A DNA stretch of 40,202 nt from an uncultured Candidatus Saccharibacteria bacterium (GTDB lineage Bacteria; Patescibacteriota; Minisyncoccia; Phycocordibacterales; CAZNKJ01), in contig CAZNKJ010000006.1 in NCBI GenBank assembly GCA_964574145.1, positions 1-40,202 of the forward strand, written 5' to 3'. Positions 1 through 40,202 of the stretch are shown in pieces. Positions within the stretch are counted from its first letter, which is position 1, and the number at the start of each line of letters is the position of its first letter. A program made the position numbers and the translations under genes. The notes beneath the pieces are model-generated. The model saw only the letters and a program-made list of their open reading frames with translations. It was not told where the DNA came from and searched no databases.

Positions 1-2623
1 GTGTTGTTGTTGATATTAGTGTTCCATCGTTAGGGCCATAGAGGAGACCTGATGGTGTGGTTGTACCTGTGCCACCGTTTGTAACGGACAAAGCAGTATC
101 CAAAGTTAGAGCTCCTGTAAATCTTCCTGTACCTGAAACATCAAGATTGTATGATGGCGATACTGTGCTGATACCGACATTTCCTGTTGATGCTTGTAGG
201 TATAATTGAGGATTTGATACGCCTTGAGTGAATATCTTTAGGTCTGTTCCAGAGTCACTTCCCGCTTTTGCAGATGTTTTAATCTGTGCGAAAGTAGTAC
301 TTTGATACATTATCAATCTCTTGGTGTTTGTGGTGGATGTATCATTTGAGGTCATCACTTCTAGAAATGTTGGCTTTTGAGTTGAAGTATCTGGTGTAAC
401 CCATAAACCGACATTACTTATACTACTAGCTCCTGAATAAATCCTAAATACTGCTCTCGGATAACTTGCATTTGTCCCAGCAGCGCTAAATGCAGCATAT
501 GTTCCTAATGTGGAATCTCTTGAAGCAATATACGGATTAGATGTTTTTTCTACTGTTAAAGGGAAATTTGGACTCGCCGTCCCAACCCCCACCCTCCCTG
601 TTGAATAATCATAAACCAGACCGCCGGAGCCGATATTCAATCCCCCTGCGAATGTTGAAATTGCCGATGCTCCTGAGGCAACAAGATTTCCGCCAGAAAT
701 TGTTCCTGTCGTCGTGATGTTGCTAGCTCCCGTGTTTATTGCTCCAAAGTTGGAAGTGATTGAACCTGAATCTATTGCTCCAACAGTCGCTAGATTTGCA
801 AGAGATGTGAGAGTGCTTATGGTTGAAGTCGCATTGATTCTTGCGTCCGCTCTTGCGTTAGTGAAGTAAAGATTATTTGTTCCCTCTGACAATGCGTCTG
901 TGGTGGTGGCGTTAAATAATGTATAAAAAGGCGTACCAAAGTTTGTCAGGTTGGAAGCGTTTGAGTAATATGTTCCTTCTTGACCATCAAATGTGCCTGT
1001 CCAGTTTCCTGTTTTTGTGAGATATGAATCTCCTATTGGTGTACCTTGCCAAACGCCTGTTCCGATAGTGCCTAGTGTAATGATATTTGAAGTGCCAGCC
1101 CATGTTGAGAGTGCTGTGTTTTCTACATTGTTTAGAGCGAGTGTAGTTTTTAAATTTGTGGTTGATGTTCCTGTAAGTGTTCCCGTTCCTGATGCATACA
1201 AAATATCTCCATTAGTGTATGTCGTAAGTCCCGTACCGCCTCTTGATACAGATAGTGTTCCCGAGGTATCAGATATTGCTCTGTTTGTAATCTGTGTAAG
1301 GTTGGTCAGTGTGATATTATCCGCGATACTAGCGTCCCCTATTTCAGTACCATTCCATACTCCACTTGTAATTGTGCCGATTGATGCAAGATTAGTGAGT
1401 GTTGTTATTGAAGGCAGTGTCGTTGTTGCTGTTAGACGAGTATCAAAACGATTATTTGTCCAATAGAGATTGCTTGTCCCTTCTGACAATGCGTCTGTGG
1501 TGGTGGCGTTAAAGTATGTGTAAAAATCACTGCCATCAAAATGATTCAGATTTGAAACTTGCGACTCTGTAATAGAAAGAGCTGGTAATGATGAAATGAA
1601 TGCTTGGGTAGTGGTGGCAAACCAGTTTGAGAGGGTGAGAACATTTGTCGTTCTTGCGATAGCAGAGTCAATGAAGTTCTGTGCGATTGTTGATGTTGAT
1701 GTTAAGTTCCCTGCTCCATCTCCATAGAGGAATTGTGACGGTGTGGTTGTACCTGTGCCGCCGTAAGATACTCCTATCGTTGAGCCTTGCCATGTTCCAC
1801 CTATTACAGTTCCCAAGTTTGAATTTGTTGAAACTAATAAATATGGGAATGTTGATGTGGCTGATGTTGAGGTTGAGGTGAAAATACTTGCTGTTACTGT
1901 TCCGTCAAACACTCCGTTACCTGCTACAGAGAGTTTGGAGTATGGAGTGGTGGTGCCGATACCCAAATTTCCTCCTGCCGTAAAAGTAAGAAGTTGCGTT
2001 CCTGTATCTGTAATAATACGAAATAAATCTGCTACCTGACTTGCAAAACCGCGAATTGCAAGCGGTATAGCGCTCGTTGTTGTCGCTTCAATAGTTGCCA
2101 CCGCGCCAGAAACAGGAGTTGTTGTTCCTATCGCAGATTGCCCAGTACCAAAAACACGCTCCGAGGTAAATGCAAAAGGCGCGGTGCCAAGCTCCGCGCG
2201 CGGTGTTGCTTCAGAATCACTTCCTATTTTTACGCCGATATACAACCCACTATTTGTAAAATCAAGATAATCTGGAAATACAGTACAACTACTTAATTCA
2301 ACCGTGAAATATCCTTCACTATCAGGATTAACCTGCACACACGAACCACTCGCTTGGTCATAAGTTTCTGTCCAGAGAAGAGGACCTGTGGAACCTACCG
2401 TATCACTCGGTGAGCCCCCCGAAGAGCTGTTATAAATTGAAAACTGAATCGTTGTAGCGTCCGTAATGGGATTACTACTTGAATCGCGCAAACGACTTTG
2501 GTAATTTATAAATGTCGGGATTGCCGCATACACTGTCGGTATATAAGTAAACACAAGAAAAAACAAACTAGACGTGATAATCATCTTCCATACAATTTTT
2601 GGAGTTTGCGTCCTTGTGTTCAT
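1..2623 (-). CDS. Large secreted Thr/Ser/Gly-rich tail-fibre-like surface protein/adhesin, 3'-truncated by the window edge (>870 aa)
   Basis: Not in the ORF track. Manual translation from ATG at 2623 gives MNTRTQTPKIVWKMIITSSLFFLVFTYIPTVYA (signal peptide) then AIPTFINYQSRLRDSSSNPI..., and the frame stays open to the window edge. Repeated motifs: GNLGIGTTTP/GRVGVGTASP/GNVGISTVSP, GTWQGSTI/GVWNGTEI/GVWQGTPI, and TTDALSEGTxNLY twice. Confidence 0.85.
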   Translation of the reverse strand, partial: MNTRTQTPKIVWKMIITSSLFFLVFTYIPTVYAAIPTFINYQSRLRDSSSNPITDATTIQFSIYNSSSGGSPSDTVGSTGPLLWTETYDQASGSCVQVNPDSEGYFTVELSSCTVFPDYLDFTNSGLYIGVKIGSDSEATPRAELGTAPFAFTSERVFGTGQSAIGTTTPVSGAVATIEATTTSAIPLAIRGFASQVADLFRIITDTGTQLLTFTAGGNLGIGTTTPYSKLSVAGNGVFDGTVTASIFTSTSTSATSTFPYLLVSTNSNLGTVIGGTWQGSTIGVSYGGTGTTTPSQFLYGDGAGNLTSTSTIAQNFIDSAIARTTNVLTLSNWFATTTQAFISSLPALSITESQVSNLNHFDGSDFYTYFNATTTDALSEGTSNLYWTNNRFDTRLTATTTLPSITTLTNLASIGTITSGVWNGTEIGDASIADNITLTNLTQITNRAISDTSGTLSVSRGGTGLTTYTNGDILYASGTGTLTGTSTTNLKTTLALNNVENTALSTWAGTSNIITLGTIGTGVWQGTPIGDSYLTKTGNWTGTFDGQEGTYYSNASNLTNFGTPFYTLFNATTTDALSEGTNNLYFTNARADARINATSTISTLTSLANLATVGAIDSGSITSNFGAINTGASNITTTGTISGGNLVASGASAISTFAGGLNIGSGGLVYDYSTGRVGVGTASPNFPLTVEKTSNPYIASRDSTLGTYAAFSAAGTNASYPRAVFRIYSGASSISNVGLWVTPDTSTQKPTFLEVMTSNDTSTTNTKRLIMYQSTTFAQIKTSAKAGSDSGTDLKIFTQGVSNPQLYLQASTGNVGISTVSPSYNLDVSGTGRFTGALTLDTALSVTNGGTGTTTPSGLLYGPNDGTLISTTT
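885..1513. repeat. Intragenic direct repeat, identical 32 bp at 885-916 and 1482-1513
   Basis: tctgacaatgcgtctgtggtggtggcgttaaa occurs twice, 597 nt (199 codons) apart. It encodes FNATTTDALS on the minus strand. Confidence 0.9.
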
Positions 2624-2677
2624 AATAATTAATGGGATTTTTTATCAATCATTAATGATTTTATATTGGAAACTTCA

Positions 2678-3787
2678 TTATTCTTTTGAAAATTTCTCCA
2701 ATTTATTTTCAGTTTCTTGCAATTCTTTTTCTATTTTAGTTTTAGTTGTCAATAAACGTTTATGCGTTCGCCGAAGAATTGATTTTTCTCTCCGCAATGT
2801 TAGTTTTTCTTGTCGCTGCCTTAATTCCGATGTTCGACGGAGCAATAATGAAATAATAATAAGCAGCAATAAAATAACTACTATCAACAAAAAGGCTGTC
2901 GTTCCTACCCAAAACCATACATTTGTATAGAACGAGGTTTTTTCTTTGGTAACAACTTCATTTGGTATTGTCTTTTCTTCTTTCGGCTGTTTTATTTCTC
3001 CAATTAGAGTCTCTTTAAAACATACTGCATTTAATTTCTCTCGTGTCGTTTTTTGCACCAAACCAGTTCCTTGTTCAAAACCCCATGGTGTAAGAATATC
3101 TTCTTGATAATGTTCCTGAAAATCCATAACTGATTGTTTCGTCTTTGTACCAAAATATCCAGTGATATCTTCCGTGTAAAAACCAAGGTCTTTCAGACAT
3201 ATCTGTAAAGATTTTACTTCTTCTCCTTTGTCTCTTTGTTGTAAATCTTTTGTAAATACAAAGCGATCTGGAATAGATTTACTTACTAAAGTTGATTCCG
3301 TTTTCTTTGCTGAGACAGAGAAATTTGCTTTACCTAGATTTGTTGAGAGTTTGGTTCCTAGTCCATCATTTGCAAGCACACTTCCCGAGGAGACAACAAG
3401 AGCGGTACTTCCAACAGCACGAGCACGCACTACAAGAGTTACAAGCTTCCCTGCAGAGCCCGAGTATCCGCTGCCGAGCATTACCCCTTCAAAATACGCA
3501 CTGTTGTTTCCATTTAGTTGTGGTTTCTGCGCCCAAAAATCAATAATGGAACCTGCTTGAGACACTGATACAATTTGTAAATTATTATTTAAAGATTTTA
3601 TTGTAGCTTTTGCAGCATTCATCTCTTGTGCATCACTTGAGACAAATATGTTTATTGAAAATTGTTCACCTACAGTATAACTTCCTGAGGAAGGTACAAA
3701 ATAAATAGAAGCAGCATACGAAAATGCTGGTGTTGCGAAAAACACAAGAAGTATTAGCCCAAAAAATATTTTATAAAAAATATTCAT
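2678..3787 (-). CDS. Membrane-anchored cohesin-domain protein with peptidoglycan-binding (PGBD-like) domain
   Basis: Signal peptide, then a cohesin-like segment (ASIYFVPSSGSYTVGEQFSINIFV...VLANDGLGT), a PGBD-like segment (GEEVKSLQICLKDLGFY..ITGYFGTKTKQSVMDFQ), a C-terminal TM helix and a basic coiled coil. Confidence 0.75.
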   Translation of the reverse strand: MNIFYKIFFGLILLVFFATPAFSYAASIYFVPSSGSYTVGEQFSINIFVSSDAQEMNAAKATIKSLNNNLQIVSVSQAGSIIDFWAQKPQLNGNNSAYFEGVMLGSGYSGSAGKLVTLVVRARAVGSTALVVSSGSVLANDGLGTKLSTNLGKANFSVSAKKTESTLVSKSIPDRFVFTKDLQQRDKGEEVKSLQICLKDLGFYTEDITGYFGTKTKQSVMDFQEHYQEDILTPWGFEQGTGLVQKTTREKLNAVCFKETLIGEIKQPKEEKTIPNEVVTKEKTSFYTNVWFWVGTTAFLLIVVILLLLIIISLLLRRTSELRQRQEKLTLRREKSILRRTHKRLLTTKTKIEKELQETENKLEKFSKE

Positions 3788-3875
3788 ATGAGTATATAAA
3801 AAATGTTTGCATGTTGAGTAATATCCTCACCTATATTATACAACTATTTGTTAAAAAATATATTTAATTTTATAT

Positions 3876-4769
3876 TTATCCACGTACTAAACGGACCAAA
3901 AATTTAATGACAAAAATAAGCGACAGAAGTATTATTACAATGACAAATATTGGTAAAGATGCTTTCTTTTCTTCAGGAGTGTACACACTTACACGCACAT
4001 TGCCTGCACGATCAACAGCGCGAACATACACAAAACTTGTAAGTGATTGATCAAGTAAACGATATGGACTTTTTGCACTCTCCCATTCCCCTTTTGTTTC
4101 ATCACGCAACTTTTTCCTTACCTCTAAAATTTCATAATGGTCAATGCCTGACTTCTTATCTTGAGCGGTAAATACAAGAAACATATCCCCAGAAAATAGT
4201 TCATCACTGCGAGCAATATCCAATTTAAACATTTCTGGAGGTTCATCATCTTTTATGTTTTCCTCAAATTTGATAACGGGTGTTGTTTTGTTGACATTTA
4301 TGGAAAGTGGTTCAAAAGAAACAAAAGCAGGAGTGCCTTTTCCGTCATTAAGTAATGTTTTTATTTTAGAAATATCTATCGCTCCATCTCCTGTAGTAGA
4401 CGCCTCCACAATAAATGAAAATAAATACCCGTGTACACCCTTCCATCCGCCAGGAATAATACCTGCGAATGAAATATCATTCATGGAAATTTCCGGGCGC
4501 TTACTCCACAACGCAACAAGCGAGTCCCCGTCACGAATAGTTAGTGGTGTCAGAAAAGAAGGTAAGTTAATAGTACCAGCAAACGCATTTACCGTTTCTC
4601 CTTCAGAATGCACATACACTGAGACCTCAAAACGTTGTGCGACTCCTATCGTTGTCTGTTGTGTTTCTAAAGATATCTGCGCAGCTTCTACAGATGCGTA
4701 GGAAAAAAACACACTAACTAAGAATAACGCGCTCACACTTATTAAAAAATATGAAAAATATATACGCAT
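3876..4769 (-). CDS. Membrane-anchored cohesin-domain protein
   Basis: Signal peptide, a cohesin-like beta domain (VNAFAGTINLP..ISFAGIIPGG..LLNDGKGT), an Ig-like segment (FTAQDKKSGIDHYEI..VRAVDRAGN) and a C-terminal TM helix. Confidence 0.7.
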   Translation of the reverse strand: MRIYFSYFLISVSALFLVSVFFSYASVEAAQISLETQQTTIGVAQRFEVSVYVHSEGETVNAFAGTINLPSFLTPLTIRDGDSLVALWSKRPEISMNDISFAGIIPGGWKGVHGYLFSFIVEASTTGDGAIDISKIKTLLNDGKGTPAFVSFEPLSINVNKTTPVIKFEENIKDDEPPEMFKLDIARSDELFSGDMFLVFTAQDKKSGIDHYEILEVRKKLRDETKGEWESAKSPYRLLDQSLTSFVYVRAVDRAGNVRVSVYTPEEKKASLPIFVIVIILLSLIFVIKFLVRLVRG

Positions 4770-4770
4770 A

Positions 4771-5859
4771 TTATCCAGTCCAGTAAAAAGCCATAATACT
4801 TAGATCAGTCAAATTAATAATATTATCACCATTTAATTGCGCCAACTCAAGCGCGCGTGTTTGCTCACTAAGTCTTTTTTCATACCAAAAACCTGCTATG
4901 GAAAAATCTACTAGATTAACACGACCGTCATTATTCAAATCACCCCGTTTAGTATAATTGAAAGTTTTTCTGGAAACATTTCTATTCCCTACAATAAAGT
5001 CAATCTTGTGCCCAAAATCACTGATAGCACCGGCTTGCGAAGATTTTGCTCGCGTCTCGTGACTTCCCTTTGCAAGAGAAGATGTGTCTAAATTATAAAG
5101 AAAAATACCATTATTATCAGCGTTCGTTGTGCGAAAAGTTTCTTCTTCTGAAGCCACACCGATAATTACTAAGCTTTCTGGAGCTGTCTGTCCGAAAATT
5201 TTCAAATTATCTCCATAACGTACTTCACTCTTGTCTGTTGCTAAGGTTGGTGCAAGAAAGATTCCACTAATTTGCGTAGTCACACCAGAACTTACATTAA
5301 TAGGAAATGATTGTGATTGAGAATTAAGACCGTTATCATCAACTCCAACAATCATAAAAATATGACTACCCGTATTAATATTAATTGCTGTAATTGAAAA
5401 ATGCGCATCAGGCCCCGCAACGGTAGTGACAATGATTTGTCCATCTTTCAATAATCGCACACTACTCATTGGGTAAGCTCTTCCAGAAAAAGTAGCTCCT
5501 GTTTGAGCAATAGTGGTTCCGCCTCCACCACCTCCACCAGAAGAACCAGGATTACCTGTACTGCCTGGGTTGCTAGAAGAAGATTCTGTTACTGCCCAAA
5601 AACGACCGTGGTTGATAATGTAATTAGCACTCGTTGATTTTTTTGTACCAGCAGAACCAATAGTCGCTTTTAATTTAAAATTATTTGAACTTCCACCAAA
5701 TTCAACAAAACCGATTCCTTCTTGGTCTAATTTATAATTTTGACTAATCGCACCGAAAGCAATAAGTGGAATCAAAAACACAAGAAAGCAGACAATTAAA
5801 ATAACACTGAAAAGTATTCTAGGAAATGTCTTATACTCAGACTGCGATATAGAAAACAT
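4771..5859 (-). CDS. Secreted protein with Gly-rich linker, Ig-like domains and C-terminal dockerin-like domain
   Basis: Duplicated Ca-binding-loop motifs GDLNNDGRVNLVDFSI and QLNGDNIINLTDLSIM at the C-terminus. Its stop is 1 nt from the start of the cohesin gene. Confidence 0.75.
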   Translation of the reverse strand: MFSISQSEYKTFPRILFSVILIVCFLVFLIPLIAFGAISQNYKLDQEGIGFVEFGGSSNNFKLKATIGSAGTKKSTSANYIINHGRFWAVTESSSSNPGSTGNPGSSGGGGGGGTTIAQTGATFSGRAYPMSSVRLLKDGQIIVTTVAGPDAHFSITAININTGSHIFMIVGVDDNGLNSQSQSFPINVSSGVTTQISGIFLAPTLATDKSEVRYGDNLKIFGQTAPESLVIIGVASEEETFRTTNADNNGIFLYNLDTSSLAKGSHETRAKSSQAGAISDFGHKIDFIVGNRNVSRKTFNYTKRGDLNNDGRVNLVDFSIAGFWYEKRLSEQTRALELAQLNGDNIINLTDLSIMAFYWTG

Positions 5860-5963
5860 TATTCACTTATTTTAACTTAAAGCAATAACAATACATAGTC
5901 AAAAATAAGACTATATATTACTTAATGTTCATGATGAGTCTTTACTACACAAGCTTTCCAAGT

Positions 5964-7382
5964 TTAAATACCGTAGTTGTTTTTTAGGTAATTTTTTACT
6001 GTGTATGAACCTTGTAAGGTTGAGTATTTTTTACTTGCAATAAGGCTTTTATCAACATCTTTCCAGTCTTCTCCTTTAGTGATCTTAAAATACAATGCAT
6101 CTTTTATATAAGTCTCAGGAAACCAAAATGAATTGAACTCTACAAATGTTTTAAATATTTCTTTTTCTGAAAACCCTTGTGACGCCATAAGCTGAACCAA
6201 CCCCAATGCTGAGTATCCATGAGAACAGTCTGGTGCTGCAGTAGAATTACCACAACATGGACGATACGCATTTTCTGCAACCTTTTTTGCAAGTACCTGC
6301 TCTTTTGAAGAAAGAGTAAGAAGTGATGTATCACCATAACCAGCACGACCTACTCCTATGTCATAGTTTGTAAAATATTTAGAGAATGGGCTGTCTGTTA
6401 AAATTTGATTTTCATTATGCTTAGCAAATGTCCACAAGACATACATCATAAACACAGCGTTATCATTGTTAATTGAAAGATTAGCATCTTGTCCATTTAA
6501 TATGGCGCGCCATTGTGGCTTCATTTCCTGCCCATATCTATTTTTTAAAATATTTTCCAATTTAGCTGGATCAAGTACTCCTGCTCTAACCATTTTTGCA
6601 ACAATACCACCCCATCGCACAGACGTCTCAAATCCGGCTTCTGGTGTTACTGTTTTGATAACTTTATTTATATCAATCTTCTCACCACTGTCAGTCGTAA
6701 TAAAACCATTTTGAGAACCAAAATTTGTGTTTGAAGGTCCTGCAAAAACCGTGAACAGTTGATAAGCAAACAAAGACACTACCAAAATAACAATGACTAT
6801 AAGTTTTTTATCCAAGACATTATTCTTTTCTTTTCTTTTCGGTGAAAACTCTTCATTAGAAATCTTCATAGAACATGAGATGCACTTCTTTTCATACAAA
6901 CTTTTTGCAACAAGATAAAGACCCAGTGAAAGAAACACTAACCCTCCTACCTGAATCCAAAAGATCCAAGGGATTAAAAAAGCAAGCTGAGCGGTGAATA
7001 CATTCCCAAACGCAAGAAAATTAATACCCAGACATGCTGGACAAACAGCACCGAATATACCTGTGGTCAAACCTGCAGCAGTCGCTGTTTTACCTTTAGT
7101 CCCAGCTTTAACTTTCAACTTCATTGCATGTATTGTCACTGTTATAATAAGAGCCGAGACAAATGCAGAAAAAGCCATGTAAAAAAATTCAAAAGATGAA
7201 ATCGGAGTCATTCTATAAAAACCAAGTACCCCTTCTGGCATTGGTATCGTAAAAAGCCCATAGAAAAAACCATAAAGTCCTAAAAAGAAACCTAGAGCTA
7301 TAAAAAATATCAAAAAATTTATACGTTCTTTAAAGATAAGAATAACATTTGCGACAATGTTGTAGATACTACTTTCTTTCAT
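5964..7382 (-). CDS. Cys-rich polytopic membrane protein with extracytoplasmic CC...CxHG domain
   Basis: About 5 hydrophobic helices, CPAC within the TM region, CISC in a loop, and C-terminal YRPCCGNSTAAPDCSHG. Confidence 0.7.
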   Translation of the reverse strand: MKESSIYNIVANVILIFKERINFLIFFIALGFFLGLYGFFYGLFTIPMPEGVLGFYRMTPISSFEFFYMAFSAFVSALIITVTIHAMKLKVKAGTKGKTATAAGLTTGIFGAVCPACLGINFLAFGNVFTAQLAFLIPWIFWIQVGGLVFLSLGLYLVAKSLYEKKCISCSMKISNEEFSPKRKEKNNVLDKKLIVIVILVVSLFAYQLFTVFAGPSNTNFGSQNGFITTDSGEKIDINKVIKTVTPEAGFETSVRWGGIVAKMVRAGVLDPAKLENILKNRYGQEMKPQWRAILNGQDANLSINNDNAVFMMYVLWTFAKHNENQILTDSPFSKYFTNYDIGVGRAGYGDTSLLTLSSKEQVLAKKVAENAYRPCCGNSTAAPDCSHGYSALGLVQLMASQGFSEKEIFKTFVEFNSFWFPETYIKDALYFKITKGEDWKDVDKSLIASKKYSTLQGSYTVKNYLKNNYGI

Positions 7383-7388
7383 AATATT

Positions 7389-8141
7389 TTATATTTCTTT
7401 ATATTCAGGACTAAGCTTTTGCACCTCACGAAGTACATACATACCATTTTCTTCCACTGTTCCTATTTCCTTTTTCCAGGAAGTTGTAAACTCGGGATAA
7501 TCTCCAACATTCGGAGGAAGAATAAGAGTAGGAACTTTGTTAATAGCATATTTTCTTACAAGAGCCCTTCCTTTTACAGAAGAGATATCATAGACATTTT
7601 TATCATCTATTACCACTCCTATCTTTTTCAAGATATCTGTAAATATGTCTTCACTAAAACATTTTTTACAAGTCTTATCTTTAAGGATAACTATATCAAT
7701 CACACCCCTAACTTTCCCTTCCTTTAGATCATAATAAGGAAGTAGGTTTTCTATGATTATTCTGTCCTCCGTCTTCCGTCCTAACAATGCTTTCCACGCA
7801 GAAACAATTTTTTTATTTTCAATATCACCTGAAATAACAATAGCTGGAAGATTTTTAATATTGTACCTATCTACATATTTCTGTGAAAGAATACTCTTAT
7901 CTGAAACATGACTAACTTCATACTCAACTTTATGAGATATTTTAATCCTGTTAATAATGATATTTGCATCAAAACATTTTTCACATCTATCTTTTGGCGC
8001 ATCTAGTATAATGAATGATATTTTTATTGGAGTACCTACAATAGTGCTATAAATATTTCTTGTAAAGAATATATTTGTAGCATAAAACACCACAAGAACC
8101 GCGAGAAGTATAAAAAGTCCTCGTGTTTTGTCGTAACTCAT
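7389..8141 (-). CDS. Membrane-anchored tandem thioredoxin-like (2x CxxC) protein
   Basis: Start revised to MSYDK (ATG at 8141) to avoid overlap with the upstream gene. One N-terminal TM helix, then CEKC...YNIKNLPAIVI and CKKC...YAINKVPTLIL, each giving the CxxC plus cis-Pro pattern of a thioredoxin fold. Confidence 0.65.
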   Translation of the reverse strand: MSYDKTRGLFILLAVLVVFYATNIFFTRNIYSTIVGTPIKISFIILDAPKDRCEKCFDANIIINRIKISHKVEYEVSHVSDKSILSQKYVDRYNIKNLPAIVISGDIENKKIVSAWKALLGRKTEDRIIIENLLPYYDLKEGKVRGVIDIVILKDKTCKKCFSEDIFTDILKKIGVVIDDKNVYDISSVKGRALVRKYAINKVPTLILPPNVGDYPEFTTSWKKEIGTVEENGMYVLREVQKLSPEYKEI

Positions 8142-8145
8142 ACCC

Positions 8146-8415
8146 TTATCCACACCCTCCAACCTGACTTGGTAATCCGATCGTTCCACCCTGAGCCTGT
8201 CCACTATCAGCCTTAATAACTCCATTTGAAACAGCTCCTAGAAGCTTCTGAGTTTGATACACCTGTATACCTGACATAATCACAAGCACCACTACTACTG
8301 CAGTTAAGATATCTGATGTACTAAACTTCTTCTCATCTTTGGTTTTTATATCAGAGACAGACTGTTCATGCCCTTCCTCACACGAGGTACACACTTTGTT
8401 AATATTGTTATTCAT
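8146..8415 (-). CDS. Small single-TM protein with N-terminal CxxC and C-terminal VGGCG
   Basis: CTSC, a hydrophobic stretch ILTAVVVVLVIMSGIQVY, and an ending of LPSQVGGCG-TAA. It sits in an operon-like position. Confidence 0.7.
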   Translation of the reverse strand: MNNNINKVCTSCEEGHEQSVSDIKTKDEKKFSTSDILTAVVVVLVIMSGIQVYQTQKLLGAVSNGVIKADSGQAQGGTIGLPSQVGGCG

Positions 8416-8462
8416 TTTATTCTTAATATTTTATTATAAAATTAAAACCTATTAAAATTAAT

Positions 8463-8933
8463 TTAATGAACTTTTTTCCGAGAATTATTATATTCTAATG
8501 GGTATCCATTTTTTTTCCAGTCTATCATCCCACCAAAAAGATTTTTTATATTAACATATCCAAGATTAACGAGAGTTTGTGCGGCAACAGCACTCATCCC
8601 TCCACTCTGGCAATATAAAACAATTTTGGTATTTTTATCAGCAGGAATCTTATCTAAATTATCTAGTATATTATTGTACACAATAAATTTATCAGTATCC
8701 ATTATTTCTCCTATATAAGGCGTATGTACATTTATCAGAATAAAATCTTTCTCTTTCTTGCTTAATAGATTATAAAGATCCCTGGAAGAGATATTAGAAA
8801 AAGTATTCACTTTTTTAATATCTGTTTCATTAACACTTGTTGTAGGATTCCTAGCGCCGTTCTTTGAGAAAGCAAACCACCCGCCAACTAAAACCACTAT
8901 CACTATAATGCCGATGATTAATTTAATATTCAT
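8463..8933 (-). CDS. Membrane-anchored rhodanese-like (sulfurtransferase) domain protein
   Basis: KIVLYCQSGGMS active-site loop, NLFGGMIDW motif and an N-terminal TM helix. Confidence 0.9.
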   Translation of the reverse strand: MNIKLIIGIIVIVVLVGGWFAFSKNGARNPTTSVNETDIKKVNTFSNISSRDLYNLLSKKEKDFILINVHTPYIGEIMDTDKFIVYNNILDNLDKIPADKNTKIVLYCQSGGMSAVAAQTLVNLGYVNIKNLFGGMIDWKKNGYPLEYNNSRKKVH

Positions 8934-9047
8934 TTTATAAAACCTAAAATATTAGATTATTATTTTTTAATTAACCCTGATTATTCCACTTGTCTCTATC
9001 TTATTTTACCTACAAGACTACACTAGTTTTTATTTGTCCTTAGTAAG

Positions 9048-10142
9048 TTAAATATTTTCAATTGTGACATCATGGACTGTCTTCATAACGTCACTAATAG
9101 ATTGAAGTTTGCGCGCTCTGTCTTGCAAATCAGTATCTTCTTTTTTACTCTGCGAAGCTCCCCATGAAAGACTAAGAACATCTATTTCCTTCTTCACTTT
9201 TTCAGTATTATTTTTCGTAAAAAATGTATACCACGGAAATTTTATGTTTACTTTATCTTTTCCTGAAAGTTCCACCAAAGCTACCAAGTTTACTGGGATA
9301 AACCCAAAGAGCTTTGCTGGTTGCTCATATTTCATTGTGGTTTTTCCAAGATCTAATGAAACACTTTCTATATTTGCATCACTGAGCACCGTGGCTCCGA
9401 CAAAATCAAGAAAATCTTCTCCTTTAAGAATATCCTCAGGACTAATAGTCATTTCTTTTTTATCTCCATCCCAACCACGCACCACGACCTTGCCATCTTG
9501 TACTTCTTTTCTCACTTTATTTCCGTCAACGACAATCTCTTTTGACTTTCCGTCAAGATATTTATCTGAATCATTGTTGGATGTTGTGCTATTGCCATAT
9601 CCATCATTATTTATATTCACATCAACACTTTCTCCGTCTATGCCTTCTAACTTCAAGAAAGAATCCAATGCCATTTTTGTTTCCTCATCATTTAAATCCA
9701 CAAATACATCAAAAAACGAATCTGTGATATCACCATCTTCTACTATCTCATTTCCAGACTCATCAATAGCTCCTTCTACATCAAGATTTTCTGAATCACC
9801 AGAAGAGCTTGTCTCTTCTTCCACAACGCCATCTTCAACATCTTCGGAATCCATTTCATTTTCTGTCTTATCTTCCACGTCCTCTTCAGAACATTCTGCA
9901 AATTCACAATCTGGTCCGACCCTTCCAACGCTAGAGCCATCGGCGCAAACTTTTGCATCTTCTGTGCAAAACACTGTATCTGATTCTTCTGATGACTTAT
10001 TCTCTGTATCTCCTGCTGTACCCTCTTCATCAACTTCAACTGACGAAGCTTCATTTGAAGATGTAGAGGTAACATCAGTATGAGCAAAAACCATACTCGG
10101 AATAAAAATAGCCAATACAGTCAATGTCTTTAATATATTCAT
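9048..10142 (-). CDS. Secreted acidic protein with a Cys4 module and mosaic of short injection-machine-like motifs
   Basis: Signal peptide, CTEDAKVCADGSSVGRVGPDCEFAEC, acidic linkers, MALDSFLKLEGIDGESVD, VVVRGWDGDKKE, a PAKLFGFIPV...KFPWY domain, EIDVLSLSWGASQS and a terminal QSISDVMKTVHDVTIENI. Confidence 0.8.
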   Translation of the reverse strand: MNILKTLTVLAIFIPSMVFAHTDVTSTSSNEASSVEVDEEGTAGDTENKSSEESDTVFCTEDAKVCADGSSVGRVGPDCEFAECSEEDVEDKTENEMDSEDVEDGVVEEETSSSGDSENLDVEGAIDESGNEIVEDGDITDSFFDVFVDLNDEETKMALDSFLKLEGIDGESVDVNINNDGYGNSTTSNNDSDKYLDGKSKEIVVDGNKVRKEVQDGKVVVRGWDGDKKEMTISPEDILKGEDFLDFVGATVLSDANIESVSLDLGKTTMKYEQPAKLFGFIPVNLVALVELSGKDKVNIKFPWYTFFTKNNTEKVKKEIDVLSLSWGASQSKKEDTDLQDRARKLQSISDVMKTVHDVTIENI

Positions 10143-10267
10143 ATAGTTTATTTTATCCTAAATTGTATAAAAATGTTCATAATTCATATTGATTATACAC
10201 CTAACGCCTCAGTGATGATGTTTATGATGTGGATATAACACAATAAGAAGATAGAAATTGACTGATA

Positions 10268-11668
10268 CTACTTCTTATTTAGTTTTGGAGCTATTACTGT
10301 AATACCTACTGTTTTCTTAGTAAATAGTTTTTTTTCATTAAAACATATTAGGGTGATACTCATATCATTTATGACAGGATATATTACCTGCTCCCCGGAA
10401 GTGCTTTTATAGTATTTTCCATCTCTAAGAGGAAACTGGGGAAGAGGCCAATCATCATGCGCAGTACAAAATGTTGCTCCTTTTGAAAACCATACTATTT
10501 TTACCCTCTCACCATAATTCACAATACTTGGACTAACTGCCAATGTAAGTTGGGGTGGAATATTTTTTTGGTCACTTAGTTTTTTACTATTATTTTCTTT
10601 TTCATTAGGAGTCTGATCGGCTGAGTCTGTTGAACTCACAGGCTTAAGAGTAGAAATAATTAAAGACTTCCTTCTTTCCCCTCCTGGTCCAAAACAAACC
10701 ATGCTGAAAACTTTAGTGGTTTTCAAATTATTTACTGTAAATTTTCCATTAACCTTTAAATCACCTGACCATTTTGTTGTACCCTCTTCCGCTTTACAAC
10801 GGTCAGCATTTTTTACTTCCCAAGAAAGAGAAACTGTATCCCCAGGAGAAATCACTTTTTTATCTACTGTAAATATTATCTGCGGAATAGGGGTTGTGTT
10901 CTTTAAGAAATTTTCCCTTCGCTTACCAAAATCAGCATCCCTACTGTTTCCAGCAGTATCAGACCCAAATGGATCTCCATTGCCTGAGACTCCGCCTCCT
11001 TCTGGGTTAGCAGAATCACTCAAACTTACGTCCACCACACTCAAATCTAACGATCTGTCTATAGCCCCTATCGCAGGACCAACAGCAAGACCTATTGGAC
11101 CCAGTGCAATACCAAAAACAACTCCAGCGAGACTAACACTGGCAGTTGTTTCAATTCCTATTTTTCCTGTTTCAGGATTTATTGAAAGACTTTTTTCAAC
11201 TCCAAAAAAACTAGATATTTTCCCTAACACAGAATTATCCCAGTCCTCTTTTTCTGCTAATGCCTGCGCATAACCTTGTCGGTCCACAGCAGAAATACTG
11301 TCATTAAATGGATCGTTATCAGTCTCATCAATGCTCGTATCATCTTCACCCGGATCATTAATATCAGTTTCTGTACTTCCTAAGTCATTAAAACCACCAC
11401 CGACTCCTGGAGAACCGACTCCACCTGCTCTTCCTGTTCCTCCATCACTGCTACTATCACCCTTACCATCTACTCCTCCACCAAAACCACCACCTACTCC
11501 TGGAGAACCGACTCCACCTGCTCTTCCACCCCCAATGTCACTACTACTATCATTTCCTCCGCCATCTCCTCCCCCTCCGCCATCTCCACCTCCATAGACA
11601 AAAACAGGGATAAAGAGAGAAACAACAATCACTGGCGCTAAAATTCTGAAAAATCTTTTTTGAATCAT
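10268..11668 (-). CDS. Secreted protein with Gly-rich N-terminus, glycine-zipper hydrophobic segment and two Ig-like domains
   Basis: Signal peptide, GGDGGG/GGVGSPGVGGGF repeats, LAGVVFGIALGPIGLAVGPAIGAI, and two P.I.F.V....I..G..V.L.W....A..C modules. Confidence 0.75.
   Translation of the reverse strand: MIQKRFFRILAPVIVVSLFIPVFVYGGGDGGGGGDGGGNDSSSDIGGGRAGGVGSPGVGGGFGGGVDGKGDSSSDGGTGRAGGVGSPGVGGGFNDLGSTETDINDPGEDDTSIDETDNDPFNDSISAVDRQGYAQALAEKEDWDNSVLGKISSFFGVEKSLSINPETGKIGIETTASVSLAGVVFGIALGPIGLAVGPAIGAIDRSLDLSVVDVSLSDSANPEGGGVSGNGDPFGSDTAGNSRDADFGKRRENFLKNTTPIPQIIFTVDKKVISPGDTVSLSWEVKNADRCKAEEGTTKWSGDLKVNGKFTVNNLKTTKVFSMVCFGPGGERRKSLIISTLKPVSSTDSADQTPNEKENNSKKLSDQKNIPPQLTLAVSPSIVNYGERVKIVWFSKGATFCTAHDDWPLPQFPLRDGKYYKSTSGEQVIYPVINDMSITLICFNEKKLFTKKTVGITVIAPKLNKK
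11390..11527. repeat. 45-bp intragenic direct repeat (11390-11434, 11483-11527), 1 mismatch
   Basis: aaaaccaccacc(g/t)actcctggagaaccgactccacctgctcttcc, encoding GRAGGVGSPGVGGGF, with a 93-nt period. Confidence 0.9.
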
Positions 11669-11720
11669 TACTAGAAATAATACTATAAAAAATGCCTAAA
11701 TGCGTCTATGAAGGCTGTCA

Positions 11721-11749
11721 TTGCTAAGTTCCCTTCAAAAAGGTATGTT
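11721..11749 (+). promoter_or_regulatory. Putative sigma70 promoter
   Basis: TTGCTA-N17-TATGTT upstream of the ORF at 11792. Confidence 0.4.
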
Positions 11750-11791
11750 CTACTTAGTCACAGATCCTAAATTTCAAGAAGGAAAACCCTC

Positions 11792-12067
11792 ATGGAGATG
11801 TTTATGGAGATGTTTAAAGATTGGTTTATCCGTCCAGCGGCTATCCTCACAATGACAGTAGCTGTGTCTCTTTTTTTCTTACTCTTCTATATCTTGATGT
11901 TTTTCCCGCAATGTCCACGTTGTGAGAGCAGAAGAGTGAGAAAAACCAGGTTCCTCTCAAAAAGATGGGTTGAAAGCGACACTAATATTCATATCCCTGA
12001 ACTAAAAGAAGTGGAAATGACAAGGATAACTTGTCTCAAATGTAAAAATATTAGTTTCGAAAACTAA
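11792..12067 (+). CDS. Small membrane protein with zinc-ribbon-like CxxC pair
   Basis: TM helix followed by CPRC ... CLKC. AAGGA Shine-Dalgarno upstream and a terminator downstream. Confidence 0.7.
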   Translation: MEMFMEMFKDWFIRPAAILTMTVAVSLFFLLFYILMFFPQCPRCESRRVRKTRFLSKRWVESDTNIHIPELKEVEMTRITCLKCKNISFEN

Positions 12068-12086
12068 CACACTTCGTCACTCAAAA

Positions 12087-12114
12087 AAAGAGCGAACTTA
12101 TTGGTTCGCTCTTT
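12087..12114. terminator. Probable bidirectional intrinsic terminator
   Basis: Stem aaagagcgaac / gttcgctcttt with a 6-nt loop, flanked by A and T tracts, between convergent genes. Confidence 0.8.
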
Positions 12115-12149
12115 CATTTTTTTAATTCAAAATCCAGAAAAAATGACTA

Positions 12150-13121
12150 CTAGGATATCTCTGTAATTAAATGACTCAAAAATTCGGGGAGAGAACTTCC
12201 TACAGCAGAGAGAGCTCTGGGAACTAGTGATTCTTCCGTGAGCCCAGGTAAGGTGTTTACTTCAAGGAAATATATACCATCTGAAGCGATAATAAAATCT
12301 GATCGTGAATAATGACGTAATCCAAGTATTCTATGTACTTCACAAGAAATATACTCCAGGTTCCTTTTTTCTTCCGGATTAAAACGCCCTGGACAAATTT
12401 CTTCCGCAGCCCCACCATACTTTGCATCATAGTCAAAAAATGTACGTCCAGCGTGCGGTACTATTTCAATAGGAAATAATGGATAAATATCCTTTCCTCG
12501 AAACTGTTCAACCACCGCACATGTGGCTTCTCTCCCTTTTATATACTCCTCAATTAATATCCGTGGAGAATTCTCAAAACCTTTTTCCACAATAGAAAGC
12601 AAGTCTTCTTCGTTCCAAACAATACTAACTCCCATAGAAGAACCCCCCGTCAGTGGTTTTACAACAAAAGGCTTCTGTAATCTACTAGCTGCCTTTGTTA
12701 CAGCATCTTCAAAACCAAAACCGGGAGTGACTACTGAGTGACGAGCAAATTTTACTCCAAGATCTTCCGAGTAAGATTGTAAGGTTCTTTTAGTTAAAAA
12801 CTTATTCATGCAAATAGCCGAAGCACTTACCCCAGAACCTGTATAAGGAACACAAAAAGTATCTAATATTTTTTGCACAGTTCCATCTTCTCCATATTCT
12901 CCATGCATTGCATTAAATACAACATCTTTTGTTGATAAAATAATCGCAGGCTCTTTAGGTAATCCTTTTTCGTGCCACACCCCCTGTTTATCAATCAATA
13001 TATCAATCGCTTTATATTTAATCGGATCAAGATTGTTAAGAACAGCCGCTCCTGTTTTTAGAGATACGTCATATTCACTTGATGGTCCTCCACGTAAAAC
13101 TGCGACCTTAATTTCATTCAT
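12150..13121 (-). CDS. ddl: D-alanine--D-alanine ligase
   Basis: GGPSSEYDVSLKTG, AMHGEYGEDG, GSSMGV, YDAKY and LEVNTLPGLT motifs. Confidence 0.95.
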   Translation of the reverse strand: MNEIKVAVLRGGPSSEYDVSLKTGAAVLNNLDPIKYKAIDILIDKQGVWHEKGLPKEPAIILSTKDVVFNAMHGEYGEDGTVQKILDTFCVPYTGSGVSASAICMNKFLTKRTLQSYSEDLGVKFARHSVVTPGFGFEDAVTKAASRLQKPFVVKPLTGGSSMGVSIVWNEEDLLSIVEKGFENSPRILIEEYIKGREATCAVVEQFRGKDIYPLFPIEIVPHAGRTFFDYDAKYGGAAEEICPGRFNPEEKRNLEYISCEVHRILGLRHYSRSDFIIASDGIYFLEVNTLPGLTEESLVPRALSAVGSSLPEFLSHLITEIS

Positions 13122-13177
13122 ATCAAAAGTATAACAAAATGAAAGTCATGTATACAAACTTCTTTAAGAACATTTGT

Positions 13178-14425
13178 CTATCTTTTTAAAATCTGATCGC
13201 GACTACTACGATGATATCTAACAGCAAAACGATGAGCCTCACTATTTGCCAACAAAATTGAAACCTCTTGTTCTTTAATATTTTTCTTATTACCAAGAAT
13301 TTCTCGCGGTTTATGTCTCTCGTTCTTTACAACTGAAACAATAGGAATGCCGTAACCAAACTCTTTAAGAATTCGTTTTGCGACGGAAACCTGAGCCTTT
13401 CCACCATCGACTACTATCAAATTAGGAAGTCTCCACTCATCATGATTTAATCTACGACGCAACACCTCTGCTAAAGCGGCTGTGTCATTAGCACAATCGA
13501 CAGAACGTATTTTAAACTTTCTATAATCAGATTTTTTAGGTTCAGCATTTTCAATGACCACCATTACTCCTACTATATTTTTCCCACTCATATGAGCTAT
13601 ATCGTACCCCTCTATTCTAAATATGCTGCTATTGCGAGAAAGTTCTCGTACTTCACGTTTCAGTAAAGTCACATCATTTATATGTTTTAAGGCAAATAGT
13701 TGCCGTTTAACAGTATTGGCTTTTTCAAATTTCTGATTTTTTGCATAAACTTCCATATCTCGTCTTAATTGAACCATAAGCTTCTTTTTCTTCCCTTCAA
13801 GAAAGAGTTTGATGTGTTTAATAGTTTTACTATATTCTCTTTTTGTTATAGCTCCTGTACACACTCCAGGACAAAGGTTAATTTGTGCATTGAAACATTG
13901 CTTATTTTTAATTTTCTGTTTTGCGTCAACTGACGGATGACAAGTATCTCTGAAAGGAAAAATTTTTCTAACTATGCGTATAGCCTCTTTTAAAAGTTTT
14001 CCTTCTGGGAACGGTCCAAATATATTTTTTATCTCTTCTGTTTTAAATCTTTGACCAAGTTCCCTTCCACGCACAATTAAAACACGGGGAAATGTTTCTC
14101 GAGTAATTACCAAGTAGTTATAACTTTTATCATCCTTTTCCCTGACATTATAAATAGGTCTATGAGTTTTTATAAGACTGGCCTCAAGAATAAGTGCCTC
14201 AAGTACTGAGTCAGTCTGCTGATACTCCACATGCTTTATTTCTGATACCATTTTTGAAATTGCAGCACTGCGAGTTTCCCCTATATCTTCGTTAAAATAA
14301 CTTTTGACACGATCCTTCAAAGAAGTTGCTTTCCCTATATAAAGCAATCTCTTTTGAAAGCCGAGAAAAAAATATACACCAGGAGTGTTTGGTATTTTTT
14401 TGATCTGTGGATTGTTTACTTTCAT
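13178..14425 (-). CDS. uvrC: Excinuclease ABC subunit C (short form lacking C-terminal HhH domain)
   Basis: GIY-YIG (PGVYFF..LLYIGKA), a Cys cluster, a UVR helix, and RNase H-like IEGYDIAH, VDGGKAQ, AHRFA. The protein ends right after these. Confidence 0.9.
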   Translation of the reverse strand: MKVNNPQIKKIPNTPGVYFFLGFQKRLLYIGKATSLKDRVKSYFNEDIGETRSAAISKMVSEIKHVEYQQTDSVLEALILEASLIKTHRPIYNVREKDDKSYNYLVITRETFPRVLIVRGRELGQRFKTEEIKNIFGPFPEGKLLKEAIRIVRKIFPFRDTCHPSVDAKQKIKNKQCFNAQINLCPGVCTGAITKREYSKTIKHIKLFLEGKKKKLMVQLRRDMEVYAKNQKFEKANTVKRQLFALKHINDVTLLKREVRELSRNSSIFRIEGYDIAHMSGKNIVGVMVVIENAEPKKSDYRKFKIRSVDCANDTAALAEVLRRRLNHDEWRLPNLIVVDGGKAQVSVAKRILKEFGYGIPIVSVVKNERHKPREILGNKKNIKEQEVSILLANSEAHRFAVRYHRSSRDQILKR

Positions 14426-14496
14426 ATTTAATAATAGAGTGTAGAATTAAACTTTAGAGAGTACTATAGCTATAAATACAACATTAGGGGGTAGAA

Positions 14497-14949
14497 ATGC
14501 AACACATAGTCGCTAAGAGTTGTCGTACTGAGTTAGTCTCGGTATTTGGTTTCCTTCAGAATCTACAAGCAACTGACGAAAGTATTAGAGAGTTATTGAA
14601 AGGCAATCACTTAAATAAGACTACTTTCAAACTAATCCTTGCTTTTGCGCGGGGTTTGGACAAAGTCAGTTATAAATTGGAATATTTGAATTATGACATG
14701 GCAACCAGAGTATTGTGGTTAATTTTCAAAACTCACTTTTCTAACAATGAGAACCTATGGCACCCTTTATTCAAAGAGAAAGCCGGGTATTCACCCAAAC
14801 TGGTTGGAAGATGCGAATCTGAGGACATTATTTGGGATCAAATCATCCCACCTGTTGCACTGCTGATAATTCAACTCAAATCTACACTACCTTCTCACGC
14901 AGGAGGATTGCCAGAGAGAATTCCTGATGTATTCATTGAGGCGGACTAG
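14497..14949 (+). CDS. Hypothetical protein (orphan)
   Basis: 150-aa ORF filling the uvrC-uvrA gap, with an AGGGGG SD-like element. Its stop overlaps the uvrA stop by 4 nt. Confidence 0.65.
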   Translation: MQHIVAKSCRTELVSVFGFLQNLQATDESIRELLKGNHLNKTTFKLILAFARGLDKVSYKLEYLNYDMATRVLWLIFKTHFSNNENLWHPLFKEKAGYSPKLVGRCESEDIIWDQIIPPVALLIIQLKSTLPSHAGGLPERIPDVFIEAD

Positions 14950-17555
14950 CTCCGCCTCAATACTTTTTTTAGATACTTACCTGTATAGGACTCTTTTGAC
15001 ATAGCTACTTCTTCCGGAGTTCCTTTTGCTACAACTTTTCCTCCACTCTCTCCTCCATCCGGTCCAATATCTATAACATAATCTGCATTTTTTATTACAT
15101 CCATATTATGTTCGATAACAACAACAGTATTTCCTCGATCAACTAGTTTCTGAAGTATTTCTATTAGTTTTTTTACATCTTCATAATGAAGTCCTATCGT
15201 TGGTTCATCTAATAAGTATATTGTTTTCTGTAAATGAGGCCTATAAAGCTCCGCTGAAATTTTTACTCGCTGCGCTTCACCGCCAGAGAGTGTGGTTGCA
15301 GACTGTCCGAGTTCTAGATAACCAAGTCCTACTTCGTTCAAAGTATCAAGTCTGTCATAAATAGCTGGAATATCTTCAAAAAAAGCCAACGCTTCTTCAA
15401 TCGTCATTGTTAAAATGTCGTATATATTTTTTCCTTTATATACCACCTCCAAAGTCTCTTTCGTAAAACGTTTTCCTCCACAAATATCACACATGACATA
15501 CACTGTCGGCAAAAAATGCATCTCAACAGCAATCGTACCGTTTCCTTGACAAGCCTCACACCTTCCTCCTTTCACATTAAACGAGAATCGCCCCGGCTTC
15601 CATCCACGAGCCCTCGCCTCATTAGTTTCAGCAAACAACTCTCTAATAAAAGTAAAAGCGCCAGTATACGTAGCTGGATTTGAACGTGGCGTACGTCCAA
15701 TTGGAGATTGATCAATTAATATTGCACGACTAAGATACTCTGTCCCTGTTACTCTTGCAGCATTATAAATCTCCGCGCTTCTATATTTACGCTCATACCT
15801 TGCTCGTAGATTTTTATATAAAATCTCATAAAGTAAGCTGGACTTCCCAGACCCCGATACCCCTGTAATAATAATAAGACGACCAAGTGGAATGTCTATA
15901 TTCATATTTTGAATATTGAAAACCTTTCCACCTGTAATACTTACAACTCCCTTCTTACCGTCCCTACGTTTCTTTGGTAATTCTATAACCTTATCCCCAC
16001 GAAGATAGTCTAATGTTAAAGATTTTGATGTATTACGCTTTGCGGTTAATAATTTCTCCAAATCATCTGAAACCACCACTTCCCCACCATGGATACCAGC
16101 ACCGGGACCAAGGTCTACAAGATAGTCAGAAGAATAAATAGTGTCTTCATCGTGTTCAACTACAATAATGGTATTTCCGAGATCTCGAAGATTAATTAAT
16201 GTTTTTATCAAGCGATCATTGTCACGCTGATGAAGTCCGATCGTGGGTTCATCAAGTACATACAAAGCCCCCACAAGTCCTGAACCTAGCTGACTAGCTA
16301 GACGAATACGTTGTGCCTCTCCTCCAGAAAGCGTATTCGCGCGTCTATCAAGAGTAAGATAATCAATACCAACATTAAGCATGAACTGTAAACGATTTTG
16401 TATTTCCTTAACTACTATTTGTGATATGTCTTTTTGCTGATCACTAAGTATAAGAGAGTCTATAAATTTTTTTGCATCCTTAATGGAAAGAGAAGCTAGG
16501 TCAGTGATGTTTTTTCCTAGTCCTTTTTCATCATTTTTAAGATATACACGTAAAGCCTCCGAACGTAAACGAGCTCCATCACAATCCGGACATTTTTCTT
16601 TTCCAAAAAAATACTTTGTCCCCAGTCCATTACATAGAGAGCATGCTCCGTATGGTGAATTAAAAGAAAATAGACGTGGCTCTACTTCCGGAAATGAACT
16701 ACCGTCTATGGCACAAATAAACTTGGATGAAAAAAGCTTAATGTCTCCAGTTGAAGACTCTATTTTGACAAGTCCTTCGGACTCACTGAGAGATCTTTCC
16801 ACACCCTCAGACAGCCTTTCTTTGGCATCGCGCGCATTTCGCTCAAATTCACTAATAAAAATCTCATCCACTAAAACATCGATATCGTGTCGCTTATTCT
16901 TTGACAACACAATCTGTTCACGAAGGCTACACTTCTTACCATCTACGCGCACATACTGATATCCTTTTCCTAACAAATCATATAATAATTGGTAATACTC
17001 ACCTTTCCTCCCCACAACCACAGGAGAGTAAATACCAATCTTTAGTTTGCTATACTCTATCCCTAACACTTTCTTTGTTGTCTTTTTGACACTGGTTTTT
17101 ACAATCGTGTTCATAATAACTTTCATAATTTCATTATGTGAAAGTTTTTTAATCGGAATATCATGATTCAAACAATACGGCTGTCCCACACGCGCATACA
17201 AAATACGCATGTAGTCATAAATTTGCGTTATTGTTGCAACAGTGGAGCGAGGGTTATTTGAACGACTTTTCTGATCTATTGAAATTGCAGGAGACAAACC
17301 AGTAATCTCATCAACATCTGGTTTTTGCATTTGATTGATAAATTGACGAGCATAGGCAGAAAGAGATTCAACATACCTACGCTGTCCTTCTGCAAAAATA
17401 GTATCAAAAGCAAGAGAAGATTTTCCAGACCCAGAAAGCCCCGTCATGGCAATCATTTTATTACGTGGAATTTTAACTGTGATATTTTTTAAGTTATGAG
17501 TCCTCGCCCCTTTTACAAGGATTACATCTTCCGATGTTATTTTTTTCTTATTCAT
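14946..17555 (-). CDS. uvrA: Excinuclease ABC subunit A lacking the insertion domain
   Basis: GARTHNLK, two Walker A motifs (GLSGSGKSS, GVSGSGKSS), two LSGGEAQR signatures and the C-terminal zinc finger. Start revised to MNKKK (17555). Confidence 0.95.
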   Translation of the reverse strand: MNKKKITSEDVILVKGARTHNLKNITVKIPRNKMIAMTGLSGSGKSSLAFDTIFAEGQRRYVESLSAYARQFINQMQKPDVDEITGLSPAISIDQKSRSNNPRSTVATITQIYDYMRILYARVGQPYCLNHDIPIKKLSHNEIMKVIMNTIVKTSVKKTTKKVLGIEYSKLKIGIYSPVVVGRKGEYYQLLYDLLGKGYQYVRVDGKKCSLREQIVLSKNKRHDIDVLVDEIFISEFERNARDAKERLSEGVERSLSESEGLVKIESSTGDIKLFSSKFICAIDGSSFPEVEPRLFSFNSPYGACSLCNGLGTKYFFGKEKCPDCDGARLRSEALRVYLKNDEKGLGKNITDLASLSIKDAKKFIDSLILSDQQKDISQIVVKEIQNRLQFMLNVGIDYLTLDRRANTLSGGEAQRIRLASQLGSGLVGALYVLDEPTIGLHQRDNDRLIKTLINLRDLGNTIIVVEHDEDTIYSSDYLVDLGPGAGIHGGEVVVSDDLEKLLTAKRNTSKSLTLDYLRGDKVIELPKKRRDGKKGVVSITGGKVFNIQNMNIDIPLGRLIIITGVSGSGKSSLLYEILYKNLRARYERKYRSAEIYNAARVTGTEYLSRAILIDQSPIGRTPRSNPATYTGAFTFIRELFAETNEARARGWKPGRFSFNVKGGRCEACQGNGTIAVEMHFLPTVYVMCDICGGKRFTKETLEVVYKGKNIYDILTMTIEEALAFFEDIPAIYDRLDTLNEVGLGYLELGQSATTLSGGEAQRVKISAELYRPHLQKTIYLLDEPTIGLHYEDVKKLIEILQKLVDRGNTVVVIEHNMDVIKNADYVIDIGPDGGESGGKVVAKGTPEEVAMSKESYTGKYLKKVLRRS

Positions 17556-17714
17556 AGTAATGAGAAAGCACCCCCTTAATGGGGGTATGAGTCTACACAG
17601 CACAGTCTACTATCTTTTTTATCCACAAACAACGACTATTGAAAAACTCCCTCAGGAGTACAATTACTAAAGGTATCTAGAATATAAAAATTATTAACTC
17701 ATAAAAAATACTAT

Positions 17715-17927
17715 ATGGACCGTCAAGACAACATTGAGATTAGTTACAATCTCTATACAGTAATATCAGCGGGAATTTTTTTATTCCTAGCAGGACTACA
17801 TAGCTTACGTGCTTATTATCAATGGGATTTAATTCTTAATACTTGGTCAGTACCAATCTGGGTTTCTTGGCTAATAGTACTTGTGACTTTTCTGATGTCA
17901 ATTACAGCAATACGCAAATTACGTTAA
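17715..17927 (+). CDS. Small two-TM membrane protein
   Basis: 70 aa, two hydrophobic helices, followed by a strong terminator. Confidence 0.7.
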   Translation: MDRQDNIEISYNLYTVISAGIFLFLAGLHSLRAYYQWDLILNTWSVPIWVSWLIVLVTFLMSITAIRKLR

Positions 17928-17928
17928 C

Positions 17929-17979
17929 AAAATAATCAAAAATCCCCTGCATTTTATGCAGGGGATTTTTGATTATTTT
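17929..17979. terminator. Perfect 24-bp inverted repeat, probable bidirectional terminator
   Basis: aaaataatcaaaaatcccctgcat-ttt-atgcaggggatttttgattatttt between convergent stop codons. Confidence 0.85.
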
Positions 17980-17981
17980 AA

Positions 17982-18353
17982 TTAGGCAGAAATTACTTCC
18001 TTAATCTTACTACTTACTTCGTCAAGAGTAAAATTTGATTTAATCATAAAGTCAGAAGCTCCTAATTTTACCCCCTTATCTATATCTTCCTGTTGACCTA
18101 AGTTTGAAAGAATTATAACCGGAATATTTTTTGTTTCGTCTTTTCCTTTAATAGCCGACAAAACATCAAAACCACTCATCCCAGGCAACAATAAATCCAA
18201 CAAAATTACATCTGGATGTTCACTAGCTGAAAGAGCTATAGCCTGCTCCCCTTCAGTAGCATGCAAAACTTGCCAACCTTCTTTTGTAAGCTGTTGTCCA
18301 AGCATATCCTTAAGAAGAGTGTCATCTTCTACTACTAATACTTTTTTATCCAT
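17982..18353 (-). CDS. Single-domain response regulator (receiver only)
   Basis: VLVVEDD, LLDLLLPGMSG and the conserved Lys. No output domain. Confidence 0.95.
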   Translation of the reverse strand: MDKKVLVVEDDTLLKDMLGQQLTKEGWQVLHATEGEQAIALSASEHPDVILLDLLLPGMSGFDVLSAIKGKDETKNIPVIILSNLGQQEDIDKGVKLGASDFMIKSNFTLDEVSSKIKEVISA

Positions 18354-18458
18354 AATTTTAAACTATTTATCTAGTAAATTTTTATTGTTCTTTATATTTA
18401 AAAGGTTTTTCTTTTCTGACTTTAATACTATTAATACAAAGACTCTACTAATATAGTA

Positions 18459-19925
18459 CTATTTTTTCTCTTCCGGCGCGACACTTCCCGTAATCGGTAT
18501 AGTGAAGAAAAAAGTAGTCCCTACTCCCTCCACACTCTCAAACCACATTCGTCCTCCATGATAATTTACAATATTTCGTACTATAAAAAGACCTATACCA
18601 CTACCATCATTTCTTTTCTTTTTAGCTTCTGAGGACCTGAAAAACTTTTGAAAAATATGCTGCTGAGCTTTCGGAGAAATTCCAATTCCATCATCTTTCA
18701 CTGTAACAGTCAGCCTTTTATGATCATTTACCAAAGAAACAGTCACATGCCCCTCATCCTTACCATACCTAATAGCATTTTCTATCAAGTTACGAATAAC
18801 CCAACGAATACGCTCTTTATCTACATATACTTTCGGAAATTCTTCATTGGCGTGATCAAATTGCAACGTAATTTTATTTTTCTGCGCAAAAGTTTTTTCT
18901 TCCTCTATTGTATTCTCAATCTCTTCCTTCAAGGAAAGTTCTTCACGATGAAAACCAAACTTACCCTGTTCTATACCGGCAGCACTCAAAAGCTCACCAA
19001 CAATAGACACAAGCTCTTTTGTTTTTTCAAGAGCTCTTTGCAACAGCATACGTTGATCTTCTTTAAGATTATCACCTCCACTTAGAAGAGCGCCTAATGC
19101 CCAATTGATACCAGAAAGTGGTGTTCTCAATTGGTGTGCTGTGGTGGAAATGAAATCTGATTTTGTCTCAGAAACCACTTTGTCATGCTCTATAGTTGAT
19201 TCAATACGATGAGCCACATCACTGAATGATTCCAAAAGTTCTCCAAAGCTTTCGTCATTATTTGACTTTATTTTTTTATCTTTTGCTTTTTCATCTACCT
19301 CTTCAACACCACTTAACACATCTTGAATTTGTCGAACAGGCTTCATAAAGAATTTACGGATAACTAAGAAAAACAATAGTCCAAAAAGTCCGAAAGCAAC
19401 AAGAAGAAGAAATGTTTGCTGAGTAGCAACAATAATAGCTGGATCAATAAAATAAGATTGATCAATCTCCGTCCACAAAAGCTTATCATTGCGACCTAAA
19501 TATGAGATTTCCACAACACGTTGTTCATTTTTTACATCAAGTCTTATGGACACTTCCCCCCGCCTACCCCTTGGAATTTTTTCTATCACAGCACTATTTA
19601 TCTCCTCTGAATCCGTACTGGCTATAATGTCGCGCGACTGAACATCAACAAGACGAAAAAAGTTTACTCCAGGTTCTTTATTACCCACCCCCTCAAGAGA
19701 ACTCTGTAAAAAATGCTTGGATAAATTTGTTGAGGAGGCGTTTGTATATATTTCATTTTCAAGAATCGTCTTACCAAGTATCTCTATCATCAAAACTCTC
19801 TCATTGAATATTTGATTCAAAGTTGTTTTATAGACGATGCGTCCAGACAAATATACTGAAAATGCCCCTATGACAAGAGCCAAAATCAAAATACTTATAG
19901 AAAAATTTTTCAGAAAAAATTTCAT
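18459..19925 (-). CDS. Membrane sensor histidine kinase
   Basis: Two TM helices flanking an extracytoplasmic domain. H-box TAHQLRTPL, N-box NLIENAIRY, and G boxes DDGIGI and GSGIGL. Confidence 0.95.
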   Translation of the reverse strand: MKFFLKNFSISILILALVIGAFSVYLSGRIVYKTTLNQIFNERVLMIEILGKTILENEIYTNASSTNLSKHFLQSSLEGVGNKEPGVNFFRLVDVQSRDIIASTDSEEINSAVIEKIPRGRRGEVSIRLDVKNEQRVVEISYLGRNDKLLWTEIDQSYFIDPAIIVATQQTFLLLVAFGLFGLLFFLVIRKFFMKPVRQIQDVLSGVEEVDEKAKDKKIKSNNDESFGELLESFSDVAHRIESTIEHDKVVSETKSDFISTTAHQLRTPLSGINWALGALLSGGDNLKEDQRMLLQRALEKTKELVSIVGELLSAAGIEQGKFGFHREELSLKEEIENTIEEEKTFAQKNKITLQFDHANEEFPKVYVDKERIRWVIRNLIENAIRYGKDEGHVTVSLVNDHKRLTVTVKDDGIGISPKAQQHIFQKFFRSSEAKKKRNDGSGIGLFIVRNIVNYHGGRMWFESVEGVGTTFFFTIPITGSVAPEEKK

Positions 19926-20488
19926 ATTTTTATTGTAAGATGCAAATACTCTCTATGTATAAAGACTACAATATAACTAAAAGAAACAAGAAGTAATGAC
20001 TCCCCAACAACAAGAATAGGCTCTGAAATCAATCGTTCATTCATATACCTCCAAAATATAGCAAAAGATCCACTACCATATACTATCATCATCAAAAAAT
20101 TTATTTTTAATTTTCTAGAACTTAAATTCAAAATCTTAAATAATAAGAAACAAACAATAAAGAATAGTATTATTTGAGACAAAAGAAGAAAAGTCATCAA
20201 ATTCATAAATATATTTGAAAATACACCAATCATTTGTCCCCACCAAAAAAATTTCAATATTATAAGCGCAAATAGAGAGAAGGAAATACCGAACCAAACA
20301 GGTTTATTTTTTACATTATCAAAAATAAGAATATTAACACTTTCAATAAATCCAAGAAAAAGAACTACGACAGAAAAAGCTTCAGGAATAAGACATAAAC
20401 ACTGCACCTGTATTCCCCACGCATGAGCAGCCACTTTAAAGATGTCGGGAATATTGGCTAAAGAAATAGTGGTCAATAAATCTCCCAT
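19922..20488 (-). CDS. Polytopic membrane protein, translationally coupled to the kinase
   Basis: About 5 hydrophobic helices and an ATGA overlap with the kinase start. Confidence 0.7.
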   Translation of the reverse strand: MGDLLTTISLANIPDIFKVAAHAWGIQVQCLCLIPEAFSVVVLFLGFIESVNILIFDNVKNKPVWFGISFSLFALIILKFFWWGQMIGVFSNIFMNLMTFLLLSQIILFFIVCFLLFKILNLSSRKLKINFLMMIVYGSGSFAIFWRYMNERLISEPILVVGESLLLVSFSYIVVFIHREYLHLTIKI

Positions 20489-20489
20489 A

Positions 20490-20948
20490 TCATTTTTCTC
20501 TTATACCTAATGAAGAAGTTCCTGAAGAAATTATTTCTCGAAAAACACGAGAAAGAAAACCTACAAATACAAAAGTGGCTAAAACAAGTAACGTGGACTC
20601 AGTCAACATTCCAGAGTAAATTTTATCAATTAGAAAAAATACATCTTGCGAAAGGAAGATTATACTTAATGAAATTACCAACGCTCCTAGAGACAGTGAG
20701 ACTATTGAAGTCTCCATAATAGAATGGGTCCGAAATAATGTAGATATCCATAAAAAGCCTCCCGTCAGAGATAGAACTGTCCAAAATATCATTGATACTA
20801 GCTGTCCCTCCATGGAAAAATTTTGAATATATTTGATATCTTGAGAAATAAGAATATTAGGAGTTAAAATATTTCCAAAAACATAAAACACAGTCAAGAT
20901 ACTCAAAATAAAGCCGACTGTTCCTAGGATAAAAAAAGATCTCTCCAT
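20490..20948 (-). CDS. Four-TM membrane protein
   Basis: Four hydrophobic helices and a 1-nt gap to the next gene. Confidence 0.7.
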   Translation of the reverse strand: MERSFFILGTVGFILSILTVFYVFGNILTPNILISQDIKYIQNFSMEGQLVSMIFWTVLSLTGGFLWISTLFRTHSIMETSIVSLSLGALVISLSIIFLSQDVFFLIDKIYSGMLTESTLLVLATFVFVGFLSRVFREIISSGTSSLGIREK

Positions 20949-21044
20949 TACTTGTTATTTATAAATAATTAATTACTCTACACTACTTGTATCATAGCGA
21001 AATAGACAACATAAAAAAATAGGTAGTGTCCCCACAAAGATTTA

Positions 21045-23072
21045 CTAGGCACCCTCTTCAAGAACACGGATCTCATCTCGTAGAATTGCTGCTGTTTCAA
21101 AGTCCAAGTTTTTCACGGCTTCACCCATCTGTTGTTGTTTATCTTTGATAACCTTTTTGGGGTTTTTCTTATACAATTCCTTATCTATTGTAAGTAATGT
21201 GTTTACAGCGCTTTCGTGCTCACTCTTCAGCTGGTCTGTAATATCCACTATATTCTTTTTAATGGTCTTTGGAGTAATGTCATGTTTCTTATTATAAGCC
21301 TTCTGCATATCCCGACGACGCTCTGTCTCGCTAAGAGCAAGCTTCATGGAACCTGTAATTGAATCCGCATATAAAATTACATGTCCATCTACATTACGAG
21401 CTGCTCGTCCTATAGTCTGAACTAAAGCAGTTTCTGAACGCAAAAACCCCTCTTTATCAGCATCAAGAATACCAACAAGAGTTACTTCAGGAAGATCTAG
21501 TCCCTCGCGCAAGAGATTAACCCCAACGAGAATATCAAAATCCCCCCTGCGAAACTCAGACAGTAGAGTGATTCTATCAATAGTCTTAACGTCACTGTGA
21601 ATATATTCCGCTTTTATGTTTTTTTCACACAGATACACACTCAAATCTTCAGCCATCTTCTTAGTGAGAGTCGTCACCAACACTCGTCCACCATTCAATA
21701 CTGCCTTTTCAGCTTCATTTATAAAATCTTGTATCTGTCCGTGATATTTACCTTTTTCTATAACAGGCCGTACAGAAATTTTTGGATCCAAAAGTCCTGT
21801 TGGCCTAATGACCTGTTCCACCATCTGTCCTAGTGGCTTTACACTATTCTCATACTCATATTTTCCGGGAGTAGCTGACGTATATATGCGCAGTCCCGTC
21901 CTCTCCTCAAACTCATCAAACATTAAAGGTCTGTTGTCTATAGCACTTGGAAGGCGAAAACCGTGCTCCACAAGTGTTTTTTTTCGTGAACGATCTCCAG
22001 CATACATTCCCCCAAGTTGGGGAATGGTCACATGCGACTCATCTATTACTGTCAAAAAATCTGGGAGACCGTCTTCATTGTGCGGAAAATACGAAAGAAG
22101 CGTATGGGAAGGTTCTCCTTCTTCACGCCCATCAAAATGACGGGAATAATTTTCAATACCGTTACAATAACCAATCTCACGCATAAGGGCAGTATCATGA
22201 TTCGTACGACGTTTAAGCCGTTCCGCTTCAAGCAACATCCCCGCTTTTTTAAAATATTTAAGCTGATCATTTAGCTCATTTTTGATATCAAGTATTGCTC
22301 GCTCTCGCTCTTTTTCTGGAGTAATGAAATGTTTTGCTGGAAAAAGAAAAAATGTGTTCGGTTCATCTATTATTCGCTGACTTATCGCATCTATCTTTAA
22401 AATTTTCTTTATTCCTAGGGCAGACAGCTCAAGTCGAAAAATTACCTTTTCATTAACCGGCATTATGTCAACTGAATTGCCTAATGCGCGAAACAAACCA
22501 GGAGAAAGATCTGCAGTGGTACGCTTGAAATGTATATTAACAAGCTTGCGTACTAATTCTGCACGTGTAATTTTCTTGCCTTCAGTTAGTTTGAGATAAA
22601 CTTTTTCATATTCTTTGGGATTACCTAGTCCATAAATACATGAAACAGAAGCTACTATAATCACATCCCTGCGAGTTAATAAAGCTTGCGTAGAAGCATG
22701 CCGTAGACGCTCTATCTCTACATTGATCTGTGCCTCTTTTTCAATATAAGTATCAGAAATCGGCATGTATGCTTCTGGCTGATAGTAATCATAGTAAGAA
22801 ACAAAATAATGTACTGCATTATCTGGAAAAAAATCTCTATACTCCTGAGCAAGCTGGGCAGCTAAAGTCTTATTATGAGCAATGACCAAGGTCGGTTTCT
22901 GGAATTTCTCTATAACATTGGCTACTGTAAAAGTCTTACCCGACCCCGTGACTCCTAAAAGAGTCTGATGTTTATATCCTTTTTTTATTCCAGAAATAAG
23001 CCCCTTGATTGCCTGAGGCTGATCTCCAGATGGTTTAAATAAACTTTTTAGTTTAAAAGTTTTGTTATACAT
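21045..23072 (-). CDS. uvrB: Excinuclease ABC subunit B
   Basis: GVTGSGKT, YYDYYQPEAY, DESH, QTIGRAARN and a C-terminal UVR domain. Confidence 0.97.
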   Translation of the reverse strand: MYNKTFKLKSLFKPSGDQPQAIKGLISGIKKGYKHQTLLGVTGSGKTFTVANVIEKFQKPTLVIAHNKTLAAQLAQEYRDFFPDNAVHYFVSYYDYYQPEAYMPISDTYIEKEAQINVEIERLRHASTQALLTRRDVIIVASVSCIYGLGNPKEYEKVYLKLTEGKKITRAELVRKLVNIHFKRTTADLSPGLFRALGNSVDIMPVNEKVIFRLELSALGIKKILKIDAISQRIIDEPNTFFLFPAKHFITPEKERERAILDIKNELNDQLKYFKKAGMLLEAERLKRRTNHDTALMREIGYCNGIENYSRHFDGREEGEPSHTLLSYFPHNEDGLPDFLTVIDESHVTIPQLGGMYAGDRSRKKTLVEHGFRLPSAIDNRPLMFDEFEERTGLRIYTSATPGKYEYENSVKPLGQMVEQVIRPTGLLDPKISVRPVIEKGKYHGQIQDFINEAEKAVLNGGRVLVTTLTKKMAEDLSVYLCEKNIKAEYIHSDVKTIDRITLLSEFRRGDFDILVGVNLLREGLDLPEVTLVGILDADKEGFLRSETALVQTIGRAARNVDGHVILYADSITGSMKLALSETERRRDMQKAYNKKHDITPKTIKKNIVDITDQLKSEHESAVNTLLTIDKELYKKNPKKVIKDKQQQMGEAVKNLDFETAAILRDEIRVLEEGA

Positions 23073-23152
23073 AATCTAAAAAAGTATTTCCAAAATTTCC
23101 AAGATTCGACTATGAAATAGAAAAGGATTAACTATTTAAAAATCTCTATTAT

Positions 23153-23181
23153 TTGCACAGTATGCTGTTATGGTGTATAAA
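23153..23181 (+). promoter_or_regulatory. Putative sigma70 promoter
   Basis: TTGCAC-N17-TATAAA. It overlaps the ORF-track start at 23170, which argues for the later ATG. Confidence 0.5.
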
Positions 23182-23211
23182 AAGCAACAGGAATCACTTG
23201 AAAGGAGAAGA

Positions 23212-23400
23212 ATGATGGAGGCGTCTACAAGAGCTACACCAACAAACGATGACCGCAAACCGAGATGTTTGTTTGAAAAAACAATCCACGGAAGAGATGC
23301 CAATGATAGGCCAGTGTCAGTCATTGTTAGATGTCTCCGTGTAGAAGAGCATCACGGCAACCATCAATTTGATACGGAAATTCCAAAAAATCGTACCTGA
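23212..23400 (+). CDS. Small orphan protein with possible C/H metal-binding motif
   Basis: AAGGAG SD before the ATG at 23212, RC-x21-C...HHGNH, and a terminator downstream. Confidence 0.6.
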   Translation: MMEASTRATPTNDDRKPRCLFEKTIHGRDANDRPVSVIVRCLRVEEHHGNHQFDTEIPKNRT

Positions 23401-23445
23401 AATAATAAAAACTTTCTTGAGAAAAATACTTGGATTCTCAAATTA

Positions 23446-23474
23446 AAAAGGACGTGAATGACTCATGTCCTTTT
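23446..23474. terminator. Probable bidirectional terminator
   Basis: aaaaggacgtga / tcatgtcctttt stem with a 5-nt loop between convergent genes. Confidence 0.7.
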
Positions 23475-23513
23475 ATTTATTTTTTATAAAATTATATAAA
23501 AAAGTAGAGAATC

Positions 23514-24728
23514 TTATCTTTTGTATGAAGACAGAAAATCTTTTTTAAAATTCTCAAAACGGTTTTCAAGTATAGCTTCTCTCGCCCGTTCTACCAGATG
23601 AGTGAGAAAATAAACATTATGAAAAGAGACAAGCATAGCTCCAAGCATTTCTTTTGCACGAAAAAGATGCGCTAGATACGCTTTTGAGTATTGAGAGCAA
23701 GTGTTACAAAGACACTTCTCATCTGGCTTAGAAAAATCACTAATATACTTGTTGTTAAATAAATTTATTTTGCCGCTGTGTGTATAAAGTACTCCATTAC
23801 GAGCTAGACGTGTTGGAGTAACACAGTCAAATAAATCTACTCCTTTTTCAATACCAGAAAAAATATCTTCCGGCTCTCCTATTCCAAGCAGATGACGTGG
23901 TCTCTCCGGTGGCAACTCCTCACATACCCAACCAACAGCTGTATCTAAATCTTCTTTTATATAAGATCCTCCAATCCCAAAACCATCAAAATTCATGCTT
24001 CCTATCGTGCGCGCACTCTCACGTCTAAGCTCTTCATGTCTACCTCCTTGAACTATCCCAAAAAGCGCCTGCTTATTTTGTACATCTGTATTCTGTCTGT
24101 GAGCAGCCAAACTACGCCTTCCCCAAAGATGAGTTCTGGCTAGAGCCTCTTTTTGATATACATAATTTGCTGAAGGAGAAGTACACTCATCAAAAGCAAA
24201 CATTATATCAGCGCCAATATTGTGCTGAATCTCAATAGACCGCTCGGGAGTAAAGCGATGAAAACTTCCATCAATGTGAGACGTGAAAGAAACTCCTTCT
24301 TCATCTACAATAGCGAGGCGTCCATGTTGACTTGCTATATTTTTATCATATACACTAATTCCTTCTTTCTCCTCATCTCTCTTAGCAAGCTTACTCACGT
24401 GCACGCCAAATGCAGCACCAAGAGAAAATACTTGGAATCCTCCAGAATCAGTCATTAAGGGACTTTGCCAGTTCATAAAAGAATGCAAACCTCCAACTTT
24501 TTTTATAAGCTCATCACCTGGTTGGAGATAGAGGTGATAAGTATTAGCGATAATGACTTGCGCTCCTGCTTTTTTTACATCCTCTGGTTGTAACGCCTTA
24601 ACCGTTCCCTTAGTACCAACAGCAACAAAAGCTGGAGTCTTAATATCGCCATGCAAAGTAGAAAGTACACCAGCTCGACCCCCCCATCCTTTGAGTTTCT
24701 CTAAAATTTTAAAAGAAAAATTTTTCAT
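23514..24728 (-). CDS. tgt: tRNA-guanine transglycosylase
   Basis: NTYHL, TDSGGFQ, GIVQGG, DLFDCV and the zinc site CLCNTC...HN. Confidence 0.96.
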   Translation of the reverse strand: MKNFSFKILEKLKGWGGRAGVLSTLHGDIKTPAFVAVGTKGTVKALQPEDVKKAGAQVIIANTYHLYLQPGDELIKKVGGLHSFMNWQSPLMTDSGGFQVFSLGAAFGVHVSKLAKRDEEKEGISVYDKNIASQHGRLAIVDEEGVSFTSHIDGSFHRFTPERSIEIQHNIGADIMFAFDECTSPSANYVYQKEALARTHLWGRRSLAAHRQNTDVQNKQALFGIVQGGRHEELRRESARTIGSMNFDGFGIGGSYIKEDLDTAVGWVCEELPPERPRHLLGIGEPEDIFSGIEKGVDLFDCVTPTRLARNGVLYTHSGKINLFNNKYISDFSKPDEKCLCNTCSQYSKAYLAHLFRAKEMLGAMLVSFHNVYFLTHLVERAREAILENRFENFKKDFLSSYKR

Positions 24729-24837
24729 ATAAGAAGAATACGCAAGTATCTTACTATAAACAACTACATCCTAATAACAAATATTAGATTTTATTTATCT
24801 GATATCCTGTTATTTAATGATTTTTATTAAACCTGTG

Positions 24838-24874
24838 TATATAAAAACCACAGCAATACTGTGGTTTTTATATA
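24838..24874. terminator. 16-bp inverted repeat, probable terminator of the FKBP gene
   Basis: tatataaaaaccacag-caata-ctgtggtttttatata. Confidence 0.75.
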
Positions 24875-24898
24875 GTTTGATTAAGTTTTTTATTATCT

Positions 24899-25408
24899 CT
24901 ACCTCTTATCGCTGACATTAAGTAACTGTACTTCAAAAATAAGAGTGGAATTAGGCGGTATACTACCCACACCTGAAGAACCGTATCCAAGTGAAGGCGG
25001 AATAGTGAGTGTGCGTTGACCACCTACTCGCATCCCGTCAAATCCCTCTTCCCAGCCTTTAATCACACTTCCTTGACCCAAGACAAAAGTAAACGGAACC
25101 CCTCTGTCAAAAGAGCTGTCAAACTTTGTCCCATCAACCAAACGTCCTGCATAATTAACTGTGAGTGTTTTTCCTGAACGCGCCTCTTCACCTTCGCCGA
25201 TCTTAGTGTCCTTAATACCTAATCCCGAATCAGTAATAATCTCAGATACAACTCTTGTCTCAACAGAGGAAGATGTCTCCGAAGATGTCTTCGTGGTATC
25301 TTTATTACCACCAAAAAAACGAAAAGGAACAAATAAATAGAATACTACAAATATAATTATAAGAACTAATGAAACTGCTATCCATTCTGTTTGTGACATT
25401 TTTTTCAT
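24899..25408 (-). CDS. Membrane-anchored FKBP-type peptidyl-prolyl isomerase
   Basis: VNYAGRLVDGTKFDSS, VIKGWEEG, IPPSLGYG, IPPNSTLIFEV. Confidence 0.95.
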   Translation of the reverse strand: MKKMSQTEWIAVSLVLIIIFVVFYLFVPFRFFGGNKDTTKTSSETSSSVETRVVSEIITDSGLGIKDTKIGEGEEARSGKTLTVNYAGRLVDGTKFDSSFDRGVPFTFVLGQGSVIKGWEEGFDGMRVGGQRTLTIPPSLGYGSSGVGSIPPNSTLIFEVQLLNVSDKR

Positions 25409-25502
25409 ATATAAACTGGTAAAAAATATTAAGTGAGTATATGATACCTTTCTTACTGAACTCAGTGCAACTGTTTTTATTAACTAATGTATAATTCAAA
25501 GA

Positions 25503-26219
25503 ATGAAAAACCTTCCTATAACTTATCCCATACGGATCAATAAATATTTAGCACTACATGGCTATGCGTCACGTAGAGGAGCTGATGATCTTATTAAGAA
25601 AGGATTCGTTAAGATAAATGGGAAACGAGCTTTATTGGGAGATATTGTTGAAAAAAATGATGAAGTAAAAGTATTGCACAGCAAGAAAAGACAAAAACTA
25701 CTATATTTTATATACAACAAACCAATAGGAATTGTCACTCATGGGCCGCAGAATAAAGAAGAGGATATTGTTACTAAAATAAAAAGAAAAGATTTATTTC
25801 CAATAGGACGATTAGATAAGAACTCTCATGGGCTTATAATTCTTACTAACGATGGACGCATCACAGGTCCACTTCTAAATCCAGAGGAAAAACATGAAAA
25901 AGAATACCTGGTTAGAGTAGATAAAAAAATTTCAAATCATCTTATTAAATGGCTGACGCAAGGAGTTAATATAGAAGGCTATATTACTAAACCTGCTGTA
26001 GTTGCAAAAAAGAGTGATACGCAATTTTCAATTATATTAACTGAGGGTAAGACTCATCAGATCAGACGTATGTGTGCCGCTTTAGGATATGTCGTACGAG
26101 ATTTAAAACGTGTTCGCATTATGAATATAAAAATTGGTTCACTGAAAAAAAATGAATTGCAAGAAATTAAAGAAAAGGAACTCCAAACCCTCCTTGACTC
26201 AATCCAAATAAAAACCTAA
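25503..26219 (+). CDS. rRNA pseudouridine synthase, RsuA/RluB/RluF family
   Basis: S4 domain (RINKYLA..SRRGAD), catalytic GRLDK and EGKTHQIRRM. Confidence 0.93.
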   Translation: MKNLPITYPIRINKYLALHGYASRRGADDLIKKGFVKINGKRALLGDIVEKNDEVKVLHSKKRQKLLYFIYNKPIGIVTHGPQNKEEDIVTKIKRKDLFPIGRLDKNSHGLIILTNDGRITGPLLNPEEKHEKEYLVRVDKKISNHLIKWLTQGVNIEGYITKPAVVAKKSDTQFSIILTEGKTHQIRRMCAALGYVVRDLKRVRIMNIKIGSLKKNELQEIKEKELQTLLDSIQIKT

Positions 26220-26277
26220 CTTTCATCATAAAAAATTAAACTTTTCAAAAACTTATGGGACCGACCGTTAGAGTCTT

Positions 26278-26793
26278 TTATTGTACTCTCTTTTTTAGAT
26301 CTAGATCTTCAGTTTGAGTTTTGGTATTCACAGAATCTATTTCACCATATTCTATACGAATCCTTAAACCATCCCGCAGTTCTACAACGCTCCCAATAGA
26401 AACAGGCTCGTCATTAACTAATACAATGGGCATCTTTCCATCACGTTTGAAAGGCTCCCCCCAGACATCAAAAAATTGTTGGAGAGTGAATACCCTACTA
26501 GATGACGCTGACTCAACATGTATCACTCCACCAGCCTCATGAGTGTGCAACTCTGACAAACACATCCCTGAAACTCCTATATTAGAAGGAACAGGCACTT
26601 GTACACCATCTTCATAGATCTCTAGTTTAGAGTGAGAATGTTGTACAATACTCTGTTCTCCTTGAGAAAGACATCGAATATCAGTATTTTTCCATACTCC
26701 AGATACGGTAGTACCTGTCATCTTCCCAAAAATCATGAGGCTGATCACAAAAACTAACACAGCTAATCCAATTAAAATATCACGAGTTTTCAT
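26278..26793 (-). CDS. Membrane-anchored hypothetical protein with His-rich motifs
   Basis: N-terminal TM helix, HSH...VPSNIG...C..ELHTHE..GVIHVES. Confidence 0.75.
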   Translation of the reverse strand: MKTRDILIGLAVLVFVISLMIFGKMTGTTVSGVWKNTDIRCLSQGEQSIVQHSHSKLEIYEDGVQVPVPSNIGVSGMCLSELHTHEAGGVIHVESASSSRVFTLQQFFDVWGEPFKRDGKMPIVLVNDEPVSIGSVVELRDGLRIRIEYGEIDSVNTKTQTEDLDLKKRVQ

Positions 26794-26811
26794 ATAAATA
26801 TCATTTATATT

Positions 26812-27285
26812 TTATCCTTTAATAAAAAGTTCAAATTTATCAAGATCTTCTTCTGGAGATACTTCTATTAAGTTTAACAGCACCGGCTTATTATTCCACG
26901 TGGCATTAATTTCTGCATCCTCCCCCGCTCCGAAGGTTTCTTTGAAACGCCCTGGGGTTATGACTTCTGCACATATATCTGAATTATTTACAGTAGTAAA
27001 ACGTATGGTAGCGATATCTTTTGCTGGTTCACGAACTTTAACAAAAGATTCCGTTTCAAGTAAATAACATGGAGTTGGAAGTTCCACTTCTCCCGCAACA
27101 GTATGTATATTATTTTTAAATTGATGTTTGGCATTTATGATTCGCGGCACGTAACCCTCTTCTTTTTTAATGGGAGGAGATATGGTTTGTTCTTTTTGCG
27201 TATTGTATTCGTAATACCACAAAGAACCTGCTGCGATCACAAGCACCACGACACTAACTACTCCAATAGATAAACGAGAGTTCAT
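26812..27285 (-). CDS. Membrane-anchored hypothetical protein
   Basis: N-terminal TM helix and a PTPCY ... CAEVIT cysteine pair. Confidence 0.75.
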   Translation of the reverse strand: MNSRLSIGVVSVVVLVIAAGSLWYYEYNTQKEQTISPPIKKEEGYVPRIINAKHQFKNNIHTVAGEVELPTPCYLLETESFVKVREPAKDIATIRFTTVNNSDICAEVITPGRFKETFGAGEDAEINATWNNKPVLLNLIEVSPEEDLDKFELFIKG

Positions 27286-27309
27286 ATACGCTCAGTATAT
27301 CACTTAAAT

Positions 27310-27804
27310 TCAATTATTATTATGAAGAGAGAAAATAATTAGACTGTCAAATCTATTTTTTTAAGACATACGAAGTAATGTCAATTCTTGAATCAACAAA
27401 ATTACCTTTTATTTCTCCATCAGAATTAACCCATATTTGCTCTGGAACAAATTTGTAAATTCTCCTGGGTAATAACCCCAAAAAATCTTCTGGGTTTTTA
27501 GGCTTCTTGCTTTTTCTTAAATAAAGTAATTTTAGTGATTTTATAATTTCTACAATCTCTTTTTCTTTTCTAATTGACGTGCTTTGCCTTTCTTATAAAC
27601 TCCAAAACCAGTACTTTCTGCAACGGTAGAATCATAAATCACGACAAAAACTTTCTTGTTCTCTTTTATATTTTTGGAATGTTGATTTTCTTTCCAAGAA
27701 ACCCAATAGAAATTGTAACTTTTGCCAAAAGTAGAATAAATTGGAGAATTCCAAAGTTGATTATTTTTGTCACAAGTAGTAATGGTTATATATAAAATAT
27801 CTTT
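27310..27804 (-). pseudogene. Frameshifted, start-less pyridoxamine 5'-phosphate oxidase-like (FMN split-barrel) gene
   Basis: Minus frame A reads KDILYITITTCDKNNQLWNSPIYSTFGKSYNFYWVSWKENQHSKNIKENKKVFVVIYDST...GKARQLEKKKRL*. The -1 frame continues EIVEIIKSLKLLYLRK...LPRRIYKFVPEQIWVN...RIDIT. The break is in the A-run near 27560, and there is no ATG/GTG/TTG before the upstream in-frame stop at 27856-27858. Confidence 0.7.
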
Positions 27805-27841
27805 GACACAATCGGTTGTTATGTAAAGTTTATAAGAATAA

Positions 27842-28684
27842 TTACAAATGCTGACTTATTAAAACCATAGCGCCATACAAACCTCCAAGGTCACTGAGTT
27901 CTGCTTTTTTTATTTGAGGGATTTTTGGAAAAATAGACAATTGCTCCTTAACATATCTACGAATCTGTTCAATATTTATTGCAGGGTTTCCCACCATCAT
28001 AGACCCTCCTAAAACCACAACATCTGGTGACCAATGTAAAATAGTATTCACCAAGCCATAGGAAACCCAAAGGGGTAGCTCTTCATCCCATACTTCTCTC
28101 TCTTTAACTTCATATGCCTTCATACCGAATCTTTTTTCAGTTGCAGTGCCAGAAACCATGTCATCAAAATTTCCACTAATGCATTTTGGACACAAAGAAT
28201 GATCTGCATCAATTATCTGATGCCCCGGTTCAAATCCTAAAGCACTTCTGACAATCTTGCCATCAATAATACGCACTCCTCCTACACCAGTACTTATAGT
28301 TATGTAAGCCACGATTGCAAATCCTTTTCCTGCCCCATAGTGAGCCTCGCCAAGCCCCACAACCGCAGAATCGTTCTCAATAAAAACAGGCGTATTAAAT
28401 GCTGTGGAAATCTCCTCAGACAACGGTTTACCAACCCACCTTGGTAGATTTGGTGAATTAAGAAGAACTTTTTTCTCATAATCTAAGGGTCCTGCTATAC
28501 CTCCTCCAACAGCTTTTATCTTTACTCCCTTGGAAATACCTTCCGCAACATCTTTCAATTTTGCAATACCTTCCGAAAAATCATCCGGTGTATCATACAC
28601 CACAGGTTCTCCCACAAAATCAGTACGATTTTTAGTAGCAGACACTCGAGTCTTAGTTCCTCCTATATCAAAAAGAATATACAT
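27842..28684 (-). CDS. ROK-family sugar kinase (probable glucokinase)
   Basis: DIGGTK, IENDS, STGVGG and EPGH motifs. It lies directly downstream of pgi. Confidence 0.88.
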   Translation of the reverse strand: MYILFDIGGTKTRVSATKNRTDFVGEPVVYDTPDDFSEGIAKLKDVAEGISKGVKIKAVGGGIAGPLDYEKKVLLNSPNLPRWVGKPLSEEISTAFNTPVFIENDSAVVGLGEAHYGAGKGFAIVAYITISTGVGGVRIIDGKIVRSALGFEPGHQIIDADHSLCPKCISGNFDDMVSGTATEKRFGMKAYEVKEREVWDEELPLWVSYGLVNTILHWSPDVVVLGGSMMVGNPAINIEQIRRYVKEQLSIFPKIPQIKKAELSDLGGLYGAMVLISQHL

Positions 28685-28688
28685 ATAA

Positions 28689-29996
28689 CTACATTGACTT
28701 TAATATTTTTTTAACCTCCTGTTTATACAAAACAACATTTGGTTGATCAAAAGCATTAACATTAAGTAAGCGCGCGAGATACATAACCTCAAACATTTTG
28801 AATTGCATAAACTGACCTAATTCATATTCATTAATTTTTGGAAAAGATATGCTCATAAAAGGTAACTTATTCTTGAGATAAGCTGTCTTAACCCCTGTAA
28901 GAATAGCATCCATTATATCTTTTGTATCTTTTCCCTGAATCCCTGAGATAAGTTTTGGGAAAAAACGTTCTTCTGGTATTTCTAAACCCTTAAGAGAGCT
29001 ACTTAAAAAGGTCGTGATCTTATCTTTCGGTCCTCCTAGGTAAAGCTGTCCGACTGAATGAAGATCTGTAGACCCTACCGATACAGTAGGAGTAATTCCT
29101 ACACGAACTTCTTTTCCTTCTATATCTTGCTCTTTCCCTATACTTTCTCCAAGAAGTTGTCGGTACCACTTACCAAGTGATTCCAACTCACTATTAAATA
29201 CAAAAGTGTCATGTATAATCCTTCCCTGTCTATAACTTCTCGCCAATACACTTGCTGAAATAAATGCTGGATTATACGGATACTTAAGAAGACATTTTTT
29301 GTTCATCTCTCCTGCTCCACGCAAAAGCTCAGGCACATTAAGTCCCGCAACAAGAAGAGGAAATATTCCTACTGCCGAAAAAACAGAATAACGTCCGCCA
29401 ACATTCAAAGGAATGTTTAAACGAGCTAACGCTTGGTTTCCAGACTCCTTCCATAAAGAAGAATTCTCATCTGTTGTAACTACCAATCTTCTAGAGACAT
29501 CTGGAAAACTTTTTTTAAGAAAAGAAATTAAAAGCTCAACATTTGCTATTGTCTCTAACGTCTCACCTCCCTTACTGATAATATTTACGACTAATTCCTC
29601 TGGATGTCGTACGACTCGACTTAAAAATGCCATTGTCCTCTTCAGACAAGTTGAATTAGTAGTGGATAAAAATATTATTCGCGGGAAACGATCTGGTTCT
29701 ACAACATCAAAAAAACCATATAATGCATCATAAATAGCTTTTACGCCTAGGTTTGAACCTCCAATCCCAATTACTATTATATATTTAAGTCGTGTATTCC
29801 TTTTTTCAACAGCTATACGCCTAACTTCTTGGAAGAGTTTTCTGTCAAAAGGAAGATTTATGAAACTCTCCGGTTCTTTGTATGTTCCTGTATCAATAAT
29901 CTGCCGAAGATATTTTCGATACTCTTCAAGAGATTGAGAGTCTTCTTTAATCTCTCCAGCTTGAATAAGGGAACTTTTTTCATGTGACAAATTCAT
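28689..29996 (-). CDS. pgi: Glucose-6-phosphate isomerase
   Basis: GIGGSNLG, SKGGETLET, VGGRYSV, QLLGESIGK, DLHSVGQ, FDQPNV..YK. Confidence 0.93.
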   Translation of the reverse strand: MNLSHEKSSLIQAGEIKEDSQSLEEYRKYLRQIIDTGTYKEPESFINLPFDRKLFQEVRRIAVEKRNTRLKYIIVIGIGGSNLGVKAIYDALYGFFDVVEPDRFPRIIFLSTTNSTCLKRTMAFLSRVVRHPEELVVNIISKGGETLETIANVELLISFLKKSFPDVSRRLVVTTDENSSLWKESGNQALARLNIPLNVGGRYSVFSAVGIFPLLVAGLNVPELLRGAGEMNKKCLLKYPYNPAFISASVLARSYRQGRIIHDTFVFNSELESLGKWYRQLLGESIGKEQDIEGKEVRVGITPTVSVGSTDLHSVGQLYLGGPKDKITTFLSSSLKGLEIPEERFFPKLISGIQGKDTKDIMDAILTGVKTAYLKNKLPFMSISFPKINEYELGQFMQFKMFEVMYLARLLNVNAFDQPNVVLYKQEVKKILKSM

Positions 29997-30190
29997 ATTT
30001 TTTACATTAAACAGATTCCAGTTAGAATTTTTTATACTCGCGTAAACATAACCAAATGTTTATCTAATGATACGATATTAAAATGAAAGTGCAAAAGAGA
30101 TAACAGACTAAAGACAATTAAAAGTGGGGACAGTGCGACGTATCAAAAAAATATTGTTTTGTTACAATAATAAAAACAAAAAGACTAACT

Positions 30191-31201
30191 ATGATTATAG
30201 CTTTCTTCAGCACCTCAGATAGTGAACGTAAATATTTAGAAAAATATTTTCCCGAGCATCACTGTATATTTATAAAAGAACCATTAAACTTAAACAATGT
30301 AAGTCGTGTTAGCGACGCTAGCATAATATCTATATTTATTGACTCCGAAGTTTCAGGTGAGATATTACTCAAACTACCTAATGTAAAACTCCTTGCGACT
30401 CGTTCAACAGGATATGATCATATAGATATGGAAGCCGCTTCAATGCGTAGTGTTTGTGTATCGAACATACCCTCTTATGGAAAAGAAACAGTAGCTGAAT
30501 TTACTTTTGCTCTTATTCTTGAAGTTTCCAGAAAAGTCGCCGACGCGTATTATGCGCTACGTCAAAATGGTAGCGCGCATCCTAAAAATTTTGAGGGTTT
30601 TGAACTATATGGAAAAACCCTTGGAGTAATAGGAACAGGGTCCATAGGTAAACATGTTATACAAATTGCAAAAGGATTTGGAATGAACGTTATTGCATAT
30701 GACATAAATCCTGATGAAAAATATGCACGGACTATGGGATATTTCTATAACACTATTCAAAATATACTCAAAGAATCCGACATTCTTACTTTGCATGTGC
30801 CTTACAACAAACATACAAGACATCTTATAAACGAAAAAAACATTATTCAGATGAAACATTCAGCCTACCTGATAAATACTTCCAGAGGAGGGGTTGTTGA
30901 AACTGACGCTCTAGTAAAAGCTTTATTTGAGAAACGTCTAGCAGGAGCAGGGCTTGATGTTCTTGAAGAAGAAGATGCTCTAACAGAAGAAACTGCTCTT
31001 CTTACAATAGATCACGACAACGCAAAAACAATGCAAACAATTCTACAAGGGCACGCCCTAATTGATATGCCTCAAGTAGTGGTAACTCCTCATATTGCAT
31101 TTAATTCACGTGAAGCTAAAAAAGAGATCCTGCAAACTACAGTAGAAAACATTAAACGATTCATAGCTGGGTCCCCTCAACACGTTATCCATGAAAAATA
31201 A
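30191..31201 (+). CDS. D-isomer-specific 2-hydroxyacid dehydrogenase (D-lactate dehydrogenase / hydroxypyruvate reductase-like)
   Basis: RSTGYDHID, GTGSIG, NTSRGG, DVLEEE, TPHIAF. Confidence 0.92.
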   Translation: MIIAFFSTSDSERKYLEKYFPEHHCIFIKEPLNLNNVSRVSDASIISIFIDSEVSGEILLKLPNVKLLATRSTGYDHIDMEAASMRSVCVSNIPSYGKETVAEFTFALILEVSRKVADAYYALRQNGSAHPKNFEGFELYGKTLGVIGTGSIGKHVIQIAKGFGMNVIAYDINPDEKYARTMGYFYNTIQNILKESDILTLHVPYNKHTRHLINEKNIIQMKHSAYLINTSRGGVVETDALVKALFEKRLAGAGLDVLEEEDALTEETALLTIDHDNAKTMQTILQGHALIDMPQVVVTPHIAFNSREAKKEILQTTVENIKRFIAGSPQHVIHEK

Positions 31202-32468
31202 TACCAACAAAAAATATATCCAGAATTATGCGGCTTTGTCTACTTCGGAAGGAAAAAGAAATGTCTTGTCTTTGGCAGAAGAAGGGCTTCGCGCCATTGA
31301 CACAGAAACGGTTCTGCATAAAAGCATACATATAAAAGAAAACACACTCATAATACAAAAAACTTCATATTGTTTGTCCGATTATAAAAGAATCTTTATT
31401 ATAGGATTCGGGAAAGTTTCTTGTAAAGCCGCGTCTGTCCTTGAAGAAATTTTGAAAGACAGAATCAATGGAGGAATAGTACTTGGTATTGAATCTGACA
31501 CATGTGAGACAATTGATACTTATGAAGGCACTCATCCACGTCCATCTTCTCGTAATGTTGAGATTTCACAAAAAATTGCAAAGATTAGTAAAAATGCAAC
31601 AAAAGATGATCTGGTAATCACTATAGTAAGTGGAGGAGGTTCTTCCCTTCTTTGTTACCCTCAAGAAGAATGCGATCAAGGGAAATTACTATACGACTCT
31701 TTTCTAACTTCAGGAGGAACTACCAGAGAACTAAATACTGTACGAAAACATATATCTCTCCTTAAAGGAGGGGGGCTTGCTAAAATCCTTTACCCAGCTA
31801 CTGTAGTAGCTCTTATTTTCTCTGATATTCCAGGAAATTTTTTTGAAGAAGTGGCCTCTGGTCCTACATACAGAGACTCTTCTACTATTGCTGACGCGCA
31901 ATCTATTATAGACAAATATAACCTTGGCTCATTTCGACTGACTGAAACCCCAAAAGATACTAAATACTTTGATAATATGACAAATATAGTCTTAGTCTCA
32001 AGCACAACCGCGCTTCAAGCTATGGCGAAAAAAGCAAAAAATATGGGGCTAAAAACTACAGTGCTCGGCTCAGAGCTATGTAAACCTGCAAAGGAAACCG
32101 TACGCTTACTATCTGAGGCAGCACGAGACGCAGATGTTGTGCTAGCTGGTGGCGAAACTCAAATACAAGTTGAATGTGCTGACGGAGAAGGTGGGCGAAA
32201 TCAACATTTATCACTAGCTATGCTGGAAGAACTCAAAAACAACCAGGTTTTCTTATCCATAGCCTCAGATGGATGGGATAATACTCCAGTGGCAGGGGCT
32301 ATAATTGACGAACCGTTACGCTCTAGAACAAAAGACCTCGGACTTAATCCAGAAAACTATCTATCAAGGTGTGACTCCTTTTCTTTTTTTGAAAAAGTAG
32401 GTGGACATATCATCACAGGACGTACCAGTTCTAACGTAGCAGACCTAATGATTCTCATGAACTCATAA
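31191..32468 (+). CDS. Glycerate 2-kinase, MOFRL family
   Basis: GFGKV, THPRP, SGGGSSL, VRKHISLLKGGGL, ASGPT, GGET, GGRNQ, SDGWD, TGRTSSNVADL. Confidence 0.9.
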   Translation: MKNNTNKKYIQNYAALSTSEGKRNVLSLAEEGLRAIDTETVLHKSIHIKENTLIIQKTSYCLSDYKRIFIIGFGKVSCKAASVLEEILKDRINGGIVLGIESDTCETIDTYEGTHPRPSSRNVEISQKIAKISKNATKDDLVITIVSGGGSSLLCYPQEECDQGKLLYDSFLTSGGTTRELNTVRKHISLLKGGGLAKILYPATVVALIFSDIPGNFFEEVASGPTYRDSSTIADAQSIIDKYNLGSFRLTETPKDTKYFDNMTNIVLVSSTTALQAMAKKAKNMGLKTTVLGSELCKPAKETVRLLSEAARDADVVLAGGETQIQVECADGEGGRNQHLSLAMLEELKNNQVFLSIASDGWDNTPVAGAIIDEPLRSRTKDLGLNPENYLSRCDSFSFFEKVGGHIITGRTSSNVADLMILMNS

Positions 32469-32474
32469 TTTTAT

Positions 32475-33689
32475 ATGGATGAAAAAATCATATCCGTAAA
32501 CGCAGACACTATTCTTGACTCTCGAGGAAAGAAAACCTTATCCGTATCCATACAAACTAATAAGTATGACGGTTATGCTTATGTTCCTTCAGGACAAAGC
32601 ACAGGCGCGAATGAAGCTAGAGAATTACGCGACCCAGATGGAGGAGTGGATAGAGCAATTGAATTAATTCAATCCACGATCTCCCCAGCGCTTATAGGAA
32701 AATCTGTAACGGACCAAAAAGGAATAGACTCTCTTTTAATAGAACTTGATGGTACAAAAACAAAAGAAAGATTGGGAGCAAACAGCATTATAGGTATTTC
32801 TATTGCAACAGCTCGCGCAGCTGCTTCTTCAAAAAATAAGGAACTTTTTGAATATCTGCATGAAATATCTCCAGTTATACCTTCTCGAGACTCCCCTCTT
32901 CTTTTTATGAATCTTCTGAATGGAGGATTGCATGCAAAAAATGGATTGAGCTTTCAAGAATTTCATATGATCCCACTACTTTCTACAATAAAGGAAGCTT
33001 ATACCTGCGGAATTGACTTTGATCGAGTTCTAGAAGAAAAAATTAGAACGCAATACGGAAGTGATTCAATAGAAAGAGGTGATGAAGGAGGTCTTATTTT
33101 CCCAGGAAATTCTGCTGAAGAGGCTTTGATTCTTTTTTCCCAGACTGCAGACCAGCTTGGAGTTTTAAAACACATCCGATTCGGTATTGATGTCGCTGCT
33201 TCATCTTTCTTTAAGACAAATACTTACACTGTTGACGGAAAAGATTACTCAAAGGAGTCATTGCTTGAGTTTTATGGAACTCTTATTGAGTCCTATCCGA
33301 TCTATGCGCTTGAAGACCCTTTTGAAGAAGAAGATTATATTTCTTTTGCAAACCTACACGAACTTTACCCAACACTTCTTGTGGTAGGAGACGACCTAAC
33401 TACAACAAATGAGGAACGGCTAAAGAATGCAATTAAATTTAAAAGCATTAATGCTCTTATTATTAAACCTAATCAAATAGGGACATTAACAGAAACTTTT
33501 GCAACAATACAACTTGCACGAAATAACAACATCGCTTGTATTGCAAGCCATAGAAGTGGAGAAACAATGGATAGTGCTATATCAGACATAGCTATTGCTT
33601 TTGGGTGCCTAGGGATTAAAGCTGGAGCTCCTCACGCAAAAGAACGAGCTGTAAAATATAGACGTCTGATGGAAATTTCAAAAAAATAA
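32475..33689 (+). CDS. eno: Enolase
   Basis: ILDSRG, VPSGQSTG, GDEGG, IKPNQIGT, SHRSGET. Confidence 0.95.
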   Translation: MDEKIISVNADTILDSRGKKTLSVSIQTNKYDGYAYVPSGQSTGANEARELRDPDGGVDRAIELIQSTISPALIGKSVTDQKGIDSLLIELDGTKTKERLGANSIIGISIATARAAASSKNKELFEYLHEISPVIPSRDSPLLFMNLLNGGLHAKNGLSFQEFHMIPLLSTIKEAYTCGIDFDRVLEEKIRTQYGSDSIERGDEGGLIFPGNSAEEALILFSQTADQLGVLKHIRFGIDVAASSFFKTNTYTVDGKDYSKESLLEFYGTLIESYPIYALEDPFEEEDYISFANLHELYPTLLVVGDDLTTTNEERLKNAIKFKSINALIIKPNQIGTLTETFATIQLARNNNIACIASHRSGETMDSAISDIAIAFGCLGIKAGAPHAKERAVKYRRLMEISKK

Positions 33690-33690
33690 A

Positions 33691-34491
33691 ATGAGTGAGT
33701 CACGAACACAAATAGTAGCCACGATAGGACCTTCTACGGCAAATATGGACTCTCTTCTTCAACTGGTACAAGCTGGAATGGACGTTGTTCGACTTAATTT
33801 TGCGCACGGAACTTTTGAAGAGCATCGTAAAGTTATTGAATTTATACGAATCATATCTGATAAAAAAAAGAAACACATACCAATAATAGGAGACTTGGCT
33901 GGACCGCGTCTACATGGCACAGATTCACATAAATACGACAGGGACGCTATATATCCTCTTACTGACCACGATATGGAAAGTATTGCTTTTAGTATTGAAC
34001 AAAATCTTAATTATGTAGCTCTCTCATACACAGGCTCTGGTTCTGATATAGAAGAAGTGCGACACCTCACTCAAATTGGAGAAAATGCAATGCGGATCAT
34101 TGCAAAGATAGAACGAGTGGAAGCTTTGCGTAATCTGGATGAAATTATAGAAGTATCTGATGCAGTAATGATAGCCAGAGGCGATTTGGGAAACGAAATT
34201 CCATTAGAACAAATTCCATACATTCAATACTCTATTATTAAAAAAATGAACTGGGCTCATAAGCCAGTCATTACCGCAACTGAAATGCTTTTATCTATGG
34301 TAAAAAATCCTACTCCAACACGCGCTGAGGTTTCTGACGTGGCTTATGCTGTAATAAGCGGTTCAGATGCTGTAATGCTCTCTGAAGAAACAGCCATTGG
34401 TGACTACCCTATAGATACAACTTTAATGATGGAAAAAATAATATTTGAAGCAGAAAGACACTCTTTACAACAAGATACACACCGATTATAA
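33691..34491 (+). CDS. pyk: Pyruvate kinase, barrel-only miniature form (266 aa)
   Basis: IVATIGP, RLNFAHG, IAKIE, MIARGDLG, TATEML.SM, PTRAEVSDV, MLSEETA. No lid or C-terminal domain. Confidence 0.88.
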   Translation: MSESRTQIVATIGPSTANMDSLLQLVQAGMDVVRLNFAHGTFEEHRKVIEFIRIISDKKKKHIPIIGDLAGPRLHGTDSHKYDRDAIYPLTDHDMESIAFSIEQNLNYVALSYTGSGSDIEEVRHLTQIGENAMRIIAKIERVEALRNLDEIIEVSDAVMIARGDLGNEIPLEQIPYIQYSIIKKMNWAHKPVITATEMLLSMVKNPTPTRAEVSDVAYAVISGSDAVMLSEETAIGDYPIDTTLMMEKIIFEAERHSLQQDTHRL

Positions 34492-34522
34492 AAACAAATT
34501 TAAAGATATCATCTCAAAATTA

Positions 34523-35434
34523 TTAGTTAGCCGATGCAGCCTTTCGAGTCACATCTATATATGGAAGTGTGAAATAAAAAGTACTACCTTCATGTTCACC
34601 TTGAGACTCAAACCATAGTTTCCCTCCGTGACCTTCAACAATGTGCTTAGCTAGAAAGAGCCCTATCCCAGTCCCCTCTGTGTCTATGTGTAAAGCGCGA
34701 TCACTACGAAAAAATTTAGAGAAGATATATTTTTTCTCATTTCCTAAAATTCCTATACCATGATCTTGTACTGAAACAATAACCTTCTTTTTGTCCCTTC
34801 TAATAGATACTATCACCTGTCCACCAGCAGGAGAATAAGTAATGGCATTTTCAAGAAGCACTTGAATTACTGAATAAATACGTTTTTTATCAATACAAGC
34901 AAATAGATACTCTTCATTAGCCTGAAACTCAATAAAGACTAGGTTATTCCTCCACTGACTATTCTGATAGCTAGTCAATATTTCACGGACAATTGACACC
35001 ATATCACTTTTTTCAAAATGATATTTAGGTCTTCCTTTTTCACTTTCTGAGACCTCAAGAAGAAGGTTTACCAACCCAACCAATCTATTGTTTTCAATGG
35101 CTATTTGATGCAACATCCGTTCATCATAATCACTCAATTCATAAGATTCCTTTCTAAAATTCGCTGCTTCTTTTTTCTGAAGAAGCTCGGCAACAGCTCC
35201 CTTTATTTTTGAAAGAGGTGTTCTAAGTTTATGGGACCCTATTGTAATAAAACGATATCGTATACTCCGCGCCTCAGCAGTAAAATAAAGAACCACTAAG
35301 AAAGCTACAAGAAAAAAAGAACTTAAGACAACGGGAAGAAACCATACATTTAAGAATGTAAGCGAGTTTAAAAAATCTACAAACTCTACGAGTCTGTACA
35401 AAATATTTAACACTAAAATATATATTTGTTCCAC
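34523..35434 (-). CDS. Orphan histidine kinase with short N-terminal membrane segment
   Basis: SHKLRTPL, ENAITY, DHGIGI, GTGIGL. Confidence 0.9.
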   Translation of the reverse strand: MEQIYILVLNILYRLVEFVDFLNSLTFLNVWFLPVVLSSFFLVAFLVVLYFTAEARSIRYRFITIGSHKLRTPLSKIKGAVAELLQKKEAANFRKESYELSDYDERMLHQIAIENNRLVGLVNLLLEVSESEKGRPKYHFEKSDMVSIVREILTSYQNSQWRNNLVFIEFQANEEYLFACIDKKRIYSVIQVLLENAITYSPAGGQVIVSIRRDKKKVIVSVQDHGIGILGNEKKYIFSKFFRSDRALHIDTEGTGIGLFLAKHIVEGHGGKLWFESQGEHEGSTFYFTLPYIDVTRKAASAN

Positions 35435-35562
35435 ATTTGTTTAGCTAATGCACAAAAGATAATAAAAGTTTGTAAAAACTTTGTGTCTATCTAATACTAA
35501 ATTTAGTATACATCATTAAATAGACTTAATAAATTCCTAAAATACATTAATTATAATTTAAA

Positions 35563-35883
35563 TCATTTCAAAATCTCCTCAGCTAAACGAACAATCTCTT
35601 CACGACTATCCAACGCGCTATCAGGCACTGACCACCAATTTTTGATAAGAATACTTTTTTTATCTTTATTCACATATGAAAATTGTGTTGAACCTTTGTC
35701 TTTGTATTGTTTTTGTAAAAATTTATCAGTTACCTTAAAATATAAAATATCATCAATTAATACGCCCAATATCCTCCCTTCAACTTTTAAAACAACCCCA
35801 CTAAACAATTTTGAGACTCGTATTTCAGCAAACGGTTCAAGCATATCAAGAATATATTCAATAAATTCTTTTGAATTTTTCAT
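35563..35883 (-). CDS. TfoX/Sxy N-terminal domain protein
   Basis: EFIEYILDML..KLFSG..ILYFKV..WWSVP pattern. Start revised to MKNSK. Confidence 0.75.
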   Translation of the reverse strand: MKNSKEFIEYILDMLEPFAEIRVSKLFSGVVLKVEGRILGVLIDDILYFKVTDKFLQKQYKDKGSTQFSYVNKDKKSILIKNWWSVPDSALDSREEIVRLAEEILK

Positions 35884-35893
35884 TCTTAAGTAT

Positions 35894-36787
35894 CTAATCA
35901 AAAAGAGAAACTAGGTAGTTATCTATCTTTCTTTGGTCTATTGCGTAGAAATTAGTATCGTTGTCATAAAGCCATTGTGCCAAACCACTTCCAACAAAAC
36001 GCCAATGCCACGGTTCATATTTATAATATTTATTACTTTTTGGATAGGAAATCACAAAACCAAAACGATGCGCATTATTCGTAAGCCATTTATAGGCATC
36101 AGACTTATCAAACGCGCGGAGAGTTGAACCTATTTTTGAAGTCGTAAAATCCACCGTCGTTCCAAGCTGATGTTCTGAATACCCTTGATCAGCAGAAAAC
36201 TGATTTGCAGTATTTTTTCCATATACCATATTATATGAACTTTTAAGATCTGTTTGAGTTTCAAAAGAACGGTATGCAGAAAGAACTTCTATATCAATTC
36301 CATTTTTTCTAGCTGAATCAAGCAGGCTTATTAGCTTTGGCAGAACTTTTGCGTGCATCCATTGGTCTTTCTTTTTATTATCCAAATATTGTTCATCAAT
36401 TTGAGAAAGCTCCGAAGGAACATAATGTTCATTGAGAAAATAAATCTTTGAATACTTCTGCAAAAGCTCTTTGTCTATCTTACTTAGTTTATTGAGCTCC
36501 CCCACAGTCCCAGTTATTTTATTAACCTGTTCAGCTAAGACGCCAACCTGAGTTCTTTCAGCTGTAAGTTGTTGAGATAAATTTTCTTTTTCATCCTCAG
36601 TTTTTTTGAGAGAACTTCTAAGAAAACTGATGTTCTCACTAAGACCGTCGGCATATTTAGAAAGTGAATAGTATCTGTATCCAAAATACCCAAAAGAAAC
36701 AAGCACTAAAATGAGACATGTCACACCTAATAAATATTTCTTTTTTATACCTAAATCTTTTTTAAATTTAAAAAAATGAATTTTCAT
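35894..36787 (-). CDS. M15B (VanY-like) D-Ala-D-Ala carboxypeptidase with TM anchor and coiled-coil stalk
   Basis: SAYRS, SEHQLGTTVD, YEPWHWRFVG. Start probably MKIHF (36787). Confidence 0.9.
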   Translation of the reverse strand: MKIHFFKFKKDLGIKKKYLLGVTCLILVLVSFGYFGYRYYSLSKYADGLSENISFLRSSLKKTEDEKENLSQQLTAERTQVGVLAEQVNKITGTVGELNKLSKIDKELLQKYSKIYFLNEHYVPSELSQIDEQYLDNKKKDQWMHAKVLPKLISLLDSARKNGIDIEVLSAYRSFETQTDLKSSYNMVYGKNTANQFSADQGYSEHQLGTTVDFTTSKIGSTLRAFDKSDAYKWLTNNAHRFGFVISYPKSNKYYKYEPWHWRFVGSGLAQWLYDNDTNFYAIDQRKIDNYLVSLFD

Positions 36788-36865
36788 AAAAACAAGAAAA
36801 AGCTCGGACTCTAGTCTTAACGACAAGTCCAATTATTTTTTCGCAAAGTACAACTAAATACTACC

Positions 36866-37075
36866 CTAAGAAAACATTCCTAAGCGCAAAAGCATTGTCC
36901 CTATCCAAAGAACCAATACAAAATATGCTACACACCACCCTTTCGCCACCGGAAAATAACGTGACATGAGACGAAAATGACTCGTGTACCACGTATGTCC
37001 GAACCATGCGACAAGGTTTGCGCCAATGCTATCTATGAGCAAGAGATAGAATATGATCTCCTCAATGTTAGACAT
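36866..37075 (-). CDS. Small membrane protein
   Basis: 69 aa with two hydrophobic segments. Confidence 0.65.
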   Translation of the reverse strand: MSNIEEIIFYLLLIDSIGANLVAWFGHTWYTSHFRLMSRYFPVAKGWCVAYFVLVLWIGTMLLRLGMFS

Positions 37076-37172
37076 AACATTTCTATGTTAACGAACATGA
37101 AATATATGTCTAGCTAGCTATCAACACAAAAAAGTTGATACGGACACAACTCCTGAATAAATTTCAATAAAA

Positions 37173-37201
37173 TTGACATTTATATTGAAATATGCTATTC
37201 T
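37173..37201 (+). promoter_or_regulatory. Near-consensus sigma70 promoter of the helicase
   Basis: TTGACA-N17-TATTCT with a TGn extended -10. Confidence 0.75.
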
Positions 37202-37220
37202 TGCGGTAAGCTTTTGACAC

Positions 37221-37290
37221 TTGAGCAGGGTTCTAGAGCTGCAGATATACTCTTAACACGACCAAATCTGGATTACTCTACCTGCCTCAA
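37221..37290 (+). promoter_or_regulatory. Structured 5' leader (candidate cis-regulatory RNA)
   Basis: Nested pairings ttgag/ctcaa, cagg/cctg, tagag/ctcta and cagat/atctg closing a 19-nt loop. Confidence 0.5.
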
Positions 37291-37304
37291 CTAACTAAAT
37301 TATA

Positions 37305-38573
37305 ATGCAAACAACAACAAGCCGACATAGTCGGAGTGGTTCATCGCACAGCCGACGGCATACTTTTTCTAATTCAGTTTCTCGACACAAACGATCCAAT
37401 AATTCTCAATCACGAAATCACGGTGGTGGTAATCGGGGAAATCGTAATCGTTCTACGCGCAAGATGGCAACCTTTGACCCTTCTCGTTTTATCAATACTA
37501 ACCCTACTGAAGTAATCACTGAAACTTATACTCCGAAAAACAGTTTTGAAACATTTGGTCTTAACAAAAAATTTGTAGAGACCATTACTTCACTAAAGAT
37601 GATTTCTCCAACACCCATCCAAGACCAAATCATACCTGAAATACTTAAAGGACGTGATGTTATAGGACTGGCTGAGACAGGAACTGGTAAAACCGCCGCT
37701 TTCCTAATTCCTCTTATTGAAAAAACACTAAAAGACCCTGCTCGACGCACCCTCATTCTCGCTCCTACTCGAGAACTTGCTATACAGATAGAAGAAGAAC
37801 TGCGTACACTAGCACGTGGTTTCCGTATTTTCTCAGTGACTTGTGTAGGGGGAATAAATATACGCCCTCAAATTTCTGCATTACGACATGTAAATCATTT
37901 CGTTATCGGAACTCCTGGACGAGTACTAGACTTAATTAAGCGCCGACATTTTTCACCTTCTAAAATAACAACTGTCGTTCTTGACGAAGCAGATCGCATG
38001 CTTGATATGGGATTTATCAATGATATGAAGTCAATACTATCTACTACTCCGCAGGACAGAGAAACTCTTCTTTTTTCAGCAACAATGTCAAAAGATACAG
38101 AAATCATCGTACAAAAATTTCTCCGAGACCCAATTAAAGTATCAGTAAAAAAGAAAGACGTTACAAACAGTATTGAACAAAATATCGTCTCCTATAATTC
38201 AAAAGATAAGTTTGAAACCTTAATATCATTACTGGAAAATCCAGAACTCAAACGCGTTCTTATTTTTGGCGCAATGAAGCATAGTGTGGAAAAACTCGCA
38301 CAACAGCTCTCAAAAAAAGGCATTCGCTCTGAATCAATCCATGGCAACAAAACACATGGTGGCCGACAATACGCTCTCAAAAAATTTAAAAGTAATAATG
38401 CAAGAGTTCTTGTGGCAACCGATGTAGCTGCACGAGGTATCCACGTTGAAGATATAACTCATGTGATAAATTACGACCTACCAAATACTTTTGAAGACTA
38501 CGTACATCGCATAGGAAGAACAGGACGTGGTTCTAAACGTGGGAAAGCTTTAACTTTTGTACTGAAAAAATAA
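37305..38573 (+). CDS. DEAD-box RNA helicase (RhlE/CshA-like)
   Basis: Q motif PTPIQ, AETGTGKT, PTRELA, DEAD, SAT, HRIGRTGR, and an Arg/Ser-rich N-terminal tail. Confidence 0.96.
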   Translation: MQTTTSRHSRSGSSHSRRHTFSNSVSRHKRSNNSQSRNHGGGNRGNRNRSTRKMATFDPSRFINTNPTEVITETYTPKNSFETFGLNKKFVETITSLKMISPTPIQDQIIPEILKGRDVIGLAETGTGKTAAFLIPLIEKTLKDPARRTLILAPTRELAIQIEEELRTLARGFRIFSVTCVGGINIRPQISALRHVNHFVIGTPGRVLDLIKRRHFSPSKITTVVLDEADRMLDMGFINDMKSILSTTPQDRETLLFSATMSKDTEIIVQKFLRDPIKVSVKKKDVTNSIEQNIVSYNSKDKFETLISLLENPELKRVLIFGAMKHSVEKLAQQLSKKGIRSESIHGNKTHGGRQYALKKFKSNNARVLVATDVAARGIHVEDITHVINYDLPNTFEDYVHRIGRTGRGSKRGKALTFVLKK

Positions 38574-38583
38574 TTGATTCAAC

Positions 38584-38624
38584 AAAAAACCGCCCCTTTG
38601 TCTCATACATAAGGGCGGTTTTTT
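38584..38624. terminator. Probable bidirectional terminator
   Basis: aaaaaaccgccc / gggcggtttttt stem between convergent genes. Confidence 0.8.
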
Positions 38625-38645
38625 ATTTACAGGATAAAGATAAGG

Positions 38646-39353
38646 TTAAAAACCTTTCAAAAAAGACCTGCGTCTTTTTTCCTCCATACGTTCAATAGCG
38701 TAACGTAGAGTGGTACGAGGAATTTGTTTATAATTTTTTATTAAAAAACTCTCTACGATTTTACTGTCTCTCTTCCATACTTCACGCAACATCCAACCAA
38801 CCGCTTTGTGAGTTAAATCATGTGAATCTGGCAACAACACCTTCGCATTTTTCATTGTCCATCTAAAGTCAGATTTTCGTATAAATGCCCACGTCGCAAC
38901 GATGGACAGTCTGCGCTCCCATAAATTCTTTGATTTTGCATGCTTTTCAAGCACGTTACCCTCCTTAGGATTTTCTAAGATATATTCTCCTACAATTTTA
39001 TATGCGGAAAGATCTACTAAATCCCAATTATTCACATACTTAAAATTTTTAAGATAAAAATCATATATTTTTTTCTTTATCTTTTTATCACCTTTTTCAA
39101 AATTTAATACAAGAATTGTAATTGCGACAGTTCTCTCTTCGTGGATTTTAGACTGTAGTAATTTTTTTATATCAACAAAAGACAAACCGATAAATTGTTT
39201 AGCCACTTTTTTAATATCAGAACCCGAAACTCCTATGAATTGATCTCCATAACCATACTCTCCCTTACCCATTTTAAAAAACCTTTCATTAGTTTCCTTA
39301 CGTTTCGCTGAAACACACGTCTGTAATATTTTTTTAAGTAAAACAAGTGACAT
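38646..39353 (-). CDS. DNA alkylation repair protein, AlkD family
   Basis: FFKMGKGEYGYGDQFIGV, VNNWDLVD, LWERR, HKAVGWMLRE, PRTTLRYAIE. Confidence 0.88.
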   Translation of the reverse strand: MSLVLLKKILQTCVSAKRKETNERFFKMGKGEYGYGDQFIGVSGSDIKKVAKQFIGLSFVDIKKLLQSKIHEERTVAITILVLNFEKGDKKIKKKIYDFYLKNFKYVNNWDLVDLSAYKIVGEYILENPKEGNVLEKHAKSKNLWERRLSIVATWAFIRKSDFRWTMKNAKVLLPDSHDLTHKAVGWMLREVWKRDSKIVESFLIKNYKQIPRTTLRYAIERMEEKRRRSFLKGF

Positions 39354-39389
39354 TATATTTCTGACATATTTTGCGCGTTTAATTTAAAC

Positions 39390-39419
39390 TTCCAAAGGTT
39401 AAACCTTTGGAGGTTTTTT
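39390..39419. repeat. REP-like palindromic repeat, copy 1
   Basis: ttccaaaggttaaacctttggaggtttttt, with core tccaaaggtt-a-aacctttgga. Confidence 0.85.
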
Positions 39420-39497
39420 AGAATTGTTACAATCTAGCTGACCTCCTCAATCTCGGATAATCCTCCATCAAGCCACACAAGGCTTTTATAGTATTTT

Positions 39498-39884
39498 TTA
39501 TTTTCTCAGTCCAACGCTCCTCGGACGAAGGATATATTTTTTACACGAACATTCATCTACACGACATTCACCGTCTTTCTTATACTTTGGCACTGGATCG
39601 CCATCTTTGAAAGATTTAATACCATTATGTGCATTGCGTGAGTGCCCACATTCGCAAATCTCATCAGCATCCTTTTCGACGCCATAGAAATCACCAGATT
39701 TCTTCCTTAAAAACTCTTCACAATTCCAAACCAACTCCCTAGCAAGTTCTTTTATCTTAAGTAAATCATTGGCATCTATAACCCTGTATGTTCCTCTAGT
39801 TTCTTGTCCATTAATTTGAGCAGATGTTCGACTCTTAACCACTAAATACTCTTGATATCGTTGTTCACAGTCTTTTTCTTCCAT
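39498..39884 (-). CDS. Hypothetical protein with C-terminal Cys/His zinc-binding-like motif
   Basis: CECGHSRNAH...CRVDECSCKKY. Start revised to MEEKD because TGG-TAAAAT lies 7 nt upstream of that ATG. Confidence 0.65.
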   Translation of the reverse strand: MEEKDCEQRYQEYLVVKSRTSAQINGQETRGTYRVIDANDLLKIKELARELVWNCEEFLRKKSGDFYGVEKDADEICECGHSRNAHNGIKSFKDGDPVPKYKKDGECRVDECSCKKYILRPRSVGLRK

Positions 39885-40032
39885 TACTTTAATTTTACCA
39901 TTTTGACCCTCTTCGGACAACTTAAAAAGCGACAAAACGACACTGGATCGCATGCCCTGCATGCTTAGAATTGAATATCTGAAATCGAGGTATGTCTATC
40001 AGTCTCACCTCTCTCGAAGTACTTCTCTAAGA

Positions 40033-40062
40033 TTCCAAAGGTTTAACCTTTGGAGGTTTTTT
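40033..40062. repeat. REP-like palindromic repeat, copy 2
   Basis: ttccaaaggtttaacctttggaggtttttt, 29/30 identical to copy 1 and differing only at the central base. Confidence 0.85.
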
Positions 40063-40198
40063 GCTCATTTAATTTGGAGATAATATATTCCGCATACCAT
40101 ACAGGCCAATCTAAATCGGGTTTGCCTGTAGACTTCTCATATTCTGCATGAGCAGACTCTGCTTCTCTTAACAATTTAGTCAATAACTCTCTATTCAT
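40043..40198 (-). CDS. Small protein (51 aa; may extend past the window edge)
   Basis: Below the ORF-track cutoff. Translation: MNRELLTKLLREAESAHAEYEKSTGKPDLDWPVWYAEYIISKLNEQKTSKG*. The AH.EYEK..G..D..WP.WYAEY pattern resembles a motif I recall from small proteins and glyoxalase C-terminal extensions. Confidence 0.65.
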   Translation of the reverse strand: MNRELLTKLLREAESAHAEYEKSTGKPDLDWPVWYAEYIISKLNEQKTSKG

Positions 40199-40202
40199 AT
40201 TT

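Follow-up and report, generated by a model that had tools for sequence, protein, structure and literature searches.

The T3SS needle subunit SctF (MxiH/PrgI/YscF) is a free protein of ~80 aa that is exported by the T3SS, and needle subunits polymerise unaided with their N-termini outward. T6SS tubes assemble within the cytoplasm of the attacker, and we know of no Sec signal in Hcp or VgrG. Single-membrane bacteria also carry surface proteins, such as the WxL, GW and SLH proteins, that combine a constant wall-binding C-terminal domain with a variable N-terminal part. Finally, effectors of viruses and bacteria are known to mimic short linear motifs: the cases described imitate motifs of eukaryotic hosts, 3-10 residues long, whose binding domains are known. 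Outside supplementary material, the literature covered yielded no report of motifs like those of Hcp, VgrG or the needle in Patescibacteria.

The window (the whole stretch of DNA analysed, 40,202 nucleotides) contains a gene, P0001, whose product shares features with each of these systems (Table 1). A sequence-only reading had described the product as a signal-peptide protein with acidic linkers interrupted by short motifs of injection-machine type. The gene is a real ORF at the position and on the strand given in Table 1, and the five motif ranges proposed in that reading correspond exactly to residues 139-150, 157-174, 219-230, 319-332 and 347-364 of its translation. The N-terminus likewise reads as a Sec-type signal peptide, with MNILK, a hydrophobic stretch and VFA followed by HTD at the putative cut, and it is kept across the family (mean majority-residue fraction 0.66 in an alignment of 22 rows). 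The genome of P0001 comprises 689 kb in 27 contigs, with a completeness of 100. It was searched for machine components with four families, those of Hcp, the OB domain, the gpD hub and the needle. A profile search of all contigs gave no match to PF04717, PF09392 or PF05954 at E ≤ 1, and the sole PF05638 match was the P0001 gene itself, so that the earlier remark on missing secretion-system genes nearby extends to Hcp, VgrG and needle genes across the whole genome. PADLOC matched 0 of 7 proteins.

Table 1 Features of P0001 and of its predicted product; positions refer to the window and (-) is the minus strand
Feature	Residues	Positions	Strand	Remarks
Exported cassette protein gene, P0001 (export predicted)		9048..10142	(-)	364 aa, stop codon included in positions; 1 copy in own genome
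Predicted Sec-type signal peptide	1-20	10083..10142	(-)	MNILK, hydrophobic core and VFA before likely cut
Acidic, probably disordered arm	21-198	9549..10082	(-)	Composition, low pLDDT, poor linker conservation
Four-cysteine module in arm	58-85	9888..9971	(-)	pLDDT 82-84, short strands
Cassette ITDSFFDVFVDL	139-150	9693..9728	(-)	Conservation 0.67
Cassette MALDSFLKLEGIDGESVD	157-174	9621..9674	(-)	Copy of T6SS Hcp N-terminal strand; conservation 0.65
Constant alpha/beta core	199-312	9207..9548	(-)	pLDDT 86-96; holds KEIVVDG, VVVRGWDGDKKE, PAKLFG motif and VNIKFPWY
VVVRGWDGDKKE	219-230	9453..9488	(-)	Best-conserved motif of the core, conservation 0.89
Core strands NIESVSLDLGKTTMKY	257-272	9327..9374	(-)	Weak likeness to late Hcp strand
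VNIKFPWY	298-305	9228..9251	(-)	Invariant-Trp motif; like first strand of gp5/VgrG OB domain
Slot cassette EIDVLSLSWGASQS	319-332	9147..9188	(-)	Copy of second Hcp strand; part of modelled helix 313-328
C-terminal amphipathic helix	338-364	9051..9131	(-)	Modelled helix 338-363, pLDDT 86-94; needle-like at family level

A first search returned 45 homologs, and a wider one 2425 cluster representatives (clusters at 50% identity) at E ≤ 1e-3, with 276 at E ≤ 1e-30. No model in Pfam or NCBIfam represents the family, which is defined by an RGWD ... PAKLFG ... FPW[YW] core together with a terminal S-N-x-L-K-x-x-H-D helix. P0001 matches the family profile in full length, at E 2.2e-97 over positions 1-335, and contains all of the (nearly) invariant core residues R222, G223, W224, D225, K229, Y272, A276-G280 and F302-W304, as well as S350, K354 and H357 of the terminal helix. 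In an alignment of 125 rows these three helix residues are each found in 90% or more, and W304 is invariant. All 19 genome loci found belong to Patescibacteria or to unclassified MAGs, and of 301 genomes sampled across the phylum, 4 carry the family, including that of P0001. When the gene neighbourhoods of 20 loci were compared, only the family itself was common to them (20/20), apart from a small ORF that recurred in 3, and IMG/VR viral contigs contained no relative. Single copy number, no conserved neighbours and patchy occurrence make up an accessory, conflict-type pattern.

We obtained AlphaFold2 models of P0001 and of one relative, P0035. In both models the arm has pLDDT values below 50 (mostly so in P0001), the core lies near 90, the slot cassette is helical and the terminal helix packs on the core with high confidence. 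A Foldseek search with the P0001 model retrieved nothing below E 0.19 in the PDB (350,542 chains) or below 0.51 in BFVD, and neither Hcp nor VgrG was among the listed PDB matches. The best score of an ESM Atlas search with the core was 0.86, to unnamed clusters, and was uninformative. These results define a large family of ultrasmall, mostly uncultured Patescibacteria with a core that has no match among solved structures. Its layout of a signal peptide, a variable N-terminal part and a constant, aromatic-rich C-terminal domain resembles that of the WxL, GW and SLH proteins; unlike them, P0001 shows no sequence or fold match to such anchor domains in Pfam, NCBIfam or Foldseek searches. If the protein is retained at the surface, as we assume, the constant part (residues 199-364), in which a helical hairpin follows an alpha/beta domain specific to the lineage, most likely anchors it there or self-associates.

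The variable part consists of the arm and of a single slot that separates the core from the last helix, and it presents cassettes of 10-30 residues. Asp and Glu make up 32% of residues 21-200, against 4% for Lys and Arg. Conservation is 0.30-0.32 in the linker columns and 0.65-0.67 in the cassette columns, close to the 0.69 of the core. In the cassette ITDSFFDVFVDL, 90% or more of 22 aligned rows retain S142, F143 and F147, and searches of Pfam and the PDB gave no parent family for it. Many homologs, though not all, contain the four-cysteine module, of which P0049 has three copies; the only Pfam match of the module is DUF6129 (E 0.19). Some members additionally hold PKD, FG-GAP, Big or TSP3 modules in their arms, as surface proteins do.

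The picture of acidic linkers interrupted by motifs held for residues 139-150 and 157-174 and failed for KEIVVDG, VVVRGWD, EIDVLSLSWG and the C-terminal helix, all of which lie in the confidently modelled domain. The sequence-only reading had itself named burial of its motifs within one ordinary fold as a finding that would speak against it, and 4 of the 6 motifs that it listed do lie in one folded domain. With only two cassettes of P0001 in the arm, the others may therefore be plain structural elements. Many cassettes of the family, such as the DSFFDVF, IEHEDIG, GDPDFDLL and LPTVNK types, have no known parent, so that mimicry of injection machines accounts for only part of the array.

Across the family, each cassette acts as a unit of its own. 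Slot segments, which differ between members, matched the arms of other members with 623 HSPs at E ≤ 1e-3, originating from 66 of 167 slot proteins, while five shuffles gave 0-3. Internal 10-mer duplicates with a dot-plot score of at least 40 were present in 32 of 165 arms (0.0 per round in shuffles), and among 57 arm pairs sharing two or more segments, 29 displayed an inversion of their order. P0158 carries the ITDSFFDVFVDL cassette within its core, at the usual site of the RGWD motif, and in P0028 the VVVRGWDGDKKE-type motif follows the PAKLFG motif rather than preceding it. The comparison of homologs that had been suggested thus revealed conserved islands in hypervariable linkers, present, swapped, duplicated and reordered between genomes, and supports a modular, swappable cassette array. 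We regard this architecture, together with the cassette behaviour described, as shown with high confidence.

Two of the cassettes had been proposed to match Hcp strands, and both assignments were confirmed. In a phmmer search, the 46-aa piece containing residues 157-174 had four PDB matches at E ≤ 10, all of them Hcp chains (3v4h_A, the best with E 0.0095, 5xhh_A, 5xeu_A and 4tv4_A) and all aligned over Hcp residues 1-22. The piece containing residues 319-332 matched the Pfam family T6SS_HCP at E 0.0057 (17.4 bits, profile positions 13-51), and the whole protein did so at E 0.028 (15.1 bits). The curated cut-off of this profile of 129 positions is 23.5 bits, and all Pfam matches of P0001 lie below the respective cut-offs. 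In the PDB search the slot piece also aligned with residues 25-41 of P. aeruginosa Hcp1 (E 1.6), and the family profile matched Hcp1 as well.

We then considered the family as a whole, in two protein sets of 45 and 125 that are disjoint except for P0001, which is present in both. T6SS_HCP was matched by 15 of the 45 members at E ≤ 0.1 (best 3.1e-8) and, at the stricter limit of E ≤ 0.01, by 16 of another 125 (lowest 8.5e-10); the corresponding counts were 3/45 and 5/125 for Phage_base_V, the OB domain of VgrG/gp5, and 3/45 (best 3.2e-6) and 1/125 for T3SS_needle_F. Gp5_C, Gp5_trimer_C, Phage_GPD and HrpF were each matched a single time. Could these be short strand-like words of a low-complexity acidic protein that score by chance or composition against large Pfam families? 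The sub-threshold matches of P0001 and the lack of any P0001 match to two of the proposed parent families point that way. On the other hand, members reach 34.4, 32.0 and 27.7 bits (E 3.1e-8, 1.6e-7 and 3.2e-6 per protein, with 24,736 models), and the only recurrent families in both sets, besides PKD-type domains, are the functionally related injection-machine families Hcp, VgrG/gp5 OB and T3SS needle. Given also the exclusively Hcp matches of the 46-aa piece in the PDB and the cassette sharing that shuffles do not reproduce, a chance origin appears close to refuted and is scarcely credible. The likeness that the suggested motif searches were to probe is present at family level, with E-values reaching 8.5e-10 for the Hcp profile, 1.6e-7 for the VgrG-OB profile and 3.2e-6 for the needle profile.

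None of this makes the protein an Hcp. P0001 carries near-consensus copies of the N-terminal and second strands of Hcp (PF05638), and its relatives copy the DKxSPKL helix segment (profile positions 55-85) and weakly match a late strand. Unlike in Hcp, the pieces are fragmentary, out of order, duplicated and split by unrelated sequence: among members with printed coordinates the best Hcp stretch covers at most 46 of the 129 profile positions (Phage_base_V is likewise matched in fragments only), and positions 55-85 correspond to residues 87-116 in P0024, before the core, and to residues 365-384 in P0015, after it. P0001 has no near-full profile match above the Hcp cut-off, and no β-barrel is formed in its model. 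It also differs from Hcp in its apparent Sec-type signal and in a genome without T6SS partner genes among the families searched.

The evidence for VgrG/gp5 is of a different distribution. VVVRGWD, contained in VVVRGWDGDKKE, had been traced to VgrG/GPD proteins, a parentage that we could not uphold: the fragment has no Pfam match at E ≤ 10, and the family profile finds no VgrG in the PDB. Nor did the whole of P0001 or four of its fragments match PF04717 or PF05954 at E ≤ 10, and neither model contains an OB barrel. Judged from profile alignments, the real VgrG-like pieces are motifs other than VVVRGWD. Relatives contain OB strands of the VKVKFPW, ENSSxWxRV and EVLVxFxxGDPDRPI types, a hub piece QxNxSDxEF and gp5-type repeats. 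Phage_base_V positions 10-66 match the stretch of P0035 equivalent to VNIKFPWY plus the slot (E 1.6e-7), and positions 7-24 match P0052 (E 0.035); VNIKFPWY of P0001 sits where positions 7-24 align in relatives. In P0035, two OB segments lie 265 residues apart and flank the core, whereas a solved VgrG-like chain has them side by side.

One reading of these pieces is a working miniature spike or tube: contributed by several protein copies, they would join into a ring like that of Hcp or a trimer like that of VgrG, as a Sec-exported machine part. P0035 does have all pieces of one OB domain, some arms contain gp5-type and IIIVGG-type repeats, and folding on assembly would be invisible to monomer prediction. 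The OB pieces of P0035, however, form no OB fold in its model and do not meet there: residues 103-126 lie where pLDDT drops below 50 (101-122), and residues 384-403 are helical. The subset of pieces also differs from member to member, so that no fixed fold could be rebuilt. A VgrG spike, OB-domain or needle gene is lacking from the genome as far as the four families reach, and the protein has an apparent Sec signal, which is not known from Hcp or VgrG. We therefore consider a miniature machine very improbable.

The same pieces could instead be what survives of a gene for a spike or tube of contractile-injection type. An ancestral VgrG/Hcp-like gene, fused or rearranged, would have eroded into one for an ordinary adhesin or wall-associated protein, with an arm that just carries adhesive modules and with motifs that have no role in mimicry today. 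In the subgroup of P0023-P0035 the pieces follow the order in VgrG (gpD-type QxNxSDxEF, RGWD, VKVKFPW and EVLVxFxxGDP), an order that we take from general knowledge except for the two segments placed by the solved chain. Hcp-like and OB-like strands in the constant core, as well as the PKD, FG-GAP, Big and TSP3 modules of some arms, would fit such a descent. Yet functionless relics should decay, and the arm cassettes are conserved like the core while the adjoining linkers are not; tandem duplication and moves across the core are equally unexpected for relics. Hcp and VgrG pieces are moreover interleaved and not arranged as two former genes. Consistent with the earlier statement that no parent fold is complete, none is predicted to form in either AlphaFold2 model, and the models retain no remnant of one. 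On balance we judge erosion unlikely.

The last part of the protein recalls the T3SS needle. Two terminal helices (313-328 and 338-363) are present in the P0001 model, and the helix-turn-helix at the end of the family, with a last helix of the type S-N-x-L-K-x-x-H-D...I-x-N-[IM]-[KR], is similar to SctF. The proposed likeness of the C-terminus to a needle subunit did not hold for P0001 alone, for which neither the whole protein nor its fragments matched PF09392 and a PDB search gave only FliE (E 0.61); it did hold at the level of the family, in the members counted above. The best of these, P0027, aligns residues 240-300 with positions 9-71 of the 71 in PF09392 (E 3.2e-6, 27.7 bits, below the cut-off of 29.4) and matches YscF residues 18-84 of 86 at E 0.58. 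The family profile also aligned with the 43-residue chain 7y6c_F of a T3SS needle complex entry (E 0.71). In contrast to a free needle subunit, the hairpin here closes off a larger protein, of 364 aa and with a predicted Sec signal, the first hairpin helix serves as the variable cassette slot of the family, and the 20 loci compared show no conserved neighbours of the kind a needle gene cluster would provide.

A further reading is that of a self-assembling surface fibre or matrix. Sticky strand cassettes, kept soluble by acidic linkers, would join with the hairpin into a filament, a coat or an amyloid-like matrix, and the likeness to tube, spike and needle would reflect the same polymer-building job and not recognition of a foreign machine. 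The cassettes are indeed alternating hydrophobic strands amid Asp and Glu, the last ~60 residues of P0027 resemble a near-whole needle subunit, the outward N-termini of polymerised needle subunits would fit a large N-terminal passenger, and the gene is solitary, with no partner genes. Self-assembly does not, however, require cassettes to stay close to a consensus outside the family over deep divergence. Their content, number and order also vary widely, which is hard to fit to one conserved lattice, and in both monomer models the terminal helix packs on the core. We rate self-assembly as rather unlikely.

The reading that we prefer starts from the closeness of cassettes to the Hcp consensus in proteins whose cores have diverged to 20-30% identity, which fits selection by an outside partner. 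In it, P0001 is a two-part, apparently Sec-exported protein of a small-genome bacterium of the CPR/Patescibacteria type. Several cassettes reproduce, almost to the consensus, the best-conserved strands of T6SS Hcp, and relatives add copies of VgrG/gp5 and T3SS needle segments. The cassettes, which are conserved and yet duplicate, invert their order and change position relative to the core without rebuilding the parent folds, may be exposed and may pair with complementary surfaces of the tube, spike or needle subunits of machines of other cells. Pairing by strand or helix complementation could then provide a surface decoy, a cap or a docking device toward neighbours or hosts. As a whole, this statement including the role is tentative, and we would put it at somewhat less than an even chance. 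The jamming, decoy, docking or bait roles of the sequence-only reading are equally conjectural. Peptides excised from a folded β-barrel need not bind the folded parent, and assembly of T6SS tubes in the attacker's cytoplasm, beyond the reach of an exported protein, counts against pairing. An oligomer prediction with three copies of residues 130-364 returned a score of 0.00 ('no answer') and speaks neither for nor against binding.

The pairing proposal has its nearest parallel in short-linear-motif mimicry. As there, conserved peptide islands lie in disordered, fast-evolving linkers, are duplicated and reshuffled, and resemble functional segments of proteins of another organism; unlike there, the cassettes are 10-30 residues long and copy structural strands of bacterial injection machines. 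Hcp, VgrG/gp5 and needle segments of this size, freed from their folds and movable and duplicable in an apparently Sec-exported protein, are rarely documented in bacteria and bear on the evolution of proteins from sub-domain fragments. If the cassettes bind their parent machines, tiny surface-living bacteria would have in them a new means of withstanding, or of exploiting, the injection weapons that their hosts and neighbours wield, and nature would supply peptides that inhibit the assembly of tubes or needles. A bolder version, which we think unlikely, is that Patescibacteria maintain a fast-shuffling surface library of Hcp, VgrG/gp5 and SctF interface peptides as a broad shield or grappling device that caps, jams or holds T6SS, tailocin, phage-tail or T3SS structures. 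It would amount to an undescribed principle of defence or attachment and to a natural case of new proteins arising by recombination of sub-domain fragments of unrelated folds. A 2026 preprint reports on hosts that fight epibionts with a secretion system (PMC13622651), which makes such a conflict plausible and says nothing on P0001 itself.

Two minor observations concern the core and the source of the DNA. The NIESVSLDLGKTTMKY stretch aligned with Hcp1 residues 122-140 in a family-profile alignment, with at most 2.2 bits and thus not significant on its own. The equivalent stretch of P0166 is matched by positions 116-140 of phrog_27303 (E 0.0039; PHROGs gave weak fragment matches to this family only), which has no assigned function; its length and the matched regions suggest to us that it is Hcp-like. 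A derivation of the core from the C-terminal half of Hcp by divergence depended on non-significant alignments, was contradicted by the fold search and is kept here as a remark. No RNA run is listed among the sequencing runs with this DNA, which are vent and other metagenomes and possibly include its source.

ORF calling and translation placed a 364-residue protein, P0001, on the minus strand at 9048..10142, and five motif ranges proposed in an earlier sequence-only reading mapped exactly onto its residues 139-150, 157-174, 219-230, 319-332 and 347-364. The N-terminus runs from MNILK through a hydrophobic stretch to VFA ahead of a probable cut, an arrangement kept in relatives by alignment, and reads as a predicted Sec-type signal. 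Residues 21-200 are acidic (Asp+Glu 32%, Lys+Arg 4%), and an open frame on the opposite strand (see table) is taken to be a shadow of this acidic coding strand. The gene is present in one copy in the source genome (689,285 bases, 27 contigs, completeness 100). No RNA sequencing data holding the gene were found.

Features in and around the P0001 gene
Feature	Window position	Strand	Remarks
Antisense open frame, 324 aa	9109-10083	+	Ser/Pro-rich; without support
Four-cysteine module CT.DAK.C.DG..VGR..P.CEF..C	9888-9971 (residues 58-85)	-	pLDDT 82-84
Upstream neighbour, 466-aa exported protein	10268-11668	-	GRAGGVGSPGVGGGF-type glycine-rich repeats, acidic stretch
Downstream set, four genes	5964-8933	-	472-aa, 278-aa, 89-aa and 156-aa products
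UvrC, UvrA, UvrB, histidine kinase	13178-23072	-	Uvr genes within 10 kb, one strand
D-Ala-D-Ala ligase	12150-13121		
tRNA-guanine transglycosylase	23514-24728		

Alignments showed that the constant part of the family comprises the ~165 C-terminal residues. It consists, in order, of KEIVVxG, VxVRGWDPxKKE, a helix, four strands containing NIExVS...Y.QPAKLFGFIP, the motif VKVKFPW[YW], a variable slot and a terminal helix carrying S-N-x-L-K-x-x-H-D. We refer to its α/β domain as the core and to the acidic stretch ahead of it as the arm; short conserved peptides in the arm or slot are called cassettes. In the AlphaFold2 model of P0001, residues 200-364 reach a pLDDT of ~84-96, dipping to 63 in the loop 331-340, while the arm lies mostly below 50, the four-cysteine module excepted; the two arm motifs (pLDDT 67-68) are modelled as short helices. 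The model of a cassette-rich relative, P0035, built from 150 sequences, has the same layout. Foldseek found nothing with the P0001 model (best E 0.19 in PDB and 0.51 in BFVD), and neither Hcp nor VgrG was among the PDB matches that it listed. As modelled, therefore, no parent fold is formed, and the predicted core has no recognisable counterpart among solved structures. The six motifs of the sequence-only reading had been described as lying in linkers; two are indeed in the arm, but four belong to one confidently modelled domain. EIDVLSLSWG is modelled as a helix in P0001, and since this stretch is the family's variable slot, that prediction may reflect an average of several cassettes. The four-cysteine module is found in many members, is missing from some and occurs in three copies in P0049; no Pfam family covers it, the sole match being DUF6129 (E 0.19).

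That reading had also traced pieces of P0001 to Hcp, VgrG/GpD and T3SS needle proteins, and in P0001 alone the Hcp part stood for the pieces around 157-174 and 319-332. A 46-residue piece around 157-174 gave four PDB matches at E<=10, all of them Hcp (best E 0.0095), and aligns to the extreme Hcp N-terminus (residues 1-22), with Met-Ala retained ahead of the strand. The C-terminal 60 residues match Pfam T6SS_HCP over profile positions 13-51 (E 0.0057; 17.4 bits against a cut-off of 23.5), and Hcp1 residues 25-41 with an E of 1.6. No Pfam family matched the pieces with ITDSFFDVFVDL, VVVRGWDGDKKE and strands 250-310. The needle part found no support in P0001 alone, whose C-terminal helix matched no needle protein. 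A VgrG/gpD parentage of VVVRGWD, the top-conserved core motif (0.89), found no support in either the family-profile PDB search or the fragment Pfam search; the VgrG-like pieces are other motifs, for example the constant VNIKFPWY, where relatives align Phage_base_V positions 7-24.

The terminal hairpin weakly matches other T3SS-exported axial or needle-type proteins, namely HrpF in P0030 (E 0.062) and FliE in P0001 (residues 306-358; E 0.61, the sole match of its C-terminal helix). The matches thus hint at a likeness to the axial-protein helix type generally, beyond needles, and it was also noted for the C-termini of P0027 and P0149.

The family itself is large. A word-indexed search yielded 45 proteins including the query, and a full HMMER scan with the alignment of these 45 retrieved 2425 cluster representatives at E<=1e-3, of which 1451 pass 1e-10 and 276 pass 1e-30. 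Among the first 45, Pfam matches at E<=0.1 were to T6SS_HCP (15 members, best 3.1e-8), Phage_base_V (3, 1.6e-7), T3SS_needle_F (3, 3.2e-6) and DUF6484 (2), with one match each to Gp5_C, Gp5_trimer_C, Phage_GPD and HrpF and every remaining family likewise seen in one member. A second set, composed of P0001 and 124 new representatives with mutual identity <=50%, was searched at E<=0.01; T6SS_HCP was matched by 16 of the 125 (best 8.5e-10), Phage_base_V by 5, Phage_GPD by 2 and T3SS_needle_F by 1, while PKD-type domains were matched by 15, 12 and 6. The counts in both sets therefore leave tube, spike and needle proteins as the only recurrent families, PKD adhesin-type domains aside. The family profile, run against all PDB sequences, returned five matches at E<=10, four to entries that contain P. 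aeruginosa Hcp1 and one to a chain from an entry for a T3SS needle complex. As judged by sequence comparison, the injection-machine likeness appears clearly real at the family level, and chance as its source is close to negligible.

Wherever coordinates were printed, the best-scoring stretch was a partial Hcp or Phage_base_V profile (for example Hcp positions 1-28, 13-40, 55-74 and 55-85; base_V positions 48-73 and 10-66); the needle match of P0027 covers profile positions 9-71 of 71. These fragments change place. Hcp positions 55-85 occupy residues 87-116 of P0024, ahead of the core, whereas they lie past it at 365-384 in P0015; positions 13-44 are past the core in P0001, and positions 6-27 ahead of it in P0030. 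Two OB segments flank the core of P0035 on opposite sides (residues 103-126 and 390-410) and adjoin in the solved VgrG-like chain 9mlp_A (443-466, 468-488). In P0158, 32 residues copy Hcp strands 1-2 and align with three Hcp proteins of solved structure (best E 0.0044).

Cassette sharing was assessed unsupervised, without typed motifs, by comparing the slots of 167 members with other members' arms. At E<=1e-3, 66 slot proteins contributed 623 HSPs in all, against 0, 1, 3, 1 and 1 in five slot shuffles; the common segments are gpD-type QxNQ[ST]DLEF, OB-type EVDDEVLVGFENG and the Hcp segments DKAxPKL and KIGDIKGES. Internal duplicate 10-mers scoring >=40 occurred in 32 of 165 arms (shuffles, 0.0 per round), and order was inverted in 29 of the 57 arm pairs having at least two common segments. 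The check for swapped or reordered motifs between genomes, proposed in the sequence-only reading, was positive. Within a close subfamily of 22 sequences, conservation was 0.65-0.67 in the two P0001 arm cassettes, 0.30-0.32 in the flanking linkers and 0.69 in the core. Sharing, duplication, inversion and conservation together thus indicate that the cassettes are selected units. Set beside this pattern, a degenerate remnant now serving as an ordinary adhesin, which the PKD-type matches would suit, is unlikely.

The analysis shows an exported protein in which a constant folded C-terminal module is joined to an acidic disordered arm presenting conserved, movable copies of injection-machine strands, without rebuilding the parent folds. 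P0001 belongs to neither Hcp nor VgrG nor SctF: the profile cut-offs, the Hcp and VgrG folds as modelled, the genomic context and the export route all fail. At most it works like a mimic of their segments. A search for four families found no injection machine in the source genome, and a working mini-spike or tube is very improbable. Conceptually it comes closest to short-linear-motif mimicry by effectors and to surface proteins that pair a constant anchor with a variable region for display. We found nothing in the literature on Hcp-, VgrG- or needle-like motifs in Patescibacteria, and we rate the architecture as categorically new.

How such a protein might act can be outlined. The constant module would retain it at the surface or let it self-associate, and the cassettes may pair with complementary surfaces of other cells' tube, spike or needle subunits, so that the protein would work as a decoy, cap or dock. 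The main argument for pairing with outside machines is the closeness that the cassettes have kept to the outside-family consensus, whereas identity between cores has dropped to 20-30%; the accessory, patchy and fast-rearranging pattern also suits a function in conflict or contact. On the other hand, excised strands may fail to bind folded parents, T6SS tubes are assembled inside the attacker, and part of the array lacks a parent among injection machines. We hold the whole reading, display architecture and decoy, cap or dock role together, only tentatively, at somewhat under an even chance. Self-assembly into a fibre or matrix seems rather unlikely.

Many cassettes lack a known parent, among them the DSFFDVF type. 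Several other recurrent arm cassettes of this kind belong to the IEHEDIG and GDPDFDLL types or carry LPTVNK (as (R)LLPTVNK, repeated up to four times), GNVEFEWKVEEGE, GGTEDINIGxGE, NPQPDPP (as KLNPQPDPPS) and IEFTLxPDRIE. These others occur in homologs P0014-P0169 (e.g. P0036, P0039, P0115, P0119, P0148, P0166 and P0035) and may copy conserved segments of proteins so far unrecognised.

The family has no model in Pfam or NCBIfam; named members are mostly 'hypothetical protein' in their sources, with the JGI automatic name 'Hcp' for two. All 19 loci of relatives in a species-level genome collection belong to Patescibacteria or unclassified MAGs (including Lloydbacteria, Saccharibacteria with loci L004, L007 and L010, Paceibacterota, Staskawiczbacteria, Spechtbacterales and Giovannonibacteria), so the CPR setting proposed earlier is sound; an epibiotic lifestyle of the source organism is assumed. 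Of 301 genomes sampled from the phylum, 4 carry the family, the source genome among them; the listed genomes that share its order or class yielded none, an absence left unproven by the sampling and a loose first filter. No relatives were found in IMG/VR, and no gene neighbours are conserved across 20 loci. Host Actinobacteria are reported to deploy an Esx secretion system against epibionts (2026 preprint, PMC13622651), which is context and says nothing on P0001 itself.

Within the window, the Uvr, ligase and transglycosylase surroundings are ordinary housekeeping context. The 466-aa neighbour has two similar C-terminal segments with one cysteine pair in each; it matched no Pfam family and is not kept beside P0001 relatives at other loci. 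Downstream, the 472-aa product is a multi-pass membrane protein with cysteine motifs, the 278-aa product a membrane protein with weak thioredoxin-like matches (E 0.0015), the 89-aa product contains cysteine and the 156-aa product is a membrane-anchored rhodanese (E 1.6e-10). These genes resemble a set for thiol or sulfur redox chemistry, a putative one that might oxidise exported cysteine modules.
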